From contig JBGSPL010000002.1 of NCBI GenBank assembly GCA_041738615.1, forward strand, positions 76,654-114,149: a stretch of 37,496 bases of DNA, written 5' to 3'. The stretch comes from Patescibacteria group bacterium. GTDB taxonomy: Bacteria; Patescibacteriota; CPR2; UBA1875; CAIMLA01. The notes beneath the pieces are model-generated. The model was not told the DNA's origin. It did not search any database and was given only the letters and a program-made list of their open reading frames with translations. Numbering within the stretch: the stretch's first letter is position 1; each line of letters starts with the position of its first letter. This document shows positions 1 through 37,496 of the stretch, one piece after another. Made by a program: the position numbers and the translations under genes.

Positions 1-289
1 CAAAAACTGCCACGAGGTCGTTTGGTGGGACATTGGCTGCCCCAAAACCGGACAATAAAAGAGAGGAGGCCTTGCTTGTCATATATATACTTGCGGAGTA
101 CATAATCCCCTTGCTAAAGATATTTATTGCCAAGTTTGCCACAAGCAGAACAACCAGAAAGCCTTCAAAAAATAAAATAGAAGTCTCTGCAAAAGAAGCA
201 AAGTTTTCTGGAAGGTAGGCGAGTCGAAAAAGAGGGTGAAGCTCACCCTCTTTTTGTTTGATCATGTAATGTTGCTTTAACTTTTCCAT
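1..289 (-). CDS. membrane protein, N-terminal part (gene continues past left edge)
   Basis: Absent from the ORF track because it has no stop in the window. The minus frame is open from ATG 289..287 (AGGA about 7 nt upstream) to position 2: MEKLKQHYMIKQKEGELHPLFRLAYLPENFASFAETSILFFEGFLVVLLVANLAINIF... It has a hydrophobic helix and ordinary codons, and starts 28 nt after the stop of the upstream gene. The competing plus ORF 33..218 is rich in ATA/AGA/AGG codons. Confidence 0.5.
   Translation of the reverse strand, partial: MEKLKQHYMIKQKEGELHPLFRLAYLPENFASFAETSILFFEGFLVVLLVANLAINIFSKGIMYSASIYMTSKASSLLLSGFGAANVPPNDLVAVF
227..255. terminator. terminator-like hairpin inside the 1..289 ORF
   Basis: 9-bp stem AGAGGGTGA (231-239) / TCACCCTCT (243-251) with a 3-nt loop, flanked by an A-run and a T-run, so it looks like a bidirectional intrinsic terminator. 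It lies 60 nt downstream of the 318..584 gene but within the open frame of the next gene. Confidence 0.35.
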
Positions 290-317
290 GATATTCCTAA
301 CCTACGTGGTGATGTTG

Positions 318-584
318 CTAACGAAGAACCTTGAGCAATTTCAAGATACCAATTAAGACGACGGACCCCAAGATGGCCCAGAAGAAGCCTACCAGGCTAA
401 AGTTCCCGGAAGTAAAAGCACTTCCAAACCCGAGAACTGAGCCAAAAAGCCAGCTTCCAAGTAGTGCACCGACGACACCGATGATGATGTTTACCAGAAC
501 TCCCATTTGCTGGTCGGTCTTCATAAGCATGCTGGCCATCCAGCCAACAAGTCCCCCGACGATAAGTTCTACAATGATTCCCAT
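318..584 (-). CDS. GlsB/YeaQ/YmgE (transglycosylase-associated) family small membrane protein
   Basis: MGIIVELIVGGLVGWMASMLMK...IIGVVGALLGSWLF... is the Gly-rich 3-TM pattern typical of this family. Start trimmed from the track (620) to ATG 584, which has GGAGAAGGAG immediately upstream. Confidence 0.8.
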   Translation of the reverse strand: MGIIVELIVGGLVGWMASMLMKTDQQMGVLVNIIIGVVGALLGSWLFGSVLGFGSAFTSGNFSLVGFFWAILGSVVLIGILKLLKVLR

Positions 585-663
585 TTCTACTCCTTCTCCG
601 ACACTGCGGTCGGAACCCAACTCTCGTTCTACGAAATGTCGGGTAGTTAATTATTTTTTAAAA

Positions 664-1056
664 TTATTGGTTTTGTCTTTCCCCAGAAAGTATGGCTACT
701 AGGCTGACTATCCCCCAAGCAATTACGGCATAGACAGCAATGGCGACAAGTGTGGACGGTTCAAAAACTGCTGTCGTTTCTGCTCCCTGGCCGAAAAGAG
801 ACCTAAAGATTCCCTCGAATGGCCAAGTAAACGCACCGCTAAGGTCGTAGATAAAGCTTACGAATCCACTAGTAGCGCTCGCTCCAGATAGTTTTAGCAC
901 AAATCTGAATGCCAGTAATATCTCTACAATGCCAAACAGAAAATATACTAAATAACTTACTGTTTGTGAGCCGCTCGCATCTCTCTTGGGTGATGATTCT
1001 GTCGCCGGGACAGTGCTTGTTTCCTCGGTGGTTACTGTTTCGGTTGTTCTTTCCAT
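664..1056 (-). CDS. YggT-family membrane protein
   Basis: The core VYFLFGIVEILLAFRFVLKLSGASATSGFVSFIYDLSGAFTWPFEGIF matches my memory of the YGGT repeat. Start trimmed from 1281 to ATG 1056 (MERTTETV...), because the upstream part overlaps the well-supported 1086..2018 gene. AGAGG lies upstream. Confidence 0.7.
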   Translation of the reverse strand: MERTTETVTTEETSTVPATESSPKRDASGSQTVSYLVYFLFGIVEILLAFRFVLKLSGASATSGFVSFIYDLSGAFTWPFEGIFRSLFGQGAETTAVFEPSTLVAIAVYAVIAWGIVSLVAILSGERQNQ

Positions 1057-1085
1057 TGGTGACCTCTTTTCGCTTTGTTTATAAA

Positions 1086-2018
1086 CTATTGGTATTTTTT
1101 TGCTTGGGATACTAGCAGAGTGAAAGAGCCAGCGATCACTAGGCCTAGCACGAGTGTTAGCCCAAAATCGTTTACTTTTTCGGGACCTGTACCGGTCCTG
1201 GGCAGAGTCGTGGCAGTTGTGACATTCTCCGTTGAAACGGTGCTTGCAGTGTTCACGGTGCTTGTAGATGGCGACAAACAAGAAGAACCAGTGAAGGTAT
1301 TGTTATCGAGCGTCACCGCACCAGTCTGTGCCAAAGCGCGCCCGGCTAGGATTGCACCTGTATCCATACTAATGGAAGTGAGTGCCAGTATGTTTCCAAT
1401 AAATGTTGTGTTTGTGCCGAGAGAAGCAGAACTGGCGACCTTCCACCAAACATTACATGGCGAGCCAATCCCGTTAAGGAATTGGACAGTCGGATCATCA
1501 GTTTCGCCCGTAGATGTAATTAACGTACTTAATTCTGCTCGGAAAATCCAGACTGCACCAGGGTCACCCTGAGCGTCCAAGGTAAGCATTCCAGATAATT
1601 GAAACGCATTTGCACAGTAGACCCCAGGGATAAGTGTCAACCCTTCCAGTTCTTTTGTAACGGCTCCGTAGTCTTGGCCGCTGCACGCTACATTGGGCGC
1701 AGCACTAAGCGCGAGATATGCTGCGGTGTTAGCATTCTGAGCCGCCAGCGAGTCTCCTGCGTTGCGGATATTCCCTGGAGGCCCAACAAGGCCAGGCGGG
1801 AAACCAGTTGGGGATCCGCCTATACTTATACCGATATCGCCGGGCATAGTGGTAGCACCAGTGTTAGTTACTGTTGTATGCCCAAGAACCGAGTAACTTC
1901 CCGCTGCACTGAGTGTAGGAGAGGTGGCCGCAAAAACCTTTGTGGCTGGGCCGGCTACAAAGAGCAGAGCCGCTATAGGGAGTGCAAGAACAATCGGAAA
2001 CTTGCTCAAAAATTTCAT
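1086..2018 (-). CDS. secreted DUF3494 (ice-binding-like beta-solenoid) protein with C-terminal LPXTG sortase anchor
   Basis: Signal peptide MKFLSKFPIVLALPIAALLFVAGPATKVFA. DUF3494-type motifs: VLGHTTVTNTG, TGFPPG, LTLIPGVYC, LTLDAQGDPGAVWIF, CNVWWKVASSASLGTNTTFIGNILA, GRALAQTGAVTLDNNT. C-terminus has LPRTG, then a hydrophobic helix, then KKYQ. Confidence 0.85.
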   Translation of the reverse strand: MKFLSKFPIVLALPIAALLFVAGPATKVFAATSPTLSAAGSYSVLGHTTVTNTGATTMPGDIGISIGGSPTGFPPGLVGPPGNIRNAGDSLAAQNANTAAYLALSAAPNVACSGQDYGAVTKELEGLTLIPGVYCANAFQLSGMLTLDAQGDPGAVWIFRAELSTLITSTGETDDPTVQFLNGIGSPCNVWWKVASSASLGTNTTFIGNILALTSISMDTGAILAGRALAQTGAVTLDNNTFTGSSCLSPSTSTVNTASTVSTENVTTATTLPRTGTGPEKVNDFGLTLVLGLVIAGSFTLLVSQAKKYQ

Positions 2019-2110
2019 ACCGCCTTCTTTCTATTCAGTTTATTAGCACTTTCTGATAATTATATTATACTCTCTCTTGTCAACTTTTGCTTTGATGATG
2101 GGAATTCAAG

Positions 2111-2140
2111 CACAAAAGAGGCCCCAAATGGGCCTCTTCT
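2111..2140 (-). terminator. intrinsic terminator downstream of rpoD
   Basis: 9-bp stem AAGAGGCCC (2116-2124) / GGGCCTCTT (2130-2138) with a 5-nt loop. On the minus strand it is followed by TTTTGTG. Located 42 nt after the rpoD stop. Confidence 0.7.
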
Positions 2141-2181
2141 TAGATCCTGAAACTGGTTCAGGATGACATAATCCTTGGGTC

Positions 2182-3258
2182 TTAGTATAGGTAATCGCGG
2201 AGCTTTTTGCTCTCACGGTGCTTCTTGAGTTTTTGTAGAGCCTTGCTCTCGATCTGACGGATACGCTCGCGAGTAACGCCAAATTCTTGTCCCGTCTCCT
2301 CCAAAGTATGGGCACGTCCATCGTCCAGGCCGAAACGCATACGAAGGATACGTTGCTCACGCGGAGTCAGAAGCTGGAGAACGTCACTGATATTCTCTTT
2401 TAGTAACTGGTAGGTAGCAGCTTCCTCAGGGGTAATAGAGTCTCGGTCTTCGATAAAGTCAGCAAGACGAGAATCTTCCTCTTCTCCTACTGGAGCCTCG
2501 ATAGAAACTGTATCTTCCTTGATTTTTAGGATATAGTTTACCTTTTCTGTTTCGATACCCATTTCTAGCGCAATTTCCTCTGGCAAAGGCTCACGCCCAA
2601 GCTCCTGAAGAAGACGACGCTGTGTACGGATAAGCTTATTGATGGTCTCGACCATGTGTACTGGGATACGAATGGTACGTGCCTGGTCGGCAATAGCGCG
2701 CGTAATCGCCTGACGTATCCACCAAGTAGCGTAGGTAGAAAACTTAAATCCCTTGGTATGGTCAAACTTTACAACGGCACGAAGCAAGCCAGTATTCCCT
2801 TCCTGGATAAGGTCCAGAAGGTCGAGGCCACGGCCGATGTATTTCTTGGCAATCGAAACTACGAGACGCATGTTTGCCTCGGCAAGGCGCTTCTTCGCTT
2901 GCTTGTCGCCAAGTAGTATTTTCTTTGCAAGATCGATCTCTTCCTGCTGAGTAAGGAGAGGGATCTTTCCGATTTCACGTAGGTACATACGCACAGAGTC
3001 GTCTGCGAGTTCGGAGATATCATCAAAAGTAGTATCTACGGCTTCTTCGCCTTCCTCACCCCAGATCATCTTTTCACGGTTATCGAGAACTTCTATTCCT
3101 TGTTCCGCAAGAGTGGCATACAGCTCATCGAGTTTCTCGATATTATCTTCTACGTCTGGGAAGCGTCCCAAAATCTCTTCTTGTGTTACGAATCCCTGTT
3201 CGCGCCCCTTGGCAACGAGGGCTTCTACTGCTTTATCAAAATCAACCTCTTTGGCCAT
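2182..3258 (-). CDS. rpoD: RNA polymerase primary sigma factor (sigma-70)
   Basis: Regions 1.2-4.2 are recognisable ([60 protein letters not shown]...[20 protein letters not shown]). AAGGAG lies 5 nt upstream of the ATG. Confidence 0.97.
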
Positions 3259-3275
3259 GAGTCTCCTTGTAGTAG

Positions 3276-5036
3276 TTATATGTTACGTTCTTCTTCTATT
3301 AGTTCTTGAAACTTTTGTAGTAGCTCCGTTTGGAGCTTCTTGTCGCCACCTTTTTCGGCAGCTGCAAGACGCTCGTTGAGCTGTTTTTTGCGAATGTCCA
3401 ATAACTGATGTTTGAGTCGGACGACTGAGTAGAATATTTCTTCCCCGAGCAGTTCGTCATCTGCATCAGCAAAGTTGTCTTCCGAGCGCAAGATGAGCTG
3501 GTTGACGTATTTAGTTGTGGGTTCGTCCAGACTGTTCATCCAGCCCTTTATATCAAACGAACCCTTTGTATCAAATTGTTTGTGAATACTGTCTAGCAGA
3601 GAGTGTACTGGTACTTCGGTGAAGTCGTCTACAGACAACTTATTGAAGAAAAACTCAACATACTGTGGCAGTAATAGCAGCATGGACAGAGCATGCTCTT
3701 CACGACTTTCCTTGTGCCTAGCGGGAGTCTTGGCGACTTCCTTTTTTGCGAGACCAGAGCTTCTCAATGCCGCCGGCTTTGCTCGGGTAAGGGCACCTTG
3801 AAGTGCGTTTAGACTTACTCCCACGCGGGCGGATAATAGATTGAGGTAATGCTCTTTCTCGACTGGGTCCCCAAGCTTTTTGATCGTCTCAAGTAACTCT
3901 TTGGTTGCTTGTTTCTTGTCTAGAATATTGGAAATGTCGTATTTTTCGAAGGTGCTGTCAAAGATGTAGTCTACCACATATTTTGCCTTTCGGCAAGCCT
4001 CTACCCACTTCTTGGGGTCGTTCTTCACAAGGTCCGCCGGGTCTTTTCCTTCTGGCACAGCAATAACTTTGATATTAAACTCGCGCTCCCACGCAAGCTC
4101 GATAGCGCGGCGTGTCGCATTTTGTCCCGCCATATCGACGTCGAAGGCCATCTTTATATTCTTTGTAAACCTCTTTATTAGGTCTAGCTGATGATCTGTC
4201 ATCGCAGTTCCGCTGGTGGCTACTACGTTCTTGATGCCAGCCTGGTAGGAAAAGATGGCATCCATTTGACCCTCTACCATGATGATATGATCTTGTTTTC
4301 TTACCTGCTCTTTGGCTTTGTCGAAGCAGAAAAGCACGTCAGACTTGTGATAAATTGGTGTTTCGGGAGTGTTGATATATTTCGGTAAGCTGTCGTCTAA
4401 TACACGAGCTGTAAAGGCGACGATTTTCCCGCTAGGATTCATGATAGGGAAGGTGATGCGGTTAAAGAATTGGTCCAATGTTCGTCCATTGCGATCCTTG
4501 GCAACACCAGCTTTCGCGAGCTCCTCCTTAGTGAATCCTAAACTTGTCAGCTCCCGAACGATGATGTCACCAGCCGATGGTGCAAAACCGAGGCGGAAAA
4601 GCTTGATGGTGCTGTCTTCCATGCCGCGTTTACGTAAATATTCTAAAACCGACTTATTCTCCTTGGACCAGAGCTGTTTTTCGTAAATCTCGGAGGTAGA
4701 GTTGTTGGCCTCGTAGAGTCTATCTGTAGGTTCCTTTTTGTAATTCCCGTAATCAGGAAGTTTGACTCCTGCCTTTTCGGCAAGCTCCTTTAGCGCAGAG
4801 GGAAAGTCGACACCCTCGATCTCTTGAACAAAGGAAACAATGTCGCCACCCTTGCCGCAGCCGAAACAATGGAAGATTTGCTTGTCCGAGCTCACCATGA
4901 AGGAGCCTGTTTTCTCATTATGAAAAGGACACAGGCCCTTGAAGTTGCGGCCAGCTTGCTTGAGCGGTACATATTTACCAATATATTCGACTATATCTAG
5001 CCGGTTTTTGATTTCTTCTAGTTCAGTCAAATCCAC
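3276..5036 (-). CDS. dnaG: DNA primase
   Basis: Zinc-ribbon [14 protein letters not shown]...[11 protein letters not shown] and TOPRIM ([12 protein letters not shown]... [10 protein letters not shown]). GTG start. The stop is 17 nt upstream of the rpoD start, giving a dnaG-rpoD operon. Confidence 0.95.
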
Positions 5037-5050
5037 CTCTGTTTGACCGC

Positions 5051-5079
5051 ATTATAGCGCAAATCAGCCGCTAATTGAA
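5051..5079 (-). promoter_or_regulatory. candidate sigma-70 promoter of dnaG-rpoD
   Basis: On the minus strand: TTCAAT (5079..5074), 17 nt, TATAAT (5056..5051). It lies 14 nt upstream of the dnaG GTG, directly after the stop of the upstream gene. Confidence 0.4.
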
Positions 5080-5084
5080 GATAT

Positions 5085-5594
5085 TTAGGAGAATAGTTCG
5101 AACCTGTCGTGGGCGACGCCGCAGATGGGGCAGATCTCAGGTGCTTTATCGCGGGCACAAAGGTAACCGCAGACGGTACAGCGCCATATAGGAAGATTGC
5201 TTCCTAATTTTGAATTTCGAATCTCGAGTTTCGAATTGTCAGTTGCCATTTCTTGCCTCATTACTTTAGGTTTACGTCTTTCCGGAATCGGTTTTAAAGT
5301 TTGTTTACCTTCAGTTATCGCTTTGTTTACGTAAAGACCGCAGTAACAGGCCCCAAAGTCTGTAAGGTCGGCATCCCTGTAGTCACATGGGCAGATGATG
5401 TCGAGGTCTTCTGTTCGCTTACCGGTCGCAAGCCTACAAGGGCAGGCCTGGTACCCATATCGTTCCTCATTTACCATCAGGCTTTCTAAGAGCGCTTTGG
5501 TAAAGTCGAGATCGGGATTTAGAAAGTAGCCTCGCTTATCTGCGAGGGATTTAAGCCCAGAGTAGAGGTTATTGGTTTTATCGGCATCTGCCAT
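5085..5594 (-). CDS. ferredoxin-thioredoxin-reductase catalytic-subunit-like domain fused to a C-terminal rubredoxin domain
   Basis: CPC...CPC...CYC cluster/disulfide motif (YQACPCRLATGK...IICPCDYRD...GACYCGLY) followed by a rubredoxin knuckle pair WRCTVCGY...CPICGV. The linker carries the heptamer repeat. Confidence 0.85.
   Translation of the reverse strand: MADADKTNNLYSGLKSLADKRGYFLNPDLDFTKALLESLMVNEERYGYQACPCRLATGKRTEDLDIICPCDYRDADLTDFGACYCGLYVNKAITEGKQTLKPIPERRKPKVMRQEMATDNSKLEIRNSKLGSNLPIWRCTVCGYLCARDKAPEICPICGVAHDRFELFS
5206..5237 (-). repeat. AATTCGA heptamer array (4.6 units) in-frame in the FTR-rubredoxin linker
   Basis: The sense (minus) strand reads AATTCGA AACTCGA GATTCGA AATTCAA AATT and encodes DNSKLEIRNSKLG. 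Confidence 0.7.
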
Positions 5595-5890
5595 TATCTA
5601 CTTATACACTCGCGAATATTATCTTCTTCAAATCCAAGGATTACCTTCTCGCCATCGTTGAAAACAAAAGTAGGGAAGGAAGTGCTGGGGTTGTACTTGT
5701 GCATTTCCTTCATCACTTCCTCACCAGCATCGCCCTCTACTAGGTCAACATCGACATAGTCGTATGCGACGCCGAGCGCACTCAGGAGTGCCTTGGTCTT
5801 GCGGCACCAAATACAGGTGGAGAGGGTAAACATGAGTATTTTACCTTTATCTTCGCCTTCAACGTGAGTAATATTTTCTGAGTATGACAT
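5594..5890 (-). CDS. glutaredoxin/thioredoxin-fold protein (CxxC = CIWC)
   Basis: FTLSTCIWCRKTKALL... with a cis-Pro region TSFPTFVF. GGAG RBS. Its TAA stop shares one base with the ATG of the FTR-like gene (TAATG). Confidence 0.85.
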   Translation of the reverse strand: MSYSENITHVEGEDKGKILMFTLSTCIWCRKTKALLSALGVAYDYVDVDLVEGDAGEEVMKEMHKYNPSTSFPTFVFNDGEKVILGFEEDNIRECISR

Positions 5891-5917
5891 AGTCTATCTC
5901 CGTTAGCTTTATACTAA

Positions 5918-6526
5918 TTATACTCTATCCAGGGTGGCCCCGATGGATTTGATAATAGTGAGTACATGTGGCCAATCACTTGCGACCAACAGATTGTCGT
6001 GTTTTTTATCGTTTTCATTGTATGGCGTTTTGAAGTATATGGTAGGGATTCCTTGTTCGGCACATTCATTTGCAAACATGTGATCATCATCGACTATGAC
6101 GTCTGCCCCGTGCTCAAAGCAAATTTGTGACTTAGAAAAATGGTTAGGATGGTCTGATGGTAGATTGGAGTTTGTGAACAGGACTTCGTCTATCAGCCCG
6201 GGATACTCTTTCTGTAGCCAAATTTCGGTCTTCTCTCTTGTCGTCTCTGGGCGACCGGTAATCGCGATTATTCTGTTCCCTGATTTTAGGGTTGTCAGTA
6301 CTTCTCTCGCACCATCTATAGGCAAAGCTTCATCACAATATGATGAATTGTAATATTGTAAAAATAGTTCCCAATGTCCTTCCGGTGTGGTGTGGAAGAG
6401 GTCATATAATCGGTTGCTTTTGATGTCTTCTCGATTAACGGAATAGCCAAGTTCTGCGGTCGTAAAGTCGACAAAACTGCCTATAAAGTCAAAGAGAACA
6501 TTATCGATATCGACTGCTATAACCAA
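5918..6526 (-). CDS. HAD-superfamily 5'(3')-deoxyribonucleotidase-like phosphatase
   Basis: N-terminal DxD motif (IAVDIDNVLFDF), ITGRP, and C-terminal VIVDDD. TTG start taken from the track, with no clear RBS. Confidence 0.7.
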   Translation of the reverse strand: MVIAVDIDNVLFDFIGSFVDFTTAELGYSVNREDIKSNRLYDLFHTTPEGHWELFLQYYNSSYCDEALPIDGAREVLTTLKSGNRIIAITGRPETTREKTEIWLQKEYPGLIDEVLFTNSNLPSDHPNHFSKSQICFEHGADVIVDDDHMFANECAEQGIPTIYFKTPYNENDKKHDNLLVASDWPHVLTIIKSIGATLDRV

Positions 6527-6542
6527 TGGAGTAACCCTGGCA

Positions 6543-6899
6543 TTACTTTTGCTCCTCTACTTCCTCAAAGTTTAGACGGAAGCCATAGCCGTGCTTTTGG
6601 AATCCCAGCTTCTCGTACCAGGCGTGGACTTTTTCTCGAGTGAAACGACTGTCTGCAAGTAGTTTGTAGCATCCTTCCTCTTTGGCGAGCTCTATTACTT
6701 TATTTACGAGCTCAGTACCTAGACCTCCGCCACGGTATTCTGGTTCCACGCGAACATCGGCAAGCAGCCCATACTTCTTACCCCTATTGGGATTAGTGAG
6801 GACGTAAAGGATGGCGATCCCCATCTCTTCTCCGCCTTCAGAGACTGTGACCATGATGCCTTCTGCAGGTACGCTCGAACGGCTATACTTGTGAGTCAT
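6543..6899 (-). CDS. short GNAT-family N-acetyltransferase
   Basis: Acetyl-CoA motif A (VEPEYRGGGLGTELVNKVIELAKEEG) and the C-terminal WYEKLGF. At 118 aa it is N-terminally short for a GNAT. It overlaps the upstream gene by 17 nt. Confidence 0.75.
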   Translation of the reverse strand: MTHKYSRSSVPAEGIMVTVSEGGEEMGIAILYVLTNPNRGKKYGLLADVRVEPEYRGGGLGTELVNKVIELAKEEGCYKLLADSRFTREKVHAWYEKLGFQKHGYGFRLNFEEVEEQK

Positions 6900-8058
6900 T
6901 ACTTTTTCCTTTCTTGAAGTGATTCATATCAGTATAAAAATCTTTCAGCTCTGAAACCTGCCAGACCAGTAACATGTTTACGGTAAGAATCAGCATAAAG
7001 ATAACAATTAGTGAGCTTCCACCGAGAAAGATACCACCCAGGGTCGCGACAATACAGGCTCCAATTATCGTGATTATGTTATCCATCGCGACACCTACTA
7101 CCGCGTCGCCAATCCTACCCATAGGGTTTACGGTAAATTTGTAGACTACTATCATTTCGGCTAGACATCCGATGATCCCAGCAACGGTGCCGCCTATAAC
7201 TACAGGAATTTGGAATAGGATGCAGGCGTGGTTTACGGCCTCGACCATCGTTTCGGCAGTCATAAATATCGACCCGGCACAGATAGCAAGAAACACCCAG
7301 ATGACGGCTGTTGGGAATTTCTCAAAATAGTTATCGTGCATCCCGAAATCCTCGCTGTAGTTTTTACTGAACCTTACTAGGATGGCGGCAGCTATCAGCA
7401 GTACGGCAAGGCCAATCAGGGGTTTTAGTCCATAAAGTTCACCGGTAAACCCAGCTGGGGCAACAGAGCGTCCAAAGAGAACCATAAGGATGGCAATCAT
7501 CGCGGTAAGTACACTGAGAGAAGCAATGATGCGGATGGAGGTATTTACTTCGATCAGGTTTGGCCGACATTCATGATCATCCATCGGTTTGAGCGTCGCT
7601 TTGCCGAAAATAGGCAAAAACTTGATTTCCTGATGTTTCTTGTTTGCTCTGTTTTGGCGGAAAATGCAGTACGCTGCGAAACCTATGTTATAAATGTTGG
7701 AACCGAAAGTTGCACTGGCGGCAATTATCGCGTAGCTGATGGCAAGTGCGTAATTGGTACTAATAGTCTGGATGCTCATAAGAGCTGCCGTAACCCCCAC
7801 AATCATGTCGGGTAAAGCGGTCCCGACGGCCTGGATAAGCCCACCAGCAAGGCCGGTGCGTTTTCGCAAGACTGCGGTCGTTTCCTCGATAATCTCTGAA
7901 ATCAAGAAAATGATGTAAGTACCGACACCGAGAGCAATCAGGATAGCCGTTATAGAGTACAATCTGCTTTCGTTCTCTATGAAGGCAAAATCTACGAAAC
8001 GCAGGGCTAGCGAAGCTGCAACTATAGTAAATATCTGGACCACGAATTTATTTTTCAT
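6883..8058 (-). CDS. polytopic membrane protein, CaCA (Na+/Ca2+ exchanger)-like
   Basis: About 10 hydrophobic helices. Two alpha-repeat-like motifs are present, GLIQAVGTALPDM and GIIGCLAEM; the second is degenerate, so the family assignment is tentative. Confidence 0.55.
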   Translation of the reverse strand: MKNKFVVQIFTIVAASLALRFVDFAFIENESRLYSITAILIALGVGTYIIFLISEIIEETTAVLRKRTGLAGGLIQAVGTALPDMIVGVTAALMSIQTISTNYALAISYAIIAASATFGSNIYNIGFAAYCIFRQNRANKKHQEIKFLPIFGKATLKPMDDHECRPNLIEVNTSIRIIASLSVLTAMIAILMVLFGRSVAPAGFTGELYGLKPLIGLAVLLIAAAILVRFSKNYSEDFGMHDNYFEKFPTAVIWVFLAICAGSIFMTAETMVEAVNHACILFQIPVVIGGTVAGIIGCLAEMIVVYKFTVNPMGRIGDAVVGVAMDNIITIIGACIVATLGGIFLGGSSLIVIFMLILTVNMLLVWQVSELKDFYTDMNHFKKGKSNDSQV

Positions 8059-8095
8059 GCTTACTATTTTATAACGTAGAAGCTTTCAATACTAG

Positions 8096-8118
8096 AAAAT
8101 CCCAGCAAGCTGGGATTT
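8096..8118 (-). terminator. intrinsic terminator after tRNA-Ser
   Basis: 9-bp stem AAATCCCAG / CTGGGATTT with loop CAAG. The minus strand continues as a T-run (GGGATTTTCTAG). Confidence 0.6.
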
Positions 8119-8128
8119 GTAGTCTATT

Positions 8129-8217
8129 TGGCGGAGAGGAAGGGATTCGAACCCTTGATACCTTGCGGTATACACGCTTTCCAAGCGTGCGCACTAGGCC
8201 AACTATGCGACCTCTCC
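8129..8217 (-). tRNA. tRNA-Ser (anticodon GGA), CCA encoded
   Basis: Folded by hand. Acceptor GGAGAGG/CCTCTCC, 3-bp D stem, anticodon stem CACGC/GCGTG with loop TTGGAAA (GGA), long variable arm ATACC-GCAA-GGTAT, T arm AAGGG-TTCGAAT-CCCTT, discriminator G, CCA. 89 nt. Confidence 0.9.
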
Positions 8218-8333
8218 ACGTCAGCGTAAGCTGACGTGCTACATAGATTGATAGAATCAACTATTTCGCACTTTCGCTACGCTTCCTCTTCCGATAACAA
8301 CAATAAAGTCGTTATTATCGGGTCACGAGGAAT

Positions 8334-8366
8334 ACAAAAACAAGGTACAGTATACCTTGTTTTTGT
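8334..8366. terminator. bidirectional terminator hairpin downstream of PGI
   Basis: Core stem CAAGGTA / TACCTTG extends to 14 bp through A/T runs, so T-runs follow on both strands. Located 16 nt after the PGI stop. Confidence 0.6.
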
Positions 8367-8381
8367 ATTTTTTTGAAGGTT

Positions 8382-9188
8382 TTAAAGCTCGATGTCTTCG
8401 AAGAGTTCGTCTAGTTTGAATTCAAAGTCCTGAGGATGTAGCAACCATTGGAACTTTTCAGGGTTTTCTACAAAAGAGGTGTAGAGTGGCTTTGCCTTAG
8501 TGATTCCCCATTCGGGTTTCTCTAGAGCACGGACAATCCTCACGGATTTGATGTCATAATTGGGATTCTCTACAAGCCCTGCCTCGGTTCGGTATAGGGC
8601 CCCGCCAATTTTTTCCTTGAACATGCCGTATTGTGACTGATTCGGGTTATCACGTTTCTGGATATCAATTTCTGCTGCAGGTTCTGTCCCTACATTCATG
8701 CTGACATGACCGTATCCGGGAGGCATGACTACTTTGTCACACTCATCGGCTACTACCCAGATTACATCGACTTTTCCGTCCTCATCTTCTTCACTTTGAA
8801 GTAGATATTCGAATTTGCCAGAAACAGCCTCGTATACTTCGGGGTAAGCGACCTTAGTACCTTCCACATATCCATGGTAGTGGCCCACTGTCTTTGTGAA
8901 TTCATCACCTACTTTACCTGGGTTTATGATGGTAAGGTCCGCCATAAAGTCGTTGTCCACGAAAACAGCTTCGTCGCTGGTTTTCTCCATGTAGCGGTTA
9001 CCAAAATATAAGGTCTTCGACAATTTCGAATTTCGAATTTCGAATTTCGAATGATCGCGATATGCATACTTCCCTGCCTCGAAGGTCTTGTCCCACTCCA
9101 CAGCGGGCGTAAAATCCTCTCGCGAGTAATTTAGTTTATCTTCTCCGATGGAGAAGTCTAGGCCTGATTTTTCTTTGTAATTTCTCAT
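8382..9188 (-). CDS. cupin-type (archaeal-type) glucose-6-phosphate isomerase
   Basis: Cupin metal motifs TVGHYHGY...YPEVYEAVSGKFEYLLQ and VMPPGYGHVSMNVG match my memory of the cPGI family signature (TxGHxH...EvY, PPxxxHxxxN). Confidence 0.85.
   Translation of the reverse strand: MRNYKEKSGLDFSIGEDKLNYSREDFTPAVEWDKTFEAGKYAYRDHSKFEIRNSKLSKTLYFGNRYMEKTSDEAVFVDNDFMADLTIINPGKVGDEFTKTVGHYHGYVEGTKVAYPEVYEAVSGKFEYLLQSEEDEDGKVDVIWVVADECDKVVMPPGYGHVSMNVGTEPAAEIDIQKRDNPNQSQYGMFKEKIGGALYRTEAGLVENPNYDIKSVRIVRALEKPEWGITKAKPLYTSFVENPEKFQWLLHPQDFEFKLDELFEDIEL
9022..9052 (-). repeat. perfect heptanucleotide tract (TTCGAAT)x4.4 inside the PGI gene
   Basis: The plus strand reads AAT TTCGAAT TTCGAAT TTCGAAT TTCGAAT. 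The sense strand encodes HSKFEIRNSKL. Confidence 0.85.
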
Positions 9189-9194
9189 GTACCT

Positions 9195-9203
9195 ATTGTA
9201 GCA
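9195..9203 (-). promoter_or_regulatory. extended -10 (TGcTACAAT) 6 nt upstream of the PGI ATG
   Basis: The minus strand reads TGC TACAAT AGGTAC ATG. There is no SD at functional spacing, and it sits immediately downstream of the 9222-9253 terminator. Confidence 0.4.
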
Positions 9204-9221
9204 AAAATACCAAGACAGAAA

Positions 9222-9253
9222 CAGCCCCCGAACGCTAGACGCGTCGGGGGCTG
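9222..9253 (-). terminator. GC-rich intrinsic terminator of the 9366..9716 gene
   Basis: 10-bp stem CAGCCCCCGA / TCGGGGGCTG, plus an inner 3-bp extension. The minus strand continues TTTCTGTCTTG. Confidence 0.65.
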
Positions 9254-9365
9254 CAGAACATTTGTCCCAGACAGTGCGAGAGGGGATCCAGCACTGCCTG
9301 GTTCATTCGGGGCGGAGATCGTAGCCGCTGCCAGGCGGTCCGTTCTCGACGTCCCAAACTGGGGG

Positions 9366-9716
9366 TTACTTGAGAGTTGGAACCATGTACTTCATGGGCG
9401 AGTCGGCCGTAGTGACCGTCGGAAAAGATGCCTTTTCGAATTCGTCTATGGTGTAGCCGGCAGCTTCGACTTCATACTCGTGAAAGTAGTAGTCGAAGTC
9501 GCGGTCGTCTGCGCCACCGATTATGGCAGCCACATGTGGCTTCGCTTTCAGCTCTGCGATGTGACGCGCCTTGTTATCGGTAGCCTGGTTCGTTACCTGT
9601 TGGGCATTCTTGTCCGCCGAAACCATTTGCCATGTACTGTGTGCTGCCATCAGCACGAGAGCAACGGCCATAATGGTCAACGGAACCGTGAAATACCCCC
9701 AGTTGTTCTTGTACAT
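9366..9716 (-). CDS. hypothetical N-terminally membrane-anchored protein (GC3-rich)
   Basis: Start trimmed from 9992 to ATG 9716 (GGAG 8 nt upstream): MYKNNWGYFTVPLTIMAVALVLMAA... It has its own near-consensus promoter and terminator. No family recognised. Confidence 0.6.
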   Translation of the reverse strand: MYKNNWGYFTVPLTIMAVALVLMAAHSTWQMVSADKNAQQVTNQATDNKARHIAELKAKPHVAAIIGGADDRDFDYYFHEYEVEAAGYTIDEFEKASFPTVTTADSPMKYMVPTLK

Positions 9717-9786
9717 TGTAACGCTCCAATCTATGAGAAGTCTGCGGGGAGCGTCCCCTTCTAGCACCTTTTGGTACTCGACGTAT

Positions 9787-9815
9787 ATTCTAGCACAATA
9801 TGGCTTTTCTGTCAA
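9787..9815 (-). promoter_or_regulatory. near-consensus sigma-70 promoter
   Basis: On the minus strand: TTGACA (9815..9810), 17 nt, TAGAAT (9792..9787), with TGC just upstream of the -10. Located about 70 nt upstream of ATG 9716. Confidence 0.6.
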
Positions 9816-9837
9816 GTATATTTTTGAGGTAATTATA

Positions 9838-9866
9838 TTGATTAAATACAAAATCCATGTTAGGAT
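9838..9866 (+). promoter_or_regulatory. candidate divergent promoter for ORF 9913..10227
   Basis: TTGATT (9838-9843), 17 nt, TAGGAT (9861-9866). Confidence 0.35.
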
Positions 9867-9912
9867 TCGTGCACTGTACAGCAGTCTTCTTGTGATGAGA
9901 GGTGGGGTGTAG

Positions 9913-10227
9913 GTGTTTACCAACGAGGCGATAGTCAGGATTGACGGAGTCGGGACGAAAGTCGAAGCGGTCGGAGAGGGCTCGGGACTCAATGCTGCGA
10001 CGCTGAGTCACACGATAGCGCGTACGCATATCATGTCGCGCGTAGCGCGCCTCGGCGACGGTAACGACGTATTGCTCGGGTATTCTCGCAGCGGTGGCAC
10101 TACAGTTTTGCTTCATACGGAGCATGGGATTGTCGGCCCCTTTGCCGGCATTGCCTTTACACCTGACGGAATTACCGTCGTCGCCGAAGTGACCCATCGT
10201 GGGTCGCACAAGAAGAAGGCCAGCTAA
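9913..10227 (+). CDS. hypothetical GC-rich small protein (104 aa)
   Basis: GTG start with GAGGTGG about 8 nt upstream. First codon positions are G-rich and GC3 is about 64% by hand count. It ends in the 10215-10250 hairpin. The antisense ORF 9790..10209 shares the same triplet phase and is judged to be a shadow. No family recognised. Confidence 0.4.
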   Translation: MFTNEAIVRIDGVGTKVEAVGEGSGLNAATLSHTIARTHIMSRVARLGDGNDVLLGYSRSGGTTVLLHTEHGIVGPFAGIAFTPDGITVVAEVTHRGSHKKKAS

Positions 10228-10250
10228 CGCGTTTGCGATAGCTGGCCTTC
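10215..10250. terminator. 11-bp hairpin shared by convergent ORF 9913..10227 and trpS
   Basis: GAAGGCCAGCT (10215-10225) / AGCTGGCCTTC (10240-10250) with a 14-nt loop. T-rich tails are modest on both strands. Confidence 0.55.
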
Positions 10251-10261
10251 GTCGTTTTATA

Positions 10262-11251
10262 TTAGATTCCGAGGCCGATAGTTTCTTTCACTCTAGCTAG
10301 GGTTTCAGCGGCTTTCGGTGCAACTAGAGTAGCACCGTCCCTCAGGACTTCGATTACGTAATCATCGGTCAGGGAAGCGTACTTTTCTTGGAACGGGGTA
10401 AGCAGCACAATAACCGCTTCGGCGACATCTTTCTTGAACTCTCCGTATGACACACCTTTGTATTTTTTCTCGAGCTCGGGGACAGAAGTCTCGGTACAAA
10501 CCGAGAGTATGTTGAGGAGGTTAGAAATACCTGGCTTCTTGTCCTTATCGAATCGTATTTCGTTGTCGCTATCGGTTACGGCGCTTGCCAGTTTTTTACG
10601 AATATTATCGGACGTATCTAGTATCTCAATCCTGCTTTTAGGGTTTTCGTCGGACTTGGACATCTTTACAGTCGGATCTGTAAGGCTCATGATTCGGGTT
10701 GCTGCCTTATTGGTAGTGAATTCTGGAATCTGGAATACTTCTGTTCCGTAGCGCTTGTTTACACGCTCCGCGATATCACGACAGATTTCGACGTGTTGTT
10801 TCTGATCGTCGCCAACAGGGACTTCGTCGGTATCGTAGAGTAGAATATCTGCAGCCATGAGCACTGGGTAGTCAAAAAGACCAACCGAGACGCTCTCACC
10901 TTTGGTTTTAGATTTATCTTTAAATTGCGTCATTCGACTAGCTTCCCCAAACGGTGTGTAACAATTTAATATCCAGCAGAGTTCGGAAACCTCTGGTCTG
11001 CTAGATTGGACAAACACGATCGAACGGTCCAAATTAATCCCCGCTGCAAGGTAAATTTTAGCAATTTCGATAGTTCTCTCTTTCAAGCGAGTTGCATCTT
11101 GGGGGACGGTAATAGAATGAAGGTCCATAACACAGAAGATATTATCTTTCGTATCTTGCTCTTTTACCCACTTGTAAATAGTTGCAAGGTAATTTCCGAT
11201 ATGTAAGTCACCGCTTGGTTGGATTCCTGAAAAAACGCGTTTTGTTGCCAT
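10262..11251 (-). CDS. trpS: tryptophan--tRNA ligase
   Basis: Class I motifs: the HIGH variant (GDLHIGNY) and KMSKS (VKMSKSD). Length 329 aa with typical TrpRS sequence throughout. Confidence 0.95.
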   Translation of the reverse strand: MATKRVFSGIQPSGDLHIGNYLATIYKWVKEQDTKDNIFCVMDLHSITVPQDATRLKERTIEIAKIYLAAGINLDRSIVFVQSSRPEVSELCWILNCYTPFGEASRMTQFKDKSKTKGESVSVGLFDYPVLMAADILLYDTDEVPVGDDQKQHVEICRDIAERVNKRYGTEVFQIPEFTTNKAATRIMSLTDPTVKMSKSDENPKSRIEILDTSDNIRKKLASAVTDSDNEIRFDKDKKPGISNLLNILSVCTETSVPELEKKYKGVSYGEFKKDVAEAVIVLLTPFQEKYASLTDDYVIEVLRDGATLVAPKAAETLARVKETIGLGI

Positions 11252-11295
11252 GAAAAATCCTTTGTTAGTAGGTTAATTGTAGCATAGCGCAGACT

Positions 11296-11664
11296 TTATT
11301 TAACGTCTACGGCAGGACCGATGGAGTTATCGGACTTATTTACCTTGAAGCTTAAGTAGACGGGTGCGCTCATAGTCCCCGTATTTTGGCTGAAGTTTAC
11401 CAGCCAGTAAGTGCCCTTATCCGTAATGTCACAAGGGTAGTTGGCCTTGATCGATGAAGGATAATGTTTTCGCACCAGTCTACAAGCATCGCTGTCGTCC
11501 TCGTTGACCGTAACTTTGTTGTAGTAATCTACGAGTACCCAGGAGCCAAATGCCATCATCCCTAAGAAAATCAGCACTGGGAAAATACCAATGAGCAAGG
11601 CGCGTTTACCGCGGATAAATCCCTCGTCGTTATTGAATTTTTGTTTTTTAGGCTTTTTTGCCAC
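11296..11664 (-). CDS. hypothetical membrane-anchored protein
   Basis: Basic N-terminus plus one TM helix (ALLIGIFPVLIFLGMMAFGSWVLV). It overlaps the upstream PMM gene by 17 nt. No family recognised. Confidence 0.6.
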   Translation of the reverse strand: MAKKPKKQKFNNDEGFIRGKRALLIGIFPVLIFLGMMAFGSWVLVDYYNKVTVNEDDSDACRLVRKHYPSSIKANYPCDITDKGTYWLVNFSQNTGTMSAPVYLSFKVNKSDNSIGPAVDVK

Positions 11665-13024
11665 CGATAGCCTCCGTTAGTTCGGCGAGTTTCTCTTCGG
11701 CCAGTTGCTGCGACTTCGCTTCTATATTTAATCTTATCACAGGCTCGGTGTTAGATCCACGTAGGTTCAGGTGCCAGTCAGCGAAATCTATGGAGACGCC
11801 GTCTGTGTAATCCATAGCCCCAGAGCTGTAAATGCTTTTTATCTTCTCTATAGACTCGGCGACACTATCTACGTAGAAATTAGTTTCCTCGATGGCGAAA
11901 TATTTACTTCGGTAGTCAGCGACAATTTCGGAAAGTGATTTGCCTGTTTTCGAAACCATCTCAGCAACGATGAGGAAGGGCACCATTCCGTTGTCGGTAT
12001 ACCAAAGATCCCGGAAGTAGTAGTGAGCCGAGGTCTCAGCACCAAAAATTGCATTCTCTTTGCGCATCCTTTCCTTGATAAATGAATGACCGGACTTGTT
12101 GATGGCGAGTTTAGAATTGTACCTGGCAGCAATTTCTGTCGGTAACCAGGTAAGCCGTGGGTCTACCACTACCGTCTCCCCTGGTGCTTTGCTAAGAAAA
12201 TAGTCCATCAGGAGGCCTGTAATGTAGTATGGCAAGATAAAGTTGCCTTTTTCGTCATAGAAAAAGCAGCGGTCGGCATCCGCATCCCAGATGACCCCGA
12301 AGTCCACAGCTGAACTGGCAACGAGCTCGGCAGTTTCTTGACGTAGGGCGGCCTGCATGGGATCCGGTTTACCCTTAGGAAAACTACCATCCTGCTCAAA
12401 ATTGAGTTTTACGAGCTCTATTCCTAGCGACTTTGCAATTGCTTCGGCATTTAGATTTGCAGCACCAAAGTTCGGATTTGCTACTACTCGAAGAGGCTTA
12501 ATGTCATTCGTATTCACAAATGTGAGCATCTTGGCAATGTAGTCGGCGTGGATTTCTATCGTTTCAATCTTCCCTTTCGTAGGGGCAGGTGTGAAGCTAG
12601 GGTTCATGGCAAGATCGCGAATCTCGGCAATGCCACTATCCATTGAAACGGGGCGAGACTCCTCGCGAACAATTTTCATCCCATTATATTCCTTGGCGTT
12701 ATGAGAAGCAGAGAGTGTGATTCCCCCGTCTAGTCCATAGTTCGCTACAGCAAAATAGAGCATATCGGTGGTGATAACCCCGATATTAACCACGTCTACT
12801 CCCATCTCAGTAAGTCCTGTAGCAGCAGCTTCCCAGAGCTCTGGGCCAGAAAGTCGGACATCTCTACCTAGGGCAACCTTCTTCTTGTCCGTCGAAGCAT
12901 TGGCGGAGTCGGATGGCTTCAGCCAGGAAGCATACGCCATAGCGATGTTTTTCGCGTCCATCGCATCCATTTCTGTTGGGTAAATACCTCGTATGTCGTA
13001 AGCCTTGAAAATTTCTGCTTTCAT
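11648..13024 (-). CDS. phosphomannomutase/phosphoglucomutase (alpha-D-phosphohexomutase)
   Basis: FKAYDIRG at the N-terminus, active-site loop TLSASHNAKEYNGMK, metal loop WDADADRCF, and GAETSAHYYF. Start trimmed from 13084 to ATG 13024 (AGGAG 5-6 nt upstream). Confidence 0.9.
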   Translation of the reverse strand: MKAEIFKAYDIRGIYPTEMDAMDAKNIAMAYASWLKPSDSANASTDKKKVALGRDVRLSGPELWEAAATGLTEMGVDVVNIGVITTDMLYFAVANYGLDGGITLSASHNAKEYNGMKIVREESRPVSMDSGIAEIRDLAMNPSFTPAPTKGKIETIEIHADYIAKMLTFVNTNDIKPLRVVANPNFGAANLNAEAIAKSLGIELVKLNFEQDGSFPKGKPDPMQAALRQETAELVASSAVDFGVIWDADADRCFFYDEKGNFILPYYITGLLMDYFLSKAPGETVVVDPRLTWLPTEIAARYNSKLAINKSGHSFIKERMRKENAIFGAETSAHYYFRDLWYTDNGMVPFLIVAEMVSKTGKSLSEIVADYRSKYFAIEETNFYVDSVAESIEKIKSIYSSGAMDYTDGVSIDFADWHLNLRGSNTEPVIRLNIEAKSQQLAEEKLAELTEAIGGKKA

Positions 13025-13040
13025 CTTGCTCCTAAATAGA

Positions 13041-13068
13041 TTGATAAACTTGTTGATAACATTATAAA
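13041..13068 (+). promoter_or_regulatory. candidate plus-strand promoter facing into the GC-rich region
   Basis: TTGATA (13041-13046), 16 nt, TATAAA (13063-13068). It overlaps the divergent PMM promoter. Confidence 0.4.
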
Positions 13069-13084
13069 CTATAAGTGATGTCAA
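13056..13084 (-). promoter_or_regulatory. candidate promoter of the phosphomannomutase gene
   Basis: On the minus strand: TTGACA (13084..13079), 17 nt, TGTTAT (13061..13056). Confidence 0.4.
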
Positions 13085-13111
13085 TGACGAGTACCCAGGG
13101 AGGCGATAGAC

Positions 13112-13450
13112 TTGAGTGTAGCTAGGCTGGTTACGGAGTTTCGACTCTGGCAGATAAGTCGTGGTGGTTGTTGCCAGCTAGACAAAGCGGTGCTCAACTC
13201 GAGAGCCTTCAGCCTGAAAGGTATCGTGATACCCGTGGAGGTGTTTCTCGGCCTGGTAGACTCGAGAAATGCCACGATGCGGGTTCACGCTACATTCGAC
13301 CCCTCAAAGGTCCCGAGTCTTGCGAACTTCACGGTTGTCTCCGTGGAATGCTCGCAGATGGAGGAGGTTTGGGTGGTCCCCAGAGTGGCCTTCGACCGAT
13401 ACAAGGAATCGGTTATGGCACCAGGGAGAGGACTTGCTCTCACGTCATGA
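13112..13450 (+). CDS. hypothetical GC-rich ORF (112 aa), possible AbrB/MazE-like fold; may instead be part of an RNA element
   Basis: GGAGG (13099-13103) lies 8 nt upstream of TTG 13112. In the second half of the ORF, 43 of 59 codons end in G/C by hand count and first positions are G-rich, whereas the other two frames lack this periodicity. SLKGIVIPVEVFLGLVDSRNATMRV weakly resembles a swapped-hairpin motif. Confidence 0.4.
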   Translation: MSVARLVTEFRLWQISRGGCCQLDKAVLNSRAFSLKGIVIPVEVFLGLVDSRNATMRVHATFDPSKVPSLANFTVVSVECSQMEEVWVVPRVAFDRYKESVMAPGRGLALTS

Positions 13451-13619
13451 GGACCCAGCCTAGAAACGGAGGTCTCAGGTGAAGAAGCTTCACAGTGGGC
13501 TCTGTCCGAAGTGCGACAGCGACTAACCGGCAAAGGAGGGCAAATATCTCGCCAGAGAGGTGACGCTCCTGGTCGGATATCCCCTAAGCGCTGTGTCCGC
13601 AGTGCGAGGAGTGATGCCG

Positions 13620-13653
13620 AACGCCCCGATACCGAGCTTGGTATCGGGGCGTT
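13620..13653. other. perfect 14-bp GC-rich hairpin without U-tract
   Basis: AACGCCCCGATACC - GAGCTT - GGTATCGGGGCGTT. It could end a plus-strand transcript from the GC-rich region. No T-run follows on either strand. Confidence 0.6.
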
Positions 13654-13666
13654 AGACTTTGGGATA

Positions 13667-13695
13667 TTCGAATTCTAATGTGAAAGACGTATAAT
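13667..13695 (+). promoter_or_regulatory. candidate promoter with the -10 box 6 nt upstream of the PRC-barrel ATG
   Basis: TTCGAA (13667-13672), 17 nt, TATAAT (13690-13695), then AGGTCT and ATG 13702. Confidence 0.35.
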
Positions 13696-13701
13696 AGGTC
13701 T

Positions 13702-14232
13702 ATGATAAAGTTTGCCTCAGAGCTTAGACTAAAACCAGTACTACTCCGTAAAGAGATGGCACTTGTTGGTGTGGTCGAGGATATTATAGTAAACCCAGAC
13801 AACGGAGAATTTGCAGGTATACTTGTAAGGGAAGGTTTCGGTAAGAAGCATCTAAAGACCCTGCCTCAAAAGGACTTACTCAGTATTACCTCTGAGTACT
13901 ACTTGATTTCGGAATACGGTGCACTGGGAGAGGTAGATGAGATAGTACGGCTGAAAGAAATTTTGGATAGGGATATCTCGATTGTTGGCGCCAAGACCTA
14001 TACTGTCAGCGGCAAATATCTCGGAAAGTGCCGCGATTTTACACTCAATCTGACATCCATGAAAATAGACAAAATATACGTAGACCCACCGATGCTATCT
14101 GCTGCTATGAGGGAGCATGTGATTGCTTTTCCGCAGATAGTTTCAATCGAGAAGGACAAGATTACGGTAGAGGATGCATTTGTGAAAGCACCAAAGACGG
14201 TGAAGGGCAAGCTCGCCGAAGCCGTAAGCTAG
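13702..14232 (+). CDS. PRC-barrel domain protein (two PRC-like halves)
   Basis: LRKEMALVGVVEDIIVNPDNGEFAGILV and VGAKTYTVSGKYLGKCRDFTLNLTSMKIDKIYV resemble the PRC-barrel pattern (G..lG.v.d...d...g.v..l.v). Confidence 0.7.
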   Translation: MIKFASELRLKPVLLRKEMALVGVVEDIIVNPDNGEFAGILVREGFGKKHLKTLPQKDLLSITSEYYLISEYGALGEVDEIVRLKEILDRDISIVGAKTYTVSGKYLGKCRDFTLNLTSMKIDKIYVDPPMLSAAMREHVIAFPQIVSIEKDKITVEDAFVKAPKTVKGKLAEAVS

Positions 14233-14254
14233 GTTAAATCCGGCAAGAACTCAC

Positions 14255-14283
14255 TTTACGAAGGGGGTTCTTTTTGATACAAT
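14255..14283 (+). promoter_or_regulatory. candidate extended -10 promoter for ORF 14363..14788
   Basis: TTTACG (14255-14260), 17 nt, TACAAT (14278-14283), with TG at 14275-14276. Confidence 0.4.
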
Positions 14284-14362
14284 ACAGCGTCCTACCTGTT
14301 CTATTCGAGTACGTTGGTGCGCGACAGACCACCGGAAGGTCTGAGAGAAGGGTGGTGTACAG

Positions 14363-14788
14363 ATGACAGATTCAGTTACTGATCAGCGGGAAACGTATTA
14401 CGGCAGTGATGCTGTAGCGGAGCTCGCGAGCATTCGCGAAATGATCTCCAAGGGAGACCAGGTACCTTGGGCGATTCCGATGGGTTTTGACAGCCACGGC
14501 GCCTACAAGATCGCTGGCATCACACCGAGAGCCGACATCCCTGACTTCACCGAACTGGTTGTAGCCGTACCTCAGGGTGAAGAAGGCGAGGTAACCCTGG
14601 GATTGTTGCCCTGCCATGGACTATACGATCACAGAGACCTCACGATAGAGGTATTCTCGGTGAGGGGAACGAAGTGGTGGGTTTTGTCGGAGGCCGGGGA
14701 CATGGGGTACTTCGACTTGGCGGTCTGCTTGCTTCCCCAAGGCGCAGAGCCGCCGCAATCCATCAGTCGGGAAGACCTCCGGGCCTAG
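14363..14788 (+). CDS. hypothetical GC-rich protein (141 aa)
   Basis: ATG start with a weak purine-rich RBS. About 58% GC in two hand-counted 60-nt windows, versus about 45% in the adjacent PRC gene. The sequence is protein-like, but no family was recognised. Confidence 0.55.
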   Translation: MTDSVTDQRETYYGSDAVAELASIREMISKGDQVPWAIPMGFDSHGAYKIAGITPRADIPDFTELVVAVPQGEEGEVTLGLLPCHGLYDHRDLTIEVFSVRGTKWWVLSEAGDMGYFDLAVCLLPQGAEPPQSISREDLRA

Positions 14789-14860
14789 CCGGGAGCGATT
14801 ACTGCTCGTTTGTCTGTCGTCGTCAGCTGTCCTGTCCGGAGGGCAGCTCGACCAATTTGA

Positions 14861-14888
14861 TTGACATTTACCTGTGTTTTGGTATAAT
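14861..14888 (+). promoter_or_regulatory. near-consensus promoter of the rpsF-ssb-rpsR operon
   Basis: TTGACA (14861-14866), 16 nt, TATAAT (14883-14888), preceded by TGg (extended -10). Confidence 0.7.
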
Positions 14889-14894
14889 TACTGC

Positions 14895-15017
14895 AGATTT
14901 GAGATATCAAATAGACCAATTGTAAAGTTAAATACGGATACTTACTCGTTATCGTCCCGCACAAGAGGTGGGACTCGCTTAGCAACATAAGCGATCCGTG
15001 AGAAAGGAGTTTTTTTA
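14895..15017 (+). promoter_or_regulatory. ~120-nt 5' leader of rpsF with two hairpins (possible S6:S18 autoregulatory leader)
   Basis: Hairpins CCCGC-ACAAGAG-GTGGG and CGCTTA-GCAACA-TAAGCG lie upstream of the AGGAG RBS. Assignment to the known rpsF leader class was not verified. Confidence 0.3.
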
Positions 15018-15587
15018 ATGCAAAAAAACTATGAACTGCTCTATATCGTCCATCCGGACCTAGAGGGCTCAATCGAAAAGATCACCGAGAAGGTGGCAGG
15101 ATTCATCACCAAGGCTGGTGGTAAGATTACCTCTAGTGAAGACCTCGGCAAGCGCAAGCTCGCCTACAAGATTGCGAAGAATGATTTCGGCATCTACTCT
15201 TTGGTTTACTTCGACATTGAGTCGGTAAATCTAAAGGATGTTGAACGCGACCTTCGTCTCTCAGAGGAGATTATGCGTTCAATGGTAGTGGCTGTTCCTG
15301 TGGTCTCTCCAGTAACGCTCGCAAAACGTAAGCCTCGTCTAAAGAAGGAAGAGATGGAGGCCAAGAAAGACGCTCCAGCTTCTATTATCGTTGCCGAGGA
15401 AAAACCAGAGAAAAAGGTTACAAAGAAAGCTGACAAGGCGGAAGTTGCCAAAGAGGCAGTAGCCGAAGTAGCGGAAGAAAAGGTTGCCAAGAAAGCAGCT
15501 CCAAAGAAGACCGCCAAAGCTGTCGAGAAAGAAGAGAAAGAACGCCTCAAGAAGCTTGATGATAAGCTAGAGGAACTCTTGAAGTAA
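15018..15587 (+). CDS. rpsF: 30S ribosomal protein S6 with ~90-aa Lys/Glu/Ala-rich C-terminal extension
   Basis: The N-terminus MQKNYELLYIVHPDLEGS...GKRKLAYKI is a typical S6. AGGAG RBS. The gene order rpsF-ssb-rpsR is conserved. Confidence 0.9.
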   Translation: MQKNYELLYIVHPDLEGSIEKITEKVAGFITKAGGKITSSEDLGKRKLAYKIAKNDFGIYSLVYFDIESVNLKDVERDLRLSEEIMRSMVVAVPVVSPVTLAKRKPRLKKEEMEAKKDAPASIIVAEEKPEKKVTKKADKAEVAKEAVAEVAEEKVAKKAAPKKTAKAVEKEEKERLKKLDDKLEELLK

Positions 15588-15604
15588 AGTTATTCCACCC
15601 ACCT

Positions 15605-15630
15605 TGTCATCTCGAGCAGTCGAAATGACA
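15605..15630 (+). repeat. short member of the TGTCATCYYGAG hairpin repeat family
   Basis: TGTCATCTCGA - GCAG - TCGAAATGACA forms an 11-bp stem with 1 mismatch, between rpsF and ssb. The flanks extend the pairing to about 15598-15638. Confidence 0.5.
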
Positions 15631-15652
15631 GATGAGGGAAAAGGAGAAAACT

Positions 15653-16108
15653 ATGAAAAGCGTAAATATGGTTATCGTCATGGGAAACATGACACGCGAG
15701 GCAGAGCTTCGATACACACCAAATGGCAAAGCAGTTGCTAGCTTCGGAGTAGCGGTGAATCGTTCCTTCACAGATTCGTCTGGCGAGAAACGCCAGGAAG
15801 TAGATTTTTTTGACATCGTCGCCTGGGGTAAGCTCGCTGAGATTATCAGTCAGTACGGTGGCAAGGGGCAGGGCGTTCACATTGTTGGCCGTCTGCAGAA
15901 CCGTAGCTGGGAAGGTACCGACGGTACCAAGAGAAACAAAACCGAGATTATTGCAAATGACATCTCATTAGTCGGTGGCAAGGGAAGCGGCTCATCTGCG
16001 CCAGCAGCTCCAGCCGGTGCCTCGTCAGGTGTCGACAAACCAGCCCCAGAGGCTGAGTCTCAGGTCGTAAACGAAGACGAAATCAATATCGACGACATCC
16101 CGTTCTAA
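15653..16108 (+). CDS. ssb: single-stranded DNA-binding protein
   Basis: OB-fold N-terminus (VNMVIVMGNMTREAELRYTPNGKAVASFGVAVNR), Gly/Ala/Ser/Pro-rich linker and acidic tail DDIPF. Start trimmed to ATG 15653 (AAGGAG upstream). Confidence 0.9.
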   Translation: MKSVNMVIVMGNMTREAELRYTPNGKAVASFGVAVNRSFTDSSGEKRQEVDFFDIVAWGKLAEIISQYGGKGQGVHIVGRLQNRSWEGTDGTKRNKTEIIANDISLVGGKGSGSSAPAAPAGASSGVDKPAPEAESQVVNEDEINIDDIPF

Positions 16109-16139
16109 GTAAAATAACAATCATAAGGAAACAATAACT

Positions 16140-16376
16140 ATGGCCTATCAAAAACAAGAACCACAATTCTACGGAAAGAAGATCTGCCGCTTCTGTGAAG
16201 CAAGGGTAGATAATATCGATTACAAGGATGTAAAGAGCCTACAGAAGTTCACTTCGAGCATCGCTAAGATCGAGACACGTAAGCGCACTGGTAGCTGTCC
16301 TAAACACCAGCGTGCACTCTCTACCGCTATTAAGCGCGCTCGTATCATGGCACTTTTGCCTTTCGTTAATCGCTAA
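16140..16376 (+). CDS. rpsR: 30S ribosomal protein S18
   Basis: [22 protein letters not shown]...RKRTG.C.KHQR.L..AIKRAR is typical of S18. Confidence 0.95.
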
Positions 16377-16394
16377 GTAACAAATATTCCCTCC

Positions 16395-16456
16395 CTGTCA
16401 TCCTGAGTGGAACGAAGGATCCAGGACTGGATTCTTCACTATGTTCAGAATGACGG
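16395..16456 (+). repeat. long member of the TGTCATCYYGAG hairpin repeat family
   Basis: CTGTCATCCTGAG...GAAGGATCC / GGATTCTTC...TTCAGAATGACGG forms an imperfect ~25-bp hairpin with G:U pairs in the rpsR-efp spacer. Confidence 0.6.
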
Positions 16457-16477
16457 CTTGGGTGTAAGGAGAATATT

Positions 16478-17038
16478 ATGTACGGAATTACAGATTTAAA
16501 AAACGGCACGACCTTTGAAGTAGACGGAGCTCCCTATATCGTTCTCGACTACCAGCACTCCAAAAAGGGCCGTTCAGGCGCCGTAATGCGCACGAAAATA
16601 AAGAACCTCCTGACGGGCGCTATAGTCCAGCGTACGTTTTCTGGTAACGAGAAGTTCCCAGAGGTAGATATAGAGCGCCGAAAAGTGCAATATTTGTACA
16701 AGGATGGCGCAAGCTACTACTTTATGGACGTGAACAGCTACGAGCAGTTTGACATGACATCTGAGGACCTCGGCAATAATATCAACTATCTAAAAGACGG
16801 GGATACTGTAGGTTTTCAGTTTTATCAGAACAAGCCTATCAATCTAGAGTTACCAATCAAGATGGATTTCGAGGTCACCGAAGCCTCTGAGGGCCTGAAG
16901 GGCGATACCGCCTCGGGAGCCACCAAGATGGTAGTGATAGAGACAGGACTAAATGTCTATGTGCCGCTTTTCATCAAACAGGGTGACAAAATCAGAGTAA
17001 ATACATCCGACGGATCCTATGTAGAGAGGGCAAAATAA
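16478..17038 (+). CDS. efp: elongation factor P (Arg at the modified-loop tip)
   Basis: Aligns without gaps to my memory of E. coli EF-P through the loop. E. coli K34 corresponds to R32 here (SKKGRSGAV). AAGGAG RBS. Confidence 0.95.
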   Translation: MYGITDLKNGTTFEVDGAPYIVLDYQHSKKGRSGAVMRTKIKNLLTGAIVQRTFSGNEKFPEVDIERRKVQYLYKDGASYYFMDVNSYEQFDMTSEDLGNNINYLKDGDTVGFQFYQNKPINLELPIKMDFEVTEASEGLKGDTASGATKMVVIETGLNVYVPLFIKQGDKIRVNTSDGSYVERAK

Positions 17039-17063
17039 AGCGGCAAGAGCCGTTTTATTTTTT
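17038..17063 (+). terminator. weak terminator/attenuator between efp and tlyA
   Basis: Short stem around CGGC-AAGA-GCCG (about 7 bp including A:T and G:U pairs) followed by TTTTATTTTTT, abutting the tlyA ATG. Confidence 0.4.
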
Positions 17064-17807
17064 ATGAAGAAACGCATTGACCAGATGCTCGTGGATAACG
17101 GACTAGTAGAAAGTAAGAACAAAGCCCAAGCACTTGTGATGGCTGGTCAAGTTTTTGCGGATGGCCACATGGTGAGCAAATCCGGGACGAAGCTAGATGC
17201 AGAAGCTAACGTCTGTGTGAAGGAGCTTTTTCCGTATGTTTCACGTGGAGCATTGAAGTTAGAGAAGGCATTCATTGAGTTTAATCTCGACTTTAGAGGG
17301 AAAACTATCTGCGATATCGGCTCCTCGACAGGGGGCTTTACCGACTTCGCGCTGCAGAATGGTGCCGCGAAGTCTTTTTGCGTTGATGTCGGTACGGGGC
17401 AGCTCGCTCAGAAAATACGTGAAGACTCACGAGTCGTAGTAATGGAGAAGACAGACTTTAGGGACGTTTCTTTCCCCGAGCCTATCGACATCTTTGTCTG
17501 TGACGTCTCCTTTATTTCGTTGAAGCAGATTATCCCGAAAATAGCGGAACTAATTCGAAACTCGAAATTCGAAACTCGAAATTCAACAGAACTTGTTCTG
17601 TTAATTAAGCCTCAATTTGAAGCAGGAGTAAAAGAGGTTAGTAAGGGCAAGGGTGTAATCCGAGATGAAGCCTTGCGCCTCGAAATTGTGGAAGACATCA
17701 AAAAGTTTGCCGTTGCGAAGGGTTTCCAGGTGCTAGGTGTCACAACGTCCCCAATTACTGGTGCCAAGGGGAACGTAGAGTATCTACTGCATTTAGACTA
17801 TAATTAA
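17064..17807 (+). CDS. tlyA: TlyA-family rRNA 2'-O-methyltransferase (S4 + FtsJ domains)
   Basis: S4-like N-terminus (RIDQMLVDNGLVESKNKAQALVMAG), SAM motif DIGSSTGGFTD, DVSFISL, and KPQFEAG. Confidence 0.9.
   Translation: MKKRIDQMLVDNGLVESKNKAQALVMAGQVFADGHMVSKSGTKLDAEANVCVKELFPYVSRGALKLEKAFIEFNLDFRGKTICDIGSSTGGFTDFALQNGAAKSFCVDVGTGQLAQKIREDSRVVVMEKTDFRDVSFPEPIDIFVCDVSFISLKQIIPKIAELIRNSKFETRNSTELVLLIKPQFEAGVKEVSKGKGVIRDEALRLEIVEDIKKFAVAKGFQVLGVTTSPITGAKGNVEYLLHLDYN
17552..17586 (+). repeat. AATTCGA heptamer array (5 units) in-frame in tlyA
   Basis: AATTCGA AACTCGA AATTCGA AACTCGA AATTCAA, encoding IRNSKFETRNST. Confidence 0.75.
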
Positions 17808-17810
17808 CTC

Positions 17811-18506
17811 ATGATAAAAGTAAGTAATTTCTCGATTAAGTATAAGTCAACTGGTCAAACGACGGTCAAAAACCTCTCTTTTACAGTTTCCAAAGGTGAG
17901 GTGGTGGCTTTCATGGGGCCGAGCGGGTGCGGTAAAACAACGCTACTATCGTATTTGCAGGGTACCTTATCCCCCGAGGAGATTTCCACTCAGGGTACAG
18001 TGTCGGTAGACCCGAGCGTGAATATGATCCGAACAGTGTTCCAGGAACCTCGTCTGTTGCCATGGAAGACTTCTCTTGGCAATGTTGCTCTAGGGCTGGA
18101 ACTAGAGGGCGTGGAGGAGAAGGAGCTCGACAAGCGTGCCACAGAAGCACTTAAGCAGATTGGGCTTTCAAAATTCAGGACGACTTACCCCGGACAACTC
18201 TCTATGGGGATGAAGCAAAGAGTTAATTTTGCGAGAGCTATTGTCATGAAACCGCAATTGCTACTCCTGGACGAACCGTTTTCGGCCCTAGACGATGAAA
18301 CGAAAAGCCAGCTCCTAAAGCAGTTTGTCAGGGTTATTAAACGAAGTAATATCACAACCATCTTTGTAACTCATAATCTGGAAGAGGCGGAGCAAATTGC
18401 CGATCGGATAATAATGCTAAAACAAGACTTCGTGGGAGTACGTAATTTACGCGATGAGAGCAAGGTAGTAGCCAGCTTTGACTCTGCTATGGATTTGGAG
18501 AGTTAG
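17811..18506 (+). CDS. ABC transporter ATP-binding protein (NitT/TauT family-like)
   Basis: Walker A GPSGCGKTT, signature LSMGMKQR, Walker B LLLLDEPFSALD. The start is 3 nt after the tlyA stop. Confidence 0.9.
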   Translation: MIKVSNFSIKYKSTGQTTVKNLSFTVSKGEVVAFMGPSGCGKTTLLSYLQGTLSPEEISTQGTVSVDPSVNMIRTVFQEPRLLPWKTSLGNVALGLELEGVEEKELDKRATEALKQIGLSKFRTTYPGQLSMGMKQRVNFARAIVMKPQLLLLDEPFSALDDETKSQLLKQFVRVIKRSNITTIFVTHNLEEAEQIADRIIMLKQDFVGVRNLRDESKVVASFDSAMDLES

Positions 18507-19292
18507 GTGAGAAAGTTTGCTAAAGATAACTGGATCAGCGGATTAGCACTTTTGACCTTCCTGGTAGCTTGGGAGCTCTTCGCACTATTTAATGTTGTAG
18601 ACCAGTTGTACATAGGGGTGCCTCATCAGATATTTCTGTCGCTTTGGGTAACTATTTCTGAACCAGCCTTCTTGTCGCACCTCGGAAACTCTGGCAGGGC
18701 GTTCCTTATGGGATATTGTTTGGCGGTTTTGGGGGGAGCAGCACTGGGGTTCGCCACTAGTCTGAACAAAGTCGTGCGACAGGTGCTATCTCCGTTTATT
18801 TTAATCTTCAACTCGTTGCCGTTCGTCGCTATATTGCCGCTTTTGATAATCTGGTTTGGGATGGGAATTTTTGCAAAAACAGTGATGGTGTTTTTGATGG
18901 TTTTCCCATCGATTACGATACACGTGAGCGAAAGTATCCGGATGACCGACAAGGATATCAAAGTCATGTTTCAATCATTTGGCGCGAACAAGTGGCAGAC
19001 GGTTCGCAAATTGTATATATATCAGTCTCTTCCATACATTTTTTCTGGAGCTAGGATTGGGATCGGCAGAGGGCTGATAGCGATTATCGTAGCGGAAATT
19101 TATGGCTTGGGCAAAGGGATTGCATATTACATACCGTATTATGGTGCGACTTTCCAAACGGATAGGCTACTTGCAAGTGTCCTCGTCATTATATCTATTA
19201 ACTTTTTTTTGGTATACTTGCTTAATGTCATACGGCAAAGGGTGGTATTTTGGGGAGGGGAGACGGCAGTAATTAAGAGGGAGAGACCATGA
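18507..19292 (+). CDS. ABC transporter permease (SsuC/TauC-like)
   Basis: 6 TM helices and an EAA-like loop (SIRMTDKDIKVMFQSFGANKWQTVRKLYIYQSLPYIFSGARIG). The GTG start abuts the ATPase stop. Confidence 0.85.
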   Translation: MRKFAKDNWISGLALLTFLVAWELFALFNVVDQLYIGVPHQIFLSLWVTISEPAFLSHLGNSGRAFLMGYCLAVLGGAALGFATSLNKVVRQVLSPFILIFNSLPFVAILPLLIIWFGMGIFAKTVMVFLMVFPSITIHVSESIRMTDKDIKVMFQSFGANKWQTVRKLYIYQSLPYIFSGARIGIGRGLIAIIVAEIYGLGKGIAYYIPYYGATFQTDRLLASVLVIISINFFLVYLLNVIRQRVVFWGGETAVIKRERP

Positions 19293-20260
19293 ACAAGAAA
19301 ACATTACTCGGGATATTTTTGATAGTAGGAACCGTCGCATTGTTTGCGGCATACAACCAGGGCTTCTTTAAAAAGAAAGAAGTAGAGAAAAAGAATTTAG
19401 AACTCATCAAGGTTGGATTTCAAGCAGATGAGTATATGTTTGAAGCATTGGTAGATACGGCTACAGACAAAGGGTATTTTGCTGAAAACGGTATTAAGGT
19501 CGAAAAGGTTCAAAACACCAACAATCTCATAGCGGCATTGTCTTCCGGGGATTTGGACGTTAGCCTAGGCGCAAATACCGTGGCCTTGCTCAATTTCCTG
19601 AACAATCAAGACACAGTATTTATAGATAAACTTATCAATCGACCACCATTTACGGGAGTTATTACAAGGAAGGGTAACCGCTCTGAACTTAGCAAGGCGG
19701 CTGTGGCCAAACTTGCAGGGGCGGGTCAAATCTATACTGAGGTAGTGAAATCAAACCTCGGCACAGTTGAGGAAATTGATTACTCGGTGGCAGCTATCGG
19801 AGCTCCTCAGATTGCCGCTATCGAGTCGGGAGTAGCAGACTTTACCGTAACCAATGTGCTAAATGATGACACAAAAAAGGCAGTCAAGGGCAAGGATCTA
19901 GAAATCGTTAGCCCCGATGATACGTGGAAAAACAAAGAGCTTCCGATGGGTGTAATCTCAACCAAGAAATTAGTAGAATCAAAGAAATCTTCGGTCGGCG
20001 GTTTTGTGAAAGCCCTCAATAAAGCCCAAGAATATGCTCTAGGTCACAAGAAAGAAAGCGTCGACAGGATCAAAATAATTTCCAAGTATAGCGAGTCTTC
20101 ATCATCCGAAATCTTTGTTGCATATGCGAAGACAGTCTCGTCGAGTCATAAATTGGACGAAAACAGCTTGAAAGATGTTATGGAAGCGGTCAGGACTCTG
20201 AAACCCAAGAACGCTTCACGGAACTTGTCGGAGTATATCGACACTCAATTCGTCAAATAA
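19289..20260 (+). CDS. ABC substrate-binding protein (NMT1/SsuA-like) with N-terminal membrane anchor
   Basis: Signal anchor MNKKTLLGIFLIVGTVALFAA. KVGFQADEYMFEALVDTATDKGYFAENGIKVE is typical of NitT/TauT-type binding proteins. It overlaps the permease gene by 4 nt. Confidence 0.8.
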   Translation: MNKKTLLGIFLIVGTVALFAAYNQGFFKKKEVEKKNLELIKVGFQADEYMFEALVDTATDKGYFAENGIKVEKVQNTNNLIAALSSGDLDVSLGANTVALLNFLNNQDTVFIDKLINRPPFTGVITRKGNRSELSKAAVAKLAGAGQIYTEVVKSNLGTVEEIDYSVAAIGAPQIAAIESGVADFTVTNVLNDDTKKAVKGKDLEIVSPDDTWKNKELPMGVISTKKLVESKKSSVGGFVKALNKAQEYALGHKKESVDRIKIISKYSESSSSEIFVAYAKTVSSSHKLDENSLKDVMEAVRTLKPKNASRNLSEYIDTQFVK

Positions 20261-21524
20261 GGTGCGAAATTATATTCTTTGATTTCCCTAAGGTTGGTAG
20301 CTCAGTTACCAACCTTATTTTTAGCGGTTTAAAGATCCCGGCATCGACAAAGTCAGTGAGAGTTTTCTCGGAGCTCAGATAGAGATTATCCTGAATTACC
20401 TTGCTGACGATTCCAATGTCAGGCAGGTTCACTGGGTCTTTTACAATAAGCTCTAGGGTCAGCTCCGTATACAGCGTTCCCTTAGCGTTCACTTCATTTA
20501 CATTCATCCTGAAGTTCGATTCAAAGATATCTTCGACAACAGCAAGGGCATTGGCTATTGCTTGAGTATGCAGTAATCCACCCGAAATTCGCATTACGTC
20601 TAGGTCCGCCTTGCCTCGTAGATAAAGCAAGTGGTCTTGCCCACATTCACAATCGCAGTCCACCTTCTTGGCAATGTCACCTGTACGATATCGAATCAAG
20701 GGGAACGCCCTGTCCGTTAAGTGGGTATATATCATGTCACCGTAGCCATTAGCTTCCGATTTATCTTCCTGAAATTCAGTAAAGCACTCGCCGAGTAGGT
20801 GAAACACGTTCGGCGGGTCAGTGTATAAATGCTTACACCTGTAACCCACTACGCCTCCAATTTCCGAGGAACCGTAACTTATGCGCAGTGAAGCCGCCGG
20901 GTACATCTTTCGAAAGTAAGCTGCTTTCTGTTCGGTGCAGTACTCGGTACTGATGGTAATCTGTTTTATTTGACCCATATCGAAGCCGACTTCTACGAGT
21001 TTTTTTGTAAACAAATATAGTATTGTCGGAGTGGAAATGATGGCATCGGCACCGAGAGCCTGCGCGATATTTGCGCTCAGGTCGAGCTTCTGTGGATCTC
21101 CAGTCAGGTAGGGTACGCGCATCTTTGCAGCCTTGCCTACTGCCCTTACTAGAGGTAGCATAATTAGTACTTTTTTTGCCCCGTTTCTCTCGAGACAGTT
21201 GTATTCGGAATATTCAAAGTCAGGCGAATCTATAGTGGGAGTTACGAGTGGCCTATTATTACTAGTGGTTCCACTCGAAATTGTATAACCAGTGATCATA
21301 TCTTCTGGTACAAACATGCGCTGAGGCAGCGGTACCTTTAGCAAATCGTCCTTTGTAATTACGGGTATCTTTTGAAAATCTGCATAGCTATTTACAGTAT
21401 CTGCGGTGATATCTAGGCCCTTATATAGATCTTTATAGAAATCACAATACTCACTAGCAAGTACGTAGCTTAGGAGCTGTTTTATCGCAGGAAGATATTT
21501 ATGTTTAAATTTCTTTTCATCCAC
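20253..21524 (-). CDS. adenylate-forming enzyme, phenylacetate-CoA ligase / coenzyme F390 synthetase-like
   Basis: SSGTTSNNRP (AMP-binding P-loop), YGSSEIGG, RYRTGD, and the N-terminal FYKDLY...FQKIPVITKDDL typical of PaaK-like proteins. GTG start. It overlaps the convergent SBP gene by 8 nt. Confidence 0.8.
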   Translation of the reverse strand: MDEKKFKHKYLPAIKQLLSYVLASEYCDFYKDLYKGLDITADTVNSYADFQKIPVITKDDLLKVPLPQRMFVPEDMITGYTISSGTTSNNRPLVTPTIDSPDFEYSEYNCLERNGAKKVLIMLPLVRAVGKAAKMRVPYLTGDPQKLDLSANIAQALGADAIISTPTILYLFTKKLVEVGFDMGQIKQITISTEYCTEQKAAYFRKMYPAASLRISYGSSEIGGVVGYRCKHLYTDPPNVFHLLGECFTEFQEDKSEANGYGDMIYTHLTDRAFPLIRYRTGDIAKKVDCDCECGQDHLLYLRGKADLDVMRISGGLLHTQAIANALAVVEDIFESNFRMNVNEVNAKGTLYTELTLELIVKDPVNLPDIGIVSKVIQDNLYLSSEKTLTDFVDAGIFKPLKIRLVTELPTLGKSKNIISHLI

Positions 21525-21530
21525 TGTACC

Positions 21531-21538
21531 AGTATAAT
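21531..21538. promoter_or_regulatory. overlapping back-to-back -10 boxes for two divergent genes 14 bp apart
   Basis: Plus strand: TATAAT 21533-21538, abutting ATG 21539 and 6 nt before in-frame GTG 21545. Minus strand: TATACT 21536..21531, 6 nt before GTG 21524. Confidence 0.35.
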
Positions 21539-23176
21539 ATGAAAGTGAATAAAAAACACTCAGTCCTATTGCTGCTTTTTGCGCTTGGCATATTACTTGT
21601 TTGCTCTCCCTTGATATATGAACAATATCTATCCTTAGGGGTTCGCGGAAAAACTATAGAACACATAAGTCTGGGCTCAGAGAAATACTTTGTGCGGGAT
21701 GGCAAGGTGCTGGCCGAGAACCAGGACCACGAAGCGTCATACGGCGTAAGGCTGCAGATACTGAGGATGGCGAACACCTATCAGTCATTGGTTAGTGACC
21801 CACTGCTTACTGATGGGAATTTGCATTCAGATACAAACGAGAAATATCTGGACGAGCTGGAGACGGCACAGGCCGAGCTACTAAAAGCCTCAGGACAAGA
21901 TATCCAGGTAGTCCCCGTAGGGTTTCTAAAAGGGTTGTTGTCTCTTTCTCAGAGTAGAAAGGCCCTAGACACTGGTATCAGCGCTGGGTCCCTTGCCAAA
22001 TACTTGGACCAGGTTCAAGAAGTGGTAGGTCAGTATCGTCAATCAGCCACGGACTTACTGAAGAAACAAGAGTCATTGGGTTCGGAGTTTTCTACCAGTA
22101 ATATCTTTACTTCCACAAACACGAGCATCGTCAAAAACGACCTAAAGTTACTAATAGATAACGCCAAGTCTTTAGAGTCAGAGATAGAGCATAGAAGGCT
22201 GATTCTGTCAGGGGTTGTTCCGTATCTGGATTTCGACAAGAAAGTAACACAGGTAGAGAATATCGATACACATATGTTGGGACCAGAGCTCGATAAGGCA
22301 GATTTACCTTCTGGGTCAACAGTCACTCGGATTTCTTCAAAACAATTTGTGACTAAAACGGGCTGTTTCGACGGGGAAAATAGCGAGAAAGCGTTCCTTC
22401 TATATTCGTATTTTCATAGCTCTAGGCAAGCTCTGTTACCGAAGCTTGCAAATACTAATATATTTCAAAAAGTATCTGCAGATAAGGTCTTTACCCTGCA
22501 GAGGGACAGGGGCCTTCTGTGGAGCCAGTTGCGAGAGGGCAATAACTACCGTTGCATGGACAACTCGTATCAGGTAGATATTCTGAATACCTATACCTAC
22601 CTGAAGAGATTTGACCAGCCTGTTTTGGCTAGTATCTACAGAGAGATAGACCACAAGAAATTGTCTAAAGCCGAAAAAGGCTCTTTTGAAAGTGCTATCA
22701 ACGCCGAAGCTCGTTTTTATAGTAATGACAGTATCTATTACGACGATCTAGTTAGGTTATCCAACAATTACCAATACGTTGCCACAACCTTACAGGGGAA
22801 CGGTAATAACAGCGATTTTACCAGGATCCTAAACGAAAGGTCTCGCCATATCGACAATCGAGAGTCAGGACTCGAAATGCTTTTTGCAACGGTTTTCAAT
22901 CTGGATTCCATGTTAAAGTACGCAGACAAGGAGAAACTGGCTACCCCTACAAGCTTAAAATATTTGTATTTCACGAGGGTAGACTACTCGATATCGTACT
23001 TTACCTTTTCTCCACTCGTTTGGAGGCACAAGTCCTCTCCTACCTACCAGCTCCCGACCGCGAAGAACGAACATTACAAGTATTACGACGATCTAGTTAA
23101 AGTGCTAGGAGTTGTAAAAGTCCGTGAGATTGAATCTATATCACGGACAGATGAGATGGAGTACTTGGGACTTTAG
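21539..23176 (+). CDS. hypothetical secreted/membrane-anchored protein (545 aa)
   Basis: N-terminal hydrophobic segment HSVLLLLFALGILLVCSPLIY. It is a long uninterrupted ORF with ordinary codon usage. No family recognised. Confidence 0.7.
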   Translation: MKVNKKHSVLLLLFALGILLVCSPLIYEQYLSLGVRGKTIEHISLGSEKYFVRDGKVLAENQDHEASYGVRLQILRMANTYQSLVSDPLLTDGNLHSDTNEKYLDELETAQAELLKASGQDIQVVPVGFLKGLLSLSQSRKALDTGISAGSLAKYLDQVQEVVGQYRQSATDLLKKQESLGSEFSTSNIFTSTNTSIVKNDLKLLIDNAKSLESEIEHRRLILSGVVPYLDFDKKVTQVENIDTHMLGPELDKADLPSGSTVTRISSKQFVTKTGCFDGENSEKAFLLYSYFHSSRQALLPKLANTNIFQKVSADKVFTLQRDRGLLWSQLREGNNYRCMDNSYQVDILNTYTYLKRFDQPVLASIYREIDHKKLSKAEKGSFESAINAEARFYSNDSIYYDDLVRLSNNYQYVATTLQGNGNNSDFTRILNERSRHIDNRESGLEMLFATVFNLDSMLKYADKEKLATPTSLKYLYFTRVDYSISYFTFSPLVWRHKSSPTYQLPTAKNEHYKYYDDLVKVLGVVKVREIESISRTDEMEYLGL

Positions 23177-23418
23177 AAAAAGCCGTTACAGCCGATAAAC
23201 AGGCATTCGGTGTTTCCCTGCGCGACCTTGTCTAGCTTCGAGCAATCCGTTTTTCCGGCATAATCCTGTTTTTGCAAATGAAACTCTAGCCCCCCGGCTC
23301 GGGAGAGTGTGATTCTTTTTGTAGCAAATAGATAAGCACCTGTGAGTACGATGCTAAATATCAGCAGGGCCATGACTGCTACTAGGTATTTCTGCTTATT
23401 TTTTGGAATTTTCATCAA
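23173..23418 (-). CDS. hypothetical small membrane protein (81 aa)
   Basis: Basic N-terminus, TM helix YLVAVMALLIFSIVLTGAYLF, and a C-terminal part with three Cys. It overlaps the convergent gene's stop by 4 nt. Confidence 0.45.
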   Translation of the reverse strand: MMKIPKNKQKYLVAVMALLIFSIVLTGAYLFATKRITLSRAGGLEFHLQKQDYAGKTDCSKLDKVAQGNTECLFIGCNGFF

Positions 23419-23464
23419 CTTAATTATCTAGCCAGGGCAATCAGTTGTCAAGTTGCTAAAGTGT

Positions 23465-23493
23465 TTGCACTACACTAGTAAACAATATAAAAT
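23465..23493 (+). promoter_or_regulatory. candidate promoter of the giant surface-protein locus
   Basis: TTGCAC (23465-23470), 17 nt, TAAAAT (23488-23493). Confidence 0.5.
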
Positions 23494-23515
23494 ATAGACA
23501 TAACTTGTGAGGGTA

Positions 23516-24079
23516 ATGAAGCGAAGACGCGCTAATTTCGATTTTTTGCGAAAGAGCGTTACGAACAGGCTGACTCCAAGCGGTCCTTTTAGTGTACGCA
23601 GATTCCGTATGAAACTGGAAAAAGACCTCCGTGAAACCTATATCTACAGGGCATATCGTACTGGCTTGCGTTCGCCATATTCGGTTAGGAGACCACAGAT
23701 AAAGATCTGGCACTCTGTGAAAGATGCTAAGAGGACTTGGAAGCGGCTGCACTCATTGCTGCTGGAGCTTTTCTACGCTCCCCACATCGCGGTACGCTAC
23801 CTGCACGACCACCTGTACCACAAGTCCAGGGGCTATAAAAAGTATCATGATAGACCGTCAACAGAGACAGTACACAGAGCTGCCCTAGCTGGATTCTTGG
23901 CTTCGTTCTTGATCTTCAACGTTTTGCAATACTCCTTGCCGAGTTTCTTCGACCTATTCAAGCCCAAGGCAGCCTATGCCGACACCAACTCTGTTTCCTG
24001 GGACACAAAAGGCGAGTTCTCTACGGGGCAGACACCAAACGTCGACAACAATGGCCAAGTAGTGGTGTCTGGTACTTAG
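23516..24079 (+). CDS. membrane-anchor segment (basic cytoplasmic tail + TM) in frame with the giant ORF, ended by a single TAG
   Basis: ATG 23516 is preceded by GAGGG. The product has a ~130-aa Arg/Lys/His/Tyr-rich tail, the TM helix AALAGFLASFLIFNVLQY, then ADTNSVSWDTKGEFSTGQ... It is in the same frame as 24104..32923. Confidence 0.6.
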   Translation: MKRRRANFDFLRKSVTNRLTPSGPFSVRRFRMKLEKDLRETYIYRAYRTGLRSPYSVRRPQIKIWHSVKDAKRTWKRLHSLLLELFYAPHIAVRYLHDHLYHKSRGYKKYHDRPSTETVHRAALAGFLASFLIFNVLQYSLPSFFDLFKPKAAYADTNSVSWDTKGEFSTGQTPNVDNNGQVVVSGT

Positions 24080-24103
24080 GCTGCCGATAATGCCACAGTA
24101 TCG

Positions 24104-27100
24104 TTGAAAAGCACCAGCGACATTGGCACAGGATTGGATGGAGAGCTTATAGTCGATGGTACAAATGCTAGCCAAACTAAGGTGATAAGGCCAAATAACA
24201 CGGTGATAACGCTCGGATGCGGTCCGACGCGGGCCTCTACGATATGTAATGCATCTACTCCGTTGTATTTAAATACTGCTATCGCACCGATAGACGGCAA
24301 TACACATAGGATATACAACTTTACCAAGGTGACTATCAAAAACAACGGGGTGCTCACCCACAGTGATGGTGCAGGACTTAACGATACGATTTATGAGGGT
24401 ATAAATATACTCGCCACTACACAGGTAGATATCCAGGCCGGCTCCAGTATTGACGTAACAGGCCGTGGTACCAAGACGACAGCAGCAGCTGGTGGTAGTG
24501 GTGGTTGCTACGGAACCGTTGGAGGATTTGGTGGCCAAGTAGTGAGCTTCCCCTATACTAGGACTCAATGCACGACTTACGGAAGCAGTACAGATGTGGG
24601 CTATATGGGTTCAAAGGGAGCGAACTCCACGTTATCTGAAATACTGGGTGGCAATGGCGGCGGACGCGTCCAGATATCGACAGACGCGCTTCTAGTAAAT
24701 GGGAGTATTCAGGCAAACGGGACAGGTGGAAGGCATATCAACCCCGGTTATGCTGCGAATAGCATTGCAGCAGGTGGTGGTTCTGGTGGGGGTATAGTTT
24801 TGGGGGCCAGGGTGGCTACCATTACTGGCTATGTCAGTGCAGCTGGTGGTGGAGGTGGTGGAACTGGTCTGAGTTATAGCACCGGCATCCAAGGATCACC
24901 TGGCTATAATGGCGTAGGTGGTTCTGGCGGTTGGTGGAACGCTGCTTATAACTCTATACCAGGAGGTTTGCCTGGTACGGCTGGGTCTGGTGCTGATGGT
25001 GGTAGCTCAGGTTTAGCCTACGGGACCTATCCAGGCGAGGCAGCGGGTAGTGGCGGTGTTTATAACCCAACGGTTAATAATACAGGGGGCGGCGGTGGTG
25101 GCGCGGGCAGAATCAAGGCTACTATAGGGACTATAAACGGAAGCTATCCAACCCATTATGTCTACGATGGCAATCTATCCGCTTCAACAGGATGGGTCGT
25201 AGAGGCAAGCACTCCCGGGACCCTGGATAGTAATCTCGTAACTAGCTCGACCGTGGGGGCAACCTATAACTACACCTTTACGAACTCGACAGCTGTTGTC
25301 CTGATGGCTTCGAAGATTCAGAACTACGGTACCGCTGAGGTGTGGGTAGATAGTGGTGCCAAGACGGTTATCAATGAGGATGCAGGACCAGACGTCTGGA
25401 TACCTTGCAACATGATATCGGGTTCGTGTGAGGCCGGTACTGGTGTTTGGGCAACCCCTAGGTCCGACCAAGTGAATATGTTTAGCCAAAGCGGTCTAGA
25501 CCCTACCTCTAGCCATACTATATATGTGAAAGTTCTGAGTGGAAAGATCGATATAGACTCCTTTACTACGGCCAACATATTACCAGCTTACTCATATAAT
25601 GCAGATATACCGGCAAATGTAGGTCCATACGGCTACTATTCTAAAATTGGTTTCCTTACCCCTGGGGTACTAGGCGGGACAAACTCGGCAAGTCTGAAGA
25701 TCGGACTTCGTAAGAATTTGGGCAAAAAGGTAAATTGGAAACAGATACAACTCACGGGCAGTAGCGTGATTCCAGCGGGAACGACCGTGAAGGTTATGGG
25801 GCGGTTCGCAGACACCTATGGATCTAACGGATTTATGGCGCCCGACACTAAAGTGTTGGATAGCTATTCAGCACCGATAAACAGCTCAACCCTCACTTTG
25901 AATATGGGATCGGATATATACTCGAGCACTATAGAGCTCTATTTGGAGCTGTCTAGTCCTGCGGGTATAGCTACGCCAATAGTGGACGGCATTACAGCGA
26001 GCTACGACGCTCTGGAACCGCCGACTAACGTAAATACAACTTTACAGAAAAATAATAACTCATACCTGAAGAAAATAGACGGGACCATCATAGATACCCC
26101 TAGCGGCACGCCGGCTGCTGGGCACGCACTTTACGGTACTGCTGGGGGCACTACAAATGAAACAACGCTCAAGGTTACGGCCAGCGGACTTACTTGTGCT
26201 GGTTGTACCGGGACAACCACAGGGAGACACTTGGAAGTTCAATACAAAGCTGTCGGTACTGCATTCGACTCGCCGACTGCGGATGAAACTACCAACCTTT
26301 TCGACGGTTCGCCCGGAGATATTGCCAGTGTAACATCGACGGCAACGCTTACGGGCTTGTCGGCGGGTACCTCCTATCAGCTCCGAACGCGAGCCTCCGA
26401 CGGTAGTGGCAGGGCGAGTGCTTGGACATACTATGGTTCGGGCACCAACAGTGCGAATGAAGCTGACTTTACAGTTGATCAATCGGCACCAGTGCTCGGA
26501 ACTTTTACTGTCAAAGGCAACATCGGTGGAAGTCCCAGCTTCGTCAATGCTACCGAGGACGCCAGTCTAGCGAAGGTCGAGGTACAACTTCGAGACAACA
26601 TCTCCACTAACGTGGATGTCCAGTTTTCCGAGGACGGGGTGAATGGCTGGGGAGCTTACTATGCAACCAATGGCAGTAATAACCTCGATAACAATTGGGG
26701 CGCCAATAGCTACATCACAGTCAGCGAAGTCACAAATACGCTTTCTTTGAAGACGTTGTCTGCCGCGTGGAAGTTTACGACTGACGGGGCAAAGCAACTT
26801 TACATCCGAGTTAGAGACAACGCAGGGAATATTATTACCAGTGGAGGCTCAAATAATGTCACCTTGGATTCGGTCTTTCCTACCGGTACTGTAACGATAA
26901 ACACAGGTGCTGCGAGAACAAACGATAAGAATGTCAATCTGATCCTAAACCCTAGCGAGCAAACCGCAACGGCGACAGTTTCCGGGATCAAGGAATTCCA
27001 GCTCTCCAATGATGGATCCAATTGGGGTACCGCATACAATCCGACCACAGGTGCTTACAGCGGCGCGTGGCAAGCATGGCTACCGAGCCATGCCAGCAGT

Positions 27101-30100
27101 GGATACACATGGAGTCTGGTAAAGGGAGCCTCGGATACAGGGACGGATGGGGCTAGGACAGTTTATGTCAAATATCGAGACAATGCAGGTAATATCAATA
27201 CTGCGAGTCCTTTACCAAACACAGTTACAGTTGGCGGCCAGACTTGGCAGGATCGTAACTTAAATAGCGGTACAATGGTACCTGGCGGCACCGCACAGAG
27301 TGTCGGACAGAAGTGGTGCTATGACGACTCAGAGTCTAATTGTACGACTTACGGCGCACTGTATCAGTGGAATACAGCGATGGCTGGCAGCACCACAGAG
27401 GGTGCGCAAGGTGCTTGTCCGGTAAACTTCCATGTGCCGAGTGATAGCGAGTACAAAACTCTTGAGATGAATCTAGGGATGTCGCAAGCACAAGCCGATG
27501 CCTCGGGATGGCGAGGTACAGACGAGGGGACCAAAATTAAAACAGGCGGTACTAGCGGATTCGAGGCATTGCTGGGAGGTTACGCTTACCCATTCTCTGG
27601 CAGCACGGCATATACATATTTCTGGACTAGTACCCAAGCCAGTGCCAACTTTGCTTGGTATAGACAGTATGTAAACACACTACCTAACTCAATCCGTGAC
27701 AACTCAAGCAAGCTCTCTGGGTACTCTCTACGTTGTATTCAAAACTCGGGGTTCTACAATTCGGCTATCAGTGCAAGCACGACCCTAGATACTACCGCGC
27801 CAGCAATAAGTGTTGCGCATTTAGAGTCTAGCAACTCATCTGTCTCGAAGGCAAAACCAGGTGATGTAATCACCTTGACTATGGTTGCTTCTGAAGCGGT
27901 TACTACACCATCGGTTACTATTGCCGGGCATGCGGCGGCCGTTACGGGAAGTACCCCAAACTTTACCGCTACGTATACTATGCAGCAAGCTGATGCCAAC
28001 GGTACTATCGCCTTTAATATATCAAGCTTTGCAGACCTAGCTGGTAATGCTGGTGTGACTCGGACTACGACTACAGATAGTTCGGCAGTTGCTTTTGACA
28101 AAGACACTCCCACAGCCCCAACATTCGACTTTGTAGAGGGTCTTTATACCAATAGCCCGCTTGGGCAGGCCACGCTGAGGATGTCTCTCGCGGACACTGG
28201 CGGCTCGGACCTCGTTAGCTATCAGCTAGCCACAGAGGATACAACATCTGGTTGGCAAGCGGCGAGTGTAAATGTGATTTCTGGATCTGCCTATACGGAC
28301 AATTCGATTGTTTGGGACCTATCGCCTACCGAGGGGGTCAATGATGCCTACGCTAGGATTATAGATGGAGCAGGTAACGTCTCGGTAGTACATACTAGTA
28401 TTACTTACGATGTCACGAACCCAGGTAATCCAACGGCTATTACCGCCCAGAAGTCGATCTCTGATGCTACCGTAGTAAACCAGTCTACTTGGTATCCACA
28501 TACCGCACCGAAGTTTAGCTGGTCGGCGACTGACGGGACACTTGGTTCCGGAGTCAAGGGCTACTGGGTATACCTAGGTCCGCTATCTAGTGGCGTCCCT
28601 GTAAAAACCGTTTCACCCGACGCAAATTATTTCTTCCTCCCTATCCAACCACAAGATAACGGGAATGCTATTTTGAATATCAATCTTAGCGCTGGAGGAT
28701 ATCCAGAGGGGAAACTTTACCTAAAGACAAAAACCGAGGATAACGTCGGCCTACTATCAAGCGGCATGAATAGCTTTACCTACTATTATGACAAAACCGT
28801 CCCATCTGTAGTCTCTGGACTTACAGCAAGTAAAGATGTTCTAAACAAGATTCACGTTTCCTGGAACGCCTCCACACAGCTTTCTTCAGAATCGCCACTT
28901 GATGAGTATCAGATAGAACGAGTAAAGGCACAATACACAATCGGTAATGACACGTTTGCGCCTCAGCTTACAGATATAGATTGGTATAACTCCGATGCCA
29001 GTAGCGGTTACGCTGTTTTCGACTTCTACCGTGCGGACCCAGTATTTACTGCCCATGGTTTCGACGACGACAAAGACAACCCGATACAAGGCCAGACAGC
29101 ACTCCAAACGGGCGTCCGTTACACATACCGGGTGCGAGCAAAGGATATCTCCAATGCTGGATTTGGGGAATGGCAGAACAGTGGCTATGTGTTTGGGTTG
29201 ACCAGGGACACCATGAAGCCAGAGGTCATCCCTAGCGGACTTACCGTTGGCGTCTGCGACACTGGCCATCTCGAAATATGCTCAAATAACACTTCGCCGG
29301 CTTTTGGCCACGAGATCAAGGTCACCTGGCTGGGTGGCTCTGACATCGGTTCCTTCATGAAGGGTTATAAAATATATAGGAACAAGGTAGGCTCGGCTGA
29401 GAACTGGGAGGTAGTCGGATTTGTTGATGTATCGGGGGGCGGTGCCCCTGCTCTCGAGTGGTACGACAACGATGCGAATAATGCAGATACATTTACTACC
29501 TTCAAACCGCAGGCTTCAAGCAACGTGAATGATTATACGATTTACGAATATAGGGTTACCGGAGTGGATAACTCACTGGATTACAACGAGAATTTCCTTG
29601 GAAACGAGGTAGACACTTATACCGAAGAGAATTACAAGAGAGCAAGTGAGCGTACACCAGACGTAACAAATCCTCCGATGCCAACCGCGTTGTCTGGGGC
29701 AGCTCTCGGCCTAGATGATTCTGACCCAGAGGCTTACACAGCCCTATCTAACGGAACGGGACAGGCTACTCTTGCAGGGGTAGATTACTTGGTTGATAGC
29801 GCGAAGAGCTGGACCCCAGACTCATTGGTAGGTTTCCAGGTAAGAATTATCAGTGGAACCGGAAGCGATGGCGCGCTGAAAAACATAGCTTCAAACACTA
29901 GCAATAGAATCAATCTAACCGATTCGTGGGATACCGAACCAGACGGCAGTTCGGCATACGAGATATATGCTGGCCACCAATGGGTAAAAGTTCGTTGGCT
30001 GCAAAATAACGATACCAATCTATATGGTGGTAGCGGTAGCGGGATCGTCGATATTCGTCTCTTTAGGTCGGAAACTCTTGGGGGTACCTATGTAGACGTG

Positions 30101-32923
30101 ACTGACAGTACGGATTTGCCCGTAGAATGTTCTCTGAATACCTGGGAGTGTACTCAGAAACGCTTACCAGATCTTACTGACTTCTATTACAAAGTATTTG
30201 TTACAGACGCAGTGGGTAATTTATCACCACTATCCACTAGTGTTGGAGAGGTCACTACGGCTAGATCATCTGCGCCAACTCTTCCTCAAGATGTGCAGAT
30301 TAGCCATACAGCAGGTGAGCCTACAGATGCAAACAAGATTGGCCATAAGTTGCACGTAAGCTTCACTGGTAGTTACGCAAAAGACTGTCAGATTGGTAAT
30401 AACAAATACTGTCTCGAGGCTTACGAAGTATATCGATCGACTACAAATTATAGTACCGATATGGATTGGCTGGACCAGGCAAAAACTACACGTTTGCCAG
30501 ACATTACTTTGGCTGCTGGGACCAAAGAGGAACGCGGCTACCCACGGTCGTTCGATGATGAAGGACAGACCTACCTAAACCCAACAACCAAGCCAGGTCT
30601 CTCTGATGCAACGCGTTACTATTATAAGGTACGAGCTAGAGACAATACCCCCGTTGAAGACGTTGTTCCTGGCCCCTTCTATTCGGCACTTTCTGAAGTT
30701 GACGAAGTGAGCCCAACGGGATTACACAAGGGCTGGGATATCACTCCAGATGCAACTAAGCCAGTGCTTAAGTCAACAAACCCAGTGACCCACGACGTCA
30801 CCCAGGGGCTCGGTGTAAAGGTGCGGGATACACATCCAAACCGAACGCAGCTAAGGAACATCGTTTCTTGGCTTGTTGTTGACCAGTCAGGCCGAAAAAA
30901 GTTGCCATATGAAACCTGTAATTCTTTCGTGGAATCGGGCACAACCTATTGTAGTGACTTTGCAAAATATGAGATATGGAGACAAAAACTAGATAATAAT
31001 ACGGTTCTAGAGAATGTGTTAGTGGGAACGACAACAGACATCCAGACCAATTTCTTTACAGACTATCTGGCTACTGATTTACAATTTAACAAATACAACT
31101 ATTATGTTGTTGTTGTAGATAATTCCGATACTCTCTTCAAGTACCCAGCACCATACAATACCCTGATCAATACCGACGCAAATCGTAGTCAGAAGGCAGT
31201 TTGTCCCGATTCAATCATCCCAGGGAAGGCTACACCAACAATTGTGGGTAATGTTACACTCTCGAACATTGGTGTGGCTAGTGCCACAGTAACTTGGAGT
31301 ACAGACCAGGATACCGATGCCGTAGTAGAGTTCCGAGAAAAGTATTTACGTACATCGGATGGCAAGGTAGACACCGCTAATCTTAATTCAACAGGAGCTT
31401 TCTCGGTGATTGGTGCCAACACCCAGCCTGGTGAGTCTTCTAACGTTCAGGGTCATACAGTTAACCTATTTGGGTTACAACCGCTCACGCCTTATGAGTA
31501 CCGAGTAGTTTCCAAGAACTATCTTGCAAATCCAGTATCAAAGGGAGGTTCCAACGTTCCAGAGCTTACCACCAAAGGCTTTACGATTACCTATAACCCA
31601 AGTCCAGAGGATATATCGACGGTTTCTGCAGAGATCCACTGGACTACCAACATGCCCTCCAACTCGAATATGATTGAATTCCGTGAGAGCAATGGCACGC
31701 AGACCGGGGCTGTTGCTGAGACTCCGATGAGCACCCAGGCTGTCGCAGAAGACGCTAAAAATTGTGACACCAATCCTGGTTCCAAGCTCTGCACCCACTC
31801 TGCGTCTATAGAACCGTTAAAGAAAGCCACTGAGTATACGATAAACATTATTTCTGTGTCCCTGGACAACTTTACGGCAAATTCAGGACTCCAGAAATTC
31901 ACGACTGCAAACTCTGACTCGAAGCAGTTTACCATCGCACCGTCAGCATCTAACGTTGCGGAGCGAAACATTACCTCTACCTCAGCTCAGATTATCTTCC
32001 AGACTTCTGAGCCCACTTCGGCGACACTCTACTATGACACCAAGACAGGTGCCCCGAACTTTGATCCAAAGGATTATAGACAGACGGCAACAGACGCGAT
32101 GAAGAGTACCACTCATGCCATCCTTGTAGATGGGCTCGAGCCGGGCAAGAAGTACTTCTACATCGTGAAGGTGGACAACGGACTCCTAAGCTACACCTCT
32201 CCAGAGGCCACCTTTACGGCCGTCCTAAAACCGAAGATTTCTAACCTCAAGGTAGCAGACGTGAAGCCATACTCGTTTAGGCTGACCTGGGATACAAATA
32301 TCGACACAGAAACGCTCATTAATCTCGGGACGAGTGCTACATATGGCGAAAAACGTGGTAAACCAGGGCTGATGAAGGCCCACGACCTCTTAGTGGAGGG
32401 TCTGCTAGACAACACAGAGTATCACTATCAGATTCTTGCAAAGGACGAGACCGGCGAGGAGGTCGCTAGTGGCGACTCTGCAGTGCGAACCCCTATGGAC
32501 ACCGAGGGTCCAAAGATATCGGCCGTGAAAGTAGACGTATTGCCTATGGGTGAAAACGATACCACTTCTTCGATCATTGTTACCTGGCAGACCGATAAGC
32601 CATCTACTACCCTAGTTGAGTATGACCAGGGCCTCATCGGCGGCGACTATAATAACCGTTCTACAGAGGATGCTACGCTAAACAATTCGCATACGGTTAT
32701 TATCAAAAACCTGGCCCCAGCATCTTCGTATCACTACAGGTTGGTATCCAAAGACAAGAGAAACAATGTCACAACTTCACAGGACTACACATTCGTAACT
32801 CCTTCGAAGGAAAAATCTATCCTGCAGATGATTCTGAAATCCCTAGAGGAAACCTTCGCCTGGACCAAGAATTTGAACCAATTCTTTGCCACTATCGGCA
32901 AGCGCCTTACGGGGAAAAGCTAG
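24104..32923 (+). CDS. giant cell-surface adhesin-like protein (2939 aa in track)
   Basis: Uninterrupted 8.8-kb ORF. It has a Gly-rich beta-helix-like head, many Ig/FN3-like modules (recurrent ...Y.R.RDNAGN...), a FISUMP module and five FN3/PAP-N-like repeats. It has no start/RBS, signal peptide or C-terminal anchor of its own. Confidence 0.9.
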   Translation: MKSTSDIGTGLDGELIVDGTNASQTKVIRPNNTVITLGCGPTRASTICNASTPLYLNTAIAPIDGNTHRIYNFTKVTIKNNGVLTHSDGAGLNDTIYEGINILATTQVDIQAGSSIDVTGRGTKTTAAAGGSGGCYGTVGGFGGQVVSFPYTRTQCTTYGSSTDVGYMGSKGANSTLSEILGGNGGGRVQISTDALLVNGSIQANGTGGRHINPGYAANSIAAGGGSGGGIVLGARVATITGYVSAAGGGGGGTGLSYSTGIQGSPGYNGVGGSGGWWNAAYNSIPGGLPGTAGSGADGGSSGLAYGTYPGEAAGSGGVYNPTVNNTGGGGGGAGRIKATIGTINGSYPTHYVYDGNLSASTGWVVEASTPGTLDSNLVTSSTVGATYNYTFTNSTAVVLMASKIQNYGTAEVWVDSGAKTVINEDAGPDVWIPCNMISGSCEAGTGVWATPRSDQVNMFSQSGLDPTSSHTIYVKVLSGKIDIDSFTTANILPAYSYNADIPANVGPYGYYSKIGFLTPGVLGGTNSASLKIGLRKNLGKKVNWKQIQLTGSSVIPAGTTVKVMGRFADTYGSNGFMAPDTKVLDSYSAPINSSTLTLNMGSDIYSSTIELYLELSSPAGIATPIVDGITASYDALEPPTNVNTTLQKNNNSYLKKIDGTIIDTPSGTPAAGHALYGTAGGTTNETTLKVTASGLTCAGCTGTTTGRHLEVQYKAVGTAFDSPTADETTNLFDGSPGDIASVTSTATLTGLSAGTSYQLRTRASDGSGRASAWTYYGSGTNSANEADFTVDQSAPVLGTFTVKGNIGGSPSFVNATEDASLAKVEVQLRDNISTNVDVQFSEDGVNGWGAYYATNGSNNLDNNWGANSYITVSEVTNTLSLKTLSAAWKFTTDGAKQLYIRVRDNAGNIITSGGSNNVTLDSVFPTGTVTINTGAARTNDKNVNLILNPSEQTATATVSGIKEFQLSNDGSNWGTAYNPTTGAYSGAWQAWLPSHASSGYTWSLVKGASDTGTDGARTVYVKYRDNAGNINTASPLPNTVTVGGQTWQDRNLNSGTMVPGGTAQSVGQKWCYDDSESNCTTYGALYQWNTAMAGSTTEGAQGACPVNFHVPSDSEYKTLEMNLGMSQAQADASGWRGTDEGTKIKTGGTSGFEALLGGYAYPFSGSTAYTYFWTSTQASANFAWYRQYVNTLPNSIRDNSSKLSGYSLRCIQNSGFYNSAISASTTLDTTAPAISVAHLESSNSSVSKAKPGDVITLTMVASEAVTTPSVTIAGHAAAVTGSTPNFTATYTMQQADANGTIAFNISSFADLAGNAGVTRTTTTDSSAVAFDKDTPTAPTFDFVEGLYTNSPLGQATLRMSLADTGGSDLVSYQLATEDTTSGWQAASVNVISGSAYTDNSIVWDLSPTEGVNDAYARIIDGAGNVSVVHTSITYDVTNPGNPTAITAQKSISDATVVNQSTWYPHTAPKFSWSATDGTLGSGVKGYWVYLGPLSSGVPVKTVSPDANYFFLPIQPQDNGNAILNINLSAGGYPEGKLYLKTKTEDNVGLLSSGMNSFTYYYDKTVPSVVSGLTASKDVLNKIHVSWNASTQLSSESPLDEYQIERVKAQYTIGNDTFAPQLTDIDWYNSDASSGYAVFDFYRADPVFTAHGFDDDKDNPIQGQTALQTGVRYTYRVRAKDISNAGFGEWQNSGYVFGLTRDTMKPEVIPSGLTVGVCDTGHLEICSNNTSPAFGHEIKVTWLGGSDIGSFMKGYKIYRNKVGSAENWEVVGFVDVSGGGAPALEWYDNDANNADTFTTFKPQASSNVNDYTIYEYRVTGVDNSLDYNENFLGNEVDTYTEENYKRASERTPDVTNPPMPTALSGAALGLDDSDPEAYTALSNGTGQATLAGVDYLVDSAKSWTPDSLVGFQVRIISGTGSDGALKNIASNTSNRINLTDSWDTEPDGSSAYEIYAGHQWVKVRWLQNNDTNLYGGSGSGIVDIRLFRSETLGGTYVDVTDSTDLPVECSLNTWECTQKRLPDLTDFYYKVFVTDAVGNLSPLSTSVGEVTTARSSAPTLPQDVQISHTAGEPTDANKIGHKLHVSFTGSYAKDCQIGNNKYCLEAYEVYRSTTNYSTDMDWLDQAKTTRLPDITLAAGTKEERGYPRSFDDEGQTYLNPTTKPGLSDATRYYYKVRARDNTPVEDVVPGPFYSALSEVDEVSPTGLHKGWDITPDATKPVLKSTNPVTHDVTQGLGVKVRDTHPNRTQLRNIVSWLVVDQSGRKKLPYETCNSFVESGTTYCSDFAKYEIWRQKLDNNTVLENVLVGTTTDIQTNFFTDYLATDLQFNKYNYYVVVVDNSDTLFKYPAPYNTLINTDANRSQKAVCPDSIIPGKATPTIVGNVTLSNIGVASATVTWSTDQDTDAVVEFREKYLRTSDGKVDTANLNSTGAFSVIGANTQPGESSNVQGHTVNLFGLQPLTPYEYRVVSKNYLANPVSKGGSNVPELTTKGFTITYNPSPEDISTVSAEIHWTTNMPSNSNMIEFRESNGTQTGAVAETPMSTQAVAEDAKNCDTNPGSKLCTHSASIEPLKKATEYTINIISVSLDNFTANSGLQKFTTANSDSKQFTIAPSASNVAERNITSTSAQIIFQTSEPTSATLYYDTKTGAPNFDPKDYRQTATDAMKSTTHAILVDGLEPGKKYFYIVKVDNGLLSYTSPEATFTAVLKPKISNLKVADVKPYSFRLTWDTNIDTETLINLGTSATYGEKRGKPGLMKAHDLLVEGLLDNTEYHYQILAKDETGEEVASGDSAVRTPMDTEGPKISAVKVDVLPMGENDTTSSIIVTWQTDKPSTTLVEYDQGLIGGDYNNRSTEDATLNNSHTVIIKNLAPASSYHYRLVSKDKRNNVTTSQDYTFVTPSKEKSILQMILKSLEETFAWTKNLNQFFATIGKRLTGKS
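24365..25140 (+). other. glycine-rich beta-helix-like region of the giant protein (approximate bounds)
   Basis: Periodic G-runs alternate with short hydrophobic strands: AAAGGSGGCYG, LGGNGGGRVQISTDALLVNGSIQANGTGG, AAGGGSGGGIVLGA, AAGGGGGGTG, TGGGGGGAGRIKA. Confidence 0.6.
27221..27745 (+). other. Fibrobacter succinogenes major paralogous (FISUMP) domain embedded in the giant protein
   Basis: GGQTWQDRNLN...QKWCYDDSESNCTTYGALYQWNTAM...CPVNFHVPSDSEYKTLE...GTSGFEALLGGY...YFWTST...SGYSLRCIQN matches the remembered family pattern (W..eNL, C.YG.LY.W..A, CP.GWh.PS..Ew..L, SGF.al..G, fWsst, S.RC). Confidence 0.75.
31220..32803 (+). other. five tandem FN3 / purple-acid-phosphatase-N-like modules at the C-terminus (approximate bounds)
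   Basis: Each ~100-aa unit has ...A.V.W.T...s...veY... then H.v.l.gL.p.t.Y.Y.v. Examples: ATVTWSTDQDTDAVVEF...YEYRVVS, and IIVTWQTDKPSTTLVEY...YHYRLVS. Confidence 0.65.
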
Positions 32924-32924
32924 A

Positions 32925-32948
32925 ACAAAAGGCCGCTCGGTCTTTTGT
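32925..32948 (+). terminator. candidate terminator after the giant gene
   Basis: ~10-bp stem ACAAAAGGCC / GGTCTTTTGT (one G:U pair) with loop GCTC. The T-run is part of the descending stem. Confidence 0.4.
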
Positions 32949-32949
32949 C

Positions 32950-32984
32950 AATTTCGACTTTCTAGTTCTGAATTTCGAATGAAA
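32950..32984 (+). repeat. degenerate intergenic heptamer array (5 units)
   Basis: AATTTCG ACTTTCT AGTTCTG AATTTCG AATGAAA. It has the same 7-nt period and core as the genic arrays, in the opposite orientation. Confidence 0.45.
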
Positions 32985-33002
32985 TGGATTGGATAACCCC
33001 CT

Positions 33003-33014
33003 GTACTTAAGTAC
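33003..33014. promoter_or_regulatory. perfect 12-nt palindrome GTACTTAAGTAC (possible operator)
   Basis: Located 37 nt upstream of ATG 33051. It is followed by the tandem TAGTTAC TAGTTAC (33023-33036). Confidence 0.3.
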
Positions 33015-33038
33015 CTAGCTCCTAGTTACTAGTTACGA

Positions 33039-33044
33039 TATACT
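33039..33044 (+). promoter_or_regulatory. -10-like TATACT 6 nt upstream of ATG 33051
   Basis: TATACT GTTGTT ATG, with no SD sequence. Confidence 0.3.
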
Positions 33045-33050
33045 GTTGTT

Positions 33051-33494
33051 ATGCGAATCACGAAACAGGAAATTAAGAATAATGAAATCTCGGCACGGAA
33101 GTACCTCGACGAGTATGGGATCAACGACGACCTTGTCTTTGACCACTTCGGTTTACAATCGCTTACCTCCGATGAGTACTGGGAGTTGAAGAATTACTTT
33201 ATCATTCGTGGTAAGTTCGAAGGCGAAATCCACTTCCATGACCGCCGTCTGGGACGTTTCACGCTGGGTGAGGACAAGGACAAGATGGAGCTCATCGAGC
33301 CGCACCCCGGGCAGGTGTTCATGCAGTATGACTGCTTCGTCGAGCATGTCGCCTTTCGTGTGAAAAATATAGATGCTCTCGCGAAACAGTTTAAGGATAA
33401 AACACTTTCCACCTTCAATATAGAAGGGACCCGTGGATTTAAGATCCAGGGCCCAGGTATTTTGCTGATTGAGTTTCGGAATAACGAGTTCTAA
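33051..33494 (+). CDS. VOC/glyoxalase-fold family protein (paralog A)
   Basis: DHFGLQ, ELIEPHPG, EHVAFRV, GFKIQ and LIEFRNNEF. It shares this motif set with the convergent paralog. The family call is by fold-pattern resemblance only. Confidence 0.6.
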   Translation: MRITKQEIKNNEISARKYLDEYGINDDLVFDHFGLQSLTSDEYWELKNYFIIRGKFEGEIHFHDRRLGRFTLGEDKDKMELIEPHPGQVFMQYDCFVEHVAFRVKNIDALAKQFKDKTLSTFNIEGTRGFKIQGPGILLIEFRNNEF

Positions 33495-33925
33495 CCGAAG
33501 TCTTTTACCGAATCCAATATGTCATTGTTTCGAAATTCAATTACTACGTCACTGGATAACTTCACTTTGAATCCGTGCGTTGAACCAACATCAAAGACGG
33601 TGGCTATTTGTCTCTTATAAGTAGTTCTAGCTGATTCGAGTTTGCTGCAAATATATGCTACATGGTCTATATGTGTCGCGGTAGTATTAGAACCAGGTTT
33701 CGGCTCATATATCTCTACTAGTCCAGCCGAAGTCACTACGGTAGCAGTATGCCTTCCACCGAAAAATATCTCAGTTTTAGCACCCCCAGCCTCCTTTAGT
33801 AGCCGTGCGTAATCGTTTGAGTCCTGGGCTTGTATGCCGAAATGATTAAAATGAAGTCCTTTGAGGTTTCCCAGCGAAGCCTCTGCAGATTCTCTGTATT
33901 TGATTAGACTTGGAATATCTATCAT
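33491..33925 (-). CDS. VOC/glyoxalase-fold family protein (paralog B)
   Basis: NHFGIQ, EIYEPKPG, DHVAYIC, GFKVK and VIEFRNNDI. Its start overlaps the ychF stop (ATGA). Its stop overlaps the stop of paralog A by 4 nt. Confidence 0.6.
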   Translation of the reverse strand: MIDIPSLIKYRESAEASLGNLKGLHFNHFGIQAQDSNDYARLLKEAGGAKTEIFFGGRHTATVVTSAGLVEIYEPKPGSNTTATHIDHVAYICSKLESARTTYKRQIATVFDVGSTHGFKVKLSSDVVIEFRNNDILDSVKDFG

Positions 33926-35001
33926 ACGTTAAACTTAAAAATCATTACATCGCCGTCTGCGGCTATGTAATCTTTACCTTCCAGTCGGACCTTCCCTGCA
34001 GCTTTGGCGCCTGCCCAGCCCTTGTTGGCTACGAGATCATTGTAGTTCACGACCTCAGCTTTGATAAATCCGCGTTCAAAGTCCCCATGAATTACGCCAG
34101 CAGCTTGTGGAGCAGTGGAACTCTTCTTTATGGTCCAGGCGCGTGTTTCCTTTTCTCCTGCCGTGAAGTAGGTTTGCAGCCCTAGCAGGTCAAAACCTTT
34201 CTTCACCAGGGTATCTAGCCCGGGTTCGTCCTGCCCTAGCTCGGCCAGATATTCCTTCTTTTCTTCTTCCGAGAGCTCGTTGAGCTCTGCTTCTATCTTT
34301 GCCGATATAAAGACAACACTCTTTTCGTCCAGGCCAGTTTGTTTGATAAGCTCTGTCGTGTTAGCGAGGTGTTTTTCATCCCCGTTTAGAATGTATAGAT
34401 GAGGTTTAGCGCTAAGTAGATTGAGGTCACGTATCGCTTCCTGCTCTTTTCCCGTAAGCGTGAGGTCGCGGACTGGTGTGCCAGCATCTAGGGCAGTGGC
34501 CACCTTTTTTATCGCGGTTGCTGTATCAGCCATTTTTGGGTTCGCACGAACCTCTTTCTCCAGCTTTTGCATCCGTTTTGCTACTGTCTCGATATCGGCA
34601 AGGATTAGCTCCATCTTGATGGTTTCGATATCTGAAACAGGGTTAATCTCGCCGGCTACGTGAAGCACATTGGTATCTTCGAAAACACGAACTACCTCGG
34701 CGATGGCATCACATTCGCGGATGTTCGAGAGAAACTTGTTTCCTAGCCCCTCTCCCTCCGAGGCACCCTTTACGATACCTGCAATGTCGATAAACTCGAC
34801 GATGGCAGGCACGATAACATTGGTAGGTATGGCATCGGCAATAAGCTTGAGGCGCGCATCTGGTACTGACACAATCCCCACGTTCGGATCGATAGTACAG
34901 AAAGGATAGTTTTGCGCCTCCACCTGGTTTTTGGTGATAGCATTAAAAAGCGTACTTTTTCCCACATTTGGTAGCCCTACTATGCCGATAGATAGTCCCA
35001 T
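33922..35001 (-). CDS. ychF: redox-regulated ATPase/GTPase YchF
   Basis: [26 protein letters not shown], the TGS-like C-terminus and [14 protein letters not shown]. Start trimmed from 35043 to ATG 35001 (AAGGAG 6 nt upstream). Confidence 0.95.
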
Positions 35002-35061
35002 CGCGTCTCCTTTTCGTAAGTATATTAACACTTTTAAGCACAAATTGTTAGTGAAAAGCGT

Positions 35062-35089
35062 TTGCTAAAAGGAAAACGGGGAGTACAAT
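35062..35089 (+). promoter_or_regulatory. candidate promoter of the 35122 gene
   Basis: TTGCTA (35062-35067), 16 nt, TACAAT (35084-35089). Confidence 0.4.
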
Positions 35090-35121
35090 AATAATAAGAT
35101 TATTACTACTTGGAGGGGTGT

Positions 35122-37496
35122 ATGGCTAATGAAAACGAACCAACAGGCGGTTTTGCCGCTTTTTGGGGTAAGCACTCAAGGAAAATATTTGTTGCACTCG
35201 TAGTCGTGGTCATCGGTATAGCGGCAACTATTTCGGGTTTTGCTTTTTGGTATAACTCAGTCAAAATAGCAAATATAGATGTCGTCGCAGTGGTAGATGG
35301 ACAAAAGTTATATACAAAAGATCTGAATACAGAGATTTATGCTGACAACTTTCAGGGTACACCAGAAAATCCGGCTTCAGTTTCTGAAGAGAGGAGAACC
35401 GAACTACTCAATAGACTTATAAACAACAAAATTGTTGAAATCGAGGCTGCCAAGCTGAATCTAGCTATCAGTGATAAGGAAGTAGACGCTGCGATAAAAT
35501 CAAGAGATATCAAATATGAATTTTTTGGTACCGAGCAGAAAGCATTGTCTCGTGATTCTATCCGAAAAGAGCTGTTGAAGACAAAACTTAGCGACAAGGC
35601 CTCCAAATGGCTAGAGGGAGAGATACTACTATATAGATTTGATAAATATTCTAATTCTTACTCTGTAGATTTGCCAGGCAAAGGTGATAAAGCGCTTATG
35701 GCCAAGCAACGAAAATATGCGGAGGCATTGTCCGAAAAGACAGTATCGGAACTAAAGAGTGGCAAGATAACTGTTTCGGAGGCTCAAAAGGCCTTGATCT
35801 ATGATCCAGAAATAAGTGCTGAAGCATTCGCACCAGTCCGTCCAAATACATTCTGGGGATTTACAAAAGATGATTATCTTTCCAATCTTGGCTACTTTGA
35901 TCAAGAAAGATACAAAAACACAAAAGACAATCTAGCAAAGGCTAAGAAGGGTGACTATGTAGGACCCTTTGTTTTGACAACTGCGGCTGATGAAGAGGCT
36001 GCCTATGCTATCGTGGCCGTAAATAATGCTAATGAAGGCTTTATCACAGAGAATATATATTCTTGGCTTGATGGACAAAGAAAAAGTCGGGCTACTATAT
36101 ATCTTGGAAATGCTTTAAATTTCTGGGACTTTATTCTAAATCCTACAAAAGCTTACGCTGCTTGCCCGAGTCCGGCCAGTGGCGCGACCTATACTGGTGA
36201 TTCATCACATGTCACAAACTTATATATTTCTGTGATGTATAAGACGGCCGCCGGTTCTTTACAAAACATGAGCGTATCTCAATTGGGTTACAATAACTTT
36301 GATTTACAAGGGACGAGAAAGTTTAATTCGAGTAACAACGATGTACTGGGGGCCCCAAACAACGGGTTTGTCTATTGGGTAAATAAATCAACTAAGAGTG
36401 ACGTTTGTGACAAGGGTCTCGATTTCGATGGAGAGTTTGCTGCCGCCACAGGTGCCGTTTTGTTTGGTAATCGGTGGGTAATAAACTGTGGCGATCTAGC
36501 TGAGTTTAAACTGACATGGAAAGACCCAGAAAATCTACCAGGGACTACTACGGCAGGTTCTTACTGGGAACTAAAAGACACGGCTGGGACGGCGAACATA
36601 GACCCCAATCCATCAGCAGCAAATGAAAGCAATACTTCTATGGCAAGATGGATTGCTAATGTCGCACCCGCTGAAGCAAATGACAAAACTATATTTATCA
36701 AGGCTTTTTGTCGCTTTGTTGCTGGGGGCAATAATAATTCTAATTCTGATTGCCGCGGTAGCTTTACTGGAAATATTCATTATCCCAACGGCGCTTATTG
36801 GAGGTTTGGCCTAGTATATAATCCTGTCTATACATACACAATCACGCCCAGTGCGGATACTGGTTGCGCTATAAGCCCAGGTACTGTCAGAACAGTCAAC
36901 TCTGGAGACGTAGCTAGAATCGGAGGAAATAGTGATGCGGGTTACAGATTCCTGGGCTTTAGTATTGATGGAGGAACGCCTTCTCTCGGTACTGCTTATG
37001 CTACTTGGTGGGAGATAAGTACACCCGCGATTACGAGCAATATGACTGTGGTGGCCAAGTGTACCCCTGTGACATATACGGTTACGGTTTCCAAGGCAGG
37101 AACTGGTACTGGTAGCATCTCTCTGAGTAGCGGCACTTTGGCCTCGGGAAGTCTAACCGGCGCGACCTTCCCAAGGACTGGAATAGTGAATCATGGTACT
37201 AGCCTCGGGATTTCGGCAGTGCCGGCAGCTACATCGAGAGCTAGCTGGTCGGGGAACTGTAGTGGCTCCTCAACAACCGCAGGTACTACGGTGCTAACAA
37301 CACTATCGAACATGACTGCAAATAGGAGCTGTGTAATTACCTTTGAACTATTGGGCGTAGTCAGCCCTGTGGTAGAGCTGATTTCTCCAAGTCCAACCAT
37401 TGACCCAGTTGATGTAAACGGAGCTGTAATACTTGCGACTAACAACACCTCCTTAGTAGCACGTCTCAGGATTCCAGGCTACGTTAGTACAAGTGG
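35122..37496 (+). CDS. large membrane-anchored protein: PpiD/SurA-N-like chaperone region plus InlB-B-repeat-like surface modules (runs off right edge)
   Basis: Absent from the ORF track because it has no stop in the window. ATG 35122 has GGAGG 5 nt upstream, and I translated the frame by hand to position 37496 without a stop. It has the TM helix KIFVALVVVVIGIAATISGFAFW, a SurA_N-like stretch VVAVVDGQKLYTKDL...LLNRLINNKIVEIEAAKLNLAISDKEVDAAIK, and C-terminal YTYTITPSADTGCAISPG...GYRFLGFS and YTVTVSKAGTGTGSIS...SWSGNCSG...CVITFE repeats. Confidence 0.75.
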   Translation, partial: MANENEPTGGFAAFWGKHSRKIFVALVVVVIGIAATISGFAFWYNSVKIANIDVVAVVDGQKLYTKDLNTEIYADNFQGTPENPASVSEERRTELLNRLINNKIVEIEAAKLNLAISDKEVDAAIKSRDIKYEFFGTEQKALSRDSIRKELLKTKLSDKASKWLEGEILLYRFDKYSNSYSVDLPGKGDKALMAKQRKYAEALSEKTVSELKSGKITVSEAQKALIYDPEISAEAFAPVRPNTFWGFTKDDYLSNLGYFDQERYKNTKDNLAKAKKGDYVGPFVLTTAADEEAAYAIVAVNNANEGFITENIYSWLDGQRKSRATIYLGNALNFWDFILNPTKAYAACPSPASGATYTGDSSHVTNLYISVMYKTAAGSLQNMSVSQLGYNNFDLQGTRKFNSSNNDVLGAPNNGFVYWVNKSTKSDVCDKGLDFDGEFAAATGAVLFGNRWVINCGDLAEFKLTWKDPENLPGTTTAGSYWELKDTAGTANIDPNPSAANESNTSMARWIANVAPAEANDKTIFIKAFCRFVAGGNNNSNSDCRGSFTGNIHYPNGAYWRFGLVYNPVYTYTITPSADTGCAISPGTVRTVNSGDVARIGGNSDAGYRFLGFSIDGGTPSLGTAYATWWEISTPAITSNMTVVAKCTPVTYTVTVSKAGTGTGSISLSSGTLASGSLTGATFPRTGIVNHGTSLGISAVPAATSRASWSGNCSGSSTTAGTTVLTTLSNMTANRSCVITFELLGVVSPVVELISPSPTIDPVDVNGAVILATNNTSLVARLRIPGYVSTS

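Follow-up and report, generated by a model that had tools for sequence, protein, structure and literature searches.

How does one seven-nucleotide unit come to lie, in frame, inside several housekeeping genes of a small bacterial genome? This question is raised by the window, meaning the whole 37,496-nt stretch of DNA analysed here, which comes from the 814-kb genome of a Patescibacteria group bacterium (G000). Tandem arrays of the heptamer AATTCGA are found in this stretch within three genes and at one intergenic site.

Heptamer tracts in the window and their host proteins

An earlier note on this DNA had reported arrays of the heptamer at five loci. Four of these were recovered with the sequences described, using TRF and an approximate genome scan. 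Tract 1 is a decayed 33-nt heptamer tract on the minus strand (5206..5238). Its sense strand reads CAATT-CG-AAACT-CG-AGATT-CG-AAATT-CA-AAATT, and the TRF call covers 5206-5237 with period 7, 4.6 copies and 80% matches. Tract 2, also on the minus strand (9022..9052), is a perfect 31-nt (AATTCGA)x4.4, reported by TRF at 9022-9052 with period 7, 4.4 copies and 100% matches. Tract 3, on the plus strand (17551..17586), has a perfect 14-nt period and reads TAATT-CG-AAACT-CG-AAATT-CG-AAACT-CG-AAATT-CA. TRF called it at 17552-17584 with period 14, 2.4 copies and 100% matches, or, as period 7, with 3.9 copies and 90% matches. Tract 4 (32950..32984, minus strand) is a decayed, intergenic five-unit array, recognised from its sequence, the approximate genome scan and the ORF list. 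Its plus strand reads AATTTCG ACTTTCT AGTTCTG AATTTCG AATGAAA, with 26/35 positions matching the unit when counted by hand from the sequence. It starts 26 nt past the stop codon of a 2939-aa ORF (24104-32923) and ends 66 nt before the ORF at 33051-33494. The anatomy of a tract is ~33 nt, in which five AAATT-like blocks are linked by four CG dinucleotide joints, giving 4.7 units or 11 codons. The fifth locus, a claimed two-unit remnant (ATTCGAATTCTAAT, 13664..13677, no strand assigned), was not accepted as a family member, since the genome scan missed it and, by our own estimate, about 2 one-mismatch 14-mers are expected by chance in 814 kb. An Rfam search of the window gave a tRNA at 8132-8217 as its sole match, and none of the tracts matched an Rfam family.

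Tracts 1-3 are all translated in the AATTCGA sense, in frame and in the IRNSKFE orientation, so the three genic copies do share one coding orientation, as had been claimed. Their placement in linkers or loops was likewise confirmed, by alignment to PDB 4tpu for FTR, by an AlphaFold2 loop for TlyA and by a hypervariable loop for PGI. Tract 1 lies in P0001 (ORF 5085-5594, minus strand), which has FeThRed_B and a rubredoxin-like domain by Pfam and reads DNSKLEIRNSKLG in the tract region. The tract encodes NSKLEIRNSKL in the stretch that joins the FTR catalytic domain to the rubredoxin domain, a position that the 4tpu alignment places in the interdomain linker. A decayed copy is also present in the congener G001, and the G000 protein is longer by 4 residues. 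A search of 90% protein clusters for strain variants gave the G001 ortholog only and no close strains.

Tract 2 lies in P0002 (ORF 8382-9188, minus strand), a cupin-type GPI by Pfam, i.e. phosphoglucose isomerase (PGI), where it encodes HSKFEIRNSKL in a hypervariable N-terminal loop. Together with the adjoining TCGAAG, it occupies 39 nt vs 18 nt in orthologs. The ortholog alignment gave the protein exactly 7 residues more than 20 relatives, a gain of 21 nt. The nearest relative, P0004, lacks the tract, and no seed was visible at this site of the nearest ortholog in a codon alignment, which counts against an origin from a local seed here.

Tract 3 lies in P0003 (ORF 17064-17807, plus strand), which has S4 and FtsJ domains by Pfam and corresponds to TlyA; its tract region reads IRNSKFETRNST. 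The encoded IRNSKFETRNS runs from the end of helix 153-166 through the surface loop 167-174, in an AlphaFold2 model with a mean pLDDT of 94 and local values of 84-87 at the tract. PDB homologs 3hp7 and 3opn have a 7-residue gap here, so the net gain is exactly 21 nt. Aligned with orthologs, as had been proposed, or with solved homologs, PGI and TlyA each have exactly 7 additional residues. About 17 related TlyA proteins have a decayed tract-derived loop, which is ancestral in one clade. The TlyA array is about 190 nt in G016 vs 35 nt in G000, and palindromic-element-like inserts occupy the same TlyA loops in relatives. NSK-like loops in TlyA orthologs were also considered as decayed tracts. 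They were rejected because their similarity was that of background (13-18/33) and their Ser codon is AGC, not TCG.

Whether the sequence is ancestral or inserted, a check that the earlier note had named as able to refute its reading, has an answer in two parts. The FTR and TlyA tracts are missing from most orthologs and from distant homologs, but they are common to relatives (the FTR tract in G001, the TlyA tract in the clade above), which makes them old features and not recent insertions.

Length, period and distribution of the tracts

The approximate scan found five AATTCGA-type arrays in the whole G000 genome. The reversed-pattern control (AGCTTAA) gave 0 matches, a count to be read with the reservation that this pattern has TAA on both strands and that its rarity in gene-dense genomes may partly be selection. 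On this comparison, the frequency of the array is above composition. Four of the five arrays lie inside 27.8 kb (simulated p about 9e-4). With respect to a replication origin as the cause of this clustering, a clear skew switch was not seen in the window. Tract 2 is the genome's sole perfect tandem repeat with at least 3 units and a period of at least 5. AATTCGA makes up 5 of about 9 tracts in G000, and all period-7 tracts of this genome with about 4 copies or more are 27-32 nt. The period-7 excess here is modest, with 27 TRF rows of period 7 vs 51 of period 9. The unit is stop-free in all six frames, as had been emphasised before, but this is only mildly special, being a property of 50% of all heptamers and of 18% of heptamers with AATTCGA's base composition.

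The tracts belong to a larger class. In 790 kb of DNA surrounding arrays of many phyla, units other than AATTCGA formed 161 perfect runs of period 7, vs 24, 37, 8 and 1 for periods 5, 6, 8 and 9. The mismatch-tolerant length of other-unit tracts peaks at 30-35 nt (60/140). AATTCGA arrays have exactly 4 full units in 124/127 cases and an exact-length peak at 32-33 nt. Their 5' end is sharp, with A at -1 in 110/126 arrays that have no upstream array continuation, and the 3' end is ragged, with downstream conservation falling through 96, 87, 77, 53 and 33%. The upstream composition is weak (G at -3, purine at -2), whereas REP repeats, which are associated with a Y1 (RAYT) transposase, have a conserved 5' tetranucleotide beside a hairpin. 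G016, the richest genome, carries dozens of different heptamer units and gave 120 period-7 TRF matches vs 34, 48 and 67 for periods 6, 8 and 9. Its period-7 lengths form a plateau to about 35 nt and then drop, 30/39 of its tracts are non-coding, and AATTCGA-type tracts occur at at least 10 loci. Across the source phylum, AATTCGA tracts were found in 22/401 genomes, and they also occur in MAGs of many other phyla, GC-rich DNA included. Genic tracts in relatives nearly all read IRNSKFE. The AATTCGA strand is the G-rich strand at 82/117 loci, a bias that cannot be separated from the preference for the sense strand within genes.

Three of these features are those of the LSSR class: tandem 7-nt units beyond composition, over-representation of period 7, and copy change by whole units, as in truB and TlyA. 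Hairpin stability was considered as a reason for the success of this unit or for the length rule. It was rejected because the tract hairpin (-8.7 kcal/mol; z = -1.1 vs shuffles) equals the reversed control in energy, and AAAACTC tracts, which are unstructured, follow the same length rule.

Replacement of native loops and the origin of the tracts

Outside the window, tracts were found that replace native sequence. The LeuRS hairpin of G016 and KR13 holds a perfect 33-nt tract with the canonical length kept and the flanks diverged. Among the best 120 LeuRS matches, which come from many phyla, the segment is 12-13 residues in all and is 7-aa periodic in 25/120, a fraction inflated by ranking the survey on similarity to a tract-bearing query. 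For ten of the periodic segments, a 7-nt unit read from the first three codons and repeated in tandem gives the exact sequence, and at least four units do so (AAATTCG, GAATTCA, GAATTCC and CAATTCT). In truB, a 36-nt native loop is common to G021 and G026, and a 33-nt tract stands there in G023 and G027. Over 880 nt, G027 and G023 share 98% identity, and their truB tracts are set apart by a single 7-nt unit; the +7-nt variant, in G023, splits the gene. This one-unit slip indicates that slippage does occur, and it agrees with the previous suggestion that genic arrays persist only while the frame is kept.

On balance, we lean toward the view that the tracts are bacterial heptanucleotide simple-sequence repeats, made in place and then selected, and not inserted mobile elements. 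We infer that a misalignment mechanism with a one-step write underlies both the ~33-nt limit and the 7-nt register. While DNA is being replicated or repaired, the growing strand would mispair with its template, in a 7-nt register, where the native sequence holds a short proto-repeat (NAATTCNNAATT, for example), copy the unit about three further times and then re-anneal. Re-annealing just past the seed would yield the net +21 nt of PGI and TlyA, and re-annealing at a native anchor about 21 nt on would account for the unchanged length in LeuRS and the nearly unchanged length in TruB. The write would have to be completed at once or in a small number of in-frame steps, since the addition of one 7-nt unit at a time would shift the reading frame of essential genes present in single copy. 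Selection would then leave most surviving tracts intergenic. In genes, only in-frame, stop-free tracts encoding a polar peptide (IRNSKFE, not FEFRISN) would persist, in length-tolerant surface loops or linkers. Later, point mutations would erode the tracts, with re-homogenisation in some cases and expansion in rare ones, and a slip of one unit would now and then break the gene.

This explanation has difficulties of its own. Stepwise slippage predicts monotonically falling lengths and cannot add three units to a 1.7-unit seed, and we therefore propose that an unusual, saltatory form is needed. In addition, the recurrence of AATTCGA described above, among the tracts of G000, across genomes of the source phylum and in other phyla, is beyond a purely local-seed model, and the 28-kb clustering of four G000 tracts hints at copying between tracts. 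As a broader and more tentative proposal, which we hold to be possible rather than probable, many phyla may share an undescribed one-step, 7-nt-register templated rewriting of a ~33-nt window. Seeded by a native proto-repeat, it would convert ordinary sequence, including the loops of essential genes, into perfect heptamer tracts with length unchanged or increased by 21 nt.

Another explanation, which we consider unlikely, is ectopic copying, where a 33-nt tract templates short-patch conversion or template switching at partly similar loci and so spreads one unit family. Recipients would be overwritten at constant length, or would gain 21 nt when only about 12 nt pair with the donor. The arithmetic (33 - 12 = 21) fits the net gain in PGI and TlyA, and donor length would explain the fixed ~33 nt and the sharp ends. 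The presence of AATTCGA at five G000 loci, four of them clustered, and at 10 or more G016 loci could also be due to such spreading. Native LeuRS sites rank near the top of the background in their similarity to the array, at 16-19/31 vs a 99th percentile of 17. However, the LeuRS unit varies by lineage and fits the local codons, not a genome-wide family, and G016 alone has its dozens of different units. RecA-type recombination needs more than the 12-17 nt of similarity available. Copying also leaves the origin of the first tract and the recurrence of units across phyla unexplained.

There is only a slim chance that a trans-acting writer is responsible, e.g. a telomerase-like or template-jumping reverse transcriptase, a primase-polymerase or an end-joining polymerase that extends breaks or nicks by about 4.7 units. 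The ends of the tracts, sharp on the 5' side and ragged on the 3' side, do look like templated synthesis with variable termination, the length is uniform over phyla and units, and the phylogenetic distribution is sporadic. Two candidate families, reverse transcriptase and Ku, were tested. Reverse transcriptase (PF00078) is missing in G000, G016 (87% complete), G130 and G377 but present in the tract-negative G021 and G012, and Ku is missing in 18/18 genomes tested. The many units, and the setting of LeuRS units by local codons, argue against a single template, and exact four-unit copies were not found in viral contigs.

Selection for function is a shade less credible than a writer. Within genes, the tracts would act as phase-variation switches; between genes, they would be terminator-like signals or sites bound by protein or RNA. 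Contingency loci lie in or upstream of genes where switching pays, such as surface, restriction or host-interaction genes, and vary in length within populations. A regulatory role has been suggested for heptamer repeats near the ends of genes (PMC4679880, PMC4692102), and the position of tract 4 just past a stop codon would suit such a role. The one-unit change in G023 does turn truB off, but this is the one frameshifted variant seen, and LeuRS, TruB, TlyA and PGI are single-copy housekeeping genes that would be costly to switch off. Lengths are also stable and in frame among relatives. A hairpin fold is possible, although it is no better than that of shuffled sequence and, as noted above, is dispensable for the length rule; a match to Rfam is lacking as well.

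The earlier note had likened the arrays to Rickettsia palindromic elements (RPEs), which are mobile palindromes of 100-150 nt whose insertion adds a peptide segment. The likeness lies in a short dispersed sequence that is translated in frame at surface positions of housekeeping proteins, and it is strengthened by the quasi-palindromic form of the tract, its discrete length and the true palindromic-element-like inserts in the same TlyA loops of relatives. A miniature mobile element of this kind is nevertheless very improbable and already largely refuted. Neither target-site duplications nor flanking inverted repeats exceeded shuffled expectation in 125 arrays. Unlike RPEs, the tracts are 33-nt tandem arrays of 7-nt units without two arms and a loop, and they end raggedly at the 3' side. 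In LeuRS and truB, native sequence was replaced at (or, in truB, near) constant length, not added to. Diverse units obey one length rule, their sequence can be predicted from local codons, and viral contigs lack exact four-unit copies. An assembly or sequencing artefact is scarcely credible: the public matches listed are all MAGs, but the tracts are in frame in conserved genes with both flanks collinear with orthologs, decayed copies are common to different species, and tract length is equal in short-read and long-read assemblies from many studies.

Relation to known repeats and significance

Repeats made in place, the reading we prefer, have partial precedents. Templated mutagenesis between imperfect repeats, direct or inverted, by transient strand misalignment is reportedly described by the models of Ripley and Kunkel and by work of Schultz and Drake on phage T4 from 2008. 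As in the tracts, one-event multi-nucleotide changes homogenise neighbouring imperfect repeats, with or without a change in length. The known cases, in contrast, are of one donor and one recipient pair, and we know of no description of a 7-nt register reiterated over about 33 nt. A literature search for the literal AATTCGA repeat or its peptide found no paper.

Heptanucleotides were reported as the most abundant long SSR by Mrazek, Guo & Shah (2007), who, as summarised in PMC4679880 and PMC4692102, proposed polymerase slippage. In these summaries, the stress is on large, GC-rich, free-living genomes, and coding regions favour units whose length is a multiple of 3. The present tracts share with that class their tandem 7-nt units, the over-representation of period 7, the sporadic distribution and slippage in a ~7-nt register as the proposed cause. 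They differ in lying in frame in housekeeping genes of a 0.8-Mb CPR genome, in replacing native loops and in having one unit over several phyla. A four-unit preference was described for G-rich heptamers and ascribed to G-quadruplex formation (Rehm et al. 2015; PMC4692102). The GGGNATC repeats of Xanthomonas and Nostoc (PMC4692102) are, like the tracts, mostly intergenic and variable among close relatives. Quadruplexes, in contrast, are beyond the reach of AT-rich units such as AATTCGA and AAAACTC, whose lengths nonetheless have the same ~33-nt mode. The length rule therefore does not seem to depend on quadruplex formation.

A parallel in distribution is TAACTGA, described in Beggiatoaceae, cyanobacteria and Bacteroidetes with "no mechanism evident" (MacGregor 2015; PMC4679880). 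There too, one heptamer forms short tandem sets (2-6 copies for TAACTGA) across unrelated phyla, and its location is shaped by the stop-bearing strand. TAACTGA has stops in all forward frames and is therefore almost entirely intergenic, just upstream of start codons, whereas AATTCGA is stop-free in six frames and occurs in genes.

It has been known since 2007 that, in many bacteria, no other long simple repeats are as over-represented as heptanucleotides, with the four-unit preference explained only for G-rich units. Three points are added here. The ~33-nt rule extends to AT-rich, non-quadruplex units; coding sequence of essential genes can be overwritten by tracts at constant length; and, in many phyla, the unit in the LeuRS hairpin follows the local codons. 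Together, these points make saltatory misalignment in a 7-nt register a testable mechanism. If the broader rewriting process exists, the four-unit preference once ascribed to G-quadruplexes would be its footprint, and it would be a general saltatory source of new protein-loop sequence. Protein surface loops would then be rewritten in single events, and small uncultured genomes would show recurring annotation surprises and occasional gene breakage as a result.

Heptamer arrays in the window and its genome

The window contains four arrays whose unit, AATTCGA, is the palindrome TTCGAA with an added A; their sequences agree with those described in an earlier note. The three genic arrays were found in a ferredoxin:thioredoxin-reductase/rubredoxin fusion (FTR; 5206-5237, 4.6 copies, 80% matches), a cupin-type glucose-6-phosphate isomerase (PGI; 9022-9052, 4.4 copies, 100% matches) and TlyA (17552-17584, a perfect 14-nt period), as measured with Tandem Repeats Finder (TRF). 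The fourth, at 32950-32984, is an intergenic, decayed copy of five units. The shared coding orientation of the genic arrays was confirmed by their translations, which are all in the AATTCGA sense (DNSKLEIRNSKLG, HSKFEIRNSKL and IRNSKFETRNST). A two-unit "remnant" proposed at 13664 was at chance level and was dropped. The unit was also said to be stop-free in all six frames, which is true, but 18% of heptamers with this composition share the property, making it a moderate sieve.

The genome containing the window, G000, is CPR-sized (814 kb in four contigs, 97% complete). When it was scanned whole, a single further array was found, at C1:98916; four of the five arrays fall inside 27.8 kb (p ~9e-4). 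The neighborhood consists of ordinary housekeeping genes (rpoD, dnaG, glutaredoxin, a class I (Trp/Tyr-type) tRNA synthetase, phosphoglucomutase, S6, EF-P, an ABC transporter and ychF), with no mobile-element genes among them. The window also holds one uninterrupted ORF of 2939 residues (24104-32923, +), a tRNA gene between a membrane-protein ORF and the PGI gene (8132-8217, -; Rfam RF00005, 55.5 bits), and an ORF with a full-length Ice_binding domain (1086-2018, -; PF11999, E = 5e-45), which is unexpected for a small CPR-type genome.

The earlier note had placed the genic arrays in linkers or loops and proposed aligning their hosts with orthologs; the placement held in all three proteins. The FTR tract sits in the interdomain linker. 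A decayed copy is also present at this site in the congener G001 (~68% identity to the unit by our count, with G000 four residues longer), so this tract is older than the split between the two species. The PGI site is a hypervariable loop of six residues, where G000 has exactly seven more residues than ~20 orthologs (39 nt versus 18 nt at the DNA level). TlyA likewise has exactly seven more residues than its solved homologs at the tract site. In its confident AlphaFold2 model (mean pLDDT 94), tract residues I164-S174 form the end of helix 153-166 and loop 167-174, and this region is the lowest-confidence part of the model (local pLDDT 84-87).

Distribution and anatomy of the tracts

No array was detectable in the two same-genus genomes of G000 at <=2 mismatches per 21 nt. 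Within the order, 6 of 28 genomes had the array, and one of them, G016, had at least 10. Across 401 evenly drawn genomes of the phylum, it was found in 22, and the reversed control AGCTTAA, which has stop codons on both strands, in one. A scan for four exact units over 185,579 species genomes gave at least 120 loci. Among the matches listed, all were MAGs; they included Roizman-, Woese-, Levy-, Davies- and Gottesmanbacteria of the CPR and, outside it, Verrucomicrobia, Acidobacteriota, Planctomycetes, Delta- and Gammaproteobacteria, Nitrospirota, Bacteroidota and a Micrarchaeia archaeon. Viral contigs gave zero matches to four exact units.

Of 127 arrays in loci among the matches listed, 124 had exactly four full units and three had five, with exact length peaking at 32-33 nt. 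Position -1 was A in 110 of 126 arrays, with no continuation at -2 or -3, and conservation downstream ran 96, 87, 77, 53 and 33% before becoming random. The consensus is therefore 33 nt, or 11 codons, made of five AAATT blocks joined by four CG junctions, with a sharp 5' end and a ragged 3' end. All three genic tracts of the window match this layout. No target-site duplications or flanking inverted repeats were found in the arrays examined, and no Rfam family matched the tracts. In GC-rich Deltaproteobacteria and Thermoanaerobaculia MAGs (loci L095, L097, L109, L136, L160, L183 and L192), AATTCGA tracts are arranged in inverted pairs spaced 145-320 nt from each other, often with a G-rich run ahead and CAATTCT, GAATGAG and AAAACTC tracts; the segments between the pairs of L095 and L183 look homologous.

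In 790 kb around arrays, perfect runs of other units numbered 161 at period 7, compared with 24, 37, 8 and 1 at periods 5, 6, 8 and 9. After mismatch-tolerant extension, these other-unit tracts, which are free of the length ascertainment bias of the AATTCGA search, likewise peaked at 30-35 nt. The other period-7 tracts of G000 are 27-32 nt, and one of them, with the unit CAAAATA, is read in frame within a TrmD-like gene (peptide AKNKLQNTKYK). This 32-nt tract lies outside the window at C2:101-132 and C4:10-41, where the two contig ends overlap as reverse complements and the assembly breaks. Also outside the window, at C2:96770-96830, a degenerate ATTGAAA tract directly follows sequence translating as CEERSDAAIS, which resembles a dispersed palindromic repeat appearing as short spurious ORFs in many genomes.

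G016 (573 kb) gave 120 period-7 TRF hits, mainly of AAATT+NN units; the length distribution stays level up to ~35 nt and falls off beyond it, read with N-runs hiding long arrays. Among its tracts with >=3.5 copies, 30 of 39 were non-coding, and the coding ones all give polar NSK-type peptides. Its N-runs have one tandem repeat on both sides, such as (ATTAAGA)n flanking 132 N and (AATTCGA)n flanking 147 N (examples at C8:836-1013 and C15:25837-26027), so the masking would conceal arrays of roughly 180-190 nt.

Heptanucleotides are described as the commonest long SSRs of many genomes, with polymerase slippage proposed as their cause (Mrazek 2007, as summarized in PMC4679880), and repeats of the unit TAACTGA, with 2-6 copies each, have a scattered distribution among phyla and "no mechanism evident" (PMC4679880). 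The AT-rich tracts here cannot form quadruplexes, yet follow the length rule of published G-rich heptamer repeats. No paper dealing with AATTCGA repeats, their peptide or heptamer repeats in CPR turned up in our literature search.

Tract history in TlyA, LeuRS and truB

The nearest named relatives of the window's TlyA are from candidate divisions WS5 and CPR2 and "Patescibacteria group". Among 111 homologs, the loop has 30 residues in 57 and is tract-derived, with 36-37 residues, in ~17 (IRNSKLETRNS and decayed forms); no residual likeness to the tract was found in tract-free orthologs. In a loop-masked tree, the tract state was ancestral for one clade, with a patchy occurrence in the clade of G000. 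The TlyA array of G016 is ~190 nt; it occupies the loop that carries the tract in G000, with matching codon phase.

TlyA has other in-frame inserts as well. Family f5 relatives (L024-L029), and also proteins P0091, P0103, P0107 and P0109, have one of ~30-38 residues, FSKRVILACPGS...DSGQARMT, between residues ~138 and 139 of the window protein. Because VILACPGS and SGQARMT resemble the paired arms of an inverted DNA repeat translated in frame, it is a true palindromic-element-like insert, akin to Rickettsia palindromic elements, in a housekeeping gene of CPR relatives. Two loops, that of window 17551-17586 and one at residues ~135, are hot spots for further inserts of 18-40 residues (P0010, P0018, P0019, P0025, P0029, P0032, P0034, P0039, P0043, P0044, P0051, P0087 and P0109). 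Their recurring motifs (VIPAKAGIQ...SGMT, SLG.ARDD, RLRGNDG and CHSRPP...GGNLDPRV) resemble dispersed palindromic repeats in translated form. A palindromic-type insert is nested within a heptamer tract in P0078 and P0052.

In LeuRS and truB, alignments indicate that the tract replaces native sequence rather than being inserted. The LeuRS segment from RNWIG.S.G to VFTTR is canonically 32 residues, and this length is kept in G016 and KR13 despite a perfect 33-nt tract (KFEIRNSKFEI). These two share codon phase and have diverged flanks, and the tract is at the matching place in G023 and G386. In truB, a native 12-residue loop is common to G021 (same genus) and G026 (another genus), and a 33-nt tract stands instead in G023 and G027. 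The last two are 98% identical over 880 nt and exactly one unit apart within truB, the longer allele splitting the frame; the split in G023 is the +7-nt allele of the AATTCGA-type tract. In this genus truB has another heptamer tract as well (unit ATGTCGG, peptide RNRMSDVGDRKKP; L032 in G027, L039 in G023), ~250 nt upstream of the AATTCGA-type one.

A database survey of the LeuRS hairpin gave segments of 12-13 residues in all of the best 120 sequences, from many phyla. Of these 120, 25 were clearly 7-aa periodic, a fraction inflated by a ranking that favors query-like sequences, although unit diversity is unaffected by that bias. Ten of the 25 were the exact product of reiterating a 7-nt unit from the first three codons, and four units gave such predictions (AAATTCG, GAATTCA, GAATTCC and CAATTCT). 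On our reading, the native hairpin codes x-F-x-I and a second Ile seven residues on, so that ATT anchors recur at a spacing of 21 nt within a single 7-nt register. The Peribacteria LeuRS P0130 has, besides its hairpin tract, a second tract-like peptide, PEIRNSEFGIRNEEKKKIPHSAFRIPN, in a C-terminal insertion.

Proposed origin of the tracts

Since growth by one 7-nt unit at a time would shift the frame of single-copy essential genes, tracts within genes must form in a single event or by frame-keeping steps. From comparative anatomy alone, we infer a saltatory template misalignment, in which a strand would slip in 7-nt register at a native proto-repeat and then re-anneal either immediately past the seed or at an anchor farther downstream. 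The model does not account for the recurrence of AATTCGA among phyla and inside G000, for the limits of 7 nt and ~33 nt, or for the clustering in G000.

A reasonable rival, in part, is ectopic copying from one tract to another. Reverse transcriptase and Ku were tested as possible writers of the tracts; no reverse transcriptase was found in G000, G016, G130 or G377, whereas tract-negative G021 and G012 have one, and Ku was missing from 18 of 18 genomes tested. A hairpin as cause was rejected, since the reversed control has the same folding energy and units without structure keep to the same length rule.

Under saltatory misalignment, selection would afterwards purge products that are out of frame, contain stops or are hydrophobic. 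Such an origin fits the sharp 5' and ragged 3' ends, the units matching local codons and the net change of 0 or +21 nt.

Follow-up and report, generated by a model that had tools for sequence, protein, structure and literature searches.

A probable compact protein-coding operon, specific to one Saccharibacteria lineage, in the gap between divergent PMM and PRC-barrel genes

The divergent PMM and PRC-barrel genes in the window (the whole 37,496-nt stretch of DNA that was analyzed) are separated by a gap of 677 nt (13025-13701), whose GC-rich and GGAGG-rich composition raises the question of whether it holds a foreign mini-cassette, a structured RNA or ordinary genes. The length and the GC content reported in a first-pass annotation were both reproduced on re-measurement, with 326 of the 580 nucleotides at 13081-13660 being G or C (56.2%, against 46.7% for the whole window). 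This richness is less unusual than had been implied, as 8.9% of the ORFs of at least 100 aa in the genome equal or exceed it. Within the gap, the principal reading frame, ORF-A, has a GC3 of 0.62 vs a genome mean of 0.50, and its GC content (0.51-0.59) is higher than that of the adjacent PMM gene (0.41-0.51) in every lineage. Six copies of GGAGG are found on the plus strand (13099, 13237, 13360, 13363, 13468 and 13535) and CCTCC is absent from the same region. The excess is real but modest; dinucleotide-preserving shuffles give an expectation of 1.47 ± 1.18 copies (P(≥6) = 0.0035), the 0.8 copies assumed previously being slightly low. The copy at 13099 is the SD of ORF-A and that at 13468 the SD of a mini-ORF that we infer to be translated here. 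The copy at 13535 is partially retained in relatives, while the three copies within ORF-A are absent from its homologues and are therefore incidental Glu/Val codons. As had been noted, none of the three plus-strand frames is interrupted by a stop over about 13270-13450.

We consider it likely that the gap is a compact protein-coding operon specific to one Saccharibacteria lineage and composed of ORF-A and a micropeptide (Table 1). Transcription would start from a promoter interlocked with that of PMM in a back-to-back arrangement. The mRNA would begin with a small stem-loop and an SD, encode ORF-A, a soluble alpha/beta protein carrying the motif GGCCQLD, and then an SD-led micropeptide, and end with two conserved 3'-UTR hairpins followed by a terminator hairpin. 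On this reading a dark intergenic anomaly becomes ordinary genetics, with promoter, SD, CDS, micropeptide and terminator, and a candidate new RNA is removed.

Table 1. Predicted features of the gap, in coordinates of the window.
Feature	Position	Strand	Evidence
Small-operon promoter (predicted)	13041..13075	+	Sequence, consensus scan, eight-locus alignment
Divergent PMM promoter (predicted)	13061..13090	-	TCGTCA-18-TATAAT; scan, 10/12 matches
5' leader	13076..13111	+	Stem-loop, conserved ACG.GTACC, SD
ORF-A, 112 aa, alpha/beta, predicted cytoplasmic	13112..13450	+	Homologues, codon-position pattern, AF2
SD GGAGG (13468-13472) and GTG mini-ORF (13479-13526), peptide MKKLHSGLCPKCDSD, 15 aa	13468..13526	+	
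3'-UTR hairpins H1 (13551-13574, GUGA loop) and H2 (13588-13605, GCGCUGU-GUCC-GCAGUGC)	13551..13605	+	
Terminator-like hairpin, 15-17 bp, 4-nt loop	13620..13653	+	Inverted repeat, covariation

The plus-strand promoter described earlier, TTGATA-16-TATAAA, is located where it had been placed (-35 at 13041-13046, -10 at 13063-13068), and its -10 element overlaps a second hexamer, TATAAG (13070-13075). Alignment of eight loci (the window, L047, L049, L050, L051, L052, G001 and G002) reveals that the 14-mer ATTATAAACTATAA at 13061-13074 is invariant in all 14 columns in 8/8 loci; this core occurs once in the 814-kb genome. The minus-strand -10 of the PMM promoter overlaps the plus-strand -10, placing the two promoters back to back. 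The core thus consists of two overlapping divergent promoters, both predicted, and the overlap of their -10 elements would explain why it is palindromic (TTATA-AAC-TATAA) and invariant. The leader that follows contains the stem-loop GTCAATGAC (13080-13088), the stem of which covaries between GTCA/TGAC (window, L047, L049, G002) and GTAG/CTAC (G001, L050, L051, L052), and the SD GGGAGG (13098-13103), positioned 8 nt 5' of the TTG at 13112.

The TTG-initiated frame of 112 codons behind this first GGAGG is present as originally described. An exhaustive HMM profile search against 1.84 billion cluster representatives, with 5.8 billion clusters also covered, yielded a family of seven members among approximately 15 billion proteins, of which three lie on contigs about 1 kb in length. 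The six homologues (P0002, P0003, P0004, P0005, P0008 and P0009) share 25-73% identity with ORF-A and are annotated in their records merely as 'hypothetical protein'; five of the six occupy the same PMM-divergent syntenic site. Disruption of the ORF was looked for in these relatives, and the frame is intact in all seven members, which are 112-121 aa long, without internal stops and preceded by an SD before a TTG, ATG or GTG start. Substitutions at the three codon positions number 23/12/57 between the window and L047, its nearest homologue, 24/11/62 between the window and L049, and 20/10/43 between L047 and L049, with dN/dS values of 0.08-0.21 across pairs (~0.12 for window vs L047). These third-position-heavy substitutions show ORF-A to be under purifying selection as a protein; they agree with the coding periodicity proposed for this frame and identify the constraint on it as coding rather than RNA structure. 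The count on which that proposal drew was too high, as 39 and not 43 of the 59 codons in the second half end in G or C. Ten residues are invariant (G18, C20, C21, D24, G37, E43, V44, V78, W87 and P90), including the vicinal cysteines of GGCCQLD.

The SD and GTG mini-ORF reported downstream of ORF-A are also present, with an SD-led counterpart after ORF-A in 7/8 loci; in G001 the start codon is gone. The SD and start lie 13-28 nt past the preceding stop in the window, L047, L049, L051 and L052, and a middle ORF-B precedes the mini-ORF in G002 and L050. The L051 and L052 mini-ORFs are set apart by 7 synonymous and 2 non-synonymous codon changes and by a 6-nt indel that keeps the frame, a pattern indicating that the peptide is under purifying selection, and translated, in these loci. 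Non-synonymous changes predominate in the subclade of the window, L047 and L049 (4 vs 1 synonymous between L047 and L049, by inspection), where purifying selection is not evident, and the window mini-ORF could be part of the 3' UTR, either untranslated or in decay. ORF-A would then be the sole gene, the mini-ORF an untranslated relic, and everything beyond 13450 a 3' UTR and terminator. The predominance of non-synonymous changes fits such a relic, as do the variation in length between 15 and 16 codons in this subclade, the missing start codon in G001 and the position of the L047 and L049 mini-ORFs within a long imperfect hairpin. Set against this, GGAGG and a start 5-6 nt 3' of it are kept in the window, L047 and L049, where frame and stop survive indels, and the equivalent L051/L052 peptide is clearly under purifying selection. 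We therefore regard a relic as somewhat unlikely and a translated window mini-ORF as the better inference. The peptide is 15 aa long in the window; its counterparts in relatives have 16-32 aa, and Cys and an acidic C-terminus occur in every version. A C-terminal DIGD directly before the stop is common to G002, L047 and L049; the window peptide contains C-x2-C-D-S-D, and those of L051 and L052 contain C-x3-C-x2-C...C followed by Asn, Asp and Pro.

Comparison of the cassette with its flanks reveals a mosaic. The N-terminus of PMM in the window is 95% identical to that of G001, 78% to L047 and 60% to L049, while the corresponding values for ORF-A are 39%, 73% and 73%. Between L047 and L049, DNA identity rises from 63% in PMM to 81% in ORF-A and 86% over the tail, and pS is 0.46 in ORF-A vs 0.78 in PMM. 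As judged from these values, the relationships of the cassette contradict those of the flanks. In G002 the shared promoter and leader are followed by an unrelated ORF of 104 aa, a singleton in the database, for which hhalign and a six-frame hmmsearch gave no sign of a diverged or frameshifted ORF-A. The incongruence with the flanks and this non-homologous ORF speak for allelic exchange among Saccharibacteria and against a high-GC foreign donor. Accelerated evolution of G001 could account for part of its incongruence, and tests of covariation and recombination are low in power because the family comprises so few members, several on very short contigs.

The mini-cassette envisaged in the first-pass annotation thus stands as an exchangeable block that contradicts its flanks, but not as a foreign one, the family being confined to Saccharibacteria-type contexts; the suggestion of a higher-GC donor (e.g. 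Actinobacteria) falls with it, since every member was found in such a syntenic context. Recent acquisition from a high-GC donor, for example an actinobacterial host of the epibiont, would fit the GC and GC3 values of ORF-A given above, as well as the further GC-rich orphan islets nearby. Among the 1.84 billion representatives and 5.8 billion clusters, however, no homologue was found beyond Saccharibacteria-type loci, the PHROGs and PADLOC libraries gave no match, the region contains neither flanking direct or inverted repeats nor an integrase gene, and ORFs just as GC-rich make up about 9% of those in the genome. The cassette appears to be old in the lineage, because the same site and promoter accompany proteins that have diverged to 25% identity. 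Taken together, these observations make a recent foreign origin improbable.

An integron attC site was also considered at the distal hairpin and rejected by inspection. Sites of this kind are imperfect hairpins of 57-141 nt, conserved in structure, with extrahelical bases and R''/R' core sites (RYYYAAC...GTTRRRY). The window hairpin has 34 nt and is almost perfect; GTTAGAC is present 3' of it but lacks complementarity to the 5' partner GCCGAAC, and GTTRRRY is absent at the matching position in L047, G001 and G002.

This hairpin (13620-13653) had been described as a perfect 14-bp stem lacking a U-tract; it is present, with arms of 17 nt that are 94% complementary and with a weak U-tract in the window (ACUUUGGG) that fails the U-tract rule of the scan. 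The U-tract is stronger in G001. Six pairs of the stem are altered on both sides in L047, and G001 and G002 have a hairpin in the matching position. The pairs of H1 and H2 are kept in the window, L047 and L049, with one compensatory and several one-sided changes (RNAalifold), and both hairpins recur in single-sequence folds. These two hairpins and the covarying terminator account for most of the folding signal. The MFE z-score is -4.2 to -4.3 for the whole region and -6.0 (window) and -6.4 (L047) for the tail; without the terminator hairpin the tail values are -1.7, -3.85 and -1.5, and the CDS of homologues scores between -3.95 and +0.3.

If the region or its 215-nt tail were instead a structured non-coding RNA gene, housekeeping-type or sRNA, with the ORFs incidental, these strong z-scores would be expected, as would the sequence conservation of the two 3'-UTR hairpins, which exceeds that of the CDS and includes some compensatory changes. 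Moreover, searches of this genome turned up neither SRP RNA nor 6S RNA, so that an unrecognized RNA must exist somewhere. However, the substitution pattern of ORF-A is unmistakably coding, and the tail signal falls once the terminator hairpin is removed. Rfam searches returned a single tRNA and nothing else over the entire window at the gathering threshold, and noise only (≤18 bits) over 12950-13800 at E≤10 with permissive filters; this is in agreement with the earlier failure to fit RNase P, tmRNA, SRP or 6S features to the region, RNase P and tmRNA being located outside it at C1:90927 and C1:130441. Conservation of the tail, which a housekeeping RNA would show, is absent from the congeners G001 and G002, and a DNA search of 60 relatives with the 591-nt region gave no match beyond the window's own genome; homology is thus seen at the protein level only. 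That the tail might supply the missing SRP or 6S RNA was rejected for want of Rfam signal and of conservation in congeners; a helix-8-like motif was found elsewhere. A structured RNA gene, the second option of the first-pass annotation, is consequently highly improbable. A 3'-UTR-derived sRNA is possible as an addition to the coding reading, not as a substitute for it.

ORF-A itself appears to found a previously undescribed family, which in these searches was confined to a single genus of Saccharibacteria and a few metagenome relatives that are unplaced. ORF-A and its homologues match zero Pfam or NCBIfam families at E≤1. PADLOC defense and TA profiles match neither ORF-A, four homologues, nor ORF-A' and ORF-B of G002; a PHROGs scan of ORF-A, homologues and the G002 ORFs was likewise empty, as was a PDB sequence-profile search. 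Profile matches to the large multi-repeat proteins P0006, P0007 and P0010 are repeat or composition artefacts, P0006 being an animal-type Fn3/fibrinogen protein, and metagenome searches by locus alignment and by promoter pattern found no true relative. The AF2 model of ORF-A (pLDDT 82, pTM 0.72; five family models, pLDDT 76-82) has the topology H-E-h-E-H-E-E-E-H, with three helices and five strands. Foldseek searches of the PDB with two models and of BFVD gave nothing under E = 0.04, with TM ≤ 0.40 (best PDB match for ORF-A, E 0.18, TM ≤ 0.37). On these models and searches, ORF-A is without a sequence or fold relative. That it is an AbrB/MazE/PrlF swapped-hairpin antitoxin or transition-state regulator, autoregulating the palindromic core, is scarcely credible: its comparable size, its segment LKGIVIPVEVFLGLV, loosely like the G-x-V-x-IP motif in a G-x-V-x-(I/V)-P-x-E-V string, and the setting of a small divergent gene with a palindrome over its -10 led to the original comparison, but five members lack any SpoVT-AbrB, MazE or other Pfam, NCBIfam or PADLOC match, the AF2 topology is not a swapped-hairpin barrel, the Foldseek PDB matches include no AbrB or MazE entry and none under E = 0.1, the operator-like core is unchanged in G002, where an unrelated protein replaces ORF-A, and a toxin-sized partner gene is absent.

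Within the coding reading, ORF-A and the peptide would be made together and may be cognate partners; the contacts, most plausibly involving thiols or a metal, would link the Cys-Cys of ORF-A with the Cys, His and Asp of the peptide. Both the interaction and its chemistry are pure conjecture. Recombination among related Saccharibacteria would keep the pair diverse. By analogy, the pattern resembles what strain-level diversifying selection produces in recognition, immunity or addiction-type pairs. Some lineages carry an extra third small ORF, or an entirely unrelated protein, in the slot. A bolder and rather doubtful extension is that the slot between PMM and PRC-barrel/rpsF is a dedicated, strongly promoted allele-exchange site for swappable pairs of a new-fold Cys-Cys protein and a cysteine/acid micropeptide, a strain-specificity module acting via a thiol- or metal-bridged complex. 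If true, the slot would tune self/non-self recognition, immunity or host interaction in an ultra-small epibiont, through a protein-peptide complex of an undescribed kind.

The new elements are the ORF-A family without relatives and a co-encoded Cys-rich micropeptide under selection in at least one subclade, in a cassette whose content appears to be exchanged or substituted while the promoter stays invariant, in reduced genomes of ~0.8 Mb. Accessory genes retained in such genomes likely matter for the epibiotic lifestyle, and the operon offers a small, tractable target for expression, pull-down and structural work.

As in comC/comD, agrD/agrB and toxin- or bacteriocin-immunity pairs, a small peptide gene adjoins a partner gene, alleles are incongruent with housekeeping flanks, and conserved flanks could anchor recombination. 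In contrast to those systems, neither a signal nor a leader sequence is present in the peptide, ORF-A lacks a membrane segment, and there is no kinase, transporter, protease or toxin domain, so that the likeness would be limited to the evolutionary pattern and family membership is not supported. The Cys-rich peptides of L051, L052 and the window recall the motifs of SCIFF/ranthipeptide RiPP precursors and metallothionein-like peptides; typical precursors are much longer, and here neither a maturase gene, radical-SAM or other, nor a transporter or leader region lies alongside. The locus also resembles bacterial orphan small-protein genes and micropeptides, in that a short ORF and an SD-led micropeptide share one predicted transcript, evolve fast and have homologues only in a narrow clade, but differs from them in its fixed genomic slot, where coding content is exchanged or replaced behind a strictly conserved promoter and leader.

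The 677-nt spacer between the divergently transcribed PMM and PRC-barrel genes is occupied by an orphan operon of restricted lineage range whose pattern of exchange is unusual; it is worth annotating and moderately interesting and, on present evidence, not a new class of element. The first-pass annotation was right about the unusual features of this spacer, whose length, G+C content (326/580, 56.2%, against 46.7% for the window as a whole), six GGAGG copies, lack of CCTCC and 3' hairpin, the sole inverted repeat of the region, were all reproduced; its readings as a structured RNA or a high-GC foreign insert were unsupported. Dinucleotide-preserving shuffles give an expectation of 1.5 ± 1.2 GGAGG copies (P = 0.0035). 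The GC excess is genuine, though not exceptional, with 8.9% of ORFs of at least 100 aa in the genome assembly (G000; 814 kb, four contigs) at least as GC-rich as the 112-aa ORF of the spacer (ORF-A).

Features of the PMM-PRC region (window coordinates)
Feature	Position	Strand	Details
Insertion in PMM	12880-12925	-	13 residues after WLKP (codons ~34-48), WLKPSDSANASTDKKKVALGRD
PMM start	13024	-	
Predicted promoter	13041-13070	+	first-pass annotation and consensus scan
Invariant core	13061-13074		14 nt, ATTATAAACTATAA
Predicted promoter	13090-13061	-	TCGTCA-18-TATAAT; consensus scan
GC-rich stretch	13081-13660		
ORF-A	13112-13450	+	
Mini-ORF	13479-13526	+	GTG start; MKKLHSGLCPKCDSD
Hairpin H1	13551-13574		GUGA loop; RNAalifold on three tails
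Hairpin H2	13588-13605		RNAalifold on three tails
Terminator hairpin			six pairs changed on both sides; RNAalifold on three tails
Inverted repeat of the terminator hairpin	13620-13653		
TATAAT of PRC-barrel gene	13690-13695	+	
PRC-barrel start	13702	+	
141-aa ORF	14363-14788		GC 0.57, GC3 0.65

GC of at least 0.55 is found in ~9% of G000 ORFs of at least 100 aa (genome 47% GC), and these cluster in islands (for example C1:66.9-71.0 kb, C2:272-279 kb and C4:91.9-97.9 kb); some may not be real genes but rRNA or antisense frames, and the composition of the genome is a mosaic. The GC-rich 141-aa ORF between the PRC gene and rpsF, for which no family matches were found, is a further lineage-variable insert, missing in the related locus L047 (PRC-rpsF spacer of only 166 nt) and the congener genome G002 (only 124 nt).

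A DNA search with the region returned no matches in 60 relatives; a translated search recovered an ORF at the same PMM-PRC position in the same-genus genome G001 (E = 2.4e-16). Large protein collections supplied five further members: P0002 and P0003 (exactly 112 aa, 72% identity to ORF-A) and P0005, P0008 and P0009 (113-121 aa, 26-46% depending on the alignment). A profile search covering every one of the order's 28 species genomes placed the family in the window's genus only, in two of three species. The gene order of L047 is PMM (minus strand), ORF-A, PRC-barrel, rpsF, ssb, rpsR, and a divergent PMM also adjoins ORF-A in L049, L050 and L051 (Pfam-confirmed in the latter two). On the metagenome contig L052 (106-943) the cassette is instead divergent to a gene for a 124-aa membrane protein, 64% identical to the product of window 11296-11664 just beyond PMM, with no PMM between; the linkage of cassette and PMM is therefore not obligatory. 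ORF-A of the window and of L047 differ at 92 nucleotides (23/12/57 at codon positions 1/2/3; dN/dS = 0.12), and other close pairs have dN/dS of 0.08-0.21. The third-position excess and low dN/dS indicate that ORF-A is a protein-coding gene under purifying selection.

An SD-led mini-ORF lies 3' of the ORF-A position in seven of eight loci, encoding MKLGSGWCHVSADIGD in L047, MKLVSGCCHMNADIGD in L049, MPSKRPGWGIPPGMPQPTPPSERDSGCTDIGD in G002, MPCLGACGSCNDPICPLPHSDDD in L052 and, up to the contig ends, MSCVCLGACGSCNDPTCPL... in L051 and MKSAGGVC... in L050. The L051 and L052 peptides differ at 9 of 17 aligned codons (7 synonymous, 2 non-synonymous) and by an in-frame 6-nt indel, while their ORF-A proteins are only 42% identical; judged by these codons, the peptide of this subclade is clearly translated and constrained. 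Changes in the window's own subclade are mostly non-synonymous and the start codon is lost in G001, so that translation of the window's mini-ORF is no more than probable. The peptide SD overlaps the ORF-A stop codon in L051 and L052, and a middle ORF-B is present in G002 (58 aa) and L050 (57 aa; pairwise E = 6e-7). The aligned loci show a conserved, tightly spaced unit, bicistronic and sometimes tricistronic, and we consider this predicted operon anatomy very likely to be correct.

The alternative of a structured RNA draws on whole-region folding (z = -4.2 to -4.3 against shuffles; -1.1 to +1.1 in 16 control genome segments). This signal is located in the tail 3' of ORF-A (z = -6.0 in the window, -6.4 in L047) and comes mostly from the long terminator hairpin: with it removed, three tails give z = -1.7, -3.85 and -1.5; the ORF-A coding sequence ranges from -3.95 to +0.34 across homologues. 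The region has no Rfam match at gathering thresholds or, with permissive filters, at E<=10; RNase P RNA and tmRNA were found elsewhere in G000. H1, H2 and the terminator are ordinary 3'-UTR and terminator features, from which a small RNA may still derive at the 3' end of the transcript. With seven sequences in the family, tests of covariation and formal tests of recombination have little power, and three of its contigs, only ~1 kb long, cut off peptide or tail. Elsewhere, SRP RNA (RF00169, RF01854) and 6S RNA (RF00013) had no matches in 97%-complete G000, the small SRP model being searched to E<=10. A helix-8-like motif, GGG-GAAA-GGAGCAAC, lies without Rfam match in a 130-nt spacer between two tRNA genes (G000:C3 ~40.87 kb, ~40800-40930, minus strand).

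The relationships of the orphan operon differ from those of its neighbor PMM. Over the first 120 aa of PMM, the window is 95% identical to G001, 78% to L047 and 60% to L049, against 39%, 73% and 73% for ORF-A; L047 and L051 share 88% in PMM and 27% in ORF-A. L047 and L049 have a synonymous difference of 0.46 for ORF-A and 0.78 (saturated) for PMM; at DNA level this pair shows 63% identity over PMM, against 87% for the intergenic leader, 81% for ORF-A and 86% for the tail. Window and G001, with 77-80% identity on either side, are unalignable in the cassette between. In G002 (L041, G002:C5 1386-2271, minus strand) a window-type promoter and leader precede a different set, comprising a 104-aa ORF, ORF-B and a 32-aa peptide with CTDIGD at its end; the 3' UTR beyond is like that of G001, not the window's. 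The 104-aa ORF is a singleton without database homologues, and none of its frames is detectably related to ORF-A. On these comparisons the cassette alleles are mosaic. The simplest reading is that the cassette was exchanged or replaced by homologous recombination among related Saccharibacteria, with the conserved promoter as one anchor and the PRC gene region as the second; no flanking repeats or recombinase gene were found in the region. Accelerated divergence in G001, possibly following loss of its peptide, may add to the incongruence. A donor from outside the phylum, suggested by base composition, is not supported by the distribution of the family, whose members among 1.84 billion representatives all lie in the shared syntenic context. 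The PMM insertion of the window is absent from G001, G002, L047, L050 and L051, which read WLKPKKVALGRD or a close variant.

All seven ORF-A sequences share G18, C20, C21, D24, G37, E43, V44, V78, W87 and P90, with the motif GGCCQLD. AlphaFold2, run on their alignment, returned five concordant models (pLDDT 76-82, pTM 0.72) with helix 3-16, strand 19-23, a short helix, strand 35-41 and helix 42-51, followed by strands 55-58, 73-80 and 83-90 and helix 91-102. ORF-A had no matches in Pfam, NCBIfam, PADLOC, PHROGs or a PDB sequence-profile search, and Foldseek of the models against PDB and BFVD gave none below E = 0.04 (TM <= 0.40). The proposed likeness to AbrB/MazE is rejected on both profile search and predicted fold. 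ORF-A and the peptide might be co-translated as a cognate pair, interacting by thiol or metal contacts of cysteine, histidine and acidic residues, with distinct alleles maintained by diversifying or frequency-dependent selection; we regard such a specificity pair as rather unlikely.

In the eight-locus alignment the invariant core, which occurs once in G000, is followed by GAYGT, a 4-bp stem, ACG.GTACC and the SD, and the stem covaries between loci (GTCA/TGAC vs GTAG/CTAC). The -10 boxes of the two predicted promoters overlap, and the palindromic core is thus most readily interpreted as a pair of interlocked promoters diverging towards PMM and ORF-A. The TATAAT of the PRC-barrel gene lies only 6 nt 5' of the ATG, with no SD (13690-13704); the spacing of 6/7 nt between TATAAT and ATG recurs in L047, G001 and G002, and the PRC-barrel mRNA is probably leaderless.

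Follow-up and report, generated by a model that had tools for sequence, protein, structure and literature searches.

Two Reading Frames Separated by One Stop Codon

On the forward strand of a 37,496-nt stretch of DNA from a Patescibacteria group bacterium (the whole stretch analyzed, termed the window here), a short open reading frame (ORF) is followed by a very long one. The locus raises the question of whether these are two genes or a single gene interrupted by an in-frame stop codon and, if the latter, how the stop is to be explained. The ORF running from ATG 23516 (alternatively GTG 23507) to 24079 and the ORF running from TTG 24104 to 32923 occupy one common frame. The TAG at 24077-24079, codon 188, is the sole stop between the first ORF and the open frame that resumes at 24080 and extends to 32923; this confirms against the sequence what an earlier note on this DNA had described. 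Translation over the junction reads ...NNGQVVVSGT-stop-AADNATVSLKSTSDIG... The fused reading comprises ~3,135 codons, divided into a 187-codon leader and a 2,947-codon body. The 8.8 kb of frame downstream of the TAG contains no second lesion, and the gene is otherwise flawless over 9.4 kb. The parts are as follows:

23516..24076, + strand: 5' part of the gene, codons 1-187, with the complete N-terminal leader module and the first ~32 predicted mature residues
24077..24079, + strand: premature in-frame TAG at codon 188, where homologues have sense residues
24080..32920, + strand: 3' part of the gene, codons 189-3135, a leaderless predicted ectodomain without further stops or frameshifts

Frame sharing with one intervening stop is, taken alone, not significant, and the same arrangement was seen in the unrelated adjoining genes 17064-17807, 17811-18506, and 18507-19292. 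The split ORFs at this locus rise above chance because homology runs across the TAG.

Homology Across the Stop Codon

A full HMMER search returned 75 relatives, and these matches define the family, which is uncurated. Many of them consist of one ORF of 2,000-4,300 aa, and their N-terminal parts align over the TAG position. A word-indexed protein search, dominated by the Gly-rich region, gave 2 matches only. Single ORFs spanning the junction include P0005 (2,572 aa; query residues 77-318 aligned to subject residues 33-275), P0007 (3,306 aa; 88-320 to 44-264), and P0011 (3,219 aa). The alignment to P0004 (E = 1.7e-42; query residues 79-318) also spans the junction, and a BLASTP alignment to P0001 is unbroken over query residues 132-438. 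From one end to the other, the fused protein is collinear with P0007, P0015, P0036, P0011, P0005, and P0009 (2,500-3,300 aa). For P0007, the closest relative, collinearity begins in the N-terminal module and holds through to the final residue, with 60.6% identity over query residues 2153-3134. An invariant W and F upstream of the TAG and an invariant L and DG downstream of it form one conserved block (W..DF / V.L / DGEL.VDG), and the codon-188 position in eight aligned homologues is occupied by the sense residues G, D, V, S, T, and E.

The family has two hallmarks, which in the window copy sit on opposite sides of the TAG. At the N-terminus, a basic module (H..R..HD..Y) is followed by one transmembrane (TM) helix, an AxA site, and TWTTxxDF; the C-terminus is a near-invariant tail, EKSILQLILKSLEETFAWT...GKRLTGK (also written EKSILQLILKSLEETFAWT..N..FF..IGKR.TGK). 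Neither the leader nor the tail matched a model in Pfam-A or NCBIfam. The window copy possesses the leader motif, the helix with A-x-A and TWTTxxDF, and a ~1,000-aa C-terminal block with the tail, and it lacks only a leader and body joined in one uninterrupted ORF. As judged from its sequence, it is a disrupted member of the family. Contiguous homologues, end-to-end collinearity, and the split family ends strongly support the reading of 23516-32923 as one gene of ~3,135 codons, predicted to encode a giant secreted or surface protein, in agreement with the single gene of ~3,136 codons proposed in the earlier note.

Start Signals and Leader Module

The features upstream of the stop are the following:

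23464..23493, + strand: weak sigma-70-like promoter match, TTTGCA-18-TAAAAT (9/12 matches; suggestive only)
23783..23851, + strand: family-conserved cytoplasmic motif H-x3-R-x2-HD-x2-Y-x5-YK-x3-D (HIAVRYLHDHLYHKSRGYKKYHD), aa 90-112
23870..23953, + strand: sole TM/signal-peptide hydrophobic helix by Kyte-Doolittle, VHRAALAGFLASFLIFNVLQYSLPSFFD, aa 119-146
23972..24019, + strand: AxA-type site AYA|D (aa 153-156) followed by SWDTKGEF (aa 161-168); family consensus A-x-A-G-x-N-S-x-TWTTxxDF

Start signals were found on one side of the TAG. GAGG stands at -7 of ATG 23516, in keeping with the ribosome-binding site assigned earlier to the upstream ORF. Candidate starts in frame past the TAG are TTG 24104, TTG 24134, GTG 24182, and later ones, and no Shine-Dalgarno-like motif was found within 20 nt of them. 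The large ORF was said to lack both an ATG start and a Shine-Dalgarno, and this was borne out, with the first in-frame ATG beyond the TAG appearing only at codon 364 (position 24605). The upstream promoter put forward earlier fared less well; a site is present (9 of 12 positions), but promoter-like sites in the region are no more numerous than chance would give (3 found vs. 2.1 expected). The NCBI record begins a shorter, 156-aa call at ATG 23609. ATG 23516 is favored over it because family members are homologous from residue 1 onward, the point where the alignment to P0011 starts (query residues 1-207 to subject residues 1-204) along with those to P0036 and P0009.

The N-region (aa 1-121) is basic, with 31 K+R vs. 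9 D+E, consistent with the basic cytoplasmic tail assigned to the upstream ORF. The H, R, HD, and Y of the leader motif are invariant in a 48-sequence alignment (A2), and a degenerate DNA pattern made from the motif has a single match in the window, at 23783. Kyte-Doolittle hydropathy over 19 residues peaks in the segment starting at aa 119 (mean 1.65), against at most 1.31 elsewhere in the 3,135 residues. Only aa 119-146 attains TM strength, and no TM or signal segment was found in the body past the TAG when the whole protein was scanned. The claims that the only TM helix lies on the upstream ORF and that the large ORF is without a signal peptide thus hold. The F, S, F, and P of the helix are conserved across the family, the W and F of the TWTTxxDF-type motif are invariant, and the A-x-A consensus holds family-wide, which suggests that signal peptidase would cut within 23972..24019 and that the mature protein would begin there. 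The helix had previously been described as a membrane anchor. A single hydrophobic helix is indeed there, but it looks rather like part of a long conserved export leader, which, given its signal-peptidase-like AxA site, may be cleaved instead of anchoring the protein.

This design resembles the ESPR of autotransporters and the YSIRK-G/S and KxYKxGKxW signals of Gram-positive adhesins: there too, very large surface proteins begin with a conserved, charged extension, followed by the hydrophobic core and an AxA-type site. The likeness is one of architecture only. The extension in this family is much longer (~120 aa) and carries the motif H..R..HD..Y..K...YKK..D, and the leader matched none of the signal-peptide models in Pfam or NCBIfam.

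Ectodomain and C-Terminal Tail

The body downstream of the stop contains the following features:

24137..25195, + strand: first folded domain (predicted), beta-rich and Gly-rich, beginning DGELIVDGT; common to P0001, P0002, and several family members
27224..27742, + strand: FISUMP / Fib_succ_major domain (PF09603, E = 4.6e-27; TIGR02145, E = 1.6e-24)
31244..32809, + strand: C-terminal fn3 / purple-acid-phosphatase-N-type Ig-like array (PF16656, E = 4.2e-32, 3 stretches; PF00041, E = 1.7e-18)
32810..32923, + strand: near-invariant family C-terminal tail, EKSILQMILKSLEETFAWTKNLNQFFATIGKRLTGKS, and natural TAG stop at 32921-32923 (24 homologues)

In an AlphaFold2 model built from nine sequences (mean pLDDT 64.7, medium quality; junction region <50), the TAG site falls in a variable, low-pLDDT linker ~20 residues ahead of the first confidently folded domain. 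Several 10-residue blocks in the beta-rich parts of that domain reach a pLDDT of ~75-95, and its invariant positions are DG..L..DG, GP, N, and F..T..N..H. The domain had no match in the PDB by sequence and nothing significant by fold (Foldseek; best match E = 1.1). Further along the body, Pfam matches were to Fib_succ_major, fn3, and Pur_ac_phosph_N, and the Ig-like array belongs to a ~1,000-aa block that is the most conserved part of the family. The same tail at the same position ends 24 full-length homologues, P0009 and P0010 terminating in ...KRLTGKS. The large ORF had been described as lacking a C-terminal anchor; there is no TM helix, as stated, but a conserved C-terminal element does exist in the form of this amphipathic tail. 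The family is lineage-specific, and its plan comprises a long basic leader, a variable beta-rich and adhesin-like middle, a conserved ~1,000-aa Ig-like array, and an invariant C-terminal tail. The protein may serve in surface attachment.

Stop Codon in Related Loci

Family loci were recovered as DNA from GTDB genomes and JGI metagenomes with a hand-made degenerate DNA pattern. The leader module is continuous with a long ORF in all 16 true family loci from GTDB genomes, and in the ~24 metagenome loci it is either continuous with a long ORF or runs off the contig end. A stop at the place of codon 188 was present in none of these ~40 other loci. Comparison with related loci had been proposed earlier as a check, and none of the relatives is organized as two genes. 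Short representatives (67-143 aa) were considered as possible recurrent splitting and rejected, since every short call of this kind seen at the DNA level runs off a contig end. Locus L040, with three tandem truncated copies of the module, is the one exception and represents a different kind of lesion. All taxonomically named family members recovered as DNA are Patescibacteria MAGs, and several paralogues occur per genome, with 2-3 loci each in the MAGs ELA653, STE_72, and JTS-AC356 and in a Howlettbacteria MAG.

Searches with the fused 837-aa N-terminus against genome contigs and metagenome contigs found no close relative or allele. The 90% clusters held only the window's own proteins, that of the 2,939-aa protein having a single member. 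No close orthologue was found in the HMMER search or the 90% clusters (best N-terminal identity 44%), and the adjoining 545-aa gene had no homologue at all. Relatives with RpoD at 92-95% identity showed synteny only over PGM-TrpRS-GPI-DnaG-RpoD, where the 10-kb flank stops short of the giant gene.

TAG as a Terminator and Tests for Recoding

About 10 of the 31 likely genes in the window end in TAG, including those ending at 318, 18504, 32921, and 33491, with TGA and TAA also in use. The conserved C-terminus of the giant gene itself ends in TAG exactly where its homologues end. On the strength of these terminators, global reassignment of TAG, which had been judged unlikely beforehand, was rejected. 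The region downstream of the stop (24060-24180) contains no stable RNA structure (z = 0.32; 121 of 200 shuffles were as stable or more so) and no Rfam element, and a pyrrolysine or other recoding element was rejected on these grounds. The window encodes no suppressor (CUA) tRNA, its only tRNA being Ser-GGA. A search within 750 bp of the TAG turned up no tandem repeat and only chance-level repeats of 17-20 nt, and the site has neither a homopolymer tract nor an invertible segment; phase variation through SSRs or inversion was accordingly rejected. No feature of the TAG site points to programmed readthrough or to classical phase variation. Systems of programmed UAG recoding (pyrrolysine, suppressor tRNA, phage or bacterial reassignment) share with this locus an in-frame UAG inside an intact long ORF, but here TAG is a frequent terminator, the internal TAG occurs once and is unconserved, and the window offers no recoding signal or suppressor tRNA.

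Origin of the Interruption

We consider the gene to be, with fair probability, a very young pseudogene or strain-level null allele that arose by a single-base nonsense mutation at codon 188. A single base substitution would have turned this codon into TAG, in the linker just past the leader. As TAG is a normal terminator here, translation would stop after a 187-aa leader stub, and the 2,947-codon body, having neither its own start nor an export signal, would not be made in useful amounts. This copy, one of several paralogous giant surface proteins, would thereby be switched off. Intact homologues, a premature stop, and a downstream part without its own initiation or export signal were all found, as for a nonsense mutation. 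Ordinary nonsense pseudogenes and null alleles likewise combine a single early stop, no restart signals, and intact relatives with the loss of one paralogous surface-protein member, but the window copy differs in having no secondary decay at all. This lack would make the lesion very young, although an intact 8.8-kb downstream frame is equally expected if full-length protein is still made and selected.

Against a recent amber mutation or strain variant, a consensus error and leaky readthrough stand as minor rivals. Were the stop a sequencing or consensus artefact, the organism would have a sense codon at this position (e.g., GAG, CAG, AAG, or TCG) and an intact gene, the TAG being a mistake of base calling or polishing, or else a minor variant picked at a low-coverage position. 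We regard this as rather unlikely, even though one substitution suffices to make TAG, the remaining 9.4 kb of the gene is flawless, the contig is metagenome-assembled, and the sequence was not found in any other sample (genome and metagenome contigs, 90% clusters). The split proteins are encoded by both the 114,149-bp NCBI contig and a 28,363-bp Logan contig (SRR28170474), and a 20.5-kb Logan stretch compared with the window had 0 mismatches. Two assembly pipelines thus give the identical base, but they may share reads and do not amount to independent confirmation. Consensus-level substitution errors are rare in short-read assemblies, and no further interruption was apparent in the ~31 likely genes of the window (overlapping ORFs 9366-10260 set aside). 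The TAG is probably real in cells. If it is, some ribosomes might pass it by near-cognate decoding or with a suppressor tRNA encoded elsewhere, so that a functional leaky stop would act as an expression throttle or a population ON/OFF switch and yield low, possibly regulated, amounts of full-length protein. The downstream frame intact for 2,947 codons fits such a stop, as does its location: the linker there is variable and apparently unstructured and would tolerate whatever residue was inserted. Variable expression is also plausible for the giant surface proteins that epibiotic CPR bacteria make, for which a role in host attachment has been proposed (PMC8080830). However, the TAG is conserved in none of the ~40 relatives, no stable RNA structure follows it, repeat tracts and invertible segments are lacking at the site, TAG is a much-used true terminator in the window (this gene included), and the sole tRNA of the window reads serine codons (Ser-GGA). 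A functional leaky stop is accordingly improbable, and we give little credence to the amber being a maintained feature, that is, a leaky or suppressible stop kept between export leader and ectodomain.

Public records annotate two genes, a view in which a 187-aa membrane protein and a 2,939-aa protein started at TTG 24104 would both be genuine, the latter made, for example, by termination-reinitiation and either cytoplasmic or exported by another route. Gene callers yield exactly this split, and TTG 24104 lies only 25 nt past the stop, close enough for reinitiation to be mechanistically possible. No family member is so organized, however, and the stop would split the conserved block W..DF / V.L / DGEL.VDG. 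The large ORF has no Shine-Dalgarno, ATG, or signal peptide, whereas its FISUMP, fn3, and purple-acid-phosphatase-N-type Ig-like domains are of extracytoplasmic type. Two separate genes are therefore highly improbable.

Relation to Known Giant Proteins and Significance

Giant proteins of 1,392-4,163 aa in Vampirococcus lugosii have been proposed to act in host recognition and attachment (PMC8080830), and giant genes of uncultivated bacteria have been surveyed (bioRxiv 10.1101/2023.11.21.568195). The family described here shares with the giant surface proteins of CPR/Patescibacteria the Patescibacteria lineage, the ~3,000-aa size class, a single N-terminal hydrophobic segment, arrays of Ig-like/fn3 and adhesin-type domains, and several paralogues per genome. 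The likeness to Vampirococcus is one of lineage, size, and architecture, the family here being set by its specific leader and invariant tail. The window copy also differs in being interrupted.

What the public records give as two unrelated "hypothetical proteins" (156/187 aa and 2,939 aa) ought to be annotated as a single interrupted gene, and counting both parts separately distorts the protein-family and secretome statistics of a poorly known phylum. If the stop is real, the locus would record a very recent loss of one giant surface-protein paralogue in a CPR bacterium; giant surface-protein genes are expected to turn over fast under host or phage pressure. Should the amber instead prove to be maintained, it would keep a costly 3,100-aa host-attachment protein of an epibiotic CPR bacterium low, or ON only in a sub-population, the full-length protein arising through readthrough or through frequent TAG-to-sense reversion in the population. 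The comparisons also delineate an uncurated Patescibacteria family of giant proteins, with a ~150-aa leader and an invariant tail that are both absent from Pfam-A and NCBIfam, and as a lead the family may be worth more than the stop codon.

Reading frame and start signals

The giant gene (23516-32923, about 3,135 codons) is split at codon 188 by a TAG, and its two parts were delimited from the sequence as follows.

23516 (ATG; alternative GTG at 23507) to TAG 24077-24079, + strand: upstream ORF
24080 to TAG 32921-32923, + strand: downstream open frame, in the same frame as the upstream ORF; first start-type codon TTG 24104

Coordinates and translation (...NNGQVVVSGT*AADNATVSLKSTSDIG...) agree with the earlier note, which had placed both ORFs in one frame with this TAG between them. 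The same geometry also occurs in three unrelated adjacent genes (17064-19292); a shared frame and one stop are unremarkable alone, and the case therefore rests on homology.

No Shine-Dalgarno-like motif was found at any in-frame start candidate after the TAG, and the earliest in-frame ATG past it is codon 364, in line with the earlier proposal that the large ORF lacks an ATG or a Shine-Dalgarno sequence. ATG 23516 has a GAGG at −7. Public records differ on where the upstream ORF starts, Logan calling it from ATG 23516 (187 aa) and the NCBI record from ATG 23609 (156 aa); we favour 23516, because relatives align from residue 1 onwards and the GAGG precedes this ATG. Other genes of the window have AAGGAG-type sites or start directly behind a TATAAT box. 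Those at 13702, 17811 and 21539 (+) and 21524 (−) begin 5-8 nt past a TATAAT-like box without a Shine-Dalgarno sequence and may be leaderless mRNAs.

Across the 3,135 residues, hydrophobicity reaches transmembrane strength in a single segment, aa 119-146 of the upstream part, and the 121 residues ahead of it are strongly basic (31 K+R vs. 9 D+E). Hydrophobicity scan and charge count thus bear out the assignment of a basic tail and the only transmembrane helix to the upstream ORF.

Homology across the stop

A word-indexed search with the N-terminus of the fused protein (both parts joined) returned two distant matches only. BLASTP against the homologue P0001 (740 aa) gave an alignment that starts at the hydrophobic helix, crosses the TAG and continues without a break to residue 438. 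A full HMMER scan of fused residues 1-322 against 1.84 billion representative proteins yielded 75 matches. Many of these are 2,000-4,300 aa long and encoded by a single ORF, with the N-terminal 150-280 residues aligning to query residues ~77-320.

Single ORFs aligning over the junction in the HMMER scan
P0005: 2,572 aa
P0007: 3,306 aa
P0010: 2,555 aa
P0011: 3,219 aa, aligning from residue 1

In an alignment of eight homologues the junction is one conserved block, with W and F invariant upstream of the TAG and L and DG..L..DG invariant downstream; the TAG column itself holds the sense residues G, D, V, S, T and E. Full-length BLASTP showed the fused protein to be collinear end to end with P0007, P0015, P0036, P0011, P0005 and P0009, with 60.6% identity to P0007 over the last ~1,000 residues. 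Judged by these homologues, the giant gene is one ancestral gene, and the earlier reading of a single gene interrupted by an amber codon is upheld by both the single ORFs over the junction and the end-to-end collinearity.

Family anatomy

Two ends are the hallmarks of the family, an N-terminal module (N-module) and a C-terminal tail. The N-module has the consensus ..RLxxxELxYxxHLxxRxxHDxxYxKxxxYKKxxDxxYSxxVHxAxxxAFxxSFxxFxxxQxxxPxxFNxxxPxxAxAGxNSxTWTTxxDF, which runs from a basic cytoplasmic stretch (H, R, HD and Y invariant) through one hydrophobic helix and an AxA-type site to TWTTxxDF. In the window copy the whole module (aa 77-168) precedes the TAG. The C-terminal tail, EKSILQLILKSLEETFAWTxNLNQFFxxIGKRLTGK, is nearly invariant, and homologues stop there. 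It makes up the final 37 residues of the large ORF, which a TAG closes at the very point where P0009 and P0010 end. Neither Pfam-A nor NCBIfam has a model matching the N-module or the tail. Between them lie the following domains.

Gly-rich, beta-rich domain, starting DGELIVDGT
FISUMP/Fib_succ_major domain
fn3 and purple-acid-phosphatase-N-type Ig-like repeats

Members (proteins P0004-P0075, DNA loci L003-L051) are giant proteins of 2,000-4,300 aa with a leader of ~150 aa (23516-24019 in the window) and a tail (32810-32920) written EKSILQLILKSLEETFAWT..NQFF..IGKRLTGK, and there are several paralogues per genome. The family is apparently Patescibacteria-specific and uncurated.

The stop among relatives

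A degenerate DNA pattern for H...R..HD..Y.....YK...[DE] was scanned over GTDB species representatives and JGI metagenomes. The GTDB scan gave 16 true family loci, all in Patescibacteria/CPR MAGs (Howlettbacteria, Saccharibacteria, 'Patescibacteria group') and 2-3 per genome in some; four matches in other phyla were regarded as chance and left out. About 24 further true loci came from JGI. The N-module runs into a long ORF (up to >2,500 aa in the fetched DNA) or the contig end, with two departures of another kind: a small subfamily complete at about 340-390 aa, and three tandem truncated N-module copies at 3395-5525 of L040 (Ga0265292_1007001). Because N-module loci run into long ORFs or contig ends, the short proteins among the representative matches are best explained as contig-end fragments.

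The L040 units are ~980 bp long (starting at 3395, 4374 and 5351), and each opens with a truncated cytoplasmic N-module that breaks off after ...TDKxYS, without the transmembrane helix (ORFs of 67-80 aa), followed by small ORFs of 94-133 aa. Either a duplicated 5' piece of a gene or an array of cassettes could account for this arrangement.

Comparison of loci from related genomes, suggested in the earlier note as a check, found module and long ORF continuous and the stop not shared: across the 16 GTDB and ~24 JGI loci, the premature TAG is not a family feature.

Genomic context

Core bacterial genes lie nearby: RpoD, DnaG, phosphoglucomutase, S6-SSB-S18, EF-P, YchF and a class-I Trp/Tyr-type tRNA synthetase (PF00579). 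RpoD is 92-95% identical to relatives on long metagenomic contigs; its named matches ('Patescibacteria group bacterium', 'candidate division WS5') reach 77-80%. One 848-kb contig, Ga0209512_1000004, carries both an RpoD relative (94% identity) and the intact 2,526-aa homologue P0015. The neighbour of rpoD in the window (1086-2018, −) encodes 310 aa that include an ice-binding-like domain (PF11999, E=5e-45); the relative GCA_964511435.1 has polA in this position.

Directly upstream of the giant gene are two divergent orphan genes (20253-23418), of 423 aa (−) and 545 aa (+). No homologue of the 545-aa protein turned up among 5.8 billion protein clusters, which places the giant gene in a variable region and suggests a hypervariable island. 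An uncalled 81-aa ORF with one transmembrane helix (23173-23418, −; MKIPKNKQKYLVAVMALLIFSIVLTGAYLF...) shares 4 nt with the end of the 545-aa gene, which lies on the other strand; upstream of the small ORF is the region's best promoter match (TTGACA-17-GATAAT, 11/12, 23451-23423). Mutually overlapping ORFs on both strands occupy 9366-10260 (208 and 139 aa, −; 94, 113 and 104 aa, +), with no Pfam match there. They include a second same-frame ORF pair, with a TAG at 9910 between, and the syntenic spot in the relative L052 holds small hypothetical ORFs.

Interpretation of the internal stop

We consider it reasonably probable that the TAG marks a genuine nonsense allele, one that is either fixed or dominant in the population sampled. 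A consensus error is unlikely: the NCBI record (a 114,149-bp contig that includes the window, where the gene is called as 156-aa and 2,939-aa proteins) and a 28-kb contig of the Logan assembly of SRR28170474, identical to the window over the 20.5 kb compared, carry the same TAG, though the two assemblies may share reads. No same sequence or close allele was found in other samples among genome and metagenome contigs and 90% protein clusters.

Functionally relevant readthrough or suppression seems less likely still. Nothing sets the internal TAG apart. In the AlphaFold2 model it falls within a low-confidence linker, ~20 residues ahead of the first strands folded with confidence. The 100 nt past it show no more stable folding than shuffled sequence (z = 0.32), Rfam matched only tRNA-Ser(GGA) (8129-8217) in the window, and no repeat tract or invertible segment was found around the stop. 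TAG is a terminator in this window, ending about 10 of 31 likely genes, with TAA and TGA also in use; together with the TAG closing the giant gene's own conserved C-terminus, this supports the earlier view that global reassignment is improbable. Two truly separate genes are very improbable, and the body of the giant gene is without a restart or export signal.

As a nonsense allele, codon 188 would have become TAG by a single substitution, from CAG, AAG, GAG, TTG, TCG, TGG or TAY; a hydrophilic ancestral residue would fit the linker. The change would be very recent because the 8.8 kb downstream lack a further lesion, and a rough estimate puts the expected arrival of a second at as little as about 0.1-0.2% neutral divergence. 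The stop would inactivate this paralogue, leaving a 187-aa leader stub, and the untranslated message would probably be subject to polarity.

A survey of giant genes in uncultivated bacteria reportedly exists. The family's long conserved leader resembles the ESPR, YSIRK and KxYKxGKxW signals of large adhesins in architecture only, and it matched none of those signal-peptide models. On the favoured reading, this is an ordinary case of a gene interrupted by a nonsense codon and mis-annotated as two. Defining the family is a modest side result of the stop-codon analysis. Giant membrane proteins of CPR bacteria have a proposed role in host recognition and attachment (PMC8080830). The gene analysed here adds a new member, in disrupted form, to a family of giant surface proteins that is lineage-specific.
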